From the UHGV virus genome UHGV-0208508: 14,298 nucleotides of DNA, one strand, 5' to 3'. The notes below the pieces were generated by a model, which did no database searches, was not told where the DNA came from, and was given only the letters and a program-made list of their open reading frames with translations. The translations under genes and the position numbers were made by a program. How positions within the stretch are numbered: the stretch's first letter is position 1; the number at the start of each line of letters is the position of its first letter. Origin of the DNA: a virus. Of the stretch, positions 1 through 14,298 are shown in pieces.

Positions 1-1
1 G

Positions 2-604
2 TCGAGCAACATGGTGCCGCCGATGTCGTACCGCTTTATGTACGGCCTGACTGAGTATCCGCTGGAAGGCAACAGCGCACTGCTGAAATCTCTTCAGGAC
101 AGCAACATCAACTACATCGGCACCGGCGCCGAAGGTGGACTCAGCAATAAAGTGCTGTTCACCGGCCGCATGCTCGATGGTAACCCGTTCAACTACTGGT
201 ATTCGGTGGCGTGGACGGCGATCAACCTTGAGCTCGACCTGGCGAATGAAATCATCAACGGCTCCAACACGACCGTTAACCCGCTGTACTACGAGCAGAA
301 GGGCATTGACCGCCTGCAGCGTCGCGCTCTGAAAACCATGCGTAATGGCATCAGCTACGGGCTGATCCTCGGTCGCGTCATCGACACGCAACTGACGCAG
401 GAAGATTTCGACACCGAGTATGACAAAGGCACTTACGCCGGCAACGCCGTGATCAACGCCGTGCCGTTCAGTAACTACAACAGCCTGAACCCCTCCGATT
501 ATCAGGAAGGCAAATATAACGGGCTGAGCGCCGTCATGACGCCGCGCCGCGGCTTCGAATCCATCACGTTTAACGTGAACGTAACGAACTTTGTAGGGGC
601 GTAA
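2..604 (+). CDS. Phage tail structural protein, C-terminal portion (possibly tail sheath); reading frame is open to the window edge so the 5' end is probably outside the window
   Basis: The frame has no stop between position 2 and the TAA at 602-604. The ATG at 11 has no ribosome-binding site within the 10 nt available. It lies directly upstream of a tube-sized ORF in a contractile-tail cluster. The sheath assignment is inference from gene order only. Confidence 0.55.
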   Translation, partial: SSNMVPPMSYRFMYGLTEYPLEGNSALLKSLQDSNINYIGTGAEGGLSNKVLFTGRMLDGNPFNYWYSVAWTAINLELDLANEIINGSNTTVNPLYYEQKGIDRLQRRALKTMRNGISYGLILGRVIDTQLTQEDFDTEYDKGTYAGNAVINAVPFSNYNSLNPSDYQEGKYNGLSAVMTPRRGFESITFNVNVTNFVGA

Positions 605-607
605 AAA

Positions 608-1045
608 ATGGCGAACCCATTAGTACCGCAGGGCTTCCTTAACCGCGTACGCGGGGCTCTTTCCGTCACGGACACACCGGCGCTGAACGTTTCTGCGTCG
701 TACCTGGCAAAGGACGGCATTAGCCTGCGTCCGGATGGCCCGGCGACCGACATCATCCCTACGATGACCGGAACCGTCGGCAGCCAGGCGCCGTATCAGC
801 AGGTAACGCTGACCGTGCATCTCCTGAAAACTCAGGGGCTGGGCGAAAGCTACCGGCAACGCTTTTTAACCGACACGTCGCTGGGTGAAATCGTGGTAAC
901 GCCGGATGCAACGACGTTCGGCAATATCACGCTGCTCAACTGCTATCTGGTCAACTTCAACGAGCTGGCTTTCAGCGGGATGGACCCGGCTTTTGTGGTA
1001 ACCATCAGCGGCTATATGGTCACCAACGACAACATGTGGGTGTAA
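608..1045 (+). CDS. Putative tail tube protein (145 aa)
   Basis: ATG at 608 is preceded by an AGGGG Shine-Dalgarno-like sequence and starts 3 nt after the upstream stop. Size and position (after the putative sheath, before the chaperone and tape measure) fit a tube protein. Function is inferred from synteny. Confidence 0.55.
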   Translation: MANPLVPQGFLNRVRGALSVTDTPALNVSASYLAKDGISLRPDGPATDIIPTMTGTVGSQAPYQQVTLTVHLLKTQGLGESYRQRFLTDTSLGEIVVTPDATTFGNITLLNCYLVNFNELAFSGMDPAFVVTISGYMVTNDNMWV

Positions 1046-1048
1046 TGC

Positions 1049-1621
1049 ATGAAAATTGACAAGAAACTGAATCTGGTCACCAACGTTACCCGCGAAGACG
1101 GCTCGATCGTATACCTGCATGTGACGCCATTCCCCTATGAGGTGGTGGAAGAACACTGCATCCTGCTGGGGAACCTGTTCACAAAATTCATCTCGCAGGT
1201 GGGTGGTCTTGGCGCCGCCAGAATCGCCGCGATGATGCTGAGGCAGAGCCTGAAAGCGGAAATCGATAACGGTCGGACAGGTCCGAACATCGTTGATGAA
1301 ATTCAGCGACTGACGGTCGTTATCCATAACGTCGGCGGCCAGTGGAACACCACGCCCCTTGAGATGGCATTCAAACAGGGGATTATCGACCCTGATGAGT
1401 ATCGCGAGGTCGAAGGCGAAGTGGTTTTTTTTATGGTTTCCTCTGCTATTCAGAAGGCAAACCTGATCGCGCCGACAGTGGGAACGGTGATCAAAATGTA
1501 CGATGGGCAACTAACCTCATCGAGCGTTACGGCGTTCCGCGATTCGTTGCAGACGTCGAAGCCGGATACCGATATCCCGACCCAGAATGCCCAGCCGGAA
1601 ACGTCATTTATACCCTCTTAG
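1049..1621 (+). CDS. Putative tail assembly chaperone (190 aa)
   Basis: It sits immediately upstream of the tape-measure gene, the conserved position of tail chaperones, and has an acidic C-terminal region. No frameshift extension ORF was found downstream. Confidence 0.45.
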   Translation: MKIDKKLNLVTNVTREDGSIVYLHVTPFPYEVVEEHCILLGNLFTKFISQVGGLGAARIAAMMLRQSLKAEIDNGRTGPNIVDEIQRLTVVIHNVGGQWNTTPLEMAFKQGIIDPDEYREVEGEVVFFMVSSAIQKANLIAPTVGTVIKMYDGQLTSSSVTAFRDSLQTSKPDTDIPTQNAQPETSFIPS

Positions 1622-1744
1622 ACTGGGCGTCTAATGAGGGATTCTGGCAGGTGATAAGGGAGATCACCGGCGAGGAGTATGCCAGCCCGGCGCAGTACCG
1701 GCAGCGCTACCTTCTCGCCGCGCTCAAAGAAAGAGGTTTCTTCA

Positions 1745-3562
1745 ATGGTAGCTAAGTCGATCGTCGACATTGACGTAAATGACGACAAGTTTGTCGCGTT
1801 TATGGAAAGGTTTCGCGAGTACCAGAGCGCGCTGGATGATTTACCGGAAGCCTGGCGAGTGGCTGCCGTTGGCATTGGCGAAAGCAGCAAGCAGACCGAA
1901 AAGGCCAAAGGTGAGGCGAAGGAGTTAGGCGCGGAGTTTAACGCCGTGGCCGAGGCCATTCTGACCATCAACAGCGGTATCGATCGGCTCAATACCAACC
2001 TGGAAGACTCGAAGAAAAAGCAGGGCGAATTCAACAAAAGCACCCGATCTGCGAAGGGCTTCCTCAGCGATGCGACGAAAGACGCTAAATCGCTGGCAGG
2101 TCACATCAAGGAAGCGACGGCCAGCCTTCTGTCCTGGGGTGGTATTGTCGGGATATTTACCGGCGTCCTTGGCATTGGCGGCCTGTTTGGCATCAACCGC
2201 CTGGCTGCCACCACCGGTGCCCAGCGGTTTACTTCTCTCGGGCTCGGGACGAGCATCGGCGCGCTGGATTCCACCGCCATAAACTACCAGAAAGCGCTGG
2301 GTAATCCGGCGGGGACGCTGGGCGCTATCCGCGATTCCCAGATGGACCTGTCGAAGCGCTGGACGTTTCAGGCTATGGGGATTAACAATCCCGACCAGGA
2401 CCCGGCCAAACTGCTCCCGCAGATGATCCGTAATGCGCGCGATATTTTCGTGCAGAACGGCAGCACGCTGCAGGGCGCACAGGCGCACGGCCTGACAAAC
2501 TTCTTTACGCTGGACGACCTGAACCGCTTCAAAAACATGAGCGATGAGGAGATCACCGCCATGGAGAAGCGCGCGCAGCAGGATGCGCGTATGTTGCAAA
2601 TTACCGACCAGCAGGCGCGTCAGTGGCAGGATTTTAACGTCCAGCTCGATTACAGCAGCCAGAGCATCAGAAACACGTTTGTGCGCGGCCTGGGTCCTCT
2701 CACACCTCAACTGAGAAAACTGTCTGATGCGCTGTCAGGCGCGATCGATACCGTCCTGAAATCCCCCGAACTCGGCAAGTGGATTGATGCGCTTGCCGGC
2801 GGCATTGAGCGATTCGGTAATTACCTCGCTTCTCCTGAATTTTCCACAGATGTAAGCAACTTTATGGACAAAGTAGAGAAAATGGGAAATCTAATTGGCA
2901 AGGTTATTGATTGGGTAACAGGGAAAGCGAGTATCTCTACTGCGGATATATCATCCGGGTCAACGATGTTGAGCCCAAGCACCATCATCGATCCGAAAAC
3001 GGGAAAATCCTATACTCCTGGAAGCAATGATGACCCGCATGTATGGGGCTGGCTCAAGGGTGTTAGGCGCTTCTTTGAAGATGGAACCGTTAAAGCTGTT
3101 GATCCCACACCTGCAAATACTTCCGACAGAAACAGGACTATTGCAGATCGATTTAATAATCCGGGAAATCTGCGGTGGGCTGAAGGATACAGCAGCGAGA
3201 ATACGAGAAGCGGTAAATTTGCCGTCTTCCCAACGCTGGATGAAGGCGTACTGGCGGCGACAAAGCAACTTCAAATGTATGGCGCTAAAGGAATAAATAC
3301 GGTAGGAGATATTGCAAGAAAATGGGCTCCTCCTAAGGAAAATAATACCGCTGAGTATATTCGGCATGTGGTTAAAACTACTGGATTTAATGAGAATCAG
3401 AAACTGAATCTCAATGATCCTCAGGTTATCGCGAAACTCATTTCTGCTATATCTCAAAAAGAAGGGGCTGGTAGCAGAGTTTCTGAGAGCACAGTCATTC
3501 AGATCTATAACAATACCGGCGGGAATGCAGTGGTAACTTCAGCGCAATTGGGGGCGAGGTAA
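1745..3562 (+). CDS. Tail tape measure protein (about 605 aa from ATG 1745; an alternative in-frame ATG lies at 1679)
   Basis: Strong ribosome-binding site AAGAAAGAGG before ATG 1745. It is the longest ORF in the tail module, with an N-terminal helical/charged region, a Gly-rich hydrophobic segment (LSWGGIVGIFTGVLGIGGLFGI), and a Q/A/R-rich helical central part. It sits between the chaperone and baseplate genes. Confidence 0.8.
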   Translation: MVAKSIVDIDVNDDKFVAFMERFREYQSALDDLPEAWRVAAVGIGESSKQTEKAKGEAKELGAEFNAVAEAILTINSGIDRLNTNLEDSKKKQGEFNKSTRSAKGFLSDATKDAKSLAGHIKEATASLLSWGGIVGIFTGVLGIGGLFGINRLAATTGAQRFTSLGLGTSIGALDSTAINYQKALGNPAGTLGAIRDSQMDLSKRWTFQAMGINNPDQDPAKLLPQMIRNARDIFVQNGSTLQGAQAHGLTNFFTLDDLNRFKNMSDEEITAMEKRAQQDARMLQITDQQARQWQDFNVQLDYSSQSIRNTFVRGLGPLTPQLRKLSDALSGAIDTVLKSPELGKWIDALAGGIERFGNYLASPEFSTDVSNFMDKVEKMGNLIGKVIDWVTGKASISTADISSGSTMLSPSTIIDPKTGKSYTPGSNDDPHVWGWLKGVRRFFEDGTVKAVDPTPANTSDRNRTIADRFNNPGNLRWAEGYSSENTRSGKFAVFPTLDEGVLAATKQLQMYGAKGINTVGDIARKWAPPKENNTAEYIRHVVKTTGFNENQKLNLNDPQVIAKLISAISQKEGAGSRVSESTVIQIYNNTGGNAVVTSAQLGAR

Positions 3563-4272
3563 TGGGATTCACACGTGAAATGTATAAGCTGGGTTTTGAA
3601 ATATCCCCAGTAATACTTTGCGGAGGGATAGCGCAGGCCATTCCTGGAGGAATGCTCCCGATCGTCGCTTTGACACAGAGCGCGAGCTTTGTTACGGGGC
3701 TGCTTGGAGGAGCCATAAACCTAACCGATCTGGATAAATATTTCTGCCACTGGCGACCGGTTCAGGGCGCCACAATGGTTGATTATGAAATTGCCAGATA
3801 CCCTTTCGCTAACCAGGTAGTAGCTGCGAACGCCTTGCTTGCTCAGCCTTTGCGCGTTTCGTTGGTAATGGAGGCCCCGGTCAATGAAAACACCGGGGCG
3901 ATGACAAAGCTCGTCACTATGAGTGCTTTGCAGTCTGTCCTTCAGGCGCATTCTAACTTAGGCGGCACGTTTATCGTCGCCACCCCATCCGTTATCTATA
4001 GCAACTGCATTTTGCGTGTAGTGAGGGACATTACCTCTGGTAACGATCCATTACCACAGCGTTCATGGATATGGGATTTCGAGCAGCCACTGATAACCGA
4101 TAATGGTGCAGAGCAGGCCGTGAACAATTTTTTAAACAAGATTGGCGCCGGGGATATGGTAACCGACCCATCCTGGACTAATACCGCCAATGCTCTTGGC
4201 AACACGCCTCTCGGGAGCTCTGTATCGGAAGCAATAACCGGCCTATTGGGTAAGTTGGGGGTAGGGCCATGA
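3562..4272 (+). CDS. Tail/baseplate assembly protein, uncharacterized (236 aa)
   Basis: Start ATG overlaps the tape-measure stop (TAATG) and is preceded by GGGGCGAGG. It is co-directional within the tail operon. No recognisable motif. Confidence 0.65.
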   Translation: MGFTREMYKLGFEISPVILCGGIAQAIPGGMLPIVALTQSASFVTGLLGGAINLTDLDKYFCHWRPVQGATMVDYEIARYPFANQVVAANALLAQPLRVSLVMEAPVNENTGAMTKLVTMSALQSVLQAHSNLGGTFIVATPSVIYSNCILRVVRDITSGNDPLPQRSWIWDFEQPLITDNGAEQAVNNFLNKIGAGDMVTDPSWTNTANALGNTPLGSSVSEAITGLLGKLGVGP

Positions 4273-4547
4273 CAACCCAGAATTATCCGTTTACCGGCAA
4301 TGATCGTCAAAGCATGACATTTACACCGATCCTTGATGGCACCGTCTATAACTGCCAGGTTAAATGGAACATTGCCGGGCTGAGGTGGTATGTCCTCATT
4401 ACAGATGGCTCTGGGAATACCATTCTAAATACCCCGCTCGTTGGCTCCGAGCTTAACGGTGGAATAAATATTATCTCCGGAGTGTTTAATTCGTCCTCCA
4501 TGTACTGGCGCGAACAGAATGGACTGATTGAGGTAAACAGTTCATGA
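4269..4547 (+). CDS. Small tail/baseplate-associated protein (92 aa), uncharacterized
   Basis: ATGA start/stop overlap with the upstream gene, a GGGGGTAGGG ribosome-binding site, and the stop overlaps the next start. Translational coupling pattern is typical of phage structural operons. Confidence 0.6.
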   Translation: MTTQNYPFTGNDRQSMTFTPILDGTVYNCQVKWNIAGLRWYVLITDGSGNTILNTPLVGSELNGGINIISGVFNSSSMYWREQNGLIEVNSS

Positions 4548-5581
4548 GATATTATGATATTGAGATAACCATTCCTGCTGAAGGTGCCTCTCCGGAAAGA
4601 ACGATAAAATACAGTAGCCATAAGAACGGAGTTTACAACCCCGGCGCCCTGATGATTGAGTTTGATATCCTCAGGTACGGTGAATCGACTCCCCAGGGCG
4701 AAACTCACCTGACCATCTGGGGTATTGGCCCAAAAGAAATGCAGCAGGCTCGCCAGAATTTTTTTGGCAAAAAAATTAAAATATTCCTTGGGATGAAAGA
4801 CGGGCTGCCATTGGCTGGCAAGGTTACCTCACCAAAACTGGTATTGGATGGCGTGATAAATCAGGTCTTTGGTAACTGGCAGGGTATTGAGTTACGACTT
4901 GACTTCATAATCGTGGTTGGTCCTGTCCAGAACGTGCCAAATAACAAACCCGTACCCCTTCCTTTAACCTTTGACTGGAAGGAGGGGCAGAAGCTTTCTG
5001 TAGCCCTCACGCAGTGTTTTATGAACATCAGAGGGTATACGTTCAATATCAACATAAGCGACCGGCTAATCCTTAATCATTACCGGGGGCTGTTTTGTGA
5101 TGACATTGTCACCCTGGCCAAGGACCTTAATGCTTTTTCACGTTCCAGAATTCGCGATAGCGGGTACTCTGGTGTAGAGATCGCAATAGTGAATGGTAAT
5201 GAGATCCGGGTATGGGATAACGATTATGATAACCACCCGGATAAGACTTCTGTTTCCAGCGCCGTAGCCAGAAGCAACAGCCCAACCCAAATAGATTTCA
5301 AGGATTTGATAGGGCAGCCGACATGGGTGGCATTTAACACAATCAGCATGGCGTGCGTAATGCGCGGTGATATTCAGGTTGGCGATCACATCCTGATGCC
5401 TAAAAAAAGCACTCCGTTGATACAGGCCTCTTCGTACTCTCAGTATCGAGAAGACTCTGCCTTTACTGGCGACTTTATTGTGAACTCCGTTCGCCTGTTA
5501 GGGAATAGCAGGCAACCAACGGCAGAGGCATGGGTAACAATTATTGAGGCTTCCCCTTTCATTAAGGCAGGTAGTGCATGA
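4544..5581 (+). CDS. Putative baseplate hub protein (345 aa)
   Basis: GAGGT ribosome-binding site. It lies immediately upstream of the spike gene, the position of the hub (P2 gpD / Mu gp44-type) in contractile-tail clusters. The assignment is positional inference. Confidence 0.6.
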   Translation: MRYYDIEITIPAEGASPERTIKYSSHKNGVYNPGALMIEFDILRYGESTPQGETHLTIWGIGPKEMQQARQNFFGKKIKIFLGMKDGLPLAGKVTSPKLVLDGVINQVFGNWQGIELRLDFIIVVGPVQNVPNNKPVPLPLTFDWKEGQKLSVALTQCFMNIRGYTFNINISDRLILNHYRGLFCDDIVTLAKDLNAFSRSRIRDSGYSGVEIAIVNGNEIRVWDNDYDNHPDKTSVSSAVARSNSPTQIDFKDLIGQPTWVAFNTISMACVMRGDIQVGDHILMPKKSTPLIQASSYSQYREDSAFTGDFIVNSVRLLGNSRQPTAEAWVTIIEASPFIKAGSA

Positions 5582-6294
5582 GCATCGACAACAAGCTTAA
5601 TTTTGCCTCAAGCATGAACAGGTTTACTGAAAGAAAGATTGAAAATGCGCTTCAAAAATCAGGGAAAGTTCTTCCGGCGAGCGTGGTTAAGCAAACTGGG
5701 AATATGATCACCGTCTCCTTCGAGCTAAGGGATATCCCATATGTTTTGCCGCAAGTGACTATCCCCTTATTTGGCCCTCAATATATTCGTTACCCTATGC
5801 AGCCGGGAGATAAGGGGATTGTTATCCCCGCAGATACTTACATTGGCGGCGTTAGCGGTCAGGGAGGCGGCATTGCAGATATGACTCCGCCAGCAAACTT
5901 AAGCGCCCTCGTTTTCTTGCCGATCAGTAATACCGAGTGGCAGGGTGTCGACGGACAGGTGGTGACGGTATACGGGCCGGAGGGTGTAACGCTGCGCGAC
6001 AGTGGCAGCAACACGACGTTTCTCCTGAAGCCTGACAGCATCGCCATTTCCACACCTGACAGCTTCACCGTCACCGTTGGCGGGACAGTTTTCTCACTGA
6101 CGGGTAGCAAATGGAGCCTTTCAGGCCAGGCTGGTCACCTGCAGGATTCAGTGGCCAGTACTAGCCCTGCAATCATGCACGCCGGGTGGCAGTCGCTTCT
6201 GACCTGGCTTAACAGCCATGAACATTCAAACGGCAACGATGGAAATGATACCGGGGGGCCGACTTCAACGTTTAACGGGAGTATCACCGAGTGA
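5578..6294 (+). CDS. Baseplate central spike protein, gpV-like (238 aa)
   Basis: ATGA overlap with the upstream gene. Gly-rich beta-type sequence with a C-terminal His-x-His motif (SHEHSNGNDGNDTGG), reminiscent of the metal-binding tip of P2 gpV-type spikes. It sits just before W-like and J-like genes. Confidence 0.65.
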   Translation: MSIDNKLNFASSMNRFTERKIENALQKSGKVLPASVVKQTGNMITVSFELRDIPYVLPQVTIPLFGPQYIRYPMQPGDKGIVIPADTYIGGVSGQGGGIADMTPPANLSALVFLPISNTEWQGVDGQVVTVYGPEGVTLRDSGSNTTFLLKPDSIAISTPDSFTVTVGGTVFSLTGSKWSLSGQAGHLQDSVASTSPAIMHAGWQSLLTWLNSHEHSNGNDGNDTGGPTSTFNGSITE

Positions 6295-6623
6295 GAACCT
6301 ATGGCCGAAACTCTGAGGGGAAGTGGGTCCTGGTGGAAACCGACGAAAATGGGTTTAATGACTTGGTGTATTTAACCACCCTGATCCAGAATCTGAAACT
6401 GGCGCCGCAGGAGTCACCCTTTTATGCGAACAACGGAATCCCGGCCGCCGGGTCGGTGATCCAGCAAATCCTGCCGACGTATTACGTAAACCGTATTCAG
6501 AAACAGTTCAGCCAGTATTTTTCCTCGCTGCAGATTGCACTGATCAGCGACGACCCGCCTGTTTATAACATCTCGGCAATCACAAATGCAGGTTCAAAAA
6601 TAATTACACAGGTGGCCGTATGA
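6291..6623 (+). CDS. Putative baseplate wedge protein (W/gp25-like, 110 aa)
   Basis: GTG start overlapping the upstream TGA (GTGA). Size and position directly upstream of the J-like gene fit the V-W-J-I order of P2/Mu-type baseplates. Inference from synteny and size. Confidence 0.55.
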   Translation: MRTYGRNSEGKWVLVETDENGFNDLVYLTTLIQNLKLAPQESPFYANNGIPAAGSVIQQILPTYYVNRIQKQFSQYFSSLQIALISDDPPVYNISAITNAGSKIITQVAV

Positions 6624-8038
6624 GCGATTTACCAGTCAGCTATACGTCAGCAGGCCCGGTTCCTCTGACGCCGGAAGAGCTACGAGCACAGCTCGTTTCT
6701 CAGGCAATTGCGCTATCTCCGGGACTCACAACTGATTTGCCTGGATCTCTGATTGAGGACGTGGCCAGTACCGATGTCGGCGCGCTCATCGTTTGTGATC
6801 AAGCAAGGGTTGACCTGATTAACTCGGTGGGGCCACTAAAGGCTAACCTGGCCATGCTGGAGCTTCTCGCACAGCAGGCTGGTATTCCTGGGCAGAAAAC
6901 GGCTGGCACAACAACAGTCCCGGTTCAGTTTTCCGGCCCCGCGGGATTTGTTATCCCACAGGGGTTTATTGTTTCTGATGGGACCTATACCTATTCAGTC
7001 AGTGATGCGACGATTATCTCGTCGTCTGGAGTATCTGCCAGCGTATCATGCGAGGGAACGGAGACCGGGACCTGGGCGGTGCCGGTAAATACGGTTAACC
7101 AGATCATATCCAGTCTACCGTCTGACGTCACCATCACCTGCACCAACCCGATCGCCGGCACTCCGGGTGCTGACCCGGAAACGAACTATCAGTTTCGTGA
7201 TCGCGTATGGCAGGCGCAGATGGCCACCGTTCAGGGATATCCTGGATTTATCCGGCAATATCTCACCAGCCTTGATAACGTGCAGGCGCGCCTGGTTTCT
7301 GTCATTCAGGACGGGGATAAATGGATAGTCATGTGTGCCGGCGGTGATATTTACGATATTGCTGGCGCGCTCTATAAGTCTGCGGGGGATATCAGCCGGC
7401 TGAAAGGGTGTTCACTGAACGTAACGGGAATCACGAATGCAAATCCTGGTGTCGTCAGCACAGACCTGACTCATGGTTACACTGACGGCCAGGTTATCCG
7501 GATCACTGGCGTTACCGGGATGACGGGTATTAATGACGTCCCTCTGACCGTGACGGTACTGTCTCCTCACACGTTTTCCATCGGGATTGACACCACGTCA
7601 TCCGGGACCTGGGGAGGCGGCGGCGAGGTGACACCGAACGTCAGAAACAATACCGTGACGGTGAATGACTGGCCTGATAACTACGTGATCCCGTTCGTGA
7701 CGCCATTGCTGCAGCGGGTCACTGTGACGTATCAGTGGGGGACAGAAAGTGTTAACTACCTGACAGATGCCACGGTCGCCTCTCTGGTCTCGGCGCCTAC
7801 GATTCAGTATGTGAACGGCATATTCGCCGGGAAACCGCTGAACGTTAACAACCTGAAAGACGCATTCTTACAGGCGATTAACTCGACAATCGACATGGGG
7901 CTGATCAGCACTTTAAACGTCGTGGTCACCATCAATGGTGTGATAACACCACCGGATGCCGGGACGAATATCATCAGCGGCGATAAGTTCAGTTATTTTT
8001 ATATCGCGTCGGATGGCGTGATCGTAACAGGGGCGTAG
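6620..8038 (+). CDS. Baseplate J-like protein (472 aa)
   Basis: ATGA overlap with the upstream gene and an AGGTGG ribosome-binding site. A large protein between the W-like and I-like genes, which is the conserved position of baseplate J / gp6-type wedge proteins. Confidence 0.7.
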   Translation: MSDLPVSYTSAGPVPLTPEELRAQLVSQAIALSPGLTTDLPGSLIEDVASTDVGALIVCDQARVDLINSVGPLKANLAMLELLAQQAGIPGQKTAGTTTVPVQFSGPAGFVIPQGFIVSDGTYTYSVSDATIISSSGVSASVSCEGTETGTWAVPVNTVNQIISSLPSDVTITCTNPIAGTPGADPETNYQFRDRVWQAQMATVQGYPGFIRQYLTSLDNVQARLVSVIQDGDKWIVMCAGGDIYDIAGALYKSAGDISRLKGCSLNVTGITNANPGVVSTDLTHGYTDGQVIRITGVTGMTGINDVPLTVTVLSPHTFSIGIDTTSSGTWGGGGEVTPNVRNNTVTVNDWPDNYVIPFVTPLLQRVTVTYQWGTESVNYLTDATVASLVSAPTIQYVNGIFAGKPLNVNNLKDAFLQAINSTIDMGLISTLNVVVTINGVITPPDAGTNIISGDKFSYFYIASDGVIVTGA

Positions 8039-8039
8039 C

Positions 8040-8744
8040 ATGCTGGACGATATCATCCGGTCGTATATGTATACGCAATACAACGACGATGAAAATCTGC
8101 GGGCGTTTTTTACTGCGTATAACTCGATGGCGCAGGGCATTTATGACTGGATGGTTAATGCCAACCTGCCGATTTTCATCGGTGACTACAACACCGGAGA
8201 TCAGCTCCGGTGGATTGCCCATGGCATCTATGGCGTTTTGCCGCCGGTGATTTCCAGCAGCGATCAGCAGGAGATAGGCCCATATAACACCTTCGAATTT
8301 AACCAACTGGCATTCAATGAATACCGGGTGATTGACCAGTCGAACCAGGTTGTTGTCTCCGATGACCTTTTTAAGCGGATCATGACCTGGAATTTTTATA
8401 AAGGTGACGGCTTCTATTTCTCTATCCCATGGATAAAACGGCGTATTCTGCGGTTCCTGTTGGGAGTGAATGGCACCGATATCCTCAATGACCAGCGGTG
8501 GAGTATATCGATCCAGTTTGTGGATGGCGGGATCGTGATATCCATCTATAAGGGGCGCCGCAGGTTCACGCGGAGCGCTATCTACAACGCATCGGCCTAT
8601 AACTCCAGGAAGTACAACCAGAAGGACACGGCCTTTGTGATCACCGAGGATTTCGAGTTCGCTATTTTCTTCAAGCAGGCCATGGATAGCGGCCTGCTTC
8701 ACATGCCGTTTTACCAGTCAGTCACGGTTGAGATATTTGACTAG
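8040..8744 (+). CDS. Baseplate/tail protein I-like (234 aa)
   Basis: Starts 2 nt after the J-like stop with an AGGGGCG ribosome-binding site. Position between J-like and the tail-fiber genes matches P2 gpI / Mu gp48-type proteins. Confidence 0.6.
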   Translation: MLDDIIRSYMYTQYNDDENLRAFFTAYNSMAQGIYDWMVNANLPIFIGDYNTGDQLRWIAHGIYGVLPPVISSSDQQEIGPYNTFEFNQLAFNEYRVIDQSNQVVVSDDLFKRIMTWNFYKGDGFYFSIPWIKRRILRFLLGVNGTDILNDQRWSISIQFVDGGIVISIYKGRRRFTRSAIYNASAYNSRKYNQKDTAFVITEDFEFAIFFKQAMDSGLLHMPFYQSVTVEIFD

Positions 8745-8996
8745 GTTTTTATCTCGATTATCTATTGTTATATACAAATGAGATTTAACGCACTGACAAA
8801 TTATATGCAGCACAACTATTGATAAAAACAAAATGGATGACATTTTTATCATATCTATTGGCGGCATTCCTTGCTGAAAAAGAAATCCAAATAAAATAGT
8901 AAGCAAGGCGCAAGAAAGGAGTATTAATAAAGTAGATAGCGTTCCTAAAAGTATTTTTAAAATAGCAATAGAAGCATTATTCATAATATTCACCAT
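8718..8996 (-). CDS. Hypothetical small hydrophobic (two predicted transmembrane segments) protein encoded antisense in an AT-rich island; may be an artefact of AT-rich composition
   Basis: 92-codon minus-strand ORF, strongly hydrophobic (ASIAILKILLGTLSTLLILLSCALLTILFGFLF and MSSILFLSIVVLHIICQCV). No convincing Shine-Dalgarno sequence at the first ATG (a weak GGTG precedes the second ATG). AT-rich DNA readily yields Ile/Leu/Phe-rich ORFs by chance. Confidence 0.25.
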   Translation of the reverse strand: MVNIMNNASIAILKILLGTLSTLLILLSCALLTILFGFLFQQGMPPIDMIKMSSILFLSIVVLHIICQCVKSHLYITIDNRDKNLVKYLNRD

Positions 8997-9002
8997 TTAA
9001 AA

Positions 9003-9026
9003 GGCCGCGCTTGCGGTTTTTTTATT
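9003..9026 (+). terminator. Putative rho-independent terminator-like hairpin with T-tract (CCGC-GCTT-GCGG followed by TTTTTTT), flanked upstream by an A-run so possibly bidirectional
   Basis: Short GC stem (4-5 bp) with a tetraloop, directly followed by 7 T residues on the plus strand. It lies about 20 nt upstream of the first fiber gene's ribosome-binding site. Confidence 0.4.
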
Positions 9027-9045
9027 GCCTAATCCCGGAGGATAC

Positions 9046-11790
9046 ATGGCACTAACCCTTTTGGCTACAAACAACGCAGAAAGCACGCTGGCTTCTGCTA
9101 TCAGCGCAACCGACACGTCGCTGATCGTTAGCGCTGGAACTGGTGCCGAGTTCCCTGATGCTGTGGCAGGCGAGAGCTACTTTAAACTCACGCTCACCGA
9201 TGCCGCCACCGGCTCACAGGTTGAGATCGTGAACGTGACAGCTAAGGCTGGGGACATCTTCACGATTGAACGTGCGCAAGAAGGAACGCTGGCGCGTTCG
9301 TGGGCGGCCAACGACATGGTTGCCAACATGATGACGGCGGATACGCTGAACATTATCGCTCAATATGCCCAGCAGGCAGCTGCATCAGCAGCACAGGCTG
9401 CTGAGTATGCAGATAACGCTTCTGACTACGCACAGAATAAGTTCACGTTCTTTAAGACCGCCAGCGATCCTGATGGCACTATTGCCGGGCTGGCCGCAAC
9501 GACTGAAGGGCAGTCATTCTGGGTAGCCCAAGGTCCAGATGCGCTTTCTGCTGCATGGCAGTATCAGAATGTTGCGGGTGTAGCCGTGTTACAGGCTAAG
9601 CAGCCAGGAACAGCGGCTATAACCGGGACAATCCGCGAATTTCCCACGCTGGAGGCGGCACAGGCCGACGCCGATGCTGGCAATATTCCTACAGGTTCAA
9701 ATGCGTATTATCGAAGCGCTGACGACACAACTCTTGCGATTGAGGTAATCAACAACGCCGGTACGTTGACAGCAACCGGAAGAAAAATTCCAGCGTATTC
9801 CGCTTTGCGCAGAGGCAACATTTTATTCGACGCATTTAATGAATATTCAGCTGTTGATCCTAAGTTTGGTGCCTGGGACTGGTATCGCGGAGCTACTGTT
9901 ACATTTAGTACTACTGATGCCAACATTCCGTTACCGACTCCAGTGGCACAGTATTCCGGCGTATGGTCTGCAGATAAATATTATGACCTTGCCCGCCTGC
10001 CTGTAAGGGTAGGCGATCAATTAACCTTTTCTGTGCTGGCATGGTTTCAGGATGCCGGTGCTAAGTTCCATATATTCTGGATGTCCGCGAGCGGTACGAT
10101 AATATCCTCAAAATCCGTAACTGGACTGGCTTCAGGAATTAATGTTCCAGTTTTAACAGATATTGTTCCTGCTGGGGCGTCGTATGTACGAATTCGCGTA
10201 GAAAACACGACAACAGGATCGTTCAAGGTGGGAGCCTATGCGTCCGCTGTTGGTTCTATTCAGCCTGAATTTATTCGTGCCGCTCCTGACAAGACCTATA
10301 TGTCAGCGATTGTCTCTTCAGGCATCGCTGGCCTAACCTCGCGCGTGGATGCGTTGCAGGGGGCCATTTCTGTTGGGTATCCGTATGCAGCGACCTGGCA
10401 GGTTGGTAAATTTGTAAACCCAAATACCGGGGAAATAACAGATAATGCTGCGCTGAACTGTACCATAATTCCTCATAGTGACGGGGACGGTTGGCTGGTT
10501 ACTGCTCTCGTTACTGGATCGGCCACAGCTCTGGCTGTGTATATGAATGCGGCTGGCACAGTGCTGGGAGTGGAGGGGCGCGGAACAACAACGCCGCAGC
10601 AGTATACGAATTACCGCCTTAACGTTCCGTCGGGAACCACGCAGATCGGCATAACCGGTCGTAATTCTGCTCCAATGTCTGTTAAGAAATTGGCCGTTGT
10701 TGAAACTGCTACTGTACTGGCTAGCATCGATTCTCTCGATTCACGTGTACAGAAAATAGAAGATTCGCTGGTTTACGATTTCGTTCAGCAGGATGTCCCT
10801 ATTACGTCTGGAGCATATATAAACCGATCTACCGGTGCCGTCGTAACAAACTCTGCATTTGATTGTTCGATATTTGACTATACAACAGGAGATCGCTGGA
10901 AAGTTACGGCAAGGGTGAATGGAACGAGCGTATCACTCGCTGTATATTTTAATTCAGTGGGCACTGTCATTGGGACGGAAGGCGATGGTACATCAGCATC
11001 TGTGGATTACATTGATTATGAGCTGACGCCACCAACCGGCACTGCCAGGATAGGCATCACAACACGGGTTGCACTTCCTATAGTTGCTAAAAAATATGTC
11101 ATTGTTCCCAGCGGAAGTACAGTAAGTCCGTGGTCGGGAAAAATTATTGATGTAATGGGAGACAGCAACGTAGCCTATAACAAATGGCAACCGCTGGTTG
11201 CTAGTGAACTTGGTTGTTCTTTCCTGAACCATGGTGTTGGTGGTTCAAAGATCGCCAAACCCGATAGTTCACCGACACAAATCAGCATGTGTGACGACGC
11301 CAGGATTAATGCCCTCGATACGACGGCCACTGCCTGGATTTGTGGCCCGTGGGGGACAAATGACTGGGCGCAAAATATACCCATTGGAACTATTAGTGAC
11401 ACTGTGAATACCACGGTCTATGGTGCGCTAGTCATAATTGCACAAAAGCTTAGGGCGAGAGCACCAACCAAGCCTATTTTTTGGGTTACTCCATTCAACG
11501 GAGATTATGAAACTGGGAGGACTAGTTCATGGGTTGATGGGGAAACTAACCAATATGGCAGGGTGTCTGATTATTCTGCTGCAATTCGAGCTGTAGCTCT
11601 GCGATATGGCTTCCCATTGATTGATTTAAATGCAGATTGTGGGTGGACAAAATTTAATAGTAGTTATTTTTTGCTAACGGAAGGTGATACTAACCCTTCT
11701 CATATTCATTTAAATGATAGTGCTGGTCCAGCCAGAATTTCGGAGTTGGTAATAGATCGTTTAACGGCCCTTGCGAATTTGGCCAACTAG
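9046..11790 (+). CDS. Tail fiber / tailspike protein with C-terminal SGNH/GDSL-family hydrolase (esterase-like) domain (about 914 aa from ATG 9046)
   Basis: GGAGGA ribosome-binding site before ATG 9046. N-terminal about 105 aa is homologous to the N-terminus of the downstream fiber. An Ala/Gln-rich probable coiled-coil segment follows, then beta-rich repeats. The C-terminus carries GDS (VMGDSNV), a conserved Gly block (NHGVGGSK), GxND (WGTNDW) and a His block (NPSHIHLND). Confidence 0.85.
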   Translation: MALTLLATNNAESTLASAISATDTSLIVSAGTGAEFPDAVAGESYFKLTLTDAATGSQVEIVNVTAKAGDIFTIERAQEGTLARSWAANDMVANMMTADTLNIIAQYAQQAAASAAQAAEYADNASDYAQNKFTFFKTASDPDGTIAGLAATTEGQSFWVAQGPDALSAAWQYQNVAGVAVLQAKQPGTAAITGTIREFPTLEAAQADADAGNIPTGSNAYYRSADDTTLAIEVINNAGTLTATGRKIPAYSALRRGNILFDAFNEYSAVDPKFGAWDWYRGATVTFSTTDANIPLPTPVAQYSGVWSADKYYDLARLPVRVGDQLTFSVLAWFQDAGAKFHIFWMSASGTIISSKSVTGLASGINVPVLTDIVPAGASYVRIRVENTTTGSFKVGAYASAVGSIQPEFIRAAPDKTYMSAIVSSGIAGLTSRVDALQGAISVGYPYAATWQVGKFVNPNTGEITDNAALNCTIIPHSDGDGWLVTALVTGSATALAVYMNAAGTVLGVEGRGTTTPQQYTNYRLNVPSGTTQIGITGRNSAPMSVKKLAVVETATVLASIDSLDSRVQKIEDSLVYDFVQQDVPITSGAYINRSTGAVVTNSAFDCSIFDYTTGDRWKVTARVNGTSVSLAVYFNSVGTVIGTEGDGTSASVDYIDYELTPPTGTARIGITTRVALPIVAKKYVIVPSGSTVSPWSGKIIDVMGDSNVAYNKWQPLVASELGCSFLNHGVGGSKIAKPDSSPTQISMCDDARINALDTTATAWICGPWGTNDWAQNIPIGTISDTVNTTVYGALVIIAQKLRARAPTKPIFWVTPFNGDYETGRTSSWVDGETNQYGRVSDYSAAIRAVALRYGFPLIDLNADCGWTKFNSSYFLLTEGDTNPSHIHLNDSAGPARISELVIDRLTALANLAN
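10405..11106 (+). repeat. Two tandem homologous domain repeats of about 100 codons each inside the first fiber gene (about 10405-10701 and 10810-11106), diverged at nucleotide level
   Basis: Protein-level alignment by eye: GWLVTALVTGSATALAVYMNAAGTVLGVEGRGTTTPQQYTNYRLNVPSGTTQIGITGR versus RWKVTARVNGTSVSLAVYFNSVGTVIGTEGDGTSASVDYIDYELTPPTGTARIGITTR. Confidence 0.6.
11131..11787 (+). other. SGNH/GDSL hydrolase-like catalytic domain at the C-terminus of the first fiber (predicted catalytic Ser codon at 11164-11166)
   Basis: Ordered motif blocks typical of SGNH hydrolases: GDS near the domain start, a conserved Gly, GxND, and a C-terminal Asp/His block. Assigned from motif order only, with no profile search. 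Confidence 0.6.
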
Positions 11791-11865
11791 ATATTTATTG
11801 TCTTTGAAGTGAGGCTATTTCTGCGATGTTTATTCTGATAATTCCATTATTTAACAGGGGTATAT

Positions 11866-12897
11866 ATGGCGCTTAAGCTATTAGCCAATAATAACGCAAA
11901 GAGTGTTCTCGCTGCGGGTATTAGCGCGTCCGCTACCGTTATTACCGTGGGTACCGGAGCGGGGGCTTTATTCCCTTCCCCTGTATCTGGACAGAGTTAT
12001 TTCAAATTAACGATAACCGACGCGGCCACGAAAACAATTTCTGAAATTATGCACGTCACGTCTGTATCCGGTGACGTGATGACAGTAATTCGTGGTCAGG
12101 AAGGAACTACGGCACGCGTATGGTCAACAAATGACATTGTCGCGAATCTAATGACAGCCGGATCATTGTTATCGTTCCTGCAGATCAGTAATAACCTGTC
12201 AGAAATTAAAGATGCCGGTGATGATGCGGTAAATGAAGCCCGTTATAACCTCGGAATATCTGATTCCTCTGGTTTTGTCGGGCGTTCACTTGGCGCTCCA
12301 AAAGTTTTCTATGCAAACGGAACCTATACGCGATCTCCTCTGGCCCGTTATGCAAAAGTAACGTTGACCGGTGCCGGTGGCGGCGGTGGCGGCTGCCAGG
12401 CATCTAATAACACCGAAACCTTTTCCGGTGCCGGCGGCGGCGCGGGTGCGACCATTATCGTATGGGTTGACCTGTCTGCTGCCAGTTCTTACGCGATTAC
12501 TGTCGGCAAGGGTGGTAAGGGCGGAGTTGGCGCAGTAAGTGGTGCGGATGGTGGTGCTACCTCGTTTGCCAGCCTGTTCTCAGCTCCTGGCGGGAAAGGC
12601 GGCGTGAAGTCAGGCGTGTCCAATACCGCCGGCGGCGCCGGAGGTACGGCGGCGACCGGAGATATCAGGATCAACGGTGGTACCGGCTCAGATGGACAGA
12701 CAGGCTCAAGCCTTCTGACGGGAAACGGCGGGGCGTCGTATTTTGGCGGCGGTGGCCGGGCGGGTTCTCAGGCCGGTATTGCTGGCGCAGCTCCCGGATC
12801 CGGTGGTGGTGGCGCGTATGACCTTGGGTTTACCGGTACGGCATTTACCGGTGGTGATGGTGCTACTGGCATGGCGATCGTGGAAGAATTCGCGTAA
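11866..12897 (+). CDS. Second tail fiber / receptor-binding protein with glycine-rich C-terminal domain (343 aa)
   Basis: AGGGG ribosome-binding site before ATG 11866. N-terminal about 105 aa aligns with the first fiber N-terminus (MALxLLAxNNAxSxLAxxISAxxT...SYFKLTxTDAAT...QEGTxAR.W..ND.VAN.MTA). The C-terminal about 180 aa are dominated by GG/GGG/GGGG motifs separated by short variable segments. Confidence 0.8.
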   Translation: MALKLLANNNAKSVLAAGISASATVITVGTGAGALFPSPVSGQSYFKLTITDAATKTISEIMHVTSVSGDVMTVIRGQEGTTARVWSTNDIVANLMTAGSLLSFLQISNNLSEIKDAGDDAVNEARYNLGISDSSGFVGRSLGAPKVFYANGTYTRSPLARYAKVTLTGAGGGGGGCQASNNTETFSGAGGGAGATIIVWVDLSAASSYAITVGKGGKGGVGAVSGADGGATSFASLFSAPGGKGGVKSGVSNTAGGAGGTAATGDIRINGGTGSDGQTGSSLLTGNGGASYFGGGGRAGSQAGIAGAAPGSGGGGAYDLGFTGTAFTGGDGATGMAIVEEFA

Positions 12898-12901
12898 TGG
12901 C

Positions 12902-14062
12902 TTACACTCCTGCACGACCATCGATGTAATCAGCCCACCACTGCATCATTTCTCTGCGCTTATCTAGATACTGAGCATGGTTGTAAATACCGCGCACAGA
13001 TCCGCCGTTGGCATGTGCCAGCTGCACTTCAATAGCGTCAGCAGGCCATTCGTGCTCGTTCATAATCGTGCTGAATTCATGCCTGAATCCGTGACCGCTT
13101 TCCAGACCCTCATAGCCGATTTGTTTGATCACAAGCAGTACCGCATTCTCGCAGATTGGCTTCTTCTTATCGTTGCGCCCGGCAAAAACAAACTCTGAGA
13201 CTGGTTTGGTGATTGAGCTTAGCGTAGTGAGAAGTTCAACCACCTGGTCTGACATAGGAACAACATGAATCTTGCGGCCCTTCATCACACTGGCGTCGAT
13301 AGTGATAATCCTGTTTTCAAAATCGACGTTCTTCCATAGCATGGAACGAAGCTCTTTTGTTCTGAGGGCTGTGTAGCGTAAAACTTTGGTCGCAATGAGC
13401 GATACGATACTTCCTGAAAATGTTGCCAGTGCTTTGTTGAATGCAGGGATCTGGTCTGCTGGGAGAAACGGGAAGTTCTTCTTGCGGTATCCCTTCATGG
13501 CGTCAGCAAGGTCAGGTGCCGGGTTATATTTAGCCCTTCCGGTGACAATAGCGTAACGGAAAACCTCGCCGCATCTTCTGCGTGCTTTGTTGGCTCGCTC
13601 CATTGCACCGCGATCTTCAAATCTGCGGATTACTTCCAGCAGTTGCATCGGCTCAATATCCTGAATTTCAAGGCCGCCGATGATAGGTAAAATGTCGTCA
13701 TCAAACATTTTTGCAAGTTCAGTTGCATACCCTACTGACCATACTTGCTTCTTGTGCTCGTACCATTCTTTGTAAATCGCACTAAAGGAATTGTTGTTAG
13801 ACGAAGCCTTTTTCGCTTTTACCGGATCGATGCCAACCGAGATGTCTTTCCTCGCGGTCCATGCTTTATCTCTTGCCTCCTGCAAAGTCATAAGCGGATA
13901 TTTTCCGACGGTCAGGATTTTCTCCTTACCGTCAATCTTGTAGCGAAGCTGCCATACCTTTTTCCCTGACACAGGGACATAAAGGTACAGGCCATTACCA
14001 TCGAGTAGGCGGTATGGTTTTTCTTTCGGCTTTGCTGCTTCAATCTGCTTAACGGTGAGCAT
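12902..14062 (-). CDS. Phage integrase, tyrosine recombinase of the P4/IntS-like family (386 aa from the ATG at 14060-14062; an in-frame GTG at 14096-14098 would add 12 codons)
   Basis: 398-codon minus-strand ORF with C-terminal catalytic-domain signatures (HGFRHEF for His-x-x-Arg, and RGIYNHAQY with the presumptive catalytic Tyr) and an N-terminal arm-type DNA-binding region. It lies about 125-160 bp from a co-oriented tRNA gene, the canonical integrase-tRNA arrangement. Confidence 0.9.
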   Translation of the reverse strand: MLTVKQIEAAKPKEKPYRLLDGNGLYLYVPVSGKKVWQLRYKIDGKEKILTVGKYPLMTLQEARDKAWTARKDISVGIDPVKAKKASSNNNSFSAIYKEWYEHKKQVWSVGYATELAKMFDDDILPIIGGLEIQDIEPMQLLEVIRRFEDRGAMERANKARRRCGEVFRYAIVTGRAKYNPAPDLADAMKGYRKKNFPFLPADQIPAFNKALATFSGSIVSLIATKVLRYTALRTKELRSMLWKNVDFENRIITIDASVMKGRKIHVVPMSDQVVELLTTLSSITKPVSEFVFAGRNDKKKPICENAVLLVIKQIGYEGLESGHGFRHEFSTIMNEHEWPADAIEVQLAHANGGSVRGIYNHAQYLDKRREMMQWWADYIDGRAGV

Positions 14063-14223
14063 GGGTAAAAATCCGGTGGGTAAAATTATTTTATCCACTT
14101 TTTACCCGTCATGGAGTGCGGCTGTCAACGATCTGACGCGAACCATTACGAACTGTGAATCTACGGAAGGCTTGATATTCAGGGGATTTTGCGGACTGGT
14201 ACGGATGGGAGCGAACTGATAAA

Positions 14224-14298
14224 TGGTGTCCCCTGCAGGAATCGAACCTGCAATTAGCCCTTAGGAGGGGCTCGTTATATCCATTTAACTAAGAGGAC
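14224..14298 (-). tRNA. argW: tRNA-Arg (anticodon CCU), 75 nt including 3' CCA; its 5' end coincides with the window edge
   Basis: The reverse complement reads GTCCTCTTAGTTAAATGGATATAACGAGCCCCTCCTAAGGGCTAATTGCAGGTTCGATTCCTGCAGGGGACACCA. It folds as a cloverleaf with a 7 bp acceptor stem (GTCCTCT/AGGGGAC), T-arm GCAGG-TTCGATT-CCTGC, and anticodon loop CUCCUAA (anticodon CCU). It matches my recollection of enterobacterial argW. Confidence 0.88.

Follow-up and report, generated by a model that had tools for sequence, protein, structure and literature searches.

Does the abrupt change in base composition inside a phage tape-measure gene mark a horizontally exchanged segment, and if so, was the baseplate-proximal half of the tail exchanged as a single unit? 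The gene in question lies in a 14,298-nt stretch of viral DNA (UHGV-0208508, hereafter the window), for which an initial annotation had proposed one AT-rich exchanged block between about positions 2815 and 5581. Our analysis indicates that the AT-rich stretch very probably consists of two adjacent modules (B and C) that have been exchanged independently among related phages, with module B carrying the putative enzyme domain of the tape-measure protein.

Judging by nucleotide identity, the window appears to cover the tail genes of an E. coli prophage belonging to the Felixviridae, a Chronis/RothC-like temperate myovirus. Chronis and RothC, both Klebsiella phages, are 95–99% identical to it, as are prophages from 49 E. 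coli genomes; over positions 1–8740, identity is 95–97% to Chronis (91% coverage) and to RothC (67% coverage) where the sequences can be aligned, with 14 kb of genome compared. The taxonomy of the Felixviridae (subfamily Maevirinae; Chronisvirus/Nakavirus-like) follows published work that sets whole-genome nucleotide similarity of at least 45% for a subfamily and at least 70% for a genus (10.1101/2024.12.02.626457, PMC12451628). The prophage is integrated at tRNA-Arg, with the integrase and tRNA-Arg at the right end of the window. The comparison set for mosaicism comprised about 60 related loci.

The tape-measure gene (1679..3562, + strand) matches PHROG 7694 (E = 1.5e-215) and PHROG 2276, "tail length tape measure protein" (E = 2e-28), and sits between the sheath C-terminus, g145 and g190 upstream and the baseplate genes downstream. 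Gene order, which places it between the tail tube/chaperone genes and the baseplate hub genes, and PHROG homology both identify it as a tape-measure gene, and its RothC homologue is annotated as a tape measure protein. Counted from the first ATG the protein has 627 aa; RefSeq relatives begin at the equivalent of position 1745.

Base composition along the window was examined in 300-nt windows, where GC content is 0.55–0.61 across 1951–2850, falls to 0.42–0.49 across 2701–3750, stays at 0.44–0.54 until approximately 5850 and is back at 0.53–0.58 from 5701–6150. Unsupervised segmentation of third-position GC (GC3) over every + strand gene between 11 and 8744 yields three segments (11–2692, GC3 0.724; 2693–5901, 0.494; 5902–8744, 0.631). 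For the best single change point the log-likelihood ratio is 36.2, whereas 500 permutations gave at most 8.0. Inside the tape-measure gene, GC3 is 0.70 in codons 1–385 and 0.39 in codons 386–608 (Fisher p = 1e-13). As GC2 is unchanged between the same codons (0.44 vs 0.45) and the GC1 shift is weak (p = 0.04), the difference is one of codon choice and not of amino-acid content. The compositional break proposed near 2815 is thus real, with GC3 falling near 2700–2830: the left change point lies at 2695 statistically and at 2795–2853 by alignment to relatives, a range that includes 2815, and the junction is within about 20–40 nt of the proposed position. The right change point had been placed at 5581, ahead of the J-like gene, and must be moved about 340 nt further, to approximately 5900–5920 within the gene at 5578–6294, where GC3 is 0.49 in the first 108 codons and 0.66 in the remainder. 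The trough between these points is uneven, with GC3 lower in the tape-measure C-terminal segment (0.39) than in the next three genes (0.525, p = 5e-4).

A shift of this kind could in principle arise without exchange, if selection or mutation bias tied to expression level, amino-acid content or translation speed acted locally on genes inherited vertically. Consistent with this, GC3 decreases through the operon, from the genes of abundant proteins (sheath 0.77, g145 0.74) to those of the low-copy baseplate (about 0.52), and a GC3 in the cassette below that of the tape-measure N-terminal part recurs in several unrelated lineages. However, the step falls within one gene, so that expression level does not explain it, GC2 is flat across it, and at the same position the alleles of other lineages span GC3 values of 0.39 to 0.67. 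Identity to relatives moreover collapses exactly where the composition steps, and the trees described below conflict at 100% bootstrap. We regard this explanation as extremely unlikely.

Alignment to relatives places the junctions more precisely. The GC-rich backbone part of the tape-measure gene (1679..2794, + strand; GC3 about 0.70–0.72) shares 95–99% nucleotide identity with Chronis, RothC and E. coli prophages. Near its end, immediately 5′ of the left junctions, lies a conserved sequence (2768..2789, + strand; GAACTCGGCAAGTGGATTGATG) encoding PELGKWID, which is near-invariant in 9 of 9 aligned alleles, even those that diverge from 2790 on; the peptide motif recurs in the homologue consensus. 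The left junction zone itself (2795..2853, + strand) varies in its exact point with the partner genome. The last flank mismatch in carriers of the window's allele is at 2794, and similarity to the window stops at about 2790 in relatives L006, L012, L024 and L025, at 2835 in Chronis and L003, and at 2853 in RothC. Relatives that are 95–98% identical upstream thus lose all nucleotide similarity at 2835 or 2853, and the suggestion of a recombination junction inside the tape-measure gene is borne out by this non-uniform similarity. From 3503, nucleotide identity to Chronis, L003 and L006 picks up again. This is the right junction of module B relative to the Chronis-type phages, and it coincides with the sequence for the extreme C-terminus and stop codon (3503..3562, + strand; IYNNTGGNAVVTSAQLGAR), whose 19-residue product is 100% identical in relatives carrying the alternative, SLT allele.

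As the origin of the break, an assembly chimera or a window artefact is scarcely credible, and we found no support for either. The reading frame is intact, and about 30 complete E. coli genomes, together with 8 IMG/VR contigs, show the identical architecture (99.4–100% over 2780–3560); because so many complete genomes share it, the junctions are unlikely to be assembly errors.

Module B (2836..3502, + strand; GC 0.44, GC3 0.39) encodes residues about 386–608 of the tape-measure protein, comprising a linker and a putative Enc34-type muralytic domain. Its nucleotide sequence matches none of Chronis, L003 and L006, though its flanks are 95–98% identical, and its product is only 24–26% identical in amino acids to the SLT cassettes of these three. 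Chronis gp14 ("putative lytic transglycosylase", Klebsiella phage vB_Kpn_Chronis) and its E. coli prophage homologues are the same gene in the same position with the same neighbours. Their tape-measure protein is 95–99% identical to that of the window over an N-terminal segment of 363 residues and identical in the last 19, whereas at residues about 386–608 Chronis has an SLT domain (PF01464) where the window has the Enc34-type domain; a forced global alignment of this part gives 24% amino-acid identity, with no nucleotide similarity. A Pfam scan of the window, L001, L002, L004, L005 and L006 found SLT in L001, L002 and L006 (E about 1e-18 to 1e-20); in the L003 record, the gene is annotated as a lytic transglycosylase domain protein. 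No SLT match at E ≤ 1 was obtained in the tape-measure protein of the window, which rules out an SLT allele for its cassette, nor in L004 or L005. The SLT and Enc34-type domains are mutually unalignable, and module B is a non-homologous replacement.

The assignment of the domain (residues 490–601; 3146..3481, + strand) to the Enc34-type (PHA02564) lysozyme-fold catalytic domains comes from phmmer searches against the PDB and from Foldseek. Its best PDB match by phmmer is Gp29 (9vvp_L, E = 4.5e-15), and the Enc34 endolysin catalytic domain (7q47) is matched at E = 5.2e-7 (query residues 106–212, chain residues 11–134). 7Q47 is also the sole significant Foldseek match (E = 3.8e-4, probability 1.00, target TM 0.52) of the predicted model, which is helical with a mean pLDDT of 64.6 and values below 50 at its residues 84–131 and in the first part of the domain. 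By alignment, Trp549 (3323..3325, + strand; cassette W164) corresponds to Enc34 Trp79, Tyr560 (3356..3358, + strand; cassette Y175) to Tyr95 and Glu595 (3461..3463, + strand; cassette E210) to the catalytic Glu131. In Enc34, Trp79 and Tyr95 belong to the groove and Glu131 is catalytic (PMC8943055). This Trp/Tyr/Glu signature is nearly invariant across 14 homologues, so that the domain has both the sequence similarity to Enc34 and the catalytic Glu with the groove Trp and Tyr. We therefore predict a glycosidase.

The endolysin of Hafnia phage Enc34 (ORF39; PHA02564; 7Q47), with which the domain shares its sequence match and signature, is a free lysis-cassette enzyme of 26 kDa that carries a two-helix membrane domain at its C-terminus (PMC8943055). 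In the window, unlike in ORF39, the domain lies within the 627-aa protein, close to the C-terminal end, and is followed by only a 26-residue tail with no membrane domain. An Enc34 endolysin orthologue is accordingly ruled out for the protein as a whole, which is not a stand-alone lysis enzyme and has no C-terminal transmembrane domain. Embedded in a tape-measure protein, the domain would act at entry and not at lysis. Gp29 of 9VVP, another very large protein (1295 aa), likewise has the domain at one of its ends, at residues 6–117; its placement is N-terminal in Gp29 and C-terminal in the tape-measure protein of the window. A literature search for PDB entry 9VVP returned no paper.

The allele of module B in the window is nearly clonal: 10 carriers that differ by 1.3–5.2% in their flanks show 0–2 mismatches over 708 nt. 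The cassette of L009 has 1 mismatch where about 30 are expected (P = 4e-12) and that of L015 has 0 where about 13 are expected (P = 2e-6); in L009, dS is 0.007 in the cassette and 0.21–0.24 in the flanks. The opposite pattern is seen in L025 and L012, where dS is saturated in the cassette and 0.20–0.42 in the flanks. Rapid diversification in place, driven by an arms race of the tape-measure C-terminus with the host wall and requiring no recombination, is a conceivable source of such differences, as rapid evolution is common in phage proteins on the receptor and wall sides, and the Enc34-type cassettes found on Chronis-like backbones group in a single clade roughly parallel to the backbone clade. 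Against it, cassette dN/dS is low (0.04–0.14) wherever it can be computed; where dS is saturated, the ratio is undefined and dN is about 0.11. In addition, SLT and Enc34-type domains share no alignable sequence, and identical cassettes occur on backbones 1–5% apart and with both types of module C. In-place evolution is thus very unlikely, and the combination of saturated cassette dS with flank dS of 0.2–0.4 appears best explained by the swapping of old alleles.

Module C (3503..5920, + strand; GC3 about 0.52) comprises the end of the tape-measure gene, three further genes and the first ~110 codons of a fourth. These are g236, an unnamed tail/baseplate protein (3562..4272, + strand; PHROG 7750) conserved in position in all relatives; a 92-aa baseplate plug-like protein (4269..4547, + strand; PHROG 8737; Pfam Pam3_gp18 at E = 1.8e-4, below the gathering score), whose homologue in TC24 carries the annotation "phage baseplate plug protein"; a 345-aa baseplate hub-like protein (4544..5581, + strand; PHROG 196, "baseplate hub", E = 1.2e-33); and g238, an unnamed baseplate protein (5578..6294, + strand) with no match in Pfam, PHROG, NCBIfam or PDB. 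The right junction lies within g238 at about 5900–5920, where identity to RothC and L010 rises from at most 80% to at least 93% (at about 5920), coincident with the GC3 step at 5901; the Baseplate_J gene (6620–8038) is beyond this boundary. Module C occurs as two deeply divergent types: RothC, L010, L011, L025, L027 and L041 carry an alternative with 47–82% amino-acid identity, and the type found in the window is the commoner among the relatives sampled. In neighbour-joining trees of tblastn-extracted segments, module C conflicts with the flanking regions A and D at 100% bootstrap. The baseplate-proximal genes therefore have a history different from that of the sheath, tube and tape-measure N-terminal part, as had been proposed.

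Were B and C imported together? All four combinations of the two modules exist: Enc34 cassette with window-type C (the window, L007–9), SLT with window-type C (L001, L003, L006), SLT with RothC-type C (L002) and Enc34 cassette with RothC-type C (L010, L011, L041). At least two modules, B and C, therefore assort independently, and of the initial proposal the exchange stands and the single segment does not. A single recent import of one contiguous segment (about 2815–5581) from a distant lower-GC phage, replacing the native baseplate-proximal half of the tail, would account for the one low-GC3 segment (2693–5901) and for the matching GC3 of Yersinia-phage relatives (about 0.40–0.45). It would also fit the parallel behaviour of B and C in two comparisons, with dS of 2–3 or saturated against 0.4–0.9 in the flanks for L024/L026, and of 0.007–0.055 against 0.21–0.24 for L007/L009. 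Besides recombining separately, however, the modules differ in GC3, and B is near-clonal where C is not. In neither B nor C does any low-GC relative come nearer to the window than the backbone relatives do, and the Yersinia type is just 54–67% identical in amino acids in B and 60–82% in C. We consider a single import unlikely.

Two independently exchanged modules remain the preferred reading, and low GC is rejected as a mark of recent import from a distant donor. The nearest non-identical cassettes (78–82% amino-acid identity) are on closely related backbones, and the Enc34-type cassettes on Chronis-like backbones are a clade of their own, all with low GC3; no donor lineage for the low-GC modules was found among the relatives compared. 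Low GC3 is thus a long-standing trait of the cassette clade to which module B belongs, and in both modules it may reflect a history in a lower-GC gene pool. Because no donor was found, the cassette clade is itself low in GC3 and the window-type module C is the commoner one, composition does not reveal the direction of transfer.

The most likely route of exchange is homologous recombination within short islands of conserved sequence, which at the module boundaries are found at 2768–2789 and 3503–3690; the former may serve as a recombination anchor. A repeat search of 2500–6100 returned only short repeats at chance level, and a shufflon, an invertase switch and a diversity-generating retroelement were rejected, as flanking inverted or template repeats are lacking. 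The locus shows abrupt identity changes, incongruent trees and conserved boundary sequence, the features of phage mosaicism. Temperate phages of the lambdoid type exchange modules at conserved boundaries; with this classical mosaicism the locus shares sharp shifts in identity, junctions that fall within genes at domain boundaries, conflicting trees and non-homologous alternative modules at one position, and there is no difference in principle. Some E. coli genomes harbour two such prophages with differing module combinations, which provides an opportunity for recombination.

Tape-measure proteins with peptidoglycan hydrolase domains that help the tail cross the wall include T5 Pb2 and mycobacteriophage TM4 Tmp; these phages are siphoviruses with other enzyme families, whereas the phage of the window has a contractile tail. 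In the mechanism we propose, the tape-measure protein would lie inside the tail tube, its C-terminal end positioned at the baseplate hub, and tail contraction would expel it into the periplasm, where the Enc34-type domain would cut peptidoglycan locally and let the tube pass. Module B would then be an enzymatic payload framed by a conserved N-terminal body and the conserved 19-residue C-terminal tail; because assembly contacts would be made by these conserved ends, the enzyme between them could be replaced. Module C would encode the proteins adjoining the tape-measure tip (g236, plug, hub and the start of g238). The system represents well-documented but ordinary phage mosaicism in which the combination of domains is modestly new, and the window provides a well-resolved example of it in the recently named family Felixviridae.

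The genes between 11 and 12897 all lie on the + strand and together encode a contractile tail: the sheath C-terminus (11-604), g145 (608-1045), g190 (1049-1621), a tape-measure protein of 627 aa (1679-3562), g236 (3562-4272), a Pam3-gp18-like plug (4269-4547), the baseplate hub (4544-5581), g238 (5578-6294), g110 (6291-6623), a Baseplate_J protein (6620-8038), g234 (8040-8744), a tail fibre with an SGNH/GDSL esterase domain (9025-11790) and a glycine-rich fibre-related protein (11866-12897). At the right end, an IntS-like tyrosine integrase is encoded on the − strand (12902-14098), and the last feature of the window is a tRNA-Arg(CCT) (14224-14298). Positions 1-8740 are 95-97% identical, where alignable, to the Klebsiella phages vB_Kpn_Chronis and RothC/RothD, and identity reaches 99% with prophages found in 49 of 5426 complete E. 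coli genomes. Because phages of the Chronis and RothC/RothD type are classed as Felixviridae, subfamily Maevirinae (10.1101/2024.12.02.626457, PMC12451628), the window appears to be the right arm of a Felixviridae prophage in E. coli. The integrase beside the tRNA marks the prophage end, with a probable attachment site there; sequence from this end of the window was found in all 5426 E. coli genomes searched. The Baseplate_J protein contains an inserted domain matching the FCCH domain of ubiquitin-activating enzyme E1 (PF16190, E = 4e-14, residues 275-338), which is why RefSeq names this phage protein after a eukaryotic enzyme. PDB searches with the hub and g238 returned zero matches, and NCBIfam searches with g236, hub, g238 and others yielded no names.

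The initial annotation described an AT-rich block from ~2815, inside the tape-measure gene, to ~5581, with GC-rich sequence returning in the J-like gene, and suggested that it is one horizontally exchanged segment. The compositional break is real. In 300-nt windows, GC falls from 0.55-0.61 (1951-2850) to 0.42-0.49 (2701-3750), stays at 0.44-0.54 up to ~5850 and then returns to 0.53-0.58. Within the tape-measure gene, GC3 is 0.70 in codons 1-385 versus 0.39 in codons 386-608 (p = 1e-13), with GC2 unchanged across the break. Likelihood segmentation of the third positions of all genes in 11-8744 revealed three segments (11-2692, GC3 0.724; 2693-5901, 0.494; 5902-8744, 0.631), with a log-likelihood ratio of 36.2 for the change point against a permutation maximum of 8.0. 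The proposed right end is ~320-340 nt short: composition recovers inside g238, ahead of the Baseplate_J gene, with GC3 of 0.49 in the first 108 codons of g238 and 0.66 in the remainder. The trough itself is stepped, with GC3 of 0.39 in the tape-measure part against 0.525 across the next three genes (p = 5e-4).

Comparison with related loci (L-numbers) divides the trough into two modules. Chronis (L001) and an E. coli prophage (L003) are 95.6% and 98.4% identical to the window over 1-2835, respectively, and both are 97-98% identical over 3503-8740; between 2835 and 3503 neither has nucleotide similarity to it. The RothC (L002) match extends to 2853, and L006, L012, L024 and L025 diverge from ~2790. 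This sharp loss of identity places a junction within the tape-measure gene, close to the 2815 first proposed, so that a compositional step spotted by eye can locate real recombination junctions within a few tens of bases. The exchanged cassette, module B (2836-3502, residues ~386-608), adjoins a conserved island on its left, GAACTCGGCAAGTGGATTGATG (PELGKWID, 2768-2789), and on its right the conserved last 19 codons of the gene, IYNNTGGNAVVTSAQLGAR, with the start of the next gene.

The cassette carries a predicted muralytic domain of one of two types. A Pfam lytic transglycosylase (SLT) domain was found in L001, L002 and L006 (E 3e-18 to 8e-20), and for L003 the evidence is its record, which annotates the gene as a lytic transglycosylase domain protein. 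The Pfam SLT domain is absent from the window, from the TC24 prophage (L004) and from a Yersinia phage (L005). The Enc34 enzyme, which defines family PHA02564, has experimentally established muralytic activity and a divergent lysozyme fold, with Glu131, Trp79 and Tyr95 as its proposed catalytic signature (PMC8943055). These residues align with Glu595, Trp549 and Tyr560 of the window's protein and are nearly invariant among homologues. Structure prediction gave a helical model of modest quality (pLDDT 64.6), whose sole significant PDB match is 7Q47, the Enc34 domain. From alignment and prediction, this tape-measure region, now annotated 'hypothetical protein', is probably an Enc34-type peptidoglycan glycosidase. 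Between the SLT and Enc34 types, alignment is possible only over ~45 residues at the start of the cassette and 19 at the end of the protein. Felixviridae alternate two unrelated, predicted wall-cutting enzymes at one tape-measure position, and an Enc34-type enzyme inside a tape-measure protein is a modestly new domain combination.

Module C runs from 3503 to ~5920, through the end of the tape-measure gene, g236, the plug, the hub and the first ~110 codons of g238. A second version of it occurs in RothC, L010, L011, L025, L027 and L041, with amino acid identities to the window of 74-79% (g236), 69-70% (plug), 47-48% (hub) and 82-84% (g238). In these carriers the sheath, tube, tape-measure N-terminal part, g110 and Baseplate_J are still 96-100% identical to the window, except in L027, where some flanking proteins are lower (e.g., 83% in the tape-measure N-terminal part). 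The identity of RothC and L010 to the window jumps from ≤80% to ≥93% at ~5920, coinciding with the GC3 step at 5901. We built neighbour-joining trees (200 bootstraps) for region A (sheath to tape-measure N-terminal part), module C and region D (g110 and Baseplate_J). Trees A and D each recover a clade of Chronis-like loci with L024/L026/L027 at 100%. In tree C that clade splits in two with 100% support: the window type joins L024/L026 and next L035/38/44/55, and the RothC type joins L027 and next L029/33/63. The baseplate-proximal part of the tail has a different history from the sheath, tube and tape-measure N-terminal part, as first proposed.

A single import ending at 5581 does not describe this history, as B and C are separate units and all four of their four possible combinations are present among the loci: the Enc34 cassette with window-type C (window, L007-L009, L015-L022), the SLT cassette with window-type C (L001, L003, L006), the SLT cassette with RothC-type C (L002) and the Enc34 cassette with RothC-type C (L010, L011, L041). 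L010 and L011 have window-type sequence until ~3690 and RothC-type sequence thereafter. Some E. coli genomes contain two such prophages with different B/C combinations, giving an opportunity for recombination. E. coli AJ5 (NZ_OZ547122.1) has two Felixviridae prophages on one chromosome, H27 (2924910-2933715) and L011 (3347315-3360095), with opposite combinations (SLT with window-type C versus Enc34 with RothC-type C), a natural setting for the inferred recombination; two places are also occupied in several other genomes. Junctions, replacement, assortment and conflicting trees are all observed in these loci, and the stretch is classical phage mosaicism resolved to the domain level.

To follow the cassette separately from its flanks, we tabulated dS between the window and each locus by gene segment. 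Against L025, dS is 0.20 in the tape-measure N-terminal part, saturated in the cassette and 0.31 in Baseplate_J (g236 and hub not applicable, C being RothC-type); against L012 (Raoultella planticola), it is 0.42, saturated and 0.31, respectively, with 0.43 in g236 and 0.16 in the hub. Against L009, it is 0.21 in the N-terminal part, 0.007 in the cassette, 0.055 in g236, 0.036 in the hub and 0.235 in Baseplate_J. dN/dS is low in every computable comparison and undefined where dS is saturated. Ten carriers have 0-2 cassette mismatches in 708 nt, against differences of 1.3-3.4% in the upstream and 1.7-5.2% in the downstream flank. One mismatch was observed in L009 versus ~30 expected (P = 4e-12), and none in L015 versus ~13 expected (P = 2e-6). 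The window's allele occurs at ≥99.4% identity in ~30 E. coli genomes; in 13 others the query matches only in the conserved flanks, and the ten of these records listed have an SLT-annotated gene in 10 of 10 cases. Sequence comparison indicates that the cassette is swapped rather than fast-evolving and that the allele in the window is near-clonal. A sweep of module C is only partly supported by its low diversity (0.2-2.3%, a range that overlaps the 1.3-5.2% of the flanks), and clear clonality is limited to module B.

Modules B and C have lower GC3 than region A (~0.72), whose codon usage we take to be Klebsiella-like. The majority of Felixviridae are predicted to infect Klebsiella (10.1101/2024.12.02.626457 / PMC12451628). 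On Chronis-like backbones, the Enc34-type cassettes belong to one clade with three deep alleles, and GC3 is 0.38-0.46 throughout. In other lineages Enc34-type domains reach 0.67, so low GC3 is not a property of the domain itself. We found no lower-GC relatives closer to the window than its backbone relatives in B or C. Given the single low-GC3 clade and no closer lower-GC relative, the low GC3 of the window's cassette lineage is an old, unameliorated property. In the IMG/VR loci L024 and L026, the trough over the region homologous to 2836-5920 is even deeper (GC3 0.70 in the tape-measure N-terminal part, 0.43-0.46 in the cassette, 0.45 in g236, 0.38-0.39 in the hub); their module C proteins are nonetheless 80-95% identical to the window's, and synonymous sites are saturated.

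In the phage collection, a distant blastn search matched nothing but Yersinia phages (71% over 409 nt); GTDB genomes gave 3 loci (best 83% aa), IMG/VR 51 loci and a search of 5.8 billion proteins a best non-self match of 71-75%. Outside the window's own allele group, the phage collection, GTDB, IMG/VR and protein searches returned nothing closer than 78-82% aa, so no donor can be named. A Yersinia-type origin, which would match in GC3, was rejected because identity is lower than to higher-GC relatives. Site-specific or repeat-mediated switching was also rejected, as repeats occur at chance level only. Within the block, no PHROG family matches the antisense ORFs, an Rfam scan found no family, and sites resembling promoters or terminators are no more numerous than shuffling predicts.

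Other regions also vary. Within the GC-rich tape-measure part, 1800-2250 is a high-diversity patch (pi 6-7% versus ~2% nearby), where Chronis is only 77% identical to the window at 1951-2100; the patch is probably one more short tract that was exchanged. A very AT-rich gap (8745-9024, GC ~0.30) separates g234 from the tail-fibre gene, and relatives have variable small cargo genes there, such as a 'lysozyme inhibitor LprI family protein' (L003, L008) or other hypothetical genes. The tail fibre or spike (921 aa, C-terminal PF13472 domain, GC3 0.435) is conserved with relatives only in its first ~250-770 nt, so that another intragenic mosaic junction lies in the receptor-binding protein. Raoultella ornithinolytica NBRC 105727 (L014:4903-6729) encodes an orphan tape-measure homologue of 608 aa, also present in L053, L054, L057, L058 and L061, with 83-84% aa identity to the window in the N-terminal part and 53-56% in the Enc34-type cassette. 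It has no other tail gene within ~12 kb; nearby genes encode a Ser/Thr kinase with a PP2C phosphatase, a T5orf172 protein and an Abi_2 abortive-infection protein. The homologue may be left over from a prophage or may have been co-opted within a defence-like island.

Muralytic domains of tape-measure proteins and the simple baseplates of myoviruses are the basis of a proposed mechanism. The conserved N-terminal body and C-terminal tail would preserve tail-assembly contacts, and the intervening enzyme would enter the periplasm at contraction and open the peptidoglycan. Homologous recombination within these conserved flanks could then insert any enzyme fit for wall opening.

We consider it unlikely that the muralytic cassette of the Felixviridae tape-measure protein is a balanced polymorphism and a host-range determinant, with a recent sweep and a shared pool. 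If it were, the unrelated SLT and Enc34-type classes, with several ancient alleles in each, would persist and be shuffled because hosts differ in how they modify peptidoglycan or in their periplasmic lysozyme/transglycosylase inhibitors, and cassette type would determine host range after adsorption. The near-clonal spread of the window's allele among diverged prophages of E. coli would then reflect a recent selective sweep, and the persistent low GC3 a cassette pool common to hosts of differing GC.

The general view of phage evolution is left unchanged. The stretch provides a clean, quantified case of mosaicism at the level of protein domains, in a gut-associated phage family defined only recently, and its cassette boundaries are natural swap points for phage engineering. 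The alternation of enzymes is useful for annotation and for asking if the entry enzyme affects host range.

Follow-up and report, generated by a model that had tools for sequence, protein, structure and literature searches.

The tape measure of mycobacteriophage TM4 is an example of a lysin that is borne on the tape measure itself. Pb2 of phage T5 is cited as another (Boulanger 2008, in PMC5380687), and virion-associated lysins on tape measures and ejection proteins in general are well established, with T7 gp16 listed among them as a lytic transglycosylase (PMC5380687).

The PHA02564 family has as its founding structure 7Q47, the catalytic domain of the ORF39 endolysin of Hafnia phage Enc34, determined at 1.6 Å (PMC8943055). 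This domain is an all-helical relative of the lysozyme fold that consists of the alpha lobe only, with a helix order that is permuted compared to GH23 and GH73, and Trp79, Tyr95 and Glu131 have been proposed as its catalytic residues (PMC8943055). The catalytic role of Glu131 was inferred by superposition, and we found no mention of mutation in the same paper (PMC8943055). The domain is muralytic on E. coli, P. aeruginosa and H. alvei; the bond specificity of the family is considered unsettled, the data on M4Lys having pointed to both glucosaminidase and endopeptidase activity (PMC8943055). The same fold and triad have been reported in the P5 lysins of PM2 and other Vinavirales (PMC9502842) and in the N-terminal domain of Tae5, a Stenotrophomonas T6SS effector (PMC13340143). 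Here we analyze a tape measure of a temperate contractile phage whose C-terminal module is, we conclude with good confidence, an Enc34-type (PHA02564) lysozyme-like glycosidase that most likely functions as a virion-associated entry lysin.

The tape-measure gene and its surroundings

The window, that is, the whole stretch of 14,298 nucleotides analyzed here (virus genome UHGV-0208508), encompasses that half of a temperate phage with a contractile tail which encodes the tail and the baseplate. The gene order starts with a sheath fragment (11..604, matching phrog_205), followed by the tube gene, an ORF of 190 aa and the long ORF 1679..3562, and continues with three small genes including the hub, a baseplate J-like gene (6620..8038) and two fibre genes; an integrase is encoded on the minus strand (12902..14098). 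The features that bear on the identity of the long ORF are the following.

608..1045 and 1049..1621, plus strand: tail tube and probable tail assembly chaperone, respectively, just upstream of the tape-measure gene (by synteny)
1745..3562, plus strand: tape-measure protein gene; the longest ORF, 1679..3562, encodes 627 aa, and the likely true start at 1745 yields 605 aa
2138..2194, plus strand: Gly-rich hydrophobic segment GGIVGIFTGVLGIGGLFGI, aa 154-172, the top Kyte-Doolittle window of the protein (mean 1.88)
3562..5581, plus strand: three baseplate genes downstream of the tape-measure gene, the hub being 4544..5581 (phrog_196 'baseplate hub', E 1.2e-33)

The gene thus lies where a tape-measure gene is expected in a contractile-tail module, between the tube and chaperone genes on one side and the baseplate hub on the other, and the gene order around it is shared by the Klebsiella phages Chronis and RothC and by Yersinia phage vB_YenM_21.09. 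The protein matches phrog_7694 (E 1.5e-215), which has no assigned function, and the same holds for phrog_6566 and phrog_11810 in the upstream tube/chaperone context; the matches of the N-terminal part to phrog_1068 and phrog_4704 are weak (E 8.8e-4 and 4.4e-3). The RothC homologue carries the annotation 'tape measure protein', and RefSeq E. coli genomes label the exact protein only 'hypothetical protein'.

ATG 1745 (M23) is a more likely start of the gene than ATG 1679, because the former is preceded by AAGAGG, 8 nt upstream, and because an exact-sequence look-up found the 605-aa product on 20 public contigs but the 627-aa product on none. Residue numbers throughout are nevertheless counted from ATG 1679. 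Segment GGIVGIFTGVLGIGGLFGI is nearly invariant in Chronis and RothC, with I166V as the sole difference, and possibly represents a membrane-inserting stretch of the tape measure.

Sequence and predicted fold of the C-terminal module

The C-terminal part of the protein can be subdivided as follows.

2921..3148, plus strand: Ser/Thr/Asp/Pro-rich flexible linker, aa 415-490 (by composition, and by pLDDT <50 in the single-sequence model)
3149..3487, plus strand: predicted Enc34-type (PHA02564) muralytic domain, aa 491-603 (by sequence and predicted fold)
3155..3178, plus strand: NNPGNLRW motif, aa 493-500, N-terminal family signature in the alpha1-alpha2 loop
3323..3325, plus strand: Trp549, equivalent by alignment of Enc34 Trp79, the substrate-positioning aromatic
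3338..3343, plus strand: Glu554-Asn555 (ENNT motif), a strongly conserved acidic/amide pair in the alpha3-alpha4 loop
3356..3358, plus strand: Tyr560, equivalent by alignment of Enc34 Tyr95
3461..3463, plus strand: Glu595, equivalent by alignment of Enc34 Glu131
3503..3559, plus strand: C-terminal tail IYNNTGGNAVVTSAQLGAR, aa 609-627, shared with SLT-bearing alleles (pLDDT <50 in isolation)

The sequence-only reading of this DNA had described a low-complexity Ser/Thr/Asp-rich linker followed by a compact segment of about 150 residues, and all the strings it quoted are present in the translation of 1679..3562: RFNNPGNLRWAEGY begins at residue 491, FAVFPTLDEGVLAATKQLQMYG spans residues 514-535 and IARKWAP residues 545-551. 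The linker is borne out both by the low model confidence and by composition, the S/T/D/P/G/N content being 57% in residues 415-490 compared to 38% in residues 1-414, with 25% Ser and 14% Thr in residues 415-450. A folded domain does follow, but its putative catalytic core comprises approximately 115 residues (about 488-603) instead of 150, and the last 24 residues (604-627), chiefly IYNNTGGNAVVTSAQLGAR, form a separate conserved tape-measure tail that is also present in relatives with a different enzyme. An N-x-TGG motif occurs within the last 35 aa in 42 of the 167 homologues analyzed, and the tail probably serves as a peptide that docks onto the baseplate hub.

When compared to the PDB with phmmer, the module matches two chains, 9vvp_L ('Gp29', 1295 aa, residues 6-117; E 1.3e-15) and 7q47_A, the Enc34 endolysin (domain residues 17-123; E 1.9e-7). 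A literature search found no paper mentioning 9VVP; from the length of 1295 aa and the near-identity in the aligned stretch, we infer that this 'Gp29' is K1F-like gp16. The PHROGs matched by the last 150 residues are annotated 'endolysin', 'tail length tape measure protein', 'tail injection transglycosylase' and 'head protein'. Neither Pfam nor NCBIfam yielded more than noise for the module, these collections having no model for the Enc34-type family. Membership in the GH73 N-acetylglucosaminidases was considered as well and rejected.

A word-indexed homologue search yielded 18 proteins, mostly fragments, and was replaced by an exhaustive HMMER scan of 1.84 billion cluster representatives, which detected 7643 relatives with E<=1e-3 (1485 with E<=1e-10), numbers well above what chance would produce; the conservation figures given here refer to the best 167 of the 7643. 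In the HMMER alignment, Trp79, Tyr95 and Glu131 of Enc34 correspond to Trp549 (within KWAPP), Tyr560 (AEYI) and Glu595 (QKEG); their indices in the PDB chain (80, 96 and 132) are each exactly one off the numbering of PMC8943055. All three positions are highly conserved: the first is aromatic in 166 of the 168 aligned sequences (W 92, Y 63, F 11), Tyr560 is kept in 96% of the 167 homologues, and Glu595 in 97%, being invariant in alignments A2 and A4. The Glu554-Asn555 pair shows a comparable level of conservation (E in 90% and D in 6% at position 554; N555 kept in 99%), and PMC8943055 is silent on its role. The NNPGNLRW motif aligns with RNNNPGNIEW of Enc34, and because N494 and P495 are kept in 95% and 94% of the 167 homologues (N497 in 89%), we consider it the N-terminal signature of the Enc34-type family. 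Comparison of the module with that of Yersinia phage 21.09 yields pN of 0.156 and pS of 0.805, indicative of purifying selection; these values are given in place of dN/dS given the saturation of synonymous sites at this pS.

Structure prediction, the check that the sequence-only reading had proposed for these residues, points to an independent globular fold similar to that of Enc34. Single-sequence AlphaFold2 prediction for aa 450-627 gave a pLDDT of 56.8 and was replaced by a model built from a 29-sequence alignment (pLDDT 87.6, pTM 0.81). This model contains helices at domain residues 14-17, 46-62, 68-75, 83-94, 107-121 and 129-139, with the last 13 residues disordered, and thus has the predicted six-helix, alpha-lobe-only lysozyme-like fold in which the putative catalytic alpha5 follows alpha4. 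The Trp ends the third helix, the Tyr lies within the fourth and the Glu ends the fifth (107-121), which matches the arrangement described for Enc34. In a Foldseek search of the PDB, 7q47 was the only significant match (probability 1.00, TM 0.60-0.68), and 9VVP was not listed. A short beta-hairpin is predicted, in the model only, at domain residues 31-35 and 38-42 of the alpha1-alpha2 loop, a region that forms a long loop in Enc34.

The module is not confined to tape measures. Searching with tblastn located it in 698 phage records, including chi-like endolysins, Kayfunavirus gp16, NO16-like records, 'structural protein P5' of a Ralstonia phage, orf21 of D3112, which adjoins an Rz-like spanin, and a 937-aa protein of SPN1S that follows the internal virion proteins and is annotated 'head protein'. 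The homologues outside tape measures include stand-alone endolysins, K1F gp16-type proteins, PM2-type P5 and a T6SS effector. Among the 138 homologues of at least 400 aa, the core ends no more than 60 aa from the C-terminus in 70 and no more than 150 aa in 115, and many of the 79 homologues that were scanned also match distinct tape-measure PHROGs (9570, 12506, 8125, 34923 and others). The C-terminal position of the core together with these matches shows that tape measures fused to an Enc34-type domain are common in sequence space. A literature search for Enc34 in combination with 'tape measure' returned genome-comparison papers only, and no description of the fusion was found among them.

Exchange of the enzyme cassette with SLT alleles

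Comparison with close relatives delineates a discrete segment of the gene that differs between alleles.

2837..3505, plus strand: exchanged cassette (diverged linker and enzyme domain), aa 387-609, with flanks about 95-100% identical to SLT-bearing relatives

Chronis gp14 and the RothC TMP are about 98% identical to the protein over aa 1-386 (aa 23-386 in the case of RothC), and the C-terminal tail IYNNTGGNAVVTSAQLGAR is identical in Chronis and similar in RothC. At the site occupied here by the Enc34-type domain, both carry a Pfam SLT domain (E 1.8e-17 and 9.3e-19, respectively), whereas the module analyzed here has no SLT match even at E<=1, so that its membership in SLT/GH23 (PF01464) was rejected. 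At the DNA level, identity with the SLT-bearing relatives stops at about nt 2837 and restarts at about nt 3506, and megablast coverage of the gene in Chronis and RothC is only about 62-64%. The GC content is 0.42-0.48 in the cassette compared to 0.56-0.61 upstream; because the downstream baseplate genes are similarly AT-rich, this is but weak evidence of foreign origin.

The same alternation is apparent among bacterial genomes. The tape-measure gene was detected in 44 of the 5426 complete E. coli genomes; 30 of the 44 have the Enc34-type cassette, annotated 'hypothetical protein', and in about 13 the match covers only the N-terminal 60-64% (in most cases together with the tail), the annotation being 'lytic transglycosylase domain-containing protein'. 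Yersinia phage vB_YenM_21.09 possesses the Enc34-type version, with 65% identity overall and 77% in the module. An analogous difference is seen independently in gp16, a podovirus protein with a proven part in entry: the N-terminus of T7 gp16 is an SLT domain (E 1.7e-31), and the N-terminus of K1F gp16 (residues 7-116) is Enc34-type, 41% identical to the module (E 4e-21), the two gp16 proteins being 53% identical from residue 125 onward.

The alternation of SLT and Enc34-type domains could represent a maintained dimorphism of entry enzymes, as opposed to neutral mosaicism, with the enzymes cutting different bonds and being swapped for host-specific conditions, although we regard this as rather unlikely. 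Under such a scenario, the lytic transglycosylase may cleave the MurNAc-GlcNAc bond and the glucosaminidase the GlcNAc-MurNAc bond, and the swaps may answer differences in the chemistry of the peptidoglycan, in growth state, or in inhibitors that act on lysozyme or lytic transglycosylases within the periplasm. If such a dimorphism exists, the tip of the tape measure would be a second host-range determinant, inside the envelope. The swap between tape measures that are otherwise about 98% identical amounts to a natural experiment on wall-cutting enzyme type versus host range or infection conditions, and is the one feature here that appears worth follow-up.

Proposed role in entry and comparison with known systems

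The sequence-only reading had proposed a candidate cell-wall-acting, ejection-associated domain at the C-terminus of the tape measure, and this suggestion gains support from the family membership and from the equivalence of its slot with that of SLT. The label 'uncharacterized' that it attached to the domain finds no support, given that a crystal structure at 1.6 Å and muralytic activity have both been published for the family (PMC8943055). The module was also found on other virion proteins, as the same reading had suggested searching for, e.g. on K1F gp16 and comparable internal virion proteins of podoviruses. Because virion-associated lysins on tape measures and ejection proteins are established and the slot is shared with SLT, we favor a role in entry; the catalytic activity, virion presence, tail orientation and entry role of the tape-measure module are what we infer from these comparisons. 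By analogy with the specificity proposed for the Enc34-type family, the enzyme is probably an N-acetylglucosaminidase.

Three other interpretations have to be weighed against an entry lysin. The module could be a non-catalytic remnant whose function is to bind peptidoglycan as an anchor, or to plug the lumen of the tube or baseplate structurally; the very small size of the domain, its position beside the putative docking tail, and the assignment of the catalytic residues of the family by superposition only are compatible with such a function. However, the three proposed catalytic residues as well as the NNPGN and ENNT motifs are intact, with 90-99% conservation across tape-measure-borne homologues, the slot is filled in the other allele by a bona fide SLT domain, and the isolated Enc34 domain matches the activity of hen lysozyme on P. 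aeruginosa sacculi (PMC8943055), making a remnant improbable. A second interpretation, namely, that the segment is a mere helical continuation of the tape measure devoid of an independent fold, draws on the fact that the protein as a whole gets only weak, coiled-coil-type Pfam matches. The confident globular model and the Foldseek match to 7q47, along with the many homologues that are not tape measures, rule out this possibility for all practical purposes; the sequence-only reading had named precisely such a continuation, with homologues limited to tape measures, as the outcome that would speak against it.

The third alternative is that the module acts late, in host lysis from within, in the manner of the stand-alone endolysins of the Enc34 and D3112 type. 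Genuine endolysins do belong to the same family, namely those of chi-like phages and of D3112, whose orf21 is next to an Rz-like spanin. Nevertheless, the prophage lineage has a lysis cassette of its own, of the holin, GH24 lysozyme and spanin type: the prophage of E. coli ETEC4091 (NZ_CP122617), in which the module is 100% identical, encodes a separate lambda-family holin, GH24 lysozyme and lysis protein, and Chronis likewise encodes a separate lysozyme and lysis protein. Because the same type of prophage is thus equipped for lysis, the module does not appear to be the lysis enzyme. Furthermore, the module forms a covalent part of a tail assembly protein and lacks an export signal, and the equivalence of its slot to that of SLT, seen in tape measures as well as in the gp16 proteins of T7 and K1F, points to entry. 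A late function hence seems very unlikely.

The entry-lysin interpretation translates into a simple mechanistic model. The tape measure would reside in the lumen of the tail tube, its C-terminus lying toward the baseplate and retained at that end by the conserved IYNNTGG... tail, and would be expelled first upon sheath contraction. Such an arrangement would require room for three copies of the folded 13-kDa domain in the lumen of the tube or hub. The flexible Ser/Thr-rich linker would then allow the small helical enzyme to reach the sacculus, where local cleavage of glycan strands would depend on Glu595, the general acid at the end of alpha5, with Trp549 and Tyr560 holding the glycan in place within a groove that the NNPGN loop caps. 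Thereafter, the conduit of tube and tape measure could cross the periplasm to the inner membrane.

These results provide a functional label for a protein that RefSeq lists as hypothetical in dozens of E. coli prophages, and suggest that the Enc34-type lysozyme-like fold, besides its use in endolysins, is widespread as an entry lysin borne on tape measures. As a small, soluble domain that by analogy should be active on Gram-negative bacteria, the module would also be a further candidate for enzybiotic engineering. Current understanding is not overturned, and the finding is fairly ordinary in this respect.

Compared to known systems, the differences lie mainly in the carrier. The Enc34 endolysin and M4Lys of Salmonella phage BSPM4 belong to lysis cassettes and have a C-terminal two-helix membrane domain, whereas the domain analyzed here is the C-terminal module of a tape measure, followed by a putative docking tail; its loops are shorter, and the beta-hairpin in the alpha1-alpha2 loop is a predicted feature of this version. 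The closest solved relative by sequence is the K1F-like gp16 (internal virion protein D of Kayfunavirus; 9VVP chain L), which is likewise virion-borne and ejected into the cell envelope, as we presume for the module here; in gp16, however, the domain lies at the N-terminus of a podovirus core/ejectosome protein of 1295 aa, and not at the C-terminus of a myovirus tape measure. The SLT (GH23) modules of Chronis gp14, the RothC TMP and T7 gp16 occupy the same slot and have the same presumed job but come from a different family and probably attack a different bond, as lytic transglycosylases and not as a hydrolytic glucosaminidase. The tape measures of T5 (Pb2) and TM4 also place a muralytic module on the tail-length ruler, to be delivered at the tail tip during ejection, but these are siphoviruses with peptidase or Rpf/LT-type modules, unlike the Enc34-type module here. 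The carriers of P5 and Tae5 differ as well, being tailless membrane-containing phages and a bacterial secretion system, respectively. The protein described here is therefore a new fusion context of a known family with a known kind of job.

The Enc34-type module and its two-domain homologue

Besides the residues assigned as catalytic, the Enc34-type muralytic domain of the tape measure (aa 491-603) contains a second strongly conserved site:

Window 3338..3343, + strand: Glu554-Asn555 (ENNT), numbered from the start at 1679; conservation 90% and 99%, respectively

This level of conservation equals that of the assigned catalytic residues. The Enc34 structure paper (PMC8943055) contains no discussion of this pair. 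A GH73-like mechanism would be expected to require a second carboxylate, and Glu554-Asn555 could provide it.

Among the homologues of the module, P0021 is a giant metagenomic protein of 1337 aa with two Enc34-type domains:

P0021, around residues 100-210: Enc34-type domain
P0021, around residues 704-814: Enc34-type domain

Judged by eye, the stretch between these domains is possibly a peptidase, and a Pfam search of P0021 gave no match for this putative peptidase stretch. Overall, P0021 has the appearance of a virion or effector protein that combines several enzymes.

Start, hydrophobic segment and terminal peptide of the tape measure

Position 1679, where the longest open reading frame in the window begins, is probably the wrong start of the tape-measure gene. 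Public assemblies start the gene at the ATG at 1745, for which there is a good Shine-Dalgarno sequence; the annotation of gp14 in the Klebsiella phage Chronis is the long form. In the interval from 1679 to 1745, RothC, another Klebsiella phage with a near-identical tape measure, is instead annotated with a 105-nt CDS, which may correspond to a chaperone frameshift extension.

Two further elements of the protein are recurrent among relatives:

Window 2138..2194, + strand: Gly-rich hydrophobic segment GGIVGIFTGVLGIGGLFGI, nearly invariant among relatives, with a single I/V difference
Window 3503..3559, + strand: tail ...NNTGG(N/S)A(I/V)V...Q(L/V)..., recurrent among homologues P0019-P0167

The hydrophobic segment is possibly a membrane-inserting element of the tape measure. 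The tail forms the extreme C-terminus in 42 of the best 167 homologues compared, and the alleles that carry an SLT lytic transglycosylase also end in a tail of the NNTGG type. The tail appears to be a terminal peptide of tape measures and not to depend on the enzyme module.

Fibre, baseplate and head proteins

Downstream, three products have domain matches:

Window 6620..8038, + strand: baseplate J-like protein with an inserted domain at aa 275-338
Window 9025..11790, + strand: tail-fibre-like protein, 921 aa, TTG start
Window 11866..12897, + strand: second, consecutive fibre protein with a Gly_rich_2 domain (PF21722, E 8.5e-14)

The 921-aa protein, named 'SGNH/GDSL hydrolase family protein' in RefSeq, ends in a GDSL/SGNH esterase domain (aa 713-898; Pfam PF13472, E 2.2e-9) and is a candidate enzyme for deacetylation of the receptor polysaccharide. 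The N-terminal ~100 aa are similar in both fibre proteins (MALTLLATNNAES... versus MALKLLANNNAKS...), whereas the distal parts differ. The two have the appearance of alternative receptor-binding proteins that share one adaptor.

The baseplate J-like insert matches the ubiquitin-activating-enzyme E1 FCCH domain (PF16190, E 4.2e-14, above Pfam's threshold), after which PGAP names the whole protein. The head module of the lineage, located in L001 and in L013, an E. coli ETEC4091 prophage, includes:

L013 6257..7672 and L001 1344..2759: gene after the terminase
L013 8503..10116 and L001 3599..5212: 'NUDIX hydrolase', 537 aa, among the head genes

For the post-terminase gene, PGAP gives the name 'anti-CBASS protein Acb1 family protein', against 'DUF1073 domain containing protein' in Chronis.

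Follow-up and report, generated by a model that had tools for sequence, protein, structure and literature searches.

The AT-rich island at positions 8745-9045 of the window (the whole 14,298-nt stretch of DNA analysed here) is probably a moron in the late operon of a temperate Felixviridae-like E. coli prophage, with a gene for an inner-membrane protein on its minus strand (8984..8718). A moron is an ordinary kind of feature; the protein family that this one carries is new. Homologues of the protein with 33-46% identity occupy the same slot in diverged prophages, and their coding sequences are under purifying selection.

The cargo slot and the hairpin at its right end

The slot (8745..9045) lies between two plus-strand genes. 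To its left is the last gene of the baseplate module (8040..8744, 234 aa), next to a Baseplate_J-like gene (6620-8038). It is called I-like by position, and its sole match is PHROG 8212, of unknown function. To its right is the first tail-fibre gene (9046..11790, 914 aa), whose product has a conserved anchor at its N-terminus and an SGNH/GDSL esterase at its C-terminus. The ribosome-binding site and start codon of the fibre gene span 9037..9048 on the plus strand (GGAGG at 9037-9041, ATG at 9046-9048), and the block TTATTGCCTAAATCCCGGAGGAnAnATG at this ribosome-binding site is conserved across relatives. An earlier sequence-only reading had singled out the island as more AT-rich than its flanks, and it is indeed the most AT-rich stretch in the window, with a GC content of 0.316 against 0.507 for the window as a whole. 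The lowest-GC 200-nt bin in the window is 8801-9000 (GC 0.285). The location given in that reading also stands, with the length corrected from 280 bp to 301 nt.

Using the I-like gene as an anchor, 92 related loci were fetched, and the slot was compared in 86 of them. Its span ranges from overlapping genes through "empty" slots of 67-69 nt to about 3 kb. At least 15 alternative classes of cargo were found, most of them exported proteins with signal peptides or lipoboxes, with a cargo GC content of 0.30-0.44; a Pfam search with eight of these proteins gave no family. Relatives whose I-like genes are 94-98% identical hold other, unrelated cargo in the slot, and more diverged relatives (I-like genes 60-64% identical) have an empty slot of 67-69 nt. 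Of 90 E. coli genomes with the flanking genes, 19 have the small gene, as do 25 of the 92 loci found with the I-like anchor. An identical island occurs in E. coli ST540 (CP007265, CP007390 and CP007391) and ETEC4091 (CP122617). The island gene is therefore very likely accessory cargo, as had been proposed when the island was first described as an insertion unrelated to tail assembly. Its presence or absence at a defined site between a pair of conserved genes and its base composition, unlike that of the surrounding phage genes, are as expected of a moron. A factor-independent terminator of its own downstream, also expected of a moron, is lacking in the window allele: no minus-strand terminator was found downstream of the small gene, and its 3' end runs into the I-like gene. 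One homologue (L098) does have a terminator of its own.

A hairpin resembling an intrinsic terminator is located at 8999..9023 on the plus strand (AAAAGGCCGC-GCTT-GCGGTTTTTT). Its stem pairs 8999-9008 with 9013-9022 around the loop GCTT, and a run of seven T residues occupies 9017-9023. The folding energy is -11.3 kcal/mol on the plus strand against -6.5 on the minus strand. The hairpin was absent from the list produced by a stricter terminator scan of the window, and the same scan confirms the equivalent hairpin in two relatives (L069 and L077). Stems were tallied directly; a MAFFT alignment of the terminators was out of structural register. By this tally an equivalent hairpin and T-run precede the fibre ATG in 68 of the 86 related loci, with 14 different stems and with empty slots included, at a distance of 18-29 nt from the ATG (23-29 nt in all but one class). 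Since the terminator is also found in the empty 67-69-nt slots, it belongs to the phage backbone and not to the cargo. The hairpin is thus a separate predicted intrinsic terminator of the plus strand, just ahead of the fibre ribosome-binding site. It had been noticed before, correctly as to its existence and wrongly as the end mark of the island.

The minus-strand gene and its product

The antisense ORF is present as first described, at 8996..8718 on the minus strand; it has 92 codons and a stop, and two segments of its product are strongly hydrophobic. The first description took ATG 8996 as the start codon, which the homologues do not bear out. They align from codon 5 of this ORF, all beginning MNN or MNK at ATG 8984, and the coding sequence is therefore 8718..8984 (stop included), encoding 88 aa (MNNASIAILK...DNRDKNLVKYLNRD). 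The four extra in-frame codons (MVNI, 8985..8996, minus strand) are probably not translated, as no Shine-Dalgarno sequence precedes ATG 8996 and the long-form homologues are without the extension. The other compact class, L047, likewise has an in-frame ATG four codons upstream of the start. A Shine-Dalgarno-like GGTGA (8990..8994, minus strand) lies 5 nt upstream of ATG 8984, at a position where relatives have AAGGAG, ACAGGAG or AAGGGTG.

The window allele is a trimmed form. In the long-form relatives the stop codons of the small gene and the I-like gene abut, whereas in the window the two 3' ends overlap convergently by 27 nt (8718..8744), and the last 8-9 codons of the small gene (LVKYLNRD) are the antisense of I-like coding sequence. 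Long-form proteins, such as that of L064 with 97 aa, are about 10-20 residues longer, and many end in R-x-[DE]-[DE]-[VIL]-x-[VILM]. Both the window class and the L047 class are without this C-terminal tail and without a promoter region of about 50 nt, and the distance from hairpin to ATG is 18 nt in the window against 55-70 nt in the long forms. A two-hexamer scan found no sigma-70-like promoter for the window allele on either strand of 8400-9400, and gave nothing relevant in the relatives. An extended -10 motif (TGnTAAGAT, TGATATAAT, TGATACAAT, TGATAGAAT, TGTTATGAT) is absent from the window allele. Relatives carry it 34-38 nt ahead of the ATG in 9 of the 20 distinct upstream sequences counted. 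This motif was counted directly with a shuffle control: shuffled sequences gave 3.4 +/- 1.6, and none of 500 shuffles reached 9, for 20 upstream regions that are phylogenetically non-independent. The long-form relatives also carry a strong Shine-Dalgarno sequence.

The minus-strand ORF is almost certainly a real gene, and the evidence for this comes from its relatives. An initial word-indexed protein search recovered the near-identical cluster alone, and the diverged homologues were recovered through the slot catalogue and an exhaustive HMMER run. The HMMER search gave nine cluster representatives at E <= 1e-3, all aligned from codon 5. One of them (P0001) is near-identical, and the other eight are those with 33-46% identity. 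A profile search gave 15 clusters, all of them "hypothetical" or unnamed except for one short partial match labelled FtsI/PBP2. The small gene in 40 fetched loci encodes 24 distinct proteins. In the better-sampled family pairs dN/dS is 0.05-0.15; the L064/L070 pair has 0.05 (38.5 synonymous against 14.5 nonsynonymous changes), and other pairs have 0.08, 0.07, 0.10 and 0.11. The compact classes have higher values of 0.28-0.51, with 0.28 inside the window class (4 synonymous and 4 nonsynonymous changes) and 0.51 between it and L047. The frame is nevertheless open in both: 95 of 267 nt differ between the window and L047, at codon positions 39/17/39, and the chance of this under random substitution is 0.012. 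Within the window class the ORF is intact in 13 of 13 loci, with six protein variants. This protein conservation upholds the suggestion that the antisense hydrophobic ORF is a gene, and speaks against the island being a spacer.

Homologues come from several genera, and the gene has three kinds of genomic position. In one, it separates the 234-aa gene from the fibre gene, on the opposite strand to both, and the fibres are of differing types (Gp53-like_C, Gly_rich_2 or SGNH). In another it is a neighbour of xis/int in a lambdoid prophage, within a unit flanked by terminators, and in the third, on marine contigs, it is on the same strand between tail genes. A tblastn search with three family members found no match in Chronis, RothC or RothD, among 50,697 deposited phage genomes or in deposited plasmids; in a local control the low-complexity filter left 27-35 of 40 known loci detectable to tblastn.

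The product is likely a membrane hairpin of two helices. AlphaFold2 predicts a helical hairpin for the window protein, with helices at 3-37 and 43-85 and a pLDDT of 82.7. The two hydrophobic cores are nearly free of charge, the short loop joining the helices has a conserved G-x-P-P, and the C-terminal tail has a net positive charge (+3 to +8). By the positive-inside rule both termini would be cytoplasmic. Searches of Pfam, NCBIfam, PHROGs and PADLOC with the window protein and 14 family members gave nothing above threshold, the PADLOC-DB 2.0 defence-system models gave no match at E <= 1, and a profile search of PDB sequences gave nothing. Foldseek searches of the AlphaFold model against BFVD and PDB returned nothing at E <= 0.001, the matches being helical hairpins of a generic kind. 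In PDB the best-scoring entries were the membrane hairpins at the C-termini of ArnC and GtrB, which at E values of about 1 were treated as non-significant. Weak matches to Phage_holin_2, DUF2721 and STM3941 were rejected as effects of membrane-helix composition.

Alternative explanations and proposed role

The frame could be a chance ORF in AT-rich DNA, since within the window alone it is only modestly longer than expected. The longest open frame inside the island has 84 codons against 50 +/- 12 expected from 5000 dinucleotide shuffles (p = 0.015), so that ORF length alone is only modest evidence of coding. PGAP also leaves the gene unannotated in E. coli genomes. This explanation has a negligible probability and is refuted by the comparative data: at least 24 distinct homologous versions, with dN/dS down to 0.05, are spread over several genera and the three positions given above. 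The island could also be a plus-strand small RNA ending at the hairpin, as the sequence-only reading had offered in the alternative, or an untranslated regulatory region of the fibre genes, with the ORF as a by-product of a T-rich strand, which naturally encodes hydrophobic residues. A good plus-strand terminator closes the island, and two sub-threshold Rfam matches to small RNAs end there (csRNA, 25.7 bits with a gathering threshold of 57; isrK, 15.5 bits with a threshold of 50). These scores are far under threshold and reflect the terminator alone, which is found in loci without the island as well. At the gathering thresholds Rfam 15 finds no sRNA family in the island, its tRNA-Arg match lying elsewhere in the window. 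The plus-strand RNA folds no better than shuffled sequences (z = 0.16), and the scan found no promoter-like site on that strand, leaving the small-RNA alternative unsupported. An RNA or spacer would moreover not predict a protein kept at 33-46% identity while synonymous sites are saturated, and is very improbable. The claim that the island has no plus-strand ORF longer than 14 codons was itself mistaken, since 8819-8899 holds 26 codons from a TTG or 20 from an ATG.

Accepting the gene leaves the question of what this allele and its product do. The window allele may be a decaying relic that has lost its promoter and C-terminal tail by deletion and is unexpressed, its ORF still open for lack of time. 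The short spacing of 18 nt with no promoter-like site, the loss of the tail, with a frame that continues antisense into the I-like gene, and the raised dN/dS of the compact forms would all fit. Against this, the ORF is intact throughout the class, and the compact L047/L048 class, for all its differences, matches it in length and is still open in frame (p = 0.012). Changes are fewest at second codon positions (17, with 39 at each of the other two), and the Shine-Dalgarno-like GGTGA is retained. A relic is thus unlikely, although the compact classes could be partly disabled. It is less likely still that the two-helix protein damages membranes by forming pores, as a holin or toxin would, instead of acting as a passive exclusion factor; such a protein could set the time of lysis, take part in abortive infection or be a small toxin. 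In size, in its two helices and in its charged C-terminal end it resembles class II holins. Weak matches to PF23778 (Phage_holin_2) come from five members of one Enterobacter subgroup, and one family member weakly matches the Saf_2TM effector domain. The best PF23778 score is 15.7 bits against a cut-off of 32, in that one lineage only, and the window protein has no match. The gene is antisense within the tail module, outside any lysis cassette. The relatives Chronis, RothC and RothD form plaques without it, which indicates that it is not the phage's holin. Type I toxins are usually shorter than 60 aa and have one helix, unlike this protein of 88 aa and two helices. The very small single-helix peptide and dedicated sRNA of a type I toxin-antitoxin system are thus lacking here, and the promoter scan and Rfam found no antisense small RNA with its own promoter.

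The preferred explanation is still a moron encoding an inner-membrane protein. The small gene reads against the late operon, so that late transcription through it would be antisense to the gene; expression would thus be expected in the lysogen and not during lytic growth. Since the alternative cargo of the slot is almost always exported or membrane-bound, the likeliest role of the protein would be to alter the cell envelope of the lysogen. As a best guess, the protein would exclude superinfecting phages at the inner membrane in the way of T4 Imm or HK97 gp15, with no relation to them in sequence, and an exclusion-type function is put forward tentatively. Exclusion, lysogenic conversion and a small toxin were among the candidate functions that the sequence-only reading had offered. 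A wider proposal is rather doubtful. The protein may represent a new class of inner-membrane exclusion, specific to phages with a Mu-like contractile tail module, in which the antisense position serves as a switch: the protein would be made in the lysogen, and convergent late transcription would silence it after induction, sparing the phage from excluding its own progeny's functions. More broadly, in the Felixviridae-like prophages of gut Enterobacteriaceae, the slot upstream of the backbone terminator would be a dedicated hot spot where anti-phage cargo directed at the envelope collects. The tape-measure protein of the relatives' Mu-like contractile tail module has a lytic-transglycosylase domain.

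The family adds to the prophage accessory catalogue a conserved small membrane protein without a match in Pfam, NCBIfam, PHROGs or PADLOC. Standard annotation misses the gene (PGAP, E. coli) or, in Enterobacter, calls it with a wrong, extended start (143-144 aa). The slot itself is a precise and easily scanned cargo position in widespread temperate phages of gut Enterobacteriaceae, and the phage group carrying it corresponds to the proposed Felixvirales (bioRxiv 10.1101/2024.12.02.626457). Its alternative exported proteins of unknown function form a compact candidate set. Should they prove to be exclusion or receptor-masking factors, the cargoes would matter for phage host range and for the therapeutic use of phages against Klebsiella and E. 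coli. Small-membrane-protein morons are already well known, and the current understanding of phage biology is unchanged.

Comparison with known systems

Class II holins (PF23778) are similar in their size, helices and charged C-terminus, and one subgroup of the family weakly matches them. They differ in that the score is half of the cut-off, the genomic place and strand are wrong for a holin, and the plaque-forming relatives are without the gene.

HK97 gp15 is a further parallel. This small hydrophobic protein of a temperate coliphage is the product of a short insertion within the tail-gene operon. Its gene sits between the tail-chaperone and tape-measure genes, and its GenBank annotation is "moron product", followed by a terminator and then directly by the next late gene. 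Cumby et al. in 2012 reportedly found gp15 to be expressed from the prophage and to block DNA entry. It differs in having 62 aa, a single N-terminal hydrophobic stretch and a gene on the late-gene strand, where the window gene is antisense and encodes 88 aa with two helices. The hhalign probability between gp15 and the small-protein family is 0.1%, with no sequence relationship.

T4 Imm (83 aa) is of similar size and consists mostly of two hydrophobic helices followed by a short charged C-terminal tail. According to its annotation, Imm alters the membrane in such a way that the DNA of a superinfecting phage stays in the periplasm. Homology is not detectable (hhalign probability 3.4%, 10 aligned columns). 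Imm is also an early gene of a virulent phage and not a prophage moron, and an exclusion role for the window protein is a proposal.

The cor genes of phi80 and N15, llp of T5 and lom of lambda are likewise accessory, envelope-directed genes beside fibre or receptor-binding genes, and Cor inactivates FhuA (PMC11436027). Their products are outer-membrane proteins or lipoproteins, whereas the window product is a predicted helical hairpin of the inner membrane. The small gene also lies beside fibres of several types, and so it does not track one receptor specificity. The alternative cargoes of the slot resemble these genes in encoding lipoproteins or secreted proteins.

The AT-rich slot and its surroundings

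The window comprises the tail module and the right end of a prophage. The tail module includes a tape-measure-sized gene, a Baseplate_J-like protein gene among the baseplate genes (6620-8038) and a 234-aa gene (8040-8744) that matches PHROG 8212, which is without known function. The first tail-fibre gene (9046-11790) encodes a C-terminal SGNH/GDSL esterase, and the second lies at 11866-12897. A tyrosine integrase gene (12902-14098) directly adjoins a tRNA-Arg(CCT) gene (14224-14298), both on the minus strand; together they form the prophage end and probably the integration site. The phage backbone belongs to the recently proposed Felixvirales/Felixviridae, a temperate group from gut Enterobacteriaceae (bioRxiv 10.1101/2024.12.02.626457).

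The gap that separates the 234-aa gene from the first fibre gene (8745-9045) is an AT-rich island, as the sequence-only reading had it, with a GC content of 0.316 vs 0.507 for the window. The window's lowest-GC 200-nt bin (0.285) falls within it. The gap measures 301 nt rather than the 280 bp claimed, and the claim that it has no plus-strand ORF longer than 14 codons is incorrect, since 8819-8899 is open for 26 codons (from TTG) or 20 (from ATG). A second AT-rich dip at 11601-11900 (GC 0.365-0.375) takes in the 3' end of the first fibre gene together with the 75 nt separating it from the second, and is a possible recombination joint in the fibre cassette. The two consecutive fibres have a common N-terminal anchor (PHROGs 6427, 25419 and 8469 match residues about 1-110/160) and unlike distal parts, an SGNH/GDSL esterase in one and a glycine-rich domain in the other, suggesting that they are alternative or branched receptor-binding proteins sharing one attachment site.

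Contents of the slot and the hairpin before the fibre gene

We fetched 92 loci encoding relatives of the 234-aa gene and catalogued their content up to the fibre gene (fetched loci have L numbers); the slot survey covers 86 loci with both anchor genes. The flanking genes may overlap (-11 to -4 nt), lie 7-35 nt apart, or enclose an "empty" slot of 67-69 nt (L082-L088) that holds a hairpin, a T-run, the fibre ribosome-binding site and nothing else. Filled slots range from 109 nt to about 3 kb and carry at least 15 unrelated cargo classes (GC 0.30-0.44), one of which is a family of two-helix proteins represented in the window by a small minus-strand gene. Alternative cargo, noted in the slots of L002, L003, L005, L006, L052, L054, L058, L060, L062 and L063, nearly always has signal peptides or lipoboxes (LSSGC, LVGC, IAGC, LSGC). 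On the plus strand such proteins have 153, 174, 187, 210, 212, 230, 254 and 322 aa, and one of them is gp22 of Klebsiella phage Chronis; minus-strand secreted proteins have 133 aa (phage RothC, where it is annotated as three tiny ORFs) and 138 aa. Eight of the alternative cargo proteins were searched against Pfam, and no family was matched. The larger inserts, of about 2.5-3 kb, contain several ORFs each. In some of these slots (L070-L074, L076, L079) several cargo units are stacked, in the order two-helix gene with promoter and hairpin, further ORFs, second hairpin and fibre gene, so the slot is able to gather cargo serially.

The slot is a hot spot for cargo, and its two-helix gene is mobile. 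This gene adjoins fibres of varied type (Gp53-like_C, Gly_rich_2, SGNH). Outside the slot it lies beside xis/int of a lambdoid prophage, as a unit between two intrinsic terminators, and in marine contigs it is on the strand of the tail genes, two genes after the tape-measure gene. A search of 50,697 deposited phage genomes and 72,556 plasmids, for which a filter control was run, found no homologue. Just beyond the fibre and chaperone genes, L102, L106 and L107-L109 have genes for Acyl_transf_3 or GDSL-lipase proteins, with a Peptidase_S24 gene next in L107 and L109. This may be a second accessory region, with conversion genes that modify the O antigen.

The hairpin and T-tract described by the sequence-only reading are present at 8999-9023 (AAAAGGCCGC-GCTT-GCGGTTTTTT), though as an element of the backbone and not as the end of the island. 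Its folding energy is -11.3 kcal/mol on the plus strand, compared with only -6.5 for the minus strand. In 68 of the 86 loci (41 of 54 distinct sequences) the fibre ATG is preceded, at a distance of 18-29 nt (23-29 nt in all classes but one), by a GC-rich stem with a loop of 3-6 nt and a T-run. Pairing is kept in all 14 different stem sequences, which include CCGC/GCGG, CCCGC/GCGGG, CCTCGC/GCGGGG, CCCAC/GTGGG and CCGCC/GGCGG, and a terminator scan confirms the hairpin in L069 and L077. Because it also occurs in the empty slots (L082-L088, about 4730-4775) and cargo always lies upstream of it, the hairpin is a plus-strand intrinsic terminator that belongs to the phage backbone or was acquired by it very early. 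Its position upstream of the small gene means that it does not serve as that gene's own terminator. The space between hairpin and fibre ribosome-binding site in empty slots is too small for a promoter, and the fibre genes must therefore be expressed by read-through or antitermination.

The minus-strand gene and its family

An antisense 92-codon ORF with two hydrophobic segments had been claimed, and it is found at 8996..8718 on the minus strand, with a 27-nt overlap into the 3' end of the 234-aa gene. Within the window alone its length is modestly surprising, with 84 open codons inside the island vs 50 +/- 12 in shuffles (p = 0.015). Of 5426 complete E. coli genomes, 19 have the island and 90 have the flanking genes. 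The island has two alleles there, with 8 differences between them (4 synonymous, 4 nonsynonymous); the ORF is open in both and absent from the PGAP annotation of E. coli genomes. Compared across related prophages, as the sequence-only reading had proposed, the island is patchily present, with a homologous ORF in diverged slots and empty slots elsewhere.

A word-indexed protein search returned a near-identical cluster as the sole match. Exhaustive HMMER searching of 1.84 billion representative sequences gave nine matches at E <= 1e-3. One is the near-identical cluster representative P0001, the other eight have 33-46% identity, and in every case the alignment starts at codon 5 of the 92-codon ORF. 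The start indicated by homologues is ATG 8984 (8984..8718, 88 aa), preceded by GGTGA at 5-nt spacing. Annotation of the family, where there is any, as in Enterobacter L103-L105 (cluster representatives P0011 and P0017), sets the start some 53 codons too early (143-144 aa); the extended version overlaps the 5' end of the fibre gene on the opposite strand, and the placement looks like a start-site annotation error. A profile search collected 15 clusters, all hypothetical or unnamed save one short partial match labelled FtsI/PBP2.

Three further, far more diverged slot classes have a plainly homologous minus-strand ORF, with the shared order MNN.. start, K.LL, LS(C/A/V) motif in helix 1, (D/E/N)G(M/I)PP loop, IIC.C(L/V)K closing helix 2, and D(N/S)R. 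An HMM scan of six-frame ORFs places the family in 40 loci, with 24 distinct proteins. Nei-Gojobori dN/dS is 0.05 for L064/L070 (38.5 synonymous, 14.5 nonsynonymous), 0.08 for L007/L053, 0.07 for L107/L109, 0.10 for L069/L075 and 0.11 for L070/L077; where divergence is informative, the family is under strong purifying selection. Judged by these comparisons, the minus-strand ORF is a real gene.

Between hairpin and ATG, relatives of the long form (95-108 aa) have a stretch of 55-70 nt that includes a strong Shine-Dalgarno sequence and, at -34 to -38, an extended -10 motif. This motif is seen in 9 of 20 distinct, phylogenetically non-independent upstream regions vs 3.4 +/- 1.6 in shuffles, of which 0 of 500 reach 9. 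The stop codon of the long forms directly adjoins the stop of the 234-aa gene, and many of the proteins end in a conserved tail, R-x-[DE]-[DE]-[VIL]-x-[VILM]. Neither the window class (13 loci) nor the class of L047/L048 has the long upstream region or this tail. In these compact classes the hairpin-ATG distance is only 18-27 nt, a scan found no promoter-like site near the gene, and the frame continues for a further 8-9 codons, antisense to the neighbouring gene. The window's allele is a trimmed form. Compact-class dN/dS is 0.28-0.51, above that of the long forms. Despite differing at 95 of 267 nt, the two compact classes have the same length and an open frame (chance under random substitution, 0.012), and second codon positions are the least changed (17 vs 39 and 39), from which we conclude that the compact form is still under coding constraint. 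A 7-bp inverted repeat (GCAGGCC...GGCCTGC) at 8660-8700 falls inside the coding sequence of the 234-aa gene and, read on the minus strand, follows shortly after the stop of the small gene. Relatives conserve it; a role in stabilising the 3' end of a minus-strand transcript is possible, as is simple coding constraint.

Predicted protein and possible function

AlphaFold2, with the family alignment as input, predicts a hairpin of two long helices, 3-37 and 43-85, at a mean pLDDT of 82.7. The hydropathy profile shows two cores, at about residues 11-36 and 48-66, nearly charge-free across the family; an 11-residue loop lies between them, and the C-terminal tail is net positive. By the positive-inside rule both ends would be cytoplasmic and the G-x-P-P loop periplasmic. 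Searches of Pfam, NCBIfam, PHROGs, PADLOC, PDB sequences, and BFVD and PDB folds gave no significant match. Phage_holin_2 was a weak hit (15 bits vs a cut-off of 32) in one Enterobacter subgroup only and was rejected.

The best-supported account is that the island is a moron, an accessory cassette in the late operon, encoding a small inner-membrane hairpin protein; its structural and genetic parts are very likely correct. Late transcription would oppose the small gene through its antisense orientation, and expression would thus be expected in the lysogen. An envelope-directed function of benefit to the lysogen is suggested by the membrane location, the interchange with exported cargo and the other classic moron positions, one beside the integrase and one close to the tape-measure gene in the tail module. 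The leading candidate, put forward tentatively, is superinfection exclusion acting at DNA entry.

It is unlikely that this particular allele is a decaying relic; its class has the shorter upstream region and the higher dN/dS, and its frame is kept open. A holin- or toxin-like protein that damages the membrane is rather improbable. A small RNA or regulatory spacer seems very improbable for a locus with homologous ORFs in diverged slots. The ORF length by itself is weakly distinctive, and a chance ORF is scarcely credible beside the low dN/dS of the family.

This kind of feature is already well known, and the protein family is new to the databases searched and largely missed by annotation. The slot is a useful, easily scanned hot spot with many alternative exported cargoes and a backbone terminator, in a widespread gut-prophage group. 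As an exclusion factor the two-helix protein would work similarly to T4 Imm or HK97 gp15; it belongs to neither family (hhalign probabilities 3.4% and 0.1%, respectively). The HK97 gene 15 moron has the same layout, in which the moron is followed by a terminator and then the next late gene.

Follow-up and report, generated by a model that had tools for sequence, protein, structure and literature searches.

In the genome record of phage P22, a plus-strand terminator named ant separates the variable immI region (sieA, mnt, arc, sar and ant) from the tailspike gene 9. Transcripts of P22 from Pant are said to stop at this terminator (t_ant) while late transcripts modified by gp23 pass it, a result reportedly obtained by Berget, Poteete and Sauer in 1983. 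The stretch of P22 DNA 5' of gene 9 is noted to influence how frequently late transcription gets as far as this gene (PMC2629481). Genes inserted in this manner are known as morons, and their architecture is a promoter-gene-terminator cassette placed between two conserved late genes (Juhala et al. 2000, cited in PMC2629481). Terminators inside late operons were described as common in the phage L paper, and the roles proposed for them were partial termination, or the stopping of transcription which has not undergone gp23/gp24 antitermination (10.1101/2020.10.05.325894). It is established that Q-modified polymerase ignores intrinsic terminators over many kilobases (restated in PMC3851460).

The locus analyzed here is the junction between the baseplate and tail fiber genes of the UHGV virus genome UHGV-0208508. 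The window, i.e. the whole stretch of DNA that was analyzed, is 14,298 nt long. Its large ORFs from 11 to 12897 are all on the plus strand and are tightly packed, with short or overlapping junctions. They follow the order of a tape-measure-sized ORF (627 aa), Baseplate_J, a 234-aa baseplate protein and two fiber genes. The 234-aa protein is encoded at the position of a Mu gp48 / DUF2612-type baseplate wedge protein, and its homologue in Pantoea phage PdC23 is annotated as DUF2612. The gap between the baseplate gene and the first fiber gene is 301 nt. In fiber gene 1, a conserved adaptor domain at the N-terminus is combined with a GDSL/SGNH hydrolase domain at the C-terminus. Fiber gene 2 shares the same N-terminal domain and has a Gly-rich C-terminal domain. 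No hairpin was found before fiber gene 2 (11866), and among the scored candidates of the window no terminator was found between the fiber genes and the integrase gene. The coordinates of all the features are given in the table.

Features of the baseplate-fiber junction and its surroundings in the window. Positions are those of the window.
Feature	Position	Strand	Evidence
Last baseplate gene, 234 aa, phrog_8212	8040-8744	+	PHROG match, E 7e-90
Putative small two-TM membrane-protein gene, 88 aa	8718-8984	-	ORF and homologues at the same site
AT-rich island, variable cargo slot	8745-9004		GC 26-35% against 50-58% in the flanks
A-tract 5' of the stem, can pair with the U-tract	8999-9002	+	AA or AAA in relatives
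Putative terminator hairpin core, CCGC-GCUU-GCGG	9005-9016	+	6 pairs including G-U pairs; covariation in relatives
U-tract, seven T	9017-9023	+	T5-T8 in relatives; core columns invariant when aligned
Conserved fiber 5' leader ATTGCCTAATCCCGGAGGATAC, with RBS GGAGG at 9037-9041	9024-9045	+	Near-invariant alignment columns
Tail fiber/spike gene 1, 914 aa	9046-11790	+	PF13472; tail fiber PHROGs
Fiber gene 2, 343 aa	11866-12897	+	PF21722; PHROG matches
Integrase gene, convergent with the fiber genes	12902-14098	-	Follows fiber gene 2

An earlier note, made from the window alone, had pointed to a GC hairpin followed by seven T residues just before the fiber genes. The element is present at 9005-9023. 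The plus strand from 8999 to 9029 reads AAAA GG CCGC GCTT GCGG TTTTTTT ATTGCC. The core stem contains only four G-C pairs, formed by 9005-9008 with 9013-9016, and closes a GCUU loop. The helix can grow to 10 pairs if 9003-9004 pair with 9017-9018 (two G-U) and 8999-9002 with 9019-9022 (four A-U). The distance of about 20 nt to the ribosome-binding site given in that note is approximate, as 13 nt separate the end of the T-run from the RBS and 22 nt separate it from the fiber ATG (9046-9048). The 12-nt hairpin core was predicted by RNAfold to have a free energy of -5.0 kcal/mol, and the 16-nt form GGCCGCGCUUGCGGUU folds with five pairs, one of them G-U, at -7.7 kcal/mol. The 10-pair form reaches -11.3 kcal/mol with a z-score of -1.4, and 16 of 200 dinucleotide shuffles fold equally well. 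By itself the fold of the window hairpin is statistically unremarkable. By the calculation of free energy which the note had called for, the stem is weak when taken alone. With four G-C pairs and this z-score, it is borderline for the usual range of terminator stems (about 5-14 pairs and a stability clearly below background). As the stem is short and its extended form is matched by 8% of the shuffles, the efficiency of termination may be low.

The combination of hairpin and T-run is more distinctive. Eleven T-runs of six or more residues are found on the two strands of the window, and only the one at 9017-9023 has a stable hairpin directly 5' of it. A d'Aubenton-Carafa-type score, whose absolute d values are indicative only here and below, placed 9005-9023 first among the terminator candidates of both strands (d about 18.8, against 1.4 for the runner-up). 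No minus-strand candidate in the window scored above 0. The segment 9005-9023 thus carries a GC-rich stem-loop with an immediate U-tract on the transcribed strand, as is expected of an intrinsic terminator. A generic promoter/terminator consensus scan of the window did not list this site, probably because the maximal extension of the stem uses up the T-run. That scan gave fewer matches in the window than in shuffled sequences, and so no weight was given to it in either direction. A second hairpin, at 9027-9052, which would sequester the RBS, was seen in the single-sequence fold; it is absent from the RNAalifold consensus of relatives and was dropped.

No sigma-70-like promoter was found by consensus scan in 8745-9046 on either strand, in agreement with the earlier note, which by eye had seen no convincing one. 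The same holds for the interval between the terminator and the gene, as the 22 nt from the T-run to the ATG contain no promoter-like site and leave no room for one, just as had been claimed. Since the hairpin is too near the fiber RBS for a promoter, expression of the fiber genes would depend on read-through or antitermination. A scan and inspection by eye of 8985-9140 found no promoter for the minus-strand membrane-protein gene of the island.

To compare this junction with its relatives, 92 loci were gathered via the 234-aa baseplate protein together with the annotated Klebsiella phages Chronis and RothC, and the fiber start was located in all of them. A GC hairpin followed by at least T5 and ending not more than 35 nt from the fiber ATG was found in 59 of the 72 non-identical related junctions. 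The spacing from the T-run to the ATG is 21-24 nt in the relatives, and 13 nt in the lineage of L007 and L091. The identity of the baseplate protein among the hairpin-bearing junctions ranges from 100% down to 52%, and Yersinia phage vB_YenM_21.09 is included among them. In Pantoea phage PdC23, the baseplate and fiber genes overlap and the hairpin element is absent. At least 12 distinct stem-loops are found among the relatives. Their stems include CCGC/GCGG, CCCGC/GCGGG, CCCAC/GTGGG, CCTCGC/GCGGGG, CCCCGC/GCGGGG, CCGCC/GGCGG, CCCACC/GGTGGG and CAGC/GCTG, and their loops include UUCG, CUCG, UCCG, GAAU, AGAU, ACA and CAUUGA.

With stems of 4-6 bp and loops of 3-6 nt, the MAFFT alignments of the hairpins gave no common register, and the pairs were therefore tabulated in a loop-anchored frame and cross-checked with RNAalifold. 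In this frame, 93.5% of the cells pair, against 37-55% when the 3' partner column is slid. Changes on both sides of a pair were found at four of the six positions, and none of 2000 column shuffles matched the observed pairing, a statistic which overstates the significance as the frame was chosen with the hairpin known and the sequences are related. An independent MAFFT alignment, analyzed with RNAalifold, gave the same hairpin and no other structure, with compensatory changes in three of the five pairs. The hairpin is conserved both in position and in structure at the baseplate-fiber junction, with compensatory changes in its stem.

The strength of the hairpin differs across the lineages, from -5 to -12 kcal/mol. 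Most relatives possess 5-6 G-C pairs on a C(UUCG)G loop, with -8 to -12 kcal/mol and d of about 19-43. The window type and the type of relative L044 have four G-C pairs and d of about 18-21, and are the weakest stems of the family. Between these two types, all eight stem bases and a long T-run (T7-T8) are kept while two of the four loop bases and the 5' flank differ, which argues against pure decay. By raw counts from junctions of shared ancestry, the hairpin is absent from 7 of the 17 junctions in which a minus-strand membrane-protein gene abuts the fiber gene, and from 6 of the 55 others. Its absence from those seven means that the phage is viable without the element. One possibility for the weak or lost hairpins beside the minus-strand gene is a conflict between a strong terminator and the drive of that gene.

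The sequence upstream of the hairpin is highly variable. The slot between the baseplate gene and the fiber gene ranges in the relatives from 67-69 nt to 2977 nt and holds at least nine unrelated cargo families, mostly small envelope-targeted proteins. These include the small membrane protein on the minus strand, several signal-peptide or lipoprotein ORFs on the plus strand, a secreted protein of 133-149 aa on the minus strand, and cassettes of an Arc/Mnt-like repressor with an antirepressor. Plus-strand cargo genes have an extra terminator of their own. The cargo-free junctions of L079-L085, which measure 67-69 nt, also carry the hairpin. An identical hairpin (CCCGCTTCGGCGGG) stands behind four unrelated cargo types with slots of 534, 597, 636 and 830/855 nt, and it is precisely at the 5' foot of the stem that the similarity between cargo types ends. 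The presence of the hairpin in the shortest junctions and its identity behind unrelated cargos show that it is resident in the junction and that the cargo was inserted upstream of it. The idea that the terminator was brought in by a moron was rejected, as the cargo gene of the window is on the opposite strand, the hairpin is 5' of its start, and the hairpin is present without cargo. An insertion of 2.2 kb in L067 has a hairpin-plus-T6 element on either side.

In the window, the slot is occupied by the gene of a putative small membrane protein. Its mechanical ORF reaches 8996 and has an overlap of 27 nt with the 3' end of the baseplate gene. Homologues with 27-51% identity are found at the same place in L044, L004, L087, L061, L067 and L006. 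All of them have two hydrophobic segments, the motif IC.C...L....D.R does not vary among them, and their frame is intact. The MNN start common to the homologues points to 8984 as the true ATG. The protein has no match to a Pfam, PHROG or PADLOC family; the protein database holds one cluster, 95% identical to it, and homology search left it unnamed. These comparisons indicate that the AT-rich island is a small membrane-protein cargo (moron) gene on the minus strand, with the hairpin situated 5' of its start.

The regions upstream of the structural genes were fetched via the terminase, using contigs with exactly the island and hairpin of the window. The evidence on Q thus comes from contigs which share the junction, and the Q gene, the late promoter and the qut site lie outside the window. 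Two contigs with the window-identical island and hairpin, L187 and L180, encode a Q protein of 207 aa (PF03589 / phrog_127), whose N-terminus presumably matches that of lambda Q. A third such contig, L178, has a Q of PF06323, and other relatives have a Q of PF06530. In these contigs, the Q gene is placed between nin-type genes and the lysis/terminase genes. RothC, whose baseplate protein is 98% identical to that of the window, is a lambdoid temperate phage with cI, cII, replication genes, nin genes, Q (of family PF06323), tRNAs and lysis genes, followed by the terminase, head, tail and fiber genes and the integrase. In RothC, comparable terminators on the plus strand follow the major capsid gene and precede the fiber gene. 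The phage of the window is best explained as lambdoid and temperate, with a contractile tail of the Mu-like type and the junction inside its late operon.

The element is probably a plus-strand intrinsic terminator resident at the baseplate-fiber junction, which Q-modified polymerase reads through and which keeps the fiber genes silent in the lysogen. From the conserved hairpin and its surroundings we infer the termination activity, the Q read-through and the insulating role. The presence of Q genes in contigs with the exact junction of the window makes Q-dependent read-through the best explanation for fiber expression, and gives support by inference to the antitermination or read-through that the earlier note had expected. 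Polymerase without Q modification, which may come from promoters of upstream cargo genes or from spurious sites in the AT-rich island, would stop at the U-tract. The fiber genes would thereby stay silent in the lysogen, even with upstream cargo genes expressed. During lytic growth, Q-modified polymerase from the late promoter would pass the terminator, and the fiber genes, having no promoter of their own, would be expressed as the far end of the late operon. We propose that the insulation which the terminator gives to the fiber genes lets the gap upstream of it accept insertions, and that this gap has thereby become a hot spot for cargo (moron) genes.

Some of the same observations fit other readings. 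The hairpin may act as an attenuator at which a fraction of late transcription stops, even when Q-modified, so that fiber mRNA is kept below baseplate mRNA; its purpose would then be control of dosage in the lytic cycle and not silencing in the lysogen. The region 5' of gene 9 in P22 is thought to set how often polymerases from the late promoter reach the tailspike gene (PMC2629481, citing Adams, Brown and Casjens 1985), partial termination is listed among the possible roles in the phage L paper (10.1101/2020.10.05.325894), and the strength of the hairpin varies by lineage from -5 to -12 kcal/mol. Against such attenuation stand the known disregard of Q-modified polymerase for intrinsic terminators over many kilobases (PMC3851460) and the hairpin-free junctions of otherwise similar phages. 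The sequence data are compatible with both this reading and Q read-through and do not separate them, and we consider attenuation rather unlikely. Somewhat less likely still is that the 4-bp copy of the window is a degenerating ancestral terminator of little activity, kept by descent and by constraints on the fiber leader. The window and L044 types have the weakest stems of the family, the hairpin is often weak or lost where a minus-strand gene abuts the fiber gene (7/17 lacking it against 6/55), and the window fold is no better than those of shuffles. However, neither the window type nor the diverged L044 type has lost the stem or the T7-T8 run, despite their changed loop and 5' flank, the helix is extended by the A-tract and G-U pairs, and the element is still the top-scoring terminator candidate in the window. 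The hairpin and T-run might also be a preferred breakpoint for the exchange of cargo and fiber modules, with any terminator activity incidental. The end of cargo-type similarity exactly at the 5' foot of the stem, the two hairpin-plus-T6 elements around the 2.2-kb insertion in L067 and a similar element at the edge of the P22 ant moron fit such a boundary. Compensatory changes, however, denote selection on pairing in RNA or DNA and not on a recombination sequence, and the T-run is always on the fiber side and on the plus strand, which a terminator needs and a breakpoint does not. A role as boundary is compatible with the terminator reading; as the explanation of the element it is very unlikely.

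Two further readings, both taken up from the earlier note, are the least probable of all. According to the first of them, a small RNA transcribed from the plus strand of the island would have its 3' end at the hairpin; such an RNA could be an antisense regulator of the membrane-protein gene similar to a type I toxin system or to P22 sar. No gene on the same strand ends near the terminator (the stop of the baseplate gene is 260 nt upstream), a small hydrophobic protein is encoded on the opposite strand of the island, and the equivalent region of P22 has an antisense RNA (sar). Against this, 8745-9016 contains no plus-strand promoter-like site, the hairpin is conserved where the upstream sequence is unrelated or absent, and the window and L044 show no additional nucleotide conservation beyond the stem. 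A search of Rfam with 8500-9300 gave only sub-threshold matches (csRNA, 25.7 bits against a gathering threshold of 57; isrK, 15.5 against 50), which are driven by the terminator and are at chance level. With a minus-strand protein gene in the island as well, a small RNA ending here is highly improbable and the claim was set aside. Hardly better is an action on the minus strand, either as the bidirectional terminator suggested in the same note, stopping antisense transcription from the integrase side, or as a 5'-UTR hairpin in the mRNA of the membrane protein. AAAA stands upstream of the stem in the window, the integrase gene is convergent with the fiber genes and no terminator lies in between, and the small gene starts about 20 nt from the hairpin with no promoter found for it. 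On that strand, however, the RNA reads CCGC-AAGC-GCGG followed by CCUUUUAAAU, which has no usable U-tract, and the stem has 4 bp, with the G-U pairs turned into C-A mismatches. The fold has -6.5 kcal/mol with a z-score of -0.09, the T-score is 1.18 and d is about -55. Relatives have just AA or AAA upstream of the stem, and the hairpin is kept in junctions without a minus-strand gene. The bidirectional claim thus found no support, and both forms of minus-strand action are extremely unlikely.

These results bear on the annotation of this prophage family. The fiber genes of the Klebsiella/Raoultella-type family should be annotated as the distal part of a Q-dependent late operon and not as a separate unit, and the AT-rich island as a minus-strand cargo gene and not as a small-RNA locus. 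By the comparison of junctions, a single fixed terminator stands at the downstream border of a very active hot spot for insertion, with at least nine cargo families including immI-like antirepressor cassettes. Such a hot spot is useful for finding genes of lysogenic conversion or superinfection exclusion.

Among the described systems, the ant terminator of P22 is alike in being a plus-strand intrinsic terminator at the distal edge of a variable cargo region 5' of a receptor-binding gene (PMC2629481). The junction in P22 is likewise at the end of a Q-type (gp23-dependent) late operon. The immI region also has its counterparts, as relatives of the window carry Arc/Mnt-like repressors and antirepressors (P22_AR_N, Bro-N, ORF6N and Rha) in the slot, and a small minus-strand membrane-protein gene takes the position of P22 sieA in them. 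The P22 element (CCCAGC-TTCG-GCTGGG, T7 and ATGCCCAAAAT) is identical at 29 of 34 positions to the variant of L076 (CCTCGC-TTCG-GCGGGG, T6 and ATTGCCCAAAAT), a figure which does not demonstrate homology with t_ant, since thousands of generic phage terminators match. A BLAST search of this short GC-hairpin/UUCG/T-run element against phage genomes gave partial matches in 2150 records. Two of the differences between the L076 and P22 elements form a compensatory pair. P22 differs in having the terminator 168 nt before the start of gene 9, against 22 nt before the fiber ATG here. Its virion is that of a podovirus with a tailspike, whereas here the fibers belong to a contractile tail of the Mu-like type. 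No immI genes are present in the window itself.

The lambdoid terminators read through under Q, i.e. lambda tR' with those downstream of it and the terminators of phage L and P22, resemble the element in their intrinsic geometry, their location on the strand of the late genes and the lack of a downstream promoter. Phages carrying the element have Q genes from three Pfam families. The RothC terminator after the major capsid gene has its parallel in phage L (10.1101/2020.10.05.325894). The element differs from them in that the late promoter with its qut site and Q lie beyond the window, and its read-through is deduced from related contigs. With morons the locus shares a low-GC insertion between genes which in some relatives are 67-69 nt apart, and the many alternative cargos. 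It differs from them in that the hairpin is not the terminator of the cargo gene of the window, which is on the opposite strand, and is present without cargo; in addition, no promoter was recognised for this cargo gene.

It is possible, though doubtful, that the hairpin is an ancient resident insulator which served as a shared landing pad for cargo expressed in the lysogen, with the layout conserved or repeatedly exchanged between P22-like podoviruses and Mu-tailed lambdoid myoviruses. If so, this layout would consist of the minus-strand membrane-protein gene, the Arc/Mnt-antirepressor immunity cassette, the terminator and the fiber or tailspike gene, and the terminator would be what makes this site of the late operon permissive for insertions. 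A terminator before the receptor-binding gene in a Q-type late operon has its precedent in P22. The present locus does not reveal a new mechanism, but extends the P22 pattern of a moron 5' of the tailspike gene to a different type of tail.

The junction that runs from the stop codon of the baseplate gene to the fiber start codon was found to be a cargo hot spot in the related loci L001-L094, occupied by at least nine unrelated cargo families. Signal-peptide or lipoprotein ORFs predominate among these cargos, and none of them matched any PADLOC defence model. The cargo of the window is a conserved gene for a small membrane protein of 88 aa with two transmembrane segments. It overlaps the 3' end of the baseplate gene by 27 nt, and neither a promoter nor a terminator was recognisable for it. 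The protein matched no known family. In four of the related loci, immI-like cassettes combine Arc/Mnt-type repressors (PF03869) with antirepressors (P22_AR_N, Bro-N, ORF6N, Rha). The 2.2-kb insertion in one of them, L067, is flanked on each side by a hairpin-plus-T6 element; the arrangement suggests that the insertion entered 3' of a terminator already resident there and that the second terminator was either carried in with it or arose by duplication.

Coordinates of features in the window and in related loci
Feature	Source	Position (nt)	Strand
Baseplate_J protein	window	6620-8038	
88-aa membrane-protein gene	window	8718-8984	minus
Adaptor domain, fiber gene 1	window	9046-9375	
Adaptor domain, fiber gene 2	window	11866-12190	
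Second fiber gene stop codon	window	12895-12897	
Convergent integrase gene stop	window	12902-12904	
Junction	L001	3146-3975	
Junction	L002	3146-3679	
Junction	L024	4706-5341	
Junction	L003	4706-5302	
immI-like cassette, immediately 5' of fiber gene	L067	5055-7172	
immI-like cassette, same position	L069	5442-7118	
immI-like cassette, same position	L076	5466-7608	
immI-like cassette, same position	L073	2827-4965	
CCCACC-ATCA-GGTGGG plus T6	L067	5047-5069	
CCTCGC-CTCG-GCGGGG plus T6	L067	7219-7240	
Strong late-region terminator	L095 (RothC)	8356-8383	plus
Strong late-region terminator	L095 (RothC)	46285-46302	plus

Klebsiella phage RothC possesses strong terminators within its late region, one after the lysis genes and the other, with a 12-bp stem of -18.7 kcal/mol, after the gene for the major capsid protein, which fits a late operon that is antitermination-dependent throughout. 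At the far end of the window's fiber genes, the stops of the second fiber gene and the integrase gene are separated by only 4 nt, leaving no space for an attachment site between the two genes. As no terminator was found there (12895-12904) on either strand, transcription of the integrase gene would continue into the fiber genes in antisense orientation.

An N-terminal adaptor domain, about 100 aa long, is common to both fiber proteins and occurs in 153 records from many unrelated phage groups (phages of Pseudomonas, Ralstonia, Burkholderia and Escherichia). At the C-terminal end, the first fiber protein carries a GDSL/SGNH hydrolase domain and the second a Gly-rich one. Residues 275-338 of the Baseplate_J protein also match the Pfam model PF16190 for the FCCH domain of ubiquitin-E1 (E 4e-14), probably representing a small beta-barrel insertion.

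In phage P22, sieA occupies the position held by the 88-aa membrane-protein gene in the window; on this analogy, a role in superinfection exclusion is therefore our guess for its product. The immI-like cassettes have the same layout as the P22 ant moron but are present in phages with a Mu-like tail.

Follow-up and report, generated by a model that had tools for sequence, protein, structure and literature searches.

The window analysed here (14,298 nucleotides of the virus genome UHGV-0208508) carries two consecutive fibre genes, A and B, whose products begin with homologous N-terminal anchors and continue into unrelated distal modules. We consider it probable, with some reserve, that both are co-expressed structural receptor-binding proteins of a temperate Felixviridae myophage with a Pam3-like baseplate, that their tips are exchangeable and that they use two docking sites. 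The pair is a real example of a known phage host-range design, in which the anchor is shared and the tips are freely exchanged.

The window covers the end of an E. coli prophage that belongs to the newly named family Felixviridae and is related to the Klebsiella phages Chronis and RothC/D. Its relevant features are the following:

8040..8744, + strand: I-like peripheral wedge protein (234 aa), 3' of the Baseplate_J gene, with a phrog_8212 match
8718-8996, antisense: ORF of 92 aa with two hydrophobic stretches, which could span a membrane
8745..9045, no strand: AT-rich spacer (39% GC over 8501-9000), insertion hot spot
8999-9022: A-tract/hairpin/T-tract just 5' of gene A
9046-11790, + strand: gene A (fibre A, 914 aa), ATG at 9046
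11791..11865, + strand: A-B spacer of 75 nt, with the ribosome-binding site for B
11866-12897, + strand: gene B (fibre B, 343 aa), ATG at 11866, AGGGG at 11856-11860
12902..14098, - strand: IntS-type tyrosine integrase, convergent with B, marking the prophage end
14224-14298: tRNA-Arg(CCT)

The conserved Felixviridae core ends with the gene for the I-like protein. At the position of the spacer that follows it, Chronis has an LprI-like gene of 230 aa, and L003 and L005 have genes of 210 and 172 aa. The preferred start of gene A is the ATG at 9046 (GGAGG at 9037-9041), in line with 914-aa RefSeq proteins that correspond to it at 100%. No terminator-like structure was found between A and B (fold z = +1.2), so the two genes are probably co-transcribed; the spacer that separates them was counted at 76 to 2643 nt across 29 relatives, that of the window being the shortest. 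The integrase lies outside the fibre system, and the fibres are thereby placed as the last late genes before attP/int.

A common N-terminal anchor

9046..9360, + strand: A-type anchor (residues 1-105 of fibre A), defined by homology to the B anchor and PDB 8JOV
11866..12180, + strand: B-type anchor (residues 1-105 of fibre B), defined by homology to the A anchor and PDB 8JOV

In BLASTP, residues 1-101 of A and B align without gaps (59/101 identical or 58%, 76% positives, E = 1e-32) and nothing significant is found beyond them, the next segment having E = 5.3. The DNA that encodes the anchors is only 59% identical (179/303), with a longest exact run of 8 nt and identities of 64%, 82% and 31% at the three codon positions; synonymous sites are saturated (pS 0.825, dN 0.33), and a DNA repeat finder missed the pair entirely. 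An earlier note, made by reading the letters alone, had placed two tandem receptor-binding genes at 9046-12897 and had described their first 105 or so residues as about half identical over diverged DNA: the gene coordinates are correct, the protein similarity proves significant and the divergence of the DNA is borne out.

The same note had read the shared segment as an anchor. PDB entry 8JOV (gp76 of phage GP4) matches the anchors of both A (E = 2.8e-10) and B (E = 1.4e-7), and a fragment of the protein in this entry (18 chains of 439 aa) is an exact substring of Ralstonia phage GP4 gp76, which is also 439 aa long. In nearly all of the best 150 of 16,816 representative clusters the domain starts at residue 1, and it is matched by the PHROG tail-fibre families 8469 and 30299. 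These results support reading it as a domain by which fibres are attached at their N-terminal end, and as a homologue of the gp76 N-terminus. A-type and B-type anchors form a clade each; 51 of 101 positions are fixed and common to both types, 19 are fixed for different residues, and the anchors of A and B are ancient paralogues which arose by duplication. The AF2 model of the A anchor is beta-rich, the monomer models being poor (pLDDT 60-79 in A, below 50 in B); no cysteine is present in the sequences of the A anchor, the B anchor or the I-like protein.

Distal modules of the two fibres

9361..9810, + strand: stem of fibre A (residues 106-255); in AF2, a helix at 98-130 then two small alpha/beta modules
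9898..11100, + strand: three beta-sandwiches of fibre A (residues about 285-402, 444-549 and 578-685)
11131..11790, + strand: predicted C-terminal SGNH/GDSL esterase domain of fibre A (Pfam PF13472, PDB matches, motifs)
12181..12282, + strand: short helical linker of fibre B (residues 106-139; helices 111-128 in AF2)
12283..12897, + strand: distal receptor-binding module of fibre B, TNF-like and polyglycine-rich (Gly_rich_2)

Downstream of the anchors the two proteins are unrelated, as had been noticed earlier: A combines beta-sandwich repeats with an SGNH domain, and B has a glycine-rich module. The stem of fibre A, whose 190-255 module is absent in some relatives, is semi-conserved (mean pairwise identity of about 0.6, falling below 0.13 past residue 255), and PHROG matches span residues 64-268. 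The three sandwiches (pLDDT 80-94 in AF2) are parted by helices at 416-441 and 555-573, and the second and third are tandem repeats (44% identical, E = 1.6e-31). Their Foldseek matches comprise CBMs, Cry-toxin domains and segments of the CBA120 TSP4 and K2-2 TSP tailspikes, and as modelled they resemble carbohydrate-binding modules. The C-terminal domain is recognised by PF13472 (residues 706-891, 38.5 bits against a cut-off of 32.9), matches 7bxd (E = 7e-10) and 3dc7 in the PDB and contains the SGNH motifs GDS (705-707), GVGGS (730), GTND (770) and SHIH (885-888), Ser885 aligning where the SGNH triad usually has Asp. Judged by sequence and model, A is a putative enzymatic fibre and a predicted esterase: it would be a long, tailspike-like protein (anchor, coiled coil, stem, three sandwiches, SGNH esterase) whose probable role is to bind a surface polysaccharide (O-antigen or capsule) and remove its O-acyl groups.

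In fibre B, PF21722 (Gly_rich_2) covers residues 153-340 (52.5 bits against a cut-off of 24.3), glycine makes up 30% of residues 150-343, and pLDDT exceeds 90 from residue 140 onward. Foldseek relates the tip to the Pam3 fibre (7ypx/7yfw, E = 3e-8), the Bxb1 tail tip (9d93) and the ALK/LTK glycine-rich domain; the tip is also found behind P2-H-type N-termini (PF12571/PF03406). This short fibre would probably bind LPS or an outer-membrane protein through its TNF-like/polyglycine tip and may supply the committing signal. The last gene before the integrase of RothC is 55% identical to B. For its sister phage RothD, PMC12629751 names gp33 as the final lysogen gene and calls its product a short tail fibre that has a polyglycine-rich domain; from the RothC sequence, gp33 is taken to be the counterpart of B.

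It is very improbable that B is not a virion fibre at all and serves as an assembly factor, an adhesin cap or a prophage-expressed moron riding with the integrase end. Its top PHROG match, phrog_863, is labelled "tail fiber assembly", but the profile in question, 690 positions long and matched at 309-604, is that of a long fibre and not of a small chaperone, and phrog_6202 and phrog_454, both "tail fiber protein", match as well. Other observations in favour of such a role are that B is the last gene before int/att, that in relatives non-structural genes (e.g. a UmuD-like S24 peptidase) part A from B, that PDP110P1 and PDP110P2 agree completely or almost completely over a block which starts in the distal part of the large SGNH fibre, takes in the UmuD-like gene, B and the integrase and runs on into the genes beyond, and that the S16 polyglycine protein gp38 is a separate adhesin which caps a fibre. 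Against them, B has a complete fibre anchor at its N-terminus, no Pfam chaperone family matches it, and its modelled fold matches fibres that have been observed in place on Pam3 and Bxb1. B is thus a structural fibre and not a chaperone, so the objection that the earlier note had raised against itself fails, and its description of both genes as encoding structural receptor-binding proteins stands.

Co-occurrence, module exchange and docking

The A-type fibre is present in all 39 relatives whose I-like protein is at least 94% identical, and the B-type fibre in 29/29 of those with enough downstream DNA (the contigs of the other 10 end within 724 nt). In a sister clade the I-like gene is followed directly by a single fibre gene whose product has this anchor domain; of the 19 diagnostic residues of its anchor, 7 are of the A type, 6 of the B type and 6 of neither, so that such a fibre appears to be the ancestral equipment.

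Across the dual-fibre relatives the I-like protein is 94-100% identical, and mean pairwise identity is 0.93-0.99 for the A-type anchor (31 distinct fibres) and 0.79-0.96 for the B-type anchor (25 distinct fibres). Among close relatives the distal parts sort into 18 unrelated clusters for A and 6 for B, and within the close clade the identities are 97.6% for the I-like protein, 96.8% for the anchor and 22% for residues 256-355 of fibre A. Distal modules also recur behind lambda-stf-type and P2-H-type N-termini. The locus is therefore supported as a module-swapping hot spot with conserved anchors and exchangeable tips, as foreseen in the earlier note; the anchor of about 105 residues would hold the fibre trimer on the tail, and all that lies beyond it is a swappable cassette.

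By analogy with Pam3 gp23, the I-like protein is the presumed docking partner of the anchors. Its pairwise identity tracks that of the first fibre's anchor (Spearman 0.81, a correlation confounded by shared ancestry). The earlier note had suggested the same baseplate site for both, as alternative or co-assembled fibres. Co-assembly fits the presence of both genes in every scorable relative, which does not fit alternatives; two fibres alternating at one site are unsupported, given the separate clades and the fixed differences, and the single site itself is not supported as proposed, the structurally related Pam3 baseplate having 12 fibres and two non-equivalent docking sites per wedge (PMC9942802).

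We regard as rather unlikely the alternative that A and B compete for one wedge surface, giving mosaic virions or a mixed particle population. The clear homology of the anchors, half of whose positions are fixed in common, and the intermediate anchor of the single-fibre clade speak for it. So does the equal length and architecture of J and I in single-fibre and dual-fibre clades, where no extra docking domain is visible, but a Pam3-type wedge has two sites without an extra domain and equal length is thus no argument for one site. Moreover, the two anchor types are distinct and separately conserved, with dS saturated, and competition would not obviously keep them so. Two non-equivalent sites per wedge are therefore favoured, since ancient paralogues have each been conserved in their own lineage and Pam3 offers two sites: the A and B anchors would plug into sites like those called up and down on Pam3 gp23, and each virion would then carry 6 + 6 fibres without competition for one site, an arrangement which, like attachment to the I-like protein, we infer by analogy.

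Gene B with its anchor also occurs, 98.8% identical, in two phage records whose baseplates have no BLASTP similarity to that of the window, an awkward finding if the anchor is specific to one baseplate. In PDP110P1 and PDP110P2, with unrelated baseplates, B lies beside a large SGNH fibre that shares residues 121-250 (90%) or 197-250 (63%) of A. Together with the tailspike segments among the Foldseek matches of A, this would suit a branched fibre in which only A sits on the baseplate and B docks on A through its N-domain, as in G7C gp66/gp63.1, CBA120 or KP32-type systems. We find this distinctly unlikely. In the sister clade the lone fibre, encoded directly 3' of the I-like gene, bears the same anchor, so a baseplate can be bound through this domain alone; L023, L030, L035 and L036 have B, yet the 190-255 module is absent from their A-type fibres (in L030 the 130-195 module is absent as well); and no T4 gp10-like domain was found with Pfam.

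Comparison with known systems

Arrangements of this kind are already known. The Ralstonia podophage GP4 (Gervaisevirus) has the same tandem pair: its adjacent fibres gp76 and gp75 share an N-domain (47% over 102 aa, E = 8e-30) that is 36-42% identical to the A and B anchors, and their distal parts are unrelated, as in A and B. These distal modules differ from those of A and B, gp76 being a long fibre and gp75 apparently collar-like with His-rich repeats. Since GP4 is a podophage, its fibres sit on the tail nozzle or adaptor, whereas A and B would sit on a myophage wedge; Zheng et al. (2023) are said to have described gp76 as six fibres on the nozzle. Multiple anchor copies per genome are also found in Bcep22-like phages, DC1 and others (183 places in 143 records).

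The cyanophage Pam3 has the simple-baseplate gene order seen here (hub, sheath initiator, two J-type and one I-type protein, fibre), and its gp24 has the TNF-like and polyglycine fold of the B distal module. Pam3 places one fibre type on both sites, whereas two types are available here, and it needs a downstream chaperone, none being present 3' of B. Its fibre is anchored by an alpha-helical N-domain and disulfide bonds; the anchor described here is beta-rich and cysteine-free, so the docking chemistry must differ.

Virions of branched systems (G7C gp66/gp63.1, CBA120 TSP1-4, KP32-type) likewise bear two receptor-binding proteins, of which one is an enzyme, as with the SGNH-type esterase tailspike G7C gp63.1, and their distal modules are swappable. 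There, the second protein docks via a short peptide on the branching domain of the first and bears no full copy of the first's anchor; A and B each have a full paralogous anchor, and their co-occurrence argues against docking on the A stem. In Mu (G segment) and P1 (C segment), two host specificities arise because different distal parts can be joined to an invariant fibre N-terminus, DNA inversion deciding which one of the two tips is expressed. Here, two complete genes lie on the same strand, and neither long inverted repeats nor an invertase were found in the window, which indicates that A and B are made together.

As a functional model for A and B we propose Klebsiella phage SCNJ1-Y, in which the Pam3-gp24-like TFP_Y binds LPS and triggers DNA ejection and a separate protein, Dep-Y, is the capsule depolymerase (PMC12671077). 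TFP_Y has a different N-terminal domain, and a common anchor of the two proteins is not reported.

Finally, RothC and RothD (Nakavirus) and vB_Kpn_Chronis are close systems of the same family and with the same locus. Core proteins of RothD are described, in the main text, as structurally similar to the Pam3 assembly, and gp28 is flagged there as a likely receptor-binding protein (PMC12629751; bioRxiv 10.1101/2024.12.02.626457); the main texts of both papers make no mention of a shared anchor. The A-type RothC gp28 and Chronis gp23 and the B-type RothD gp33 and Chronis gp26 have the same anchors as A and B. These phages carry other distal A modules and 1-3 kb of extra genes between the fibres; the window, with its 75-nt gap and its SGNH tip, is the most compact version of the locus.

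Genomic context of the two fibre genes

The window covers the tail and baseplate region of a temperate phage with a contractile tail, running from the C-terminus of the sheath through the tube, a chaperone, a 627-aa tape measure and the hub/wedge proteins to a 472-aa Baseplate_J protein (J-like) and a 234-aa wedge protein (I-like). Two fibre genes come next, followed by a convergent IntS-type integrase and a tRNA-Arg(CCT). The features considered here are the following.

6620-8038: J-like baseplate protein
7442-7633: insert within the J-like protein (residues 275-338)
8040-8744, plus strand: I-like wedge protein
8718-9045: AT-rich gap between the I-like gene and fibre A
8999-9022: A-tract/hairpin/T-tract
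9046-11790, plus strand: fibre A, 914 aa (anchor, 9046-9360)
10375-11100: duplicated beta-sandwiches of fibre A
11866-12897, plus strand: fibre B, 343 aa (anchor, 11866-12180)
12898-14298: integrase and tRNA-Arg(CCT)

The structural core, conserved as far as the I-like gene (the last one of the published Felixviridae core region), places the window in this proposed family, whose founding members are the Klebsiella phages Chronis and RothC/RothD. The J and I proteins are 98-99% identical to those of this lineage, and the tail modules of vB_Kpn_Chronis and RothC/RothD are 93-95% identical to the window by megablast. E. coli assemblies include an annotated protein identical to fibre A, and B-like DNA was found in 73 of 5,426 complete E. 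coli genomes; a count of B without an A-type anchor (73 versus 43 genomes) was discarded as unreliable because the anchor is a short query for megablast. Both fibre genes recur at 99.4% nucleotide identity in a prophage of E. coli ETEC4091. This prophage lies between ybhB and bioA (the lambda attB region) and not at argW; the integrase of the window is an Sf6/HK620-like IntS adjoining tRNA-Arg(CCT), and the similarity between the two sequences stops at 12988, within the 3' end of intS. The integrase module is swapped directly beside fibre B.

Some neighbouring features deserve description in their own right. The insert of the J-like protein matches the FCCH domain of ubiquitin-activating enzyme E1 (E1_FCCH, Pfam PF16190, E = 4e-14; E1/UBA6 chains in the PDB, E = 1e-6) and is found in all the clades compared. 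The AT-rich gap contains an unannotated antisense ORF of 92 aa, with two hydrophobic stretches that could be membrane-spanning, and the A-tract/hairpin/T-tract (-14.6 kcal/mol, z = -1.7), about 25 nt upstream of the fibre A start. Relatives carry different small genes in this gap, for example an LprI-like gene in Chronis, and it looks like a moron insertion site.

A common N-terminal anchor

When A and B were compared by BLASTP, the sole significant segment comprised residues 1-101 of both proteins (59 identities, 58%; 76% positives; no gaps; E = 1e-32), the next best having E = 5.3. The corresponding DNA is 59% identical (64%, 82% and 31% at the three codon positions), with a longest exact run of 8 nt, and the pair went undetected by a DNA repeat finder run on the window. 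Synonymous differences are saturated (pS = 0.825; dN 0.33). The anchors are an old duplication under purifying selection and not the product of recent gene conversion. The earlier note had described N-termini alike at the protein level over diverged DNA, followed by unrelated distal parts, which in Pfam are an SGNH/GDSL domain in A and a Gly_rich_2 domain in B; its description was right on every point that could be checked.

No Pfam model covers the anchor in either gene. Both proteins are matched by PHROGs of the anchor (6427, 8469, 25419 and 30299), some of which are labelled tail fibre. A profile search of 1.84 billion proteins (E <= 0.001) returned 16,816 representative clusters (50% identity), and in nearly all of the best 150 of these the anchor occupies residues 1-104, at the extreme N-terminus of proteins of 85-876 aa with varied C-terminal parts. 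As an N-terminal module of fibres the anchor is therefore very common, and constitutes a large uncatalogued domain family. This search and the full-length searches superseded a word-indexed search with the 110-aa anchor alone, which had given 13 short fragments. Among 50,697 phage records, tblastn located the anchor in 143, at 183 places; two or three copies occur in GP4-like Ralstonia phages, Bcep22-like Burkholderia phages, Itty13, PdC23 and Chronis.

Both anchors match one solved structure, chain 1 of PDB 8JOV (phmmer against the PDB: 8jov_1, A residues 8-119, E = 2.8e-10; B, E = 1.4e-7). This chain is named 'putative tail fiber protein', has 439 aa and is present in 18 chains, which imply six trimers. 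The printed fragment is an exact substring of gp76 of the Ralstonia podophage GP4, likewise of 439 aa, and both anchors are homologous in sequence to the N-terminal ~100 residues of this fibre. In AF2 monomer models the anchor is folded without confidence in A and in B, probably because it would be an obligate trimer, and the top 50 Foldseek matches listed for each of the two models do not include 8JOV, so that its link to the anchor comes from sequence. Just upstream of gp76, GP4 gp77 (93 aa) matches in size the 'tail-fiber adapter' described for this phage.

Distal domains and module exchange

The AF2 model of fibre A (mean pLDDT 69) is a succession of modules that precede the C-terminal domain.

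Table. Segments of fibre A in the AF2 model
Residues ~10-77: anchor; small, beta-rich, pLDDT 60-79
Residues 98-130: stem, helix
Residues 134-250: stem, two small alpha/beta modules
Residues 285-402, 444-549 and 578-685: beta-sandwiches 1 to 3, all with pLDDT ~90
Residues 416-441 and 555-573: helices between the sandwiches

With Foldseek, fibre A matched carbohydrate-binding modules and segments of the CBA120 TSP4 and Klebsiella K2-2 tailspikes. Sandwiches 2 and 3 form a tandem duplication that includes the preceding helix (residues ~454-552 and 589-687; 44% identity, E = 1.6e-31). The C-terminus scores 38.5 bits with PF13472 (cut-off 32.9) and matches the PDB entries 7bxd and 3dc7 by sequence and by fold, in a part of the model of only moderate confidence, poorer than the sandwiches. 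It contains the motifs GDS (705-707), GVGGS (730), GTND (770) and SHIH (885-888), the block V Asp position aligning with Ser885, and we annotate it as a putative SGNH/GDSL hydrolase.

Fibre B (mean pLDDT 78) consists of the anchor, a short helical linker and a distal domain from residue 140 (140-343, pLDDT >90). The latter is a polyglycine tip of the Pam3 gp24 / S16 gp38 type (Gly_rich_2, PF21722, 52.5 bits against 24.3). By Foldseek it resembles the fibre of the cyanophage Pam3 (7ypx, E = 3e-8; 7yfw, 1e-6), the tail tip of the mycobacteriophage Bxb1 (9d93, 1e-7) and the glycine-rich domain of ALK/LTK. In Pam3, this TNF-like plus polyglycine module faces outward and is thought to bind the receptor (PMC9942802). 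In the Klebsiella phage SCNJ1-Y, LPS binding and the triggering of DNA ejection fall to a gp24-like fibre, the capsule being left to a separate depolymerase (PMC12671077). In the KlebPhaCol paper, RothD gp33 is a short tail fibre whose polyglycine-rich domain is called rare; it is encoded by the last gene of the lysogen (PMC12629751) and therefore at the position of B, and the matching last gene of the sister phage RothC encodes a protein 55% identical to B.

The best PHROG of B is labelled 'tail fiber assembly', and a tail-fibre assembly chaperone (Tfa / gp38-chaperone type) was considered. The match covers positions 309-604, in the C-terminal half of a 690-position profile, which is that of a long-fibre family. 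We reject the chaperone, since B has a full anchor and 343 aa and its Pfam scan matched no chaperone family; in Serratia, Morganella and E. coli, moreover, its glycine-rich tip follows P2-H-type N-termini (PF12571/PF03406). B is a structural fibre, as the earlier note had supposed.

For comparison, 80 IMG/VR loci were fetched via the I-like protein and their anchor-bearing ORFs were scored. Loci with an I-like protein at least 94% identical define the close clade (n = 39, including the window, Chronis, RothC and two loci fetched via B-type homologues). Among 31 distinct fibres with a first-position (A-type) anchor, mean pairwise identity is 0.93-0.99 over residues 1-105, about 0.6 over 106-255 and below 0.13 beyond; among 25 distinct B-type fibres it is 0.79-0.96 over residues 1-105 and 0.4-0.6 in the next region. 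Tip junctions lie near residue 105, and for A also near 255. Within the close clade, identity is 97.6% for the I-like protein, 96.8% for the anchor and only 22% for residues 256-355. Across all loci, anchor identity correlates with I-like identity (Spearman 0.81), a correlation confounded by common ancestry. By their distal parts, the 32 complete A genes sort into 18 groups and the 29 B genes into 6; B-type anchors also bear gp53-like_C (PF21882) or Collar (PF07484) tips, and the distal part of A is also found behind a lambda-stf-type N-terminus (PF08400). Conserved anchors combined with so many tip groups give good support to the proposal that this locus is a hot spot for module swapping. An invertible fibre segment (Mu G / P1 C type) was discarded: both genes are on the plus strand, the longest inverted repeat has 20 nt at 80% complementarity, and the window contains no invertase ORF.

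Arrangement of the fibres and comparison with known systems

It had been suggested that A and B attach to the same baseplate site, as alternative or co-assembled fibres. An A-type fibre is present in 39/39 loci of the close clade, and a B-type fibre in all 29 that have enough downstream DNA, the remaining 10 contigs ending at most 724 nt past A. Because both genes are always present in these relatives, A and B are never alternatives. The A-B spacer ranges from 76 nt (by the script's count; the window, which has the shortest) to 2.6 kb, and in relatives holds unrelated genes such as a UmuD-like S24 peptidase; no terminator was found between A and B in the window. A conserved pair encoding a 79-aa protein and a 105-aa UmuD-like S24 peptidase adjoins the 5' side of fibre B in many relatives (L002 16315-16871, L005 7433-7989, L091 11433-11989), has no counterpart in the window, and is an odd passenger within the fibre operon.

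The single site is not borne out as written either: the anchors are stable, separately conserved paralogues. In a neighbour-joining tree, first-position and second-position anchors form separate clades, and of 101 anchor positions 51 are fixed and common to both types and 19 are fixed differently in A and B. The sister clade (I-like ~66%) has exactly one anchor-bearing fibre, even with at least 8 kb of downstream DNA, and this fibre has an anchor that lies between the A and B types; a third clade (I-like 60-64%) again has two fibres. No extra docking domain was found in the J or I proteins of the dual-fibre clades, their lengths being equal in all clades, and the I-like protein had no match in the PDB by sequence at E up to 10.

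The core proteins of RothD resemble the Pam3 assembly according to the KlebPhaCol authors (PMC12629751). Pam3 has twelve fibres, the I-type subunit of each wedge providing two docking sites, alternately up and down (PMC9942802). The co-presence of the two fibres, their separate anchors and this Pam3-like core with two sites per wedge lead us to favour a model in which A and B would each occupy one of two sockets (6 + 6); in the single-fibre clade, the socket or sockets would be filled by one protein. A more specific version is possible, though we consider it somewhat doubtful: the anchors may have specialised, one for the 'up' and the other for the 'down' socket of a Pam3-type wedge. Every virion would then bear six enzymatic spikes alternating at fixed positions with six polyglycine fibres, and the single-fibre sister clade would represent the ancestral state (12 x 1). 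A 12-fibre minimal baseplate would here be divided for the first time between two receptor-binding proteins by anchor divergence alone, and the 19 diagnostic residues would form a simple address code for engineering two independent specificities onto a small temperate myophage.

A branched arrangement was also weighed. The E. coli phage records PDP110P1 (OZ035751) and PDP110P2 (OZ035745) encode B, anchor included, at 98.8% protein identity, and their baseplate proteins have no BLASTP similarity to those of the window. Each has three fibre genes: a small Gly-rich one, a large SGNH one and the near-identical B (19096-27014 in PDP110P1, 2295-10029 in PDP110P2). The large SGNH fibre, followed by a UmuD-like gene and B, contains A residues 121-250 at 90% in PDP110P1 and 197-250 at 63% in PDP110P2, and the two records have in common a (near-)identical block that takes in its distal part, the UmuD-like gene, B, the integrase and genes further on. 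In PDP110P1 the wedge protein belongs to DUF2612; hhalign aligned it colinearly with the I-like family at a probability of only 2.9%, which is not significant. B in these phages does not fit neatly with a baseplate-specific anchor, and the A-stem residues of their SGNH fibre suggested that B docks on the stem of A. We reject this, since four relatives (L023, L030, L035 and L036) carry B with A-type fibres that lack that stem module. An anchor-branch pair (G7C / CBA120 / KP32 type), in which the second RBP relies on a branching domain in the first, likewise appears not to apply, judging by the genes compared: the single-fibre clade uses the anchor alone, B occurs without the A stem modules in these four loci, and no gp10-like domain was detected with Pfam.

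Felixviridae prophages are common in gut Enterobacteriaceae (Klebsiella, E. coli), with a host range set by the fibre cassette. A conserved ~105-residue anchor with a freely exchanged tip, both fibres being kept, offers rules for host-range prediction and for tip swaps in engineered phages. If the two anchors address different sockets, the cassette would be a compact model of a minimal contractile baseplate with two receptor-binding proteins.

This cassette combines known elements, namely phages with several RBPs that keep their N-terminal anchors and swap their tips, tailspikes with an SGNH esterase, and polyglycine tips. Both proteins had been flagged singly as receptor-binding proteins in this family (PMC12629751; bioRxiv 10.1101/2024.12.02.626457), and the main texts searched on this family make no mention of their common anchor. 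What is new is that the anchors are paralogues and form clades according to position, that the two fibres obligatorily occur together, that a sister clade has a single fibre, and where the junctions lie. We regard the finding as sound, and of ordinary to moderate interest as a case of modular phage design with several RBPs, the two-socket address code being the more interesting, testable possibility. The Pam3 fibre differs in being anchored by a helical domain and disulfide bonds, whereas the anchors described here and the I-like protein are without cysteine. The same kind of pair exists in GP4, where the adjacent gp75 and gp76 (L089 4596-6888) begin with a common domain (47% over 102 aa, E = 8e-30), followed by different distal parts, as in A and B. 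The tandem common-anchor arrangement is thus not unique to the window, and the anchor domain, whose one structure to date is from the podophage GP4, is now extended to myophages.

Follow-up and report, generated by a model that had tools for sequence, protein, structure and literature searches.

The window, the whole 14,298-nucleotide stretch that we analysed, is the right-hand end of a temperate, contractile-tail prophage that has integrated at the tRNA gene argW in E. coli. ARAGORN located this tRNA-Arg (CCT) gene, which marks the integration site and the end of the prophage, at positions 14224–14298 on the minus strand; the flanking genes, yfdC-mlaA-yfdF-fadL, match E. coli chromosomes at 100% identity. 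An IntS-type prophage integrase is encoded at 12902–14062, also on the minus strand (PHROG integrase, Pfam Phage_integrase, 386 aa in public gene calls), and in sister prophages the integrase carries the RefSeq name 'prophage integrase IntS'. Its mechanical open reading frame runs on to 14098. The Klebsiella phage vB_Kpn_Chronis shares 93% identity with the prophage backbone over 74% of the window. Phage matches of this kind suggested Klebsiella as the host, but this was given up because the exact fibre protein described below and the flanks are those of E. coli.

The tail genes include a tape-measure-like protein (1679–3562) that bears a transglycosylase-like region, and the sheath, tube, hub and baseplate J genes are followed directly by the gene for tail fibre 1 (9046–11790, plus strand, 914 aa and the stop codon). 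The open reading frame of fibre 1 spans 9025–11790; the actual start is the ATG at 9046, with a GGAGG 5 nt upstream, and the same 914-aa product is called in public contigs. It is identical to WP_250206026.1, named 'SGNH/GDSL hydrolase family protein [Escherichia coli]' in RefSeq. The protein matches PHROG tail-fibre families (e.g., phrog_38670, E 4.8e-120), and its residues 8–119 match the solved 'putative tail fiber protein' PDB 8jov_1 (E 2.8e-10); the literature search returned nothing relevant on 8JOV. Homology and gene order thus both identify the product as a predicted virion tail fibre, in agreement with the first-pass annotation, which had called it the first of the tail fibres. A second fibre of 343 aa is encoded at 11866–12897 on the plus strand (PHROG tail-fibre families; Pfam PF21722, Gly_rich_2). 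It combines an N-terminal anchor of the fibre 1 type with a glycine-rich C-terminal domain, and residues 1–101 of fibre 1 are 58% identical to it. Neither of the two fibres nor the small ORF has a model in NCBIfam. When positions 8600–12000 were scanned for promoters and terminators, the numbers of sites were not above those of shuffled controls.

Fibre 1 is built from separable modules. Comparison with other alleles and with gp23 of Chronis delimits a conserved N-terminal anchor and proximal stem of 250 residues (9046–9795, plus strand). These residues are 87–88% identical in amino acids to the fibre 1 alleles L008 and L009, and there is no similarity to those alleles beyond them. The anchor and stem are also found in Chronis gp23, where nucleotide identity stops at nucleotide 743 of the gene. 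Sister prophages at argW have residues 1–250 in common and then carry either a SASA (sialate O-acetylesterase type) head or another GDSL_2 esterase head. These alignments show that one argW prophage lineage exchanges different SGNH-type heads on a constant 250-residue anchor.

The middle of the protein carries beta-sandwich modules, among them two tandem copies of a helix followed by a beta-sandwich (residues 430–695). The first repeat (residues 430–560; 10333–10725, plus strand) consists of a short helix and then a beta-sandwich domain. The second (residues 555–695; 10708–11130, plus strand) has a helix (model residues 2–20) followed by a nine-strand beta-sandwich and directly precedes the C-terminal domain. 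The two repeats are 37% identical (MAFFT alignment A2), and each of four homologues (P0001, P0016, P0017 and P0011) matches both, while blastp of fibre 1 against itself did not report an internal repeat. A word-index protein search with the repeats as query returned 8 matches.

The C-terminal end of the fibre (residues 696–914; 11131–11787, plus strand) is an SGNH/GDSL hydrolase domain by Pfam, profile, AlphaFold and Foldseek evidence. Its start at nucleotide 11131 corresponds to W696 of 'PWSGKIIDVMGDS', which is a sensible boundary. Pfam PF13472 (Lipase_GDSL_2) matches residues 706–891 with 38.5 bits, above the gathering cut-off of 32.9 bits, and the precomputed PF13472 match of the identical public protein agrees. 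A search with the single sequence found PDB 7bxd at E 7e-10, and a family profile built from 10 sequences matched 7bxd (E 1.5e-39) and 3dc7 (E 2.7e-35) as well as two virion proteins, 6v8i_AE (Tal of phage 80alpha, E 3.3e-22) and 8egr_K (E 1e-14). An exhaustive search of 1.84 billion representative proteins recovered 3311 relatives at E<=1e-3, as against the 13 matches of a word-index protein search with the head as query. Many viral multidomain proteins match the SGNH domain, and in a scan of one genome per species the sole match was a Sphingomonas relative at 47% identity. The terminal position of the domain is usual among its relatives: at most 15 residues follow it in 123 of the 135 whose alignment covers the domain end, with a median protein length of 633 aa.

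The predicted structure agrees with these matches. The AlphaFold model of the head (pLDDT 83.9, pTM 0.84) has alternating strands and helices in the three-layer alpha/beta/alpha fold of SGNH proteins, built around a central parallel sheet, and the serine of the GDS motif (model residue 28) is placed at the turn that leads from strand 1 (model residues 21–26) to helix 1 (28–31), the position of the nucleophile. Foldseek against the PDB gave a probability of 1.00 for 7bxd, 3dc7, 3bzw and 4q7q, with TM-scores of about 0.72–0.80 for 7bxd and 3dc7. All of the best 20 PDB matches are GDSL/SGNH-type lipases or esterases except 7br2, a gut-bacterial drug-metabolizing enzyme, and the matches include acetylxylan, sialate and peptidoglycan O-acetylesterases. 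The assignment to the SGNH type is therefore confirmed far beyond chance. The first-pass annotation had proposed an SGNH/GDSL esterase-like domain fused to the fibre C-terminus from motifs alone, and the family match above a curated threshold, the profile matches and the predicted core with its serine at the nucleophile turn all bear this out.

The motifs on which that proposal stood (GDS, a Gly block, GxND and a His block) are all present in canonical order inside the open reading frame. We counted how often their residues are kept in 139 relatives, the most distant of which are about 35% identical. Block I (G705-D706-S707, followed by Asn; 11158–11166, plus strand) contains the predicted nucleophile S707 (nucleotides 11164–11166) and is kept almost without exception (G in 137, D in 138 and S in 138 of the 139). 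Block II (G730-V-G-G733; 11233–11244, plus strand) provides a glycine as predicted oxyanion-hole donor; G730 is kept in 134/139 and G733 in 133/139, and both are invariant in alignment A1. The other predicted donor is N772 of Block III (G770-T-N772-D773; 11353–11364, plus strand), conserved in 138/139, next to D773, which is found in all 139. Block V is the SHIH motif (S885-H886-I887-H888; 11698–11709, plus strand), in which H888 (nucleotides 11707–11709) is the predicted general base. This residue is present in 138 of the 139 relatives, and its counterpart in the alignment with 7bxd is the His of 'DGLH'.

Block V departs from the textbook form. The conserved His of SHIH is the second one; His886 is replaced by Arg in the closest relatives. 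The position three residues before it (His-3) is occupied by Ser885, and only 30 of the 139 relatives have DxxH there. The spacing of SHIH had been flagged as unusual at the outset, and rightly so: His888 is the practically invariant base and the textbook Asp at His-3 is absent. The variant loop (E879-G-D881-T-N-P-S885-H886-I-H888; 11680–11709, plus strand) is the part of the model with the lowest confidence (mean pLDDT 67, model residues 201–210), and the distance from acid to His among the relatives ranges from 3 to 11 residues. Of the acidic residues, Asp881 (His-7) and Glu879 (His-9) come closest, and neither is stably conserved: Asp881 is replaced already at 70% identity, and Glu879 is gone at about 58% identity.

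The loss of the Asp does not exclude membership of the SGNH superfamily, because it is documented in active SGNH enzymes; the CE2 enzymes, EcNanS and SsEst are esterases without the Block V Asp (PMC9487903). Since the canonical Asp is absent here, the enzyme probably uses a Ser-His dyad or a non-canonical acid, for which Glu879 would be the best candidate. The dyad esterases, among them CtCE2, E. coli NanS and the Streptomyces scabies esterase, resemble this head in that they lack the Block V Asp or do not use it, and they remain active; in the CE2 acetylxylan esterases the catalytic domain is likewise joined to a beta-sandwich module (PMC9487903). At the sequence level they are not specifically related to the head, and the dyad proposed for it is read from sequence only.

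Together with the place of the domain on a fibre and the swapping of heads between sister prophages, this evidence leads us to put the probability at about three in four that residues 696–914 are an SGNH-type esterase on a modular receptor-binding fibre of the argW prophage, acting on an ester of a host surface glycan. By analogy with characterized fibres, the head most likely removes acyl groups from a sugar polymer of the host surface at attachment. Residues 1–250 would provide attachment to the baseplate and the conserved stem. Ser707 would attack an ester on the surface glycan, with His888 as the general base and with an oxyanion hole formed by the backbone NH of Ser707, Gly733 and the side chain of Asn772. 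The target would most probably be an O-acetyl group of the O-antigen, the capsule or another exopolysaccharide. Deacylation could then allow the fibre to bind and release, or to remodel, the polysaccharide layer, after which the virion would gain the cell surface and adsorption might be completed by fibre 2 or the baseplate.

The departure in Block V raises the question of whether the head is catalytic at all. It could be a pseudoenzyme, that is, a dead or very weak carbohydrate-binding module that recognises acylated glycans but leaves them intact, and the missing canonical Asp, the lack of an acid stably conserved in the nearest clade and the expanded, less confidently modelled loop are what such a module might show. 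However, Ser, Gly, Asn and His are intact and 96–99% conserved over the 139 relatives, the pattern expected of an enzyme, and the SGNH esterases with a Ser-His dyad are active (PMC9487903), so that we regard this possibility as unlikely. An enzyme of another specificity is a further option. Relatives are named 'lipase/acylhydrolase' or 'lysophospholipase L1' in Pfam and several databases, and PAF acetylhydrolases are among the fold matches, which would fit a lipase, phospholipase or LPS acyl esterase that attacks outer-membrane lipids for tail penetration. The domain, however, is distal on a long fibre, behind beta-sandwich modules and away from the central spike or hub; the sister alleles carry a SASA head at the same position; and the characterised SGNH domains of phage fibres target acetyl groups of polysaccharides (PMC13123978). 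A role against lipids is accordingly rather improbable.

A target deeper in the envelope has its own structural parallels. The profile match to the C-terminal domain of 80alpha Tal gp59 (6v8i_AE, above) and the presence of the peptidoglycan O-acetylesterase 4k3u among the fold matches could point to a peptidoglycan O-acetylesterase or cell-wall lysin, Ape-like or similar to the role proposed for Tal, that serves penetration. This is very improbable for a fibre of this kind, given that Gram-negative peptidoglycan lies under the outer membrane, beyond the reach of a distal fibre tip, and that the tape-measure-like protein already contains a transglycosylase-like region. E. coli is not known for O-acetylation of its peptidoglycan. 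Least plausible is an O-acyltransferase that modifies the receptor in the manner of the SGNH-like proteins PatB, OatA-C and AlgX. PatB (7tjb) does occur among the distant fold matches, and SGNH folds can catalyse transfer (PMC9487903), but an extracellular virion has no acyl donor, the nearest relatives in sequence and fold are of the hydrolase type, and the SGNH domains of phage fibres that have been tested are hydrolases.

The preferred reading, an esterase acting on a surface glycan, places fibre 1 in a class that has been described in enterobacterial prophages. Klebsiella prophages often encode SGNH tail fibres; p-nitrophenyl acetate is hydrolysed by two of these, 174_38-KL55 and 164_08-KL2 (Otwinowska et al., PLoS Biol 2026, PMC13123978). 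Like fibre 1, these are fibres of temperate phages in which a C-terminal SGNH head replaces the beta-helix depolymerase and in which heads are modular and exchangeable, and 174_38 also matches PF13472. The tested Klebsiella fibres differ in their unrelated N-termini and in their SGNH subtypes, which are 7C82-like (PF13472) and SASA, whereas the head described here belongs to a phage of E. coli, is 7BXD/3DC7-like and is without the DxxH Asp. An SGNH tail protein that resembles 3DC7/7BXD has been reported in the K. pneumoniae prophage region KPS9086-contig_11 (Kolupaeva et al., Viruses 2025, PMC12115436); the same solved hydrolases are the top matches of our head, a likeness that is one of description, as the report is bioinformatic.

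The functional model for fibre 1 is gp63.1 of phage G7C, a receptor-binding SGNH tailspike that must deacetylate the O-antigen for infection to proceed, according to a published summary (PMC13123978). It belongs to another SGNH subfamily and has another architecture, and G7C is a virulent podovirus, unlike the temperate phage considered here. The family profile gave no match with gp63.1 even at E<=10, and it was absent from the top 50 Foldseek matches. The functional analogy thus holds at the superfamily level only, because gp63.1 was not detected by these searches and the tested Klebsiella fibres are of other subfamilies. The closest solved structures, 7BXD (Ca_00815) and 3DC7 (lp_3323 of Lactobacillus plantarum), align with the head in Blocks I–III and in the Block V His but are stand-alone single-domain bacterial proteins with a canonical DxxH ('DGLH' and 'DTLH', respectively); the literature searched reports no function for either. 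The C-terminal domain of 80alpha Tal gp59 (6V8I) and the SGNH protein of 8EGR are, like the head, virion-associated SGNH domains that match the family profile, but Tal comes from a phage of Gram-positive bacteria, where it forms part of the central hub and not of a side fibre, and its activity is putative (PMC7048315).

More speculatively, the 7BXD/3DC7-like heads may constitute a distinct branch of virion esterases with a length-variable Block V, of which this clade would have given up the catalytic Asp altogether. The present allele could then be a Ser-His dyad enzyme specific for a surface ester of E. coli that is so far assigned to no phage enzyme, for example in colanic acid, in ECA or in a given O-antigen. 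We consider this proposal possible but doubtful.

We regard the head of fibre 1 as real, correctly interpreted and ordinary, because fibres of this class have already been described and in part tested (PMC13123978, PMC12115436) and RefSeq already lists the identical protein as an SGNH/GDSL hydrolase. Current understanding is unchanged by it: such fibres, their frequency in enterobacterial prophages and their activity as esterases are all on record in the literature. The locus adds an example from E. coli and a concrete predicted fibre esterase without the textbook DxxH. Esterase heads on fibres decide which variants of surface polysaccharide a phage can use, which matters for host-range prediction and the design of phage therapy, and they are also tools for probing the O-acetylation of O-antigens and capsules. 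The head allele is rare, being found in 2 of 5426 complete genomes at >=99% identity.

The first tail fibre gene lies in a reading frame that, with its upstream extension, spans 9025-11790 on the plus strand. Its ATG at 9046 has a GGAGG five bases before it, and the 914-aa product is called identically in public assemblies and RefSeq. The first-pass annotation had proposed an SGNH/GDSL esterase-like domain at the C-terminus (11131-11790, residues 696-914, here termed the head), and the four motifs that it listed are all found there, in the order that it gave. Read from the translation (plus strand), these are Block I (G705-D706-S707, nt 11158-11166), Block II (G730-V-G-G733, nt 11233-11244), Block III (G770-T-N772-D773, nt 11353-11364), and Block V (S885-H886-I887-H888, nt 11698-11709). 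The SGNH esterase-like head is confirmed, and its interpretation as a putative receptor-binding esterase is supported.

Residues 706-891 match Pfam Lipase_GDSL_2 (PF13472) with 38.5 bits (curated cut-off 32.9). The single sequence retrieves the solved GDSL-like protein 7bxd (7e-10) and 3dc7 (1e-8). A ten-sequence profile matches the same two structures at 1.5e-39 and 2.7e-35, respectively, as well as 3bzw, 4q7q, and two virion proteins, the Tal C-terminal domain of Staphylococcus phage 80alpha (6v8i_AE, 3.3e-22) and 8egr_K (1e-14). Searched exhaustively, 1.84 billion representative proteins yielded 3311 relatives at E<=1e-3, of which 598 reached E<=1e-10. The SGNH-family similarity exceeds chance, and the absence of an SGNH match is ruled out. 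The AlphaFold2 model of residues 680-914, built on the ten-sequence alignment (mean pLDDT 83.9, pTM 0.84), shows the alternating strands and helices of an SGNH fold, with the GDS motif predicted where the first strand (model residues 21-26) turns into the first helix (28-31). The first Foldseek matches in the PDB are 7bxd, 3dc7, 3bzw, and 4q7q, and later ones are nearly all SGNH esterases; the matches include acetylxylan esterases, sialate O-acetylesterases, PAF acetylhydrolases, and one peptidoglycan O-acetylesterase. Among viral models, many phage proteins of 400-1100 aa annotated as hydrolase, GDSL lipase or SGNH are matched. Given these profile and fold matches, neither the SGNH kinship nor the placement of the GDS serine is contradicted, and model and sequence indicate a genuine SGNH fold in which Ser, Gly, Asn, and His are all intact.

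In an alignment of the domain from 138 relatives and the query (n=139), D773 is invariant (139/139), S707, N772, and H888 are each kept in 138 sequences, and G733 is kept in 133. The first histidine of 'SHIH', H886, is replaced by Arg in the closest relatives ('...TEGDTNPSRIH'), and therefore H888, whose counterpart in 7bxd is the His of 'DGLH', is the predicted catalytic histidine. The first-pass annotation had cautioned that 'SHIH' does not have the textbook DxxH spacing. Ser885 occupies the position three residues before the histidine, where Asp is expected. This caveat is correct, as Asp is missing there and active SGNH enzymes that lack, or do not use, a Block V Asp are known, including many CE2 esterases and E. 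coli NanS (PMC9487903); in a Streptomyces scabies esterase a backbone carbonyl replaces it (PMC9487903). Across the family, only 30 of the 139 sequences have Asp at this position; D-G-x-x-x-H is the most frequent arrangement (56/139), and the acid lies 3 to 11 residues before the His. Within the query clade, Thr or Ser has replaced Asp881 in relatives still 64-70% identical, and Glu879 is lost at about 58% identity. This segment is also the least confident part of the model core (mean pLDDT 67, model residues 201-210). Block V most likely represents a Ser-His dyad or a non-canonical acid rather than an inactive domain, and this non-canonical block, variable in length, is the only mildly unusual feature of the finding.

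Upstream of the fibre are genes for a tail sheath fragment, a tape-measure-like protein, a hub, a baseplate J-like protein, and other baseplate proteins. Assignment as a tail fibre is supported by matches to PHROG tail-fibre families (e.g. phrog_38670, 4.8e-120). Similarity to the N-terminus of a solved 'putative tail fiber protein' (8jov) covers the first ~120 residues, and residues 1-101 share 58% identity with the beginning of the second fibre (11866-12897), which combines a similar N-terminal anchor with a C-terminal glycine-rich domain (Pfam Gly_rich_2). Two receptor-binding proteins with the same anchor type suggest two attachment positions or alternative occupancy of the baseplate. The first fibre also contains a tandem duplication, residues 430-560 and 555-695, with 37% identity between the copies, and the 'beta-sandwich plus SGNH' cassette is common to many relatives. 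In 123 of the 135 relatives aligned to the domain end, at most 15 residues follow the SGNH domain; the head is the distal part of a fibre anchored to the baseplate.

The head has been exchanged for other esterase heads in sister prophages, which share the backbone and integration site. Their first fibres are 87-88% identical over residues 1-250 and then diverge completely. One (L008, 9050-11668, 872 aa) carries a SASA (sialate O-acetylesterase type) domain, another (L009, 9046-11193, 715 aa) a different PF13472 head with a canonical 'DALH', and the last (L010, 9046-12435) a third head (PF13472/PF00657) with 'DGIH', likewise canonical. E. coli MS 85-1 shows the converse, with the gene 99.2% identical from nt 659 on and a different N-terminus. 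The recombination joint is therefore at about residue 215-250. The L010 fibre is split, one piece being a partial pseudogene and the other a 302-aa SGNH ORF of its own, and the sister alleles have 2-3 extra small ORFs between the two fibre genes that the window lacks. Several database homologues of the repeat/SGNH region (P0011, P0162, P0164, and P0165, from Klebsiella variicola and others) are short fragments with out-of-frame tails (e.g. '...KNMLLFPVVARSVRGLEKSSM'), suggesting frameshifted or decaying fibre copies in Klebsiella genomes, or assembly errors.

SGNH domains on phage receptor-binding proteins are well established, and the first-pass annotation noted their known deacetylation of O-antigen or capsule. 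For instance, G7C gp63.1 removes an O-acetyl group from the O-antigen, a step needed for infection (summarised in PMC13123978). In 8,105 Klebsiella prophages, SGNH is among the most frequent enzymatic domains of receptor-binding proteins, and two such fibres are active on p-nitrophenyl acetate (PMC13123978, 2026). A 2025 survey reports, in a prophage tail protein of K. pneumoniae, an SGNH domain similar to 3DC7 and 7BXD (PMC12115436), the same subtype as our head. G7C gp63.1 does not match the head family profile even at E<=10 and has no specific relation to the head, nor do the two tested Klebsiella fibres, which are 7C82-like and SASA. We therefore infer function by superfamily and architecture, not orthology. 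Ser707 and His888 would cleave an O-acyl ester, probably O-acetyl, carried by a polysaccharide of the E. coli surface; the beta-sandwich repeats ahead of the head may help to hold the polymer, and hydrolysis would let the virion pass through the polysaccharide layer ahead of irreversible binding. Reading the head as a pseudoenzyme, a lipid esterase, a peptidoglycan esterase or an acyltransferase is less consistent with the data, as each fits worse with the residue conservation, the position of the domain in the fibre, and the sister alleles. The head is already annotated and, as a receptor-binding esterase, would be an unremarkable case of a class described in the literature.

Klebsiella phage vB_Kpn_Chronis aligns to 74% of the window with 93% identity, but its similarity to the fibre is confined to the first ~250 residues. 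A 627-aa protein in the tape-measure position (1679-3562; public gene calls start later, giving 605 aa) has a transglycosylase/endolysin-like region (aa ~475-615; PHROG 873, 7182), and its Chronis counterpart is annotated 'putative lytic transglycosylase'. The baseplate J-like protein (6620-8038) matches Pfam Baseplate_J and PHROG baseplate wedge. Its RefSeq name, 'ubiquitin-activating E1 FCCH domain-containing protein', stems from a secondary PF16190 match and is misleading for a protein of the phage baseplate. Between the last baseplate gene and the first fibre lies an AT-rich island (GC 0.31 versus about 0.5 around it). It contains a minus-strand 92-aa ORF (8718-8996), very hydrophobic with two likely membrane helices, that resembles a moron and has no significant match in PHROG or NCBIfam; Chronis instead has a different, plus-strand gene in this slot (gp22, 231 aa). 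A GC hairpin followed by a T-run (about 9003-9027) directly precedes the fibre start.

Klebsiella, the host indicated by phage databases, was dropped, as the exact protein and the flanking chromosome are from E. coli. RefSeq lists the identical sequence as WP_250206026.1, 'SGNH/GDSL hydrolase family protein [Escherichia coli]', and contigs encoding it run on into yfdC-mlaA-yfdF-fadL, which match E. coli chromosomes with 100% identity. At the end of the window are an IntS-type integrase and tRNA-Arg(CCT), which together with the flanking genes identify the window as the right arm of a prophage integrated at argW in E. coli. At least 80% of the window is present in 16 of 5426 complete E. coli genomes. 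The head itself is rare, being present in two genomes at >=99% identity, and a variant about 74% identical occurs in 12 more. The same tail module and fibre, at 99% identity, are found in E. coli ETEC4091 (NZ_CP122617.1, 3129324-3140068), where the module adjoins ybhB-bioA and no integrase follows the second fibre, so the module is also carried by a prophage at another chromosomal site, the lambda att region, or by a rearranged prophage.

What the first reader, a model, noticed from the sequence alone, without database searches (positions are those of the whole stretch)
12860..12940. Fiber gene and integrase converge with stops only 4 bp apart and no terminator or cargo between them
The fiber stop (TAA at 12895-12897) and the integrase stop (12902-12904 on the minus strand) are separated by 4 nt. 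Convergent transcription would therefore run into the opposite gene. In lambdoid vegetative maps an accessory region usually sits between the fibers and att/int, and many tRNA-integrated prophages carry conversion genes there. Its absence suggests either a very compact element or a past deletion or recombination that brought the fiber 3' end right up to the integrase.
Basis: seen in the sequence. Interest (0 to 1): 0.35.

Follow-up and report, generated by a model that had tools for sequence, protein, structure and literature searches.

The report
Ordinary compact fibre–integrase gene junction
The tail-fibre gene and the integrase gene of this prophage do end four bases apart, but the same joint occurs in dozens of related phages, so it is an inherited compact module boundary and not the scar of a lost cargo region.

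Summary
The glycine-rich fibre ORF (11866-12897, +) stops at TAA 12895-12897. The IntS-type integrase (12902-14062, -) stops at 12902-12904. The spacer is TGGC, and no terminator-like site or ORF lies between them.

The 10-mer TAATGGCTTA recurs in 38 related loci, counting the window. In 15 both genes are intact, in 12 there is only a ~45-nt fibre fossil beside an intact integrase, in 8 an intact fibre sits beside an 87-225-nt integrase fossil, and in 3 both are fossils.

A search by the fibre protein alone found 21 informative loci. In 12 IntS ends 4 nt after the fibre, in 4 there is an IntS fossil, and in 5 something else follows: an att site or prophage end in four, another integrase 196 nt on in one. 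None has cargo genes.

Other IntS/argW phages do carry cargo 3' of int: gtrABS in K-12, oac in Sf6, neuO in CUS-3.

A real recombination joint exists, but it lies inside int (12930-12969). An E. coli-type IntS body is fused there to a 3' tail that travels with the fibre. The only deletion scar is upstream, at 11820-11856.

This is an ordinary mosaic boundary in a Chronis/RothC-like prophage at argW.

The parts
9025..11790 (+). First tail fibre, 921 aa (914 aa from the ATG at 9046), with a C-terminal SGNH/GDSL esterase domain
   Evidence: Pfam Lipase_GDSL_2 and PHROG tail-fibre families. RefSeq names the 99.4%-identical gene in ETEC4091 an SGNH/GDSL hydrolase.
11820..11856 (+). Fossil of the 3' end of a HumD/UmuD-like gene that relatives carry in full just upstream of the glycine-rich fibre. 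This is the only deletion or replacement scar in this part of the window.
   Evidence: Alignment with N921, Chronis, RothC and PDP110P2. Homology begins about 35 nt before their gene's TAA stop. The full gene is annotated.
11866..12897 (+). Glycine-rich second tail fibre (343 aa plus stop), the last gene of the tail arm
   Evidence: The N-terminal 101 aa are 58% identical to the 921-aa fibre.
12895..12904 (.). The joint TAA-TGGC-TTA: fibre stop, 4-nt spacer, integrase stop
   Evidence: The same 10-mer is present in 38 related loci counting the window.
12902..12929 (-). 3' tail of int (encoding ...DYIDGRAGV, plus the stop codon), an allele inherited with the fibre side and not with the integrase body
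   Evidence: In 12890-12929 the window matches Chronis at 37/40 and L077 at 40/40, but Sf6 at 14/40 and K-12 at 16/40. There are two C-terminal alleles: YIDGRAGx when the gene abuts the fibre, WLDEKVE/R elsewhere.
12930..12969 (.). Crossover zone inside int. It is conserved in all IntS variants, and to its right the window switches to the E. coli-type IntS body.
   Evidence: Sliding identity. Megablast matches to Sf6, HK620 and CUS-3 start at 12928-12930.
12902..14062 (-). intS, a P4/KplE1-type tyrosine integrase (386 aa plus stop)
   Evidence: Pfam. It is 96-98% identical in DNA to Sf6, HK620, CUS-3 and K-12 intS. RefSeq annotates the orthologue as intS.
14099..14128 (-). PintS-like promoter within the attL arm: TTGACA at 14128-14123 and TAAAAA at 14104-14099
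   Evidence: Sequence. The boxes match those described, with a mapped transcription start, for K-12 intS in PMC2951348. The region is about 97% identical to K-12 and Sf6.
14224..14298 (-). tRNA-Arg(CCU), argW. Its 3' end carries the att core at about 14223-14238.
   Evidence: ARAGORN and Rfam. The annotated Sf6 attP core aligns to the end of the match at 14238.

Best explanation
The 4-nt gap is the inherited, compact boundary between two exchangeable modules of a temperate myovirus of the Chronis/RothC group, integrated at argW. On one side is the end of the late tail arm, whose last gene is a glycine-rich second fibre. On the other side is the 3' end of an IntS-type integrase transcribed towards it.

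In this type of recombination module the att site and the integrase promoter lie upstream of int, next to the tRNA. Nothing therefore needs to sit between int's 3' end and the fibre, and in this lineage nothing does.

Modules on either side are replaced by recombination within the last tens of bases of the flanking genes, which leaves the joint itself untouched. In the window, an E. coli-type IntS body was recombined onto the lineage's own int tail at 12930-12969.

Inferred and not shown: int is transcribed weakly from the autoregulated PintS in the lysogen, and the fibre is transcribed only late. The two genes would then rarely be transcribed at the same time. Read-through on either strand is untranslated RNA with more C than G, which Rho would be expected to terminate.
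For: Shown:
(1) The joint is exact, with no terminator or ORF.
(2) The same 4-nt joint is annotated in E. coli N921 and CUVET20-416. 49 of 5426 complete E. coli genomes cover at least 80% of 11800-14298, and 70 cover at least 80% of the 121-nt joint.
(3) 38 related loci, counting the window, carry TAATGGCTTA in four states: 15 with both genes intact, 12 with a fibre fossil and intact int, 8 with an intact fibre and an int fossil, and 3 with both as fossils.
(4) A search by the fibre protein alone, not conditioned on the joint, gave 21 informative loci. In 12 IntS stops 4 nt after the fibre, including two with a Klebsiella-type IntS at 85% aa identity. Four have an IntS fossil. Five have a different downstream sequence: in three a partial tRNA 3' end (an att site) lies about 200-240 nt after the fibre, in one the RothC-type attP breakpoint lies about 150 nt after it, and in one a different integrase lies 196 nt away.
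(5) Complete phage genomes agree. Chronis has an 88-nt gap made of fibre fossil, RCIP0114 a 174-nt gap, and RothC a 185-nt gap. None holds a gene.
(6) There is a mosaic switch inside int.
(7) The PintS boxes are present upstream of int, and the promoter is characterised in K-12 (PMC2951348).

Inferred: GC skew is +0.13 to +0.33 over 12450-12900 and -0.08 to -0.27 over 12900-13150. Both read-through RNAs therefore have more C than G.
Against: No transcript data were available, so the temporal separation of the two genes and Rho termination are inferences.

The joint-based search is conditioned on the joint being present. Only the smaller fibre-based set is unbiased, and many IMG/VR contigs in it stop at or soon after the fibre.

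In three loci (L073, L075, L090) two small unannotated ORFs of 94 and 179 aa follow the partial tRNA. I take them as flank because they lie beyond the att-like tRNA fragment, but their origin was not established.

Int-sense RNA folds of the joint are slightly more stable than shuffles (z from -0.5 to -2.65). A weak structural role is therefore not formally excluded.
Confidence: 0.85

Rival explanations
1. A recent deletion in this element, or its immediate ancestor, removed an accessory or conversion region (such as gtrABC or oac) between the fibre and the integrase. That deletion fused the two gene ends.
For: Other phages with the same IntS module do carry cargo next to int's 3' end: K-12 CPS-53 gtrABS, Sf6 oac, CUS-3 neuO, 611R6 OafA. 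The window shows a deletion or replacement scar elsewhere, at 11820-11856.
Against: The identical joint occurs with a Klebsiella-type int body (76-85% identity) and with a second fibre-end type (88% identity).

Fossils of each gene still abut the joint in other lineages.

The int tail allele next to the joint (YIDGRAGx) differs from the allele in the cargo-bearing phages (WLDEKVE/R). The cargo-bearing arrangement is therefore not the parent of this one.

Both ORFs end with full-length, conserved C-termini.
Confidence: 0.03
2. The joint and its flanks of about 45 nt on each side are a selected functional element. Candidates are a bidirectional transcript-end or RNA-stability structure, an antisense control of int by late transcripts, or a conserved linker that promotes modular exchange of fibres and integrases. 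On this reading, that function is why the joint survives even when a flanking gene is dead.
For: The 10-mer is invariant in 38 loci, including 23 in which one or both flanking genes are fossils.

At least four different int truncation points and one fibre truncation all spare the joint.

The int-sense RNA of 12840-12960 folds with z = -1.95 (7 of 200 shuffles fold as well), and one relative reaches z = -2.65.
Against: The search that yielded most of these loci used the joint as its query, so survival of the joint is partly ascertainment.

There is no U-tract and no terminator-like site in the window or in Chronis.

The + strand fold is less stable than shuffles (z = +1.18).

Predicted pairings differ between variants, and z-scores for four of seven sequences are between -0.5 and -1.3.

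The fossils carry 1-nt indels and substitutions up to 14 nt from the joint, as expected for neutral decay.

Four invariant spacer bases are not significant. Rfam finds nothing.
Confidence: 0.08
3. The juxtaposition is an assembly or chimera artefact of the source sequence.
For: None. It was considered only because the window's origin is unknown.
Against: The same arrangement is present in 49-70 complete RefSeq E. coli genomes, in sequenced phage isolates and in IMG/VR contigs.
Confidence: 0.01

Closest known systems
KplE1 (CPS-53) / HK620 / Sf6 / CUS-3 IntS recombination module at argW (Panis et al. 2010, PMC2951348)
   Same: The integrase body is 96-98% identical in DNA. It uses the same tRNA-Arg(CCU) site. 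The layout is the same, with att and the dedicated PintS promoter upstream of int, and the -35/-10 boxes are present.
   Different: The last 8-9 codons of int are a different allele (YIDGRAGV against WLDEKVE/R). What lies 3' of int also differs: here a convergent fibre stop 4 nt away, there conversion genes (gtrABS, oac, neuO, OafA).
Klebsiella phages vB_Kpn_Chronis, RothC/RothD and RCIP0114 (proposed Maevirinae/Felixviridae, bioRxiv 10.1101/2024.12.02.626457)
   Same: The tail module is 93-95% identical over 46-74% of the window. Gene order is the same: sheath, tape measure, baseplate, fibres, then a convergent integrase with no cargo.
   Different: Chronis and RCIP0114 have a Klebsiella-type IntS body (76-79% DNA identity) and only a ~45-nt fossil of the window-type fibre at the joint. 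RothC uses a different integrase, with attP in a 185-nt gap after the fibre.
Sibling E. coli prophages with a lambda-type att/int module (ETEC4091; 'PDP110P1/P2')
   Same: The fibre module is 99.4% identical from 8000 to 12988. That stretch includes the joint and 87 nt of the intS 3' end.
   Different: intS is only a fossil. It is followed by lambda-like sib/attP sequence; the core GCTTTTTTATACTAA is recognised from my own knowledge. The prophage sits next to ybhB-bioA, the classical lambda attB region.
Lambda b-region and sib retroregulation downstream of int
   Same: The position is comparable, between the tail-fibre end and the integrase end of a lambdoid map.
   Different: Here att is upstream of int, so a sib-type element split by integration cannot operate. 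No conserved hairpin was found.

Membership tests
IntS (KplE1/HK620/Sf6-type) tyrosine integrase module | Tyrosine-recombinase catalytic domain plus an N-terminal arm-DNA-binding domain | tested here: met
   Pfam Phage_integrase 5e-39, Phage_int_M 6e-28, Arm-DNA-bind_3 2e-25.
IntS (KplE1/HK620/Sf6-type) tyrosine integrase module | Integration at argW, with tRNA and int in the same orientation and the int promoter inside attL | tested here: met
   tRNA-Arg(CCU) lies at 14224-14298 (-) and int at 12902-14062 (-). TTGACA and TAAAAA boxes lie at 14128-14099, as described in PMC2951348.
IntS (KplE1/HK620/Sf6-type) tyrosine integrase module | High sequence identity to the characterised members | tested here: met
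   96-98% DNA identity to Sf6, HK620, CUS-3 and K-12 from 12930 to 14238, but not over the last 28 nt of int.
IntS (KplE1/HK620/Sf6-type) tyrosine integrase module | A TorI-type excisionase at the opposite prophage end, and negative autoregulation of int | not testable with these tools
   The other prophage end lies outside the window, and regulation needs an experiment.
Chronis/RothC-like temperate phages (proposed Maevirinae) | Shared tail-module gene content and order, with nucleotide similarity | tested here: met
   93.4% identity over 74% of the window to Chronis, and 94.8% over 46% to RothC/D. Gene order matches.
Chronis/RothC-like temperate phages (proposed Maevirinae) | Genome-wide identity thresholds for genus and subfamily | not testable with these tools
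   Only 14.3 kb of the prophage is in the window.
Intrinsic (Rho-independent) bidirectional terminator | A G+C-rich hairpin followed by a U-tract on each strand at the convergent gene ends | tested here: not met
   No terminator-like site at the joint in the window or in Chronis. The small stem formed by the two stop codons has no U-tract.
Lambda sib-type retroregulator of int | A conserved RNase III hairpin 3' of int, on the far side of attP so that integration disconnects it | tested here: not met
   att lies 5' of int. The predicted folds are not conserved among variants.
Lysogenic-conversion cargo locus between fibre/spike and int (gtrABC, oac, neuO) | One or more accessory genes in the interval | tested here: not met
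   The interval is 4 nt. No relative of this lineage has genes there.

The most novel reading that the evidence does not exclude
The joint, together with the conserved last ~45 nt of the fibre gene and the last ~30-90 nt of int, may be maintained by selection. It could serve as a hinge or linker sequence that channels homologous recombination, so that fibres and integrase/att modules can be swapped independently between unrelated temperate phages. It might also double as an unconventional transcript-end or RNA-stability element for both convergent mRNAs.
Probability: 0.07. Interest if true: 0.4.

Novelty: already known. Interest (0 to 1): 0.12.

Why it matters
It matters little beyond annotation. 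The result shows that a missing accessory region next to an integrase is not by itself evidence of a deletion.

In modules where att and the int promoter lie upstream of int, the 3' end of int can abut whatever the neighbouring module ends with.

The locus is a clean worked example of phage mosaicism. One joint is preserved in four states, and the crossover points lie inside gene 3' ends. The same fibre module is carried by phages using three different att/int systems: argW IntS, lambda attB, and a RothC-type site.

That example may help anyone delimiting prophage modules or predicting host range and integration site separately.

Tried and rejected
(1) Intrinsic terminator at the joint. The scans of the window and of Chronis found none.

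(2) Known RNA family. Rfam with permissive thresholds over 12500-14298 found only the tRNA.

(3) Conserved RNA structure across the joint. The int-sense fold has z = -1.95 in the window, but z is between -0.5 and -1.5 in most relatives. The pairing registers differ, and the + strand has z = +1.18. The complementarity is explained by G-rich Gly/Asp/Trp codons facing each other. I rejected this as evidence of function.

(4) Exact-pattern scan of species-representative genomes with TTCGCGTAATGGCTTAC. It gave 13 hits in unrelated phyla and none in Enterobacteriaceae. A 17-mer is expected to occur tens of times by chance in 596 Gb, so this was uninformative. One IMG/VR hit (L026) was also a chance match.

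(5) Whether the ORFs after the fibre in L073, L075 and L090 are cargo. They have no match in E. coli genomes, no Pfam hit and no intact tRNA nearby. A partial tRNA 3' end about 200 nt after the fibre marks an att site, so they are most likely flank. This was not fully resolved.

(6) Statistical rarity of a 4-nt convergent gap. I did not compute this, for lack of a genome-wide annotation table. From general knowledge, convergent gene ends that are very close or overlapping are not rare in compact phage and bacterial genomes.
Full report
**Observation**

The window reads ...GAATTCGCG TAA TGGC TTA CAC... at 12886-12907. The + strand ORF 11866-12897 (343 aa) stops at TAA 12895-12897. The minus-strand ORF stops at 12902-12904. 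Four bases, TGGC, separate the two stops.

The consensus scan over 11500-14298 finds no terminator-like site near the joint, and the total found is no higher than in shuffles. Rfam finds only the tRNA.

**What the two genes are**

The minus-strand gene is an IntS-type tyrosine integrase. It has an arm-binding domain, a central domain and a catalytic domain. RefSeq starts the orthologue at the ATG equivalent to 14062, giving 386 aa, and names it intS. tRNA-Arg(CCU), which is argW, lies at 14224-14298 on the same strand.

From 12930 to 14238 the DNA is 96-98% identical to the integrase/att region of Sf6, HK620, CUS-3 and K-12 CPS-53/KplE1. The -35 and -10 boxes described for the mapped K-12 intS promoter are present at 14128-14099, as TTGACA and TAAAAA (PMC2951348). 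In this kind of module, att and the int promoter lie upstream of int, and int is transcribed away from the tRNA.

The + strand gene is a glycine-rich protein (Pfam Gly_rich_2) with strong PHROG tail-fibre matches. Its first 101 residues are 58% identical to the N-terminus of the upstream 921-aa SGNH-esterase fibre. It is therefore a second fibre using the same attachment domain.

The rest of the window is a contractile-tail module: sheath, tape measure with transglycosylase, hub, and baseplate J-like protein. It is 93-95% identical to Klebsiella phages vB_Kpn_Chronis and RothC/D. A preprint proposes placing these temperate phages in a new subfamily.

**Is the juxtaposition a scar or an inheritance?**

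E. coli N921 and CUVET20-416 have the same two genes at argW with the same 4-nt gap. 49 of 5426 complete E. coli genomes cover at least 80% of 11800-14298. 70 cover at least 80% of a 121-nt query centred on the joint.

An exact search for the joint in IMG/VR, combined with the loci already fetched, gives 38 related loci counting the window. All carry TAATGGCTTA, in four states:

| State | Loci |
|---|---|
| Both genes intact (one fibre is 5'-truncated) | 15 |
| Fibre fossil (last ~14 codons) next to an intact integrase | 12 |
| Intact fibre next to an integrase fossil of 87-225 nt | 8 |
| Both genes as fossils | 3 |

- Chronis and RCIP0114 belong to the second state. Their 88-nt and 174-nt 'gaps' contain ...GGAGATGGCGC.GATGG...GA.TTCGCGTAATGGCTTAC. 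This is a decaying copy of a fibre 3' end, with a 1-nt deletion in RCIP0114.
- PDP110P1/P2 and E. coli ETEC4091 belong to the third state. ETEC4091 is 99.4% identical to the window from 8000 to 12988. There the intS remnant gives way to sequence containing the lambda attP core (my recognition of GCTTTTTTATACTAA), and the prophage sits beside ybhB-bioA.
- Other integrase fossils end at different points in p10A, AJ5, EJN001 and the 47.9-kb circular replicon NZ_CP141750.

The joint search is conditioned on the joint being present, so I repeated the survey using the fibre protein alone. It gave 21 informative loci:

| What follows the fibre | Loci |
|---|---|
| IntS stops 4 nt after the fibre (two have a Klebsiella-type IntS, 85% aa identity) | 12 |
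| IntS fossil | 4 |
| A different downstream sequence | 5 |

Among the five different cases:
- In three, a partial tRNA 3' end lies about 200-240 nt after the fibre, which marks an att site.
- In one, the RothC-type attP breakpoint lies about 150 nt after the fibre.
- In one, a different integrase lies 196 nt away.

None has genes between the fibre and int or att. The complete RothC genome has a 185-nt gap with no gene.

**Where recombination did happen**

A sliding comparison shows a switch inside int. In 12890-12929 the window matches Chronis at 37/40 and L077 at 40/40, but Sf6 at 14/40 and K-12 at 16/40. From 12930 rightwards it matches Sf6 and K-12 at 36-40/40 and Chronis at only 24-33/40. 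The interval 12930-12969 is conserved in all of them.

The protein ends confirm two alleles. The allele is ...ADYIDGRAG(V/E/Q-type) wherever int abuts the fibre joint, with either an E. coli-type or a Klebsiella-type body. It is ...ADWLDEKV(E/R) in K-12, Sf6, CUS-3, 611R6 and the second intS of EJN001.

The last ~28 nt of int therefore belong evolutionarily to the fibre side. The window's integrase body was acquired by a crossover 26-67 nt from the stop. The juxtaposition itself is older, because intact fibre plus intact Klebsiella-type IntS already have the 4-nt gap (L076 and L077).

A separate scar lies upstream. Window 11820-11856 is the last ~35 nt of a HumD/UmuD-like gene that N921, Chronis, RothC and PDP110P2 carry in full before the glycine-rich fibre.

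The premise is right for other phages that use this integrase:

| Element | Cargo 3' of intS |
|---|---|
| K-12 CPS-53 | yfdGHI (gtrABS) |
| Sf6 | oac |
| CUS-3 | neuO |
| vB_EcoP-611R6 | an OafA-type acetylase |

The Chronis-like lineage simply does not carry cargo there. Its variable genes (extra fibres, the HumD-like gene, small ORFs) sit upstream of the last fibre.

**How it probably works**

Shown: there is no intrinsic terminator, and int has its own promoter next to att.

From the literature: that promoter is weak and repressed by IntS and TorI, and it is uncoupled from the lytic promoters (PMC2951348).

Inferred:
- In the lysogen only a trickle of int transcription enters the antisense fibre.
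- After induction, late transcription reads antisense through int, when integrase is no longer needed.
- Both read-through RNAs are untranslated and have more C than G. GC skew is +0.13 to +0.33 over 12450-12900 and -0.08 to -0.27 over 12900-13150. That composition suits Rho-dependent termination. I am recalling here, from general knowledge and without having checked it, that Rho suppresses antisense transcription in E. coli.

Nothing in the data calls for a dedicated element.

**Test of a functional element**

The int-sense RNA of 12840-12960 folds better than most shuffles (z = -1.95, 7 of 200). The + strand does not (z = +1.18). In six relatives z ranges from -0.54 to -2.65, and the predicted pairings differ. 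The recurrent long-range stem comes from TGG/GAT-rich int codons facing the antisense of Gly/Asp codons.

The fossils carry indels within 14 nt of the joint. Four invariant spacer bases are not significant at the observed divergence. I give a selected role about 7-8%.

**Verdict**

The feature is real, but it is an ordinary, inherited module boundary. It is already present in many sequenced genomes and phages. Interest is low.

The useful by-products are the mapped crossover inside int, the fossil series around one joint, and the finding that one fibre module is carried by phages with three different integration systems.

Noticed in passing
window 11820-11856: About 35 nt that match the 3' end of a HumD/UmuD-like gene. 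Relatives (N921, Chronis, RothC, PDP110P2) carry that gene in full, together with a 79-aa gene, just before the glycine-rich fibre. The window has lost or replaced those genes here.
   Followed up: partly
window 8745-9024 (ORF 8718-8996, minus strand): An AT-rich island (28-35% GC against about 50-58% around it) lies between a baseplate-associated gene and the first fibre. It holds a reverse-strand 92-aa hydrophobic ORF with no Pfam or PHROG match. N921 has a different 133-aa reverse-strand gene at the same place, while RefSeq annotates nothing there in ETEC4091. It is a candidate moron slot.
   Followed up: partly
window 12902-12929; L054, L007, L055, L056, L012: IntS has two C-terminal alleles. 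...YIDGRAGx (386 aa) is linked to the fibre joint. ...WLDEKVE/R (385 aa) is found in K-12, CUS-3, 611R6 and EJN001, where it is followed by a conserved ...CCTTAACAACTATCGAA... sequence; Sf6 has the same allele but a different downstream sequence.
   Followed up: partly
L057 (E. coli ETEC4091, NZ_CP122617.1) and L003/L006 (PDP110P2/P1): A sibling phage has a 99.4% identical fibre module but a lambda-type sib/attP/int module. It is integrated beside ybhB-bioA and keeps 87 nt of intS as a fossil. The two PDP110 records are filed under different virus genera (Wanchaivirus and Lambdavirus), yet the 310 nt compared around the joint are identical in both.
   Followed up: partly
L010 (NZ_CP141750.1, 47,948-bp circular 'plasmid' of E. 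coli 2023CK-01482): A replicon deposited as a plasmid carries the fibre genes, the intS fossil, another integrase and early genes. It looks like a circular phage genome or a phage-plasmid. The same strain also has the argW prophage with the intact joint.
   Followed up: no
L012 (E. coli EJN001, argW region): A composite at argW. In order it holds the HumD-like gene, a fibre fossil, the joint, a 225-nt intS fossil, fibre and assembly genes of a different phage, and a second intact intS beside the tRNA. This suggests tandem or nested prophages followed by deletion.
   Followed up: no
window 6620-8038: The baseplate J-like protein also matches Pfam E1_FCCH (ubiquitin-activating enzyme E1 FCCH domain, 4e-14). 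RefSeq names the orthologue after that domain.
   Followed up: no
L073, L075, L090 (IMG/VR), about 400-2000 nt after the fibre stop: Three loci with different fibre C-termini share the same downstream stretch. It holds a partial tRNA 3' end, then ORFs of 94 and 179 aa without Pfam matches. In L073, the only locus long enough to show it, a transthyretin/HIUase gene follows. The stretch has no match in E. coli genomes, so the host is another genus.
   Followed up: partly

Follow-up and report, generated by a model that had tools for sequence, protein, structure and literature searches.

A probable attL junction of a Chronis-like lambdoid prophage in the argW tRNA gene of Escherichia coli

The right-hand end of virus genome UHGV-0208508 can be read, with a probability that we put at roughly 93%, as the attL junction of a tailed lambdoid prophage of ~44 kb that carries Chronis-like structural genes and is inserted in the argW tRNA gene of E. 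coli. The window, by which we mean the whole stretch of 14,298 nucleotides that was analysed, extends from tail genes, inside which its left edge falls, to argW at its right edge. The module at this junction is the IntS/TorI recombination system of argW, already characterised in KplE1, HK620, Sf6 and CUS-3. A preliminary description, made from the letters of the DNA alone, had proposed that one prophage end is anchored here, and this stands: tail genes adjoin the integrase gene, and the other end of the prophage lies outside the window.

The sole tRNA gene in the window, at 14224–14298 on the minus strand, is a tRNA-Arg with the anticodon CCT (ARAGORN; Rfam RF00005, 63.4 bits). Alignment to K-12 MG1655 shows that the gene is complete and that 75 of its 75 nt are those of argW, in agreement with its earlier naming as an argW-type tRNA-Arg(CCU). 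The side of argW that faces the prophage is its 3′ end (14224). As had also been described, the tRNA and integrase genes are co-oriented, both on the minus strand with the tRNA first; the distance from the argW 3′ end to the intS start codon is 161 bp, in keeping with an earlier estimate of about 125–160 bp. This order and orientation correspond to the ‘STI’ arrangement of Panis et al. (PMC2951348).

The att core was delimited with a four-way alignment of the attL of the window, the attP of phage Sf6, and the attR sites of the related complete genomes MEI008 and elppa10. The only block common to all four junctions is TGGTGTCCCCTGCAG at 14224–14238, which we take as the core (O). The P′ arm, left of 14224, is common to the window and Sf6 attP; past 14238 on the right, the window continues as the body of the tRNA and Sf6 attP agrees with both attR sites (the P arm). 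The alignment thus follows B-O-P′ and P-O-B′ logic exactly. The matches of four free phages (Sf6, IME10, HK633 and N7) to the window likewise end exactly at 14238. The core is made up of the last 15 nt of argW, that is, 4 nt of the T-stem, the 7-nt acceptor strand, the discriminator A and CCA, and with the addition of base 14223 it becomes the 16-nt core CTGCAGGGGACACCAT quoted for KplE1 (PMC2951348); the same 16 nt are annotated as the attP core in the Sf6 record. At the argW 3′ end the core is present as CTGCAGGGGACACCA(T), the 15-mer occupying 14224–14238 and the 16-mer 14223–14238. The core had previously been placed at 14224–14245: its overlap with the tRNA 3′ end was correctly foreseen, and its extent is ~7 nt shorter than proposed. 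The attP of Klebsiella phage vB_Kpn_Chronis (MN013086) was dropped as a guide to the core and that of Sf6 used instead, as the Chronis core contains a variant tRNA 3′ half, GTGTCCCCTGCATACATCTAACC.

A second copy of the core is absent from the window, in which a 25-nt probe from the tRNA 3′ end (up to 3 mismatches) and a 15-nt probe (up to 2 mismatches) each match once, with 0.00–0.03 matches expected by chance. This is what would be seen if the partner repeat lay beyond the left edge, as had been suggested, and related complete genomes show such an arrangement. The second core copy is 44,563 bp away in MEI008 and 43,968 bp away in elppa10; torI is found ~75–90 bp from it in both, followed by chromosomal csc genes. 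The prophages of these two genomes are 97.7–97.9% identical to the window over 85–86% of its length. In K-12 the second copy, annotated pawZ, is 10,215 bp away, again with torI at ~75–90 bp. By analogy, the partner core and torI of the window’s own prophage would be expected ~30 kb past the left edge. The far flank of attR is the csc sucrose locus in MEI008 (3264–3706 of the stretch L002) and elppa10 (4127–4569 of the stretch L050), and dsdC in K-12; the base that follows the core therefore differs, and the repeat in MEI008 and elppa10 is 15 bp rather than 16 bp.

Empty attB sites were reconstructed in silico by joining the far flank to the tRNA, and were matched against 5,426 complete E. coli genomes. 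A precise ‘excised’ attB was present at 100% identity in 2,327 of these genomes (1,415 with the csc flank and 912 with the dsdC flank). IntS at argW, counted as a single match covering at least 80% of 12700–14298, was found in 1,862 of the 5,426, or about a third. Insertion and loss would thus appear to be precise at the core.

The only long ORF near argW is 12902–14098 on the minus strand. Within it, intS occupies 12902–14062 (minus strand) and encodes a P4-like tyrosine integrase, as identified through Pfam, PHROG 1 (integrase) and its match to K-12 IntS. The true start is the ATG at 14062, which is the annotated start of K-12 intS and lies downstream of the published promoter, and it is this start that gives a product of 386 residues and the 161-bp gap to the tRNA 3′ end. 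The GTG at 14098 was rejected: directly adjoining the −10 box, it precedes any transcription start and cannot be part of a message initiated beyond that box. Three Pfam domains were identified, all above their gathering scores: Arm-DNA-bind_3 (DUF4102; residues 2–86, E = 2e-25), Phage_int_M (93–188, 6e-28) and Phage_integrase (199–365, 5e-39). Residues 87–197 match PDB 2KJ8, the structure of the core-binding domain from the CPS-53 integrase. Comparison with IntS-type integrases, which had been proposed as a check, gave 379 identities to K-12 IntS among 381 aligned residues, with the mismatch confined to the last few residues (BLASTP). The label ‘P4-type’ given earlier is justified by the three-domain architecture and by 35% identity to P4 Int over the full length of the protein (402 columns, E = 4e-78). 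The exact IntS protein is indexed in 204 blocks and, among the matches listed, lies beside the tRNA and the genes of the yfdC-side flank in 8 of 8.

The catalytic set of IntS (R234, K261, H324, R327, H350 and Y360) is present. R234 and K261 align with the invariant R212 and K235 of lambda Int, while H324-x-x-R327, H350 and Y360 are kept in the alignment with P4 Int. Conservation in P4 and spacing from H350 point to Y360 rather than Y365 as the probable nucleophile. An inactivated catalytic tyrosine had been named as a finding that would refute the proposed integration module; with Tyr360 intact and the other catalytic residues in place, nothing in the protein suggests inactivation.

Between the tRNA and intS, the P′ arm of attL (14063–14223, minus strand) doubles as the intS regulatory region, and in alignment this 161-bp spacer differs from the attL of K-12 KplE1 by 4 substitutions. 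The functional 220-bp attL of KplE1, as bounded by its primers (PMC3509656), corresponds by eye to ~14039–14258. The PintS promoter is found at 14099–14128 on the minus strand, with a −35 box TTGACA (14128–14123), an 18-nt spacer and a −10 box TAAAAA (14104–14099); these are the hexamers given for KplE1 PintS (PMC2951348), and the whole stretch is identical to K-12. A weak ATGACG/AATAAT promoter from a generic scan was set aside in favour of this experimentally mapped pair. The positions of the TorI (excisionase) sites were transferred from PMC2951348 relative to the intS ATG, and their sequences were then checked. Block I1;2 (GTTCG ... GTCCG), at 14191–14218 on the minus strand, is identical to K-12, and block I3;4;5 (GTTCG, GTTCG and GATCG), at 14128–14155 on the same strand, abuts the −35 box. 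All five pentamers are kept relative to K-12, and 2 substitutions in the I3;4;5 block fall between them. A repeat search also revealed three GGGTAAAA/TTTTACCC repeats on the minus strand (14099–14107, 14078–14085 and 14063–14071), including one that overlaps the −10 box; two copies of this octamer are also present in the P arm (attR and attP), beside torI. We infer that these repeats are probably IntS arm-type (P′) sites, and their assignment to named sites is putative in the same way; in KplE1, P′1 is stated to overlap the −10 box (PMC2951348).

Coupling these features with the work on KplE1, a mechanism can be outlined. The catalytic domain of IntS would act on the 15-bp core common to the phage attP and the argW 3′ end, while contacts with the GGGTAAAA-type repeats in the arms presumably fall to its N-terminal arm-binding domain. 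Since the phage DNA reproduces the 3′ end of the tRNA exactly, argW would survive integration intact, and intS would come to lie 161 bp downstream of it in the same orientation. Transcription of the integrase gene would start at a sigma-70 promoter of its own within attL and, by homology to KplE1, that promoter would be repressed by IntS and by TorI, for which the five sites are kept. Excision would need IntS, IHF and TorI, the last encoded at the far end beside attR, and would regenerate attB and attP. In KplE1 itself, repression of PintS by IntS and TorI and the need for IntS, TorI and IHF in excision have been described (PMC2951348, PMC3509656). By analogy with that system and with the related genomes, we infer that the window’s copy would be capable of excision and that its own prophage genome would contain attR and torI.

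The likeness to KplE1/CPS-53 of K-12 (argW-intS ... torI-pawZ) thus extends to the tRNA, the 15/16-nt core, the PintS hexamers, the five TorI sites, an integrase with 379 of 381 identical residues, and a 161-bp attL spacer with only 4 substitutions. KplE1 differs in being a 10.2-kb remnant with gtr genes beside intS, whereas intS in the window abuts intact Chronis-like tail-fibre genes, and its IntS differs from that of the window in the last 5 residues. The P22-like phages Sf6, HK620 and CUS-3 have the same attP core, and their int and P′ arm DNA is 96.8–97.7% identical to the window over 12928–14238; however, they are short-tailed and their virion modules are unrelated, such that the recombination cassette alone is held in common, and Sf6 carries oac beside int. 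Chronis has the same xis-attP-int order, colinear structural genes, and an integrase that is 85% identical with the same C-terminal tail, but at the DNA level int reaches only 77% identity, and the attP core of Chronis carries the variant tRNA 3′ half described above. P4 resembles the window in its three-domain integrase, an attP core ~150 bp upstream of int and arm repeats around the int start; it differs in its att core and in its longer C-terminus (Int of 439 residues), and no TorI-type site array is seen in the P4 annotation. The lambda Int/Xis/attP system likewise has a heterobivalent tyrosine integrase, arm and core sites, and a requirement for a recombination directionality factor and IHF. 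Lambda Int is nevertheless only 20% identical, its attP lies downstream of int, its attB is not a tRNA gene, and its int and xis are co-transcribed, whereas int in the window is served by a promoter of its own within attL, and the two genes come to lie at opposite ends of the prophage in this system.

Islands, too, use argW and P4-like integrases, and a genomic island or integrative element of non-phage origin was considered. The DNA beside int instead encodes a tail fibre/spike, a Gly-rich tail fibre protein, a baseplate-J-like protein and a transglycosylase/tape-measure-like protein (Pfam, PHROG), and the window is colinear with the isolated phage Chronis at 93% identity over 74% of its length. 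We rejected the island on the strength of the tail genes and give it next to no probability. A less remote, though still unlikely, alternative to an intact prophage is that the IntS/argW module is real and the prophage behind it defective, to the degree of KplE1/CPS-53 or worse, so that neither excision nor phage would result; such a prophage may lack attR or torI. The window does not reach its far end, cryptic IntS-argW remnants occur widely (CPS-53 of K-12 being only 10.2 kb), and the relative in elppa10 has frameshifted or truncated tail genes. Against this, all ORFs in the window’s 14.3 kb are open and colinear with the free phage Chronis, int and attL are intact, relatives hold full 44-kb prophages with torI and attR, and even the KplE1 remnant still excises (PMC2951348).

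Several features of the phage body may be recorded here. The 914-residue tail fibre/spike (9046–11790) contains an SGNH/GDSL (Lipase_GDSL_2) esterase domain, and its gene is followed by that of the Gly_rich_2 tail fibre protein (11866–12897). Among relatives, no other part varies as much as this segment, and those that we numbered L003–L010 carry different spikes. Between the gene for a 234-residue protein and the tail fibre gene, in a gap of 38% GC, lies a 92-residue, strongly hydrophobic ORF (8718–8996, minus strand) that is antisense to the tail genes and has no match in PHROG; it may be a moron-type membrane protein.

The linkage of this phage body to int and argW was examined through related DNA. 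The exact tail-fibre protein is encoded on a 14,338-bp metagenome contig (L046) with identical gene coordinates, which ends 40 nt past the tRNA, and on 49-kb contigs that are 99.2–99.8% identical to the window and reach ~10 kb past its left edge. Past the tRNA, the 49-kb contigs carry genes with the Pfam families and order expected of yfdC, mlaA and fadL, and we therefore take the host locus to be E. coli argW and the architecture to be real. It is very unlikely that the int-tRNA end was joined to the body in assembly, through an int gene shared by several argW prophages. Such an artefact would fit the near-sameness of the MEGAHIT-style contig L046, from which all differences (15, and 20 from a second contig, L042) lie inside int, and the composition of the window’s int allele, a patchwork of variants in circulation that has only one base (13145) private to it. 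However, the order body-int-tRNA is the same in 16 complete E. coli genomes, and the 49-kb contigs continue across the tRNA into the chromosomal genes; at most the fine int allele would be chimeric, and not the architecture.

The int allele itself was compared over its coding DNA (12933–14062) with related loci. Alleles of intS are 2–4% apart and heavily mosaic, natural ones differing by 20–49 nt and 0–5 residues. Among 30 distinct alleles, pS was 0.13 and pN 0.003 (pN/pS 0.023), and all four gametes were present in 49% of informative site pairs. The window’s allele differs from a common one by 37 substitutions, every one synonymous, and encodes the same protein; artificial recoding was considered and rejected, since all natural alleles differ from each other likewise. 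The allele as such is absent from isolate genomes, where the best match is 97.4–97.8%, and none of the 27 IMG/VR contigs recovered with a 61-mer exceeded 97.6% identity in int. Positions 1–13021 are identical between the window and contigs L046 and L042, and the differences to these two and to a third contig, L045, fall in 13022–14006. Differences confined to int may reflect exchange between argW prophages, by recombination or recent gene conversion, or else a consensus of several strains formed in metagenome assembly, and the window’s allele may in part be such a consensus.

The 3′ end of int has a separate affinity. Alignment and BLASTP place the last codons (DYIDGRAGV*) at 12902–12932 on the minus strand; the last 5 residues (GRAGV) and the DNA downstream (within 12860–12932) match Chronis and E. 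coli ETEC4091, and not the IntS of K-12 or Sf6, while phage matches to the int module start at 12928–12933. As the last codons are of Chronis type and the remainder of K-12/Sf6 type, the point of module exchange lies in the conserved QWWADY-coding block at the int 3′ end. In ETEC4091 (NZ_CP122617.1; 4001–16988 of the stretch L049) the same phage body, 99.2% identical to window positions 1–12988, adjoins ybhB-bioA, the location of lambda attB. Only the last ~29 codons (~87 nt) of intS remain there, as a fossil, and no integrase is annotated at the ybhB-bioA end of the body. The ETEC4091 prophage has exchanged this integration module for the lambda att site. Since intS alleles are reshuffled while the protein is nearly frozen, int in the window is a hybrid and ETEC4091 retains an intS remnant, one could go further and regard the intS gene as a recombination joint through which whole phage bodies move between attachment sites. 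We consider this a rather doubtful extension; if it were true and reflected a selected ‘linker’ role of the conserved QWWADY-coding block, or host selection on IntS, it would add modestly to the theory of modular evolution in phages.

In conclusion, the analysis reveals no new biology; it fixes one boundary of a probable prophage exactly, with the crossover block at 14224–14238 and argW intact. Direct homology to a system studied both in vitro and in vivo also identifies the chemistry of integration and its control. These assignments are useful for prophage annotation and for the design of excision PCR primers, with torI and attR predicted ~30 kb upstream of the window.
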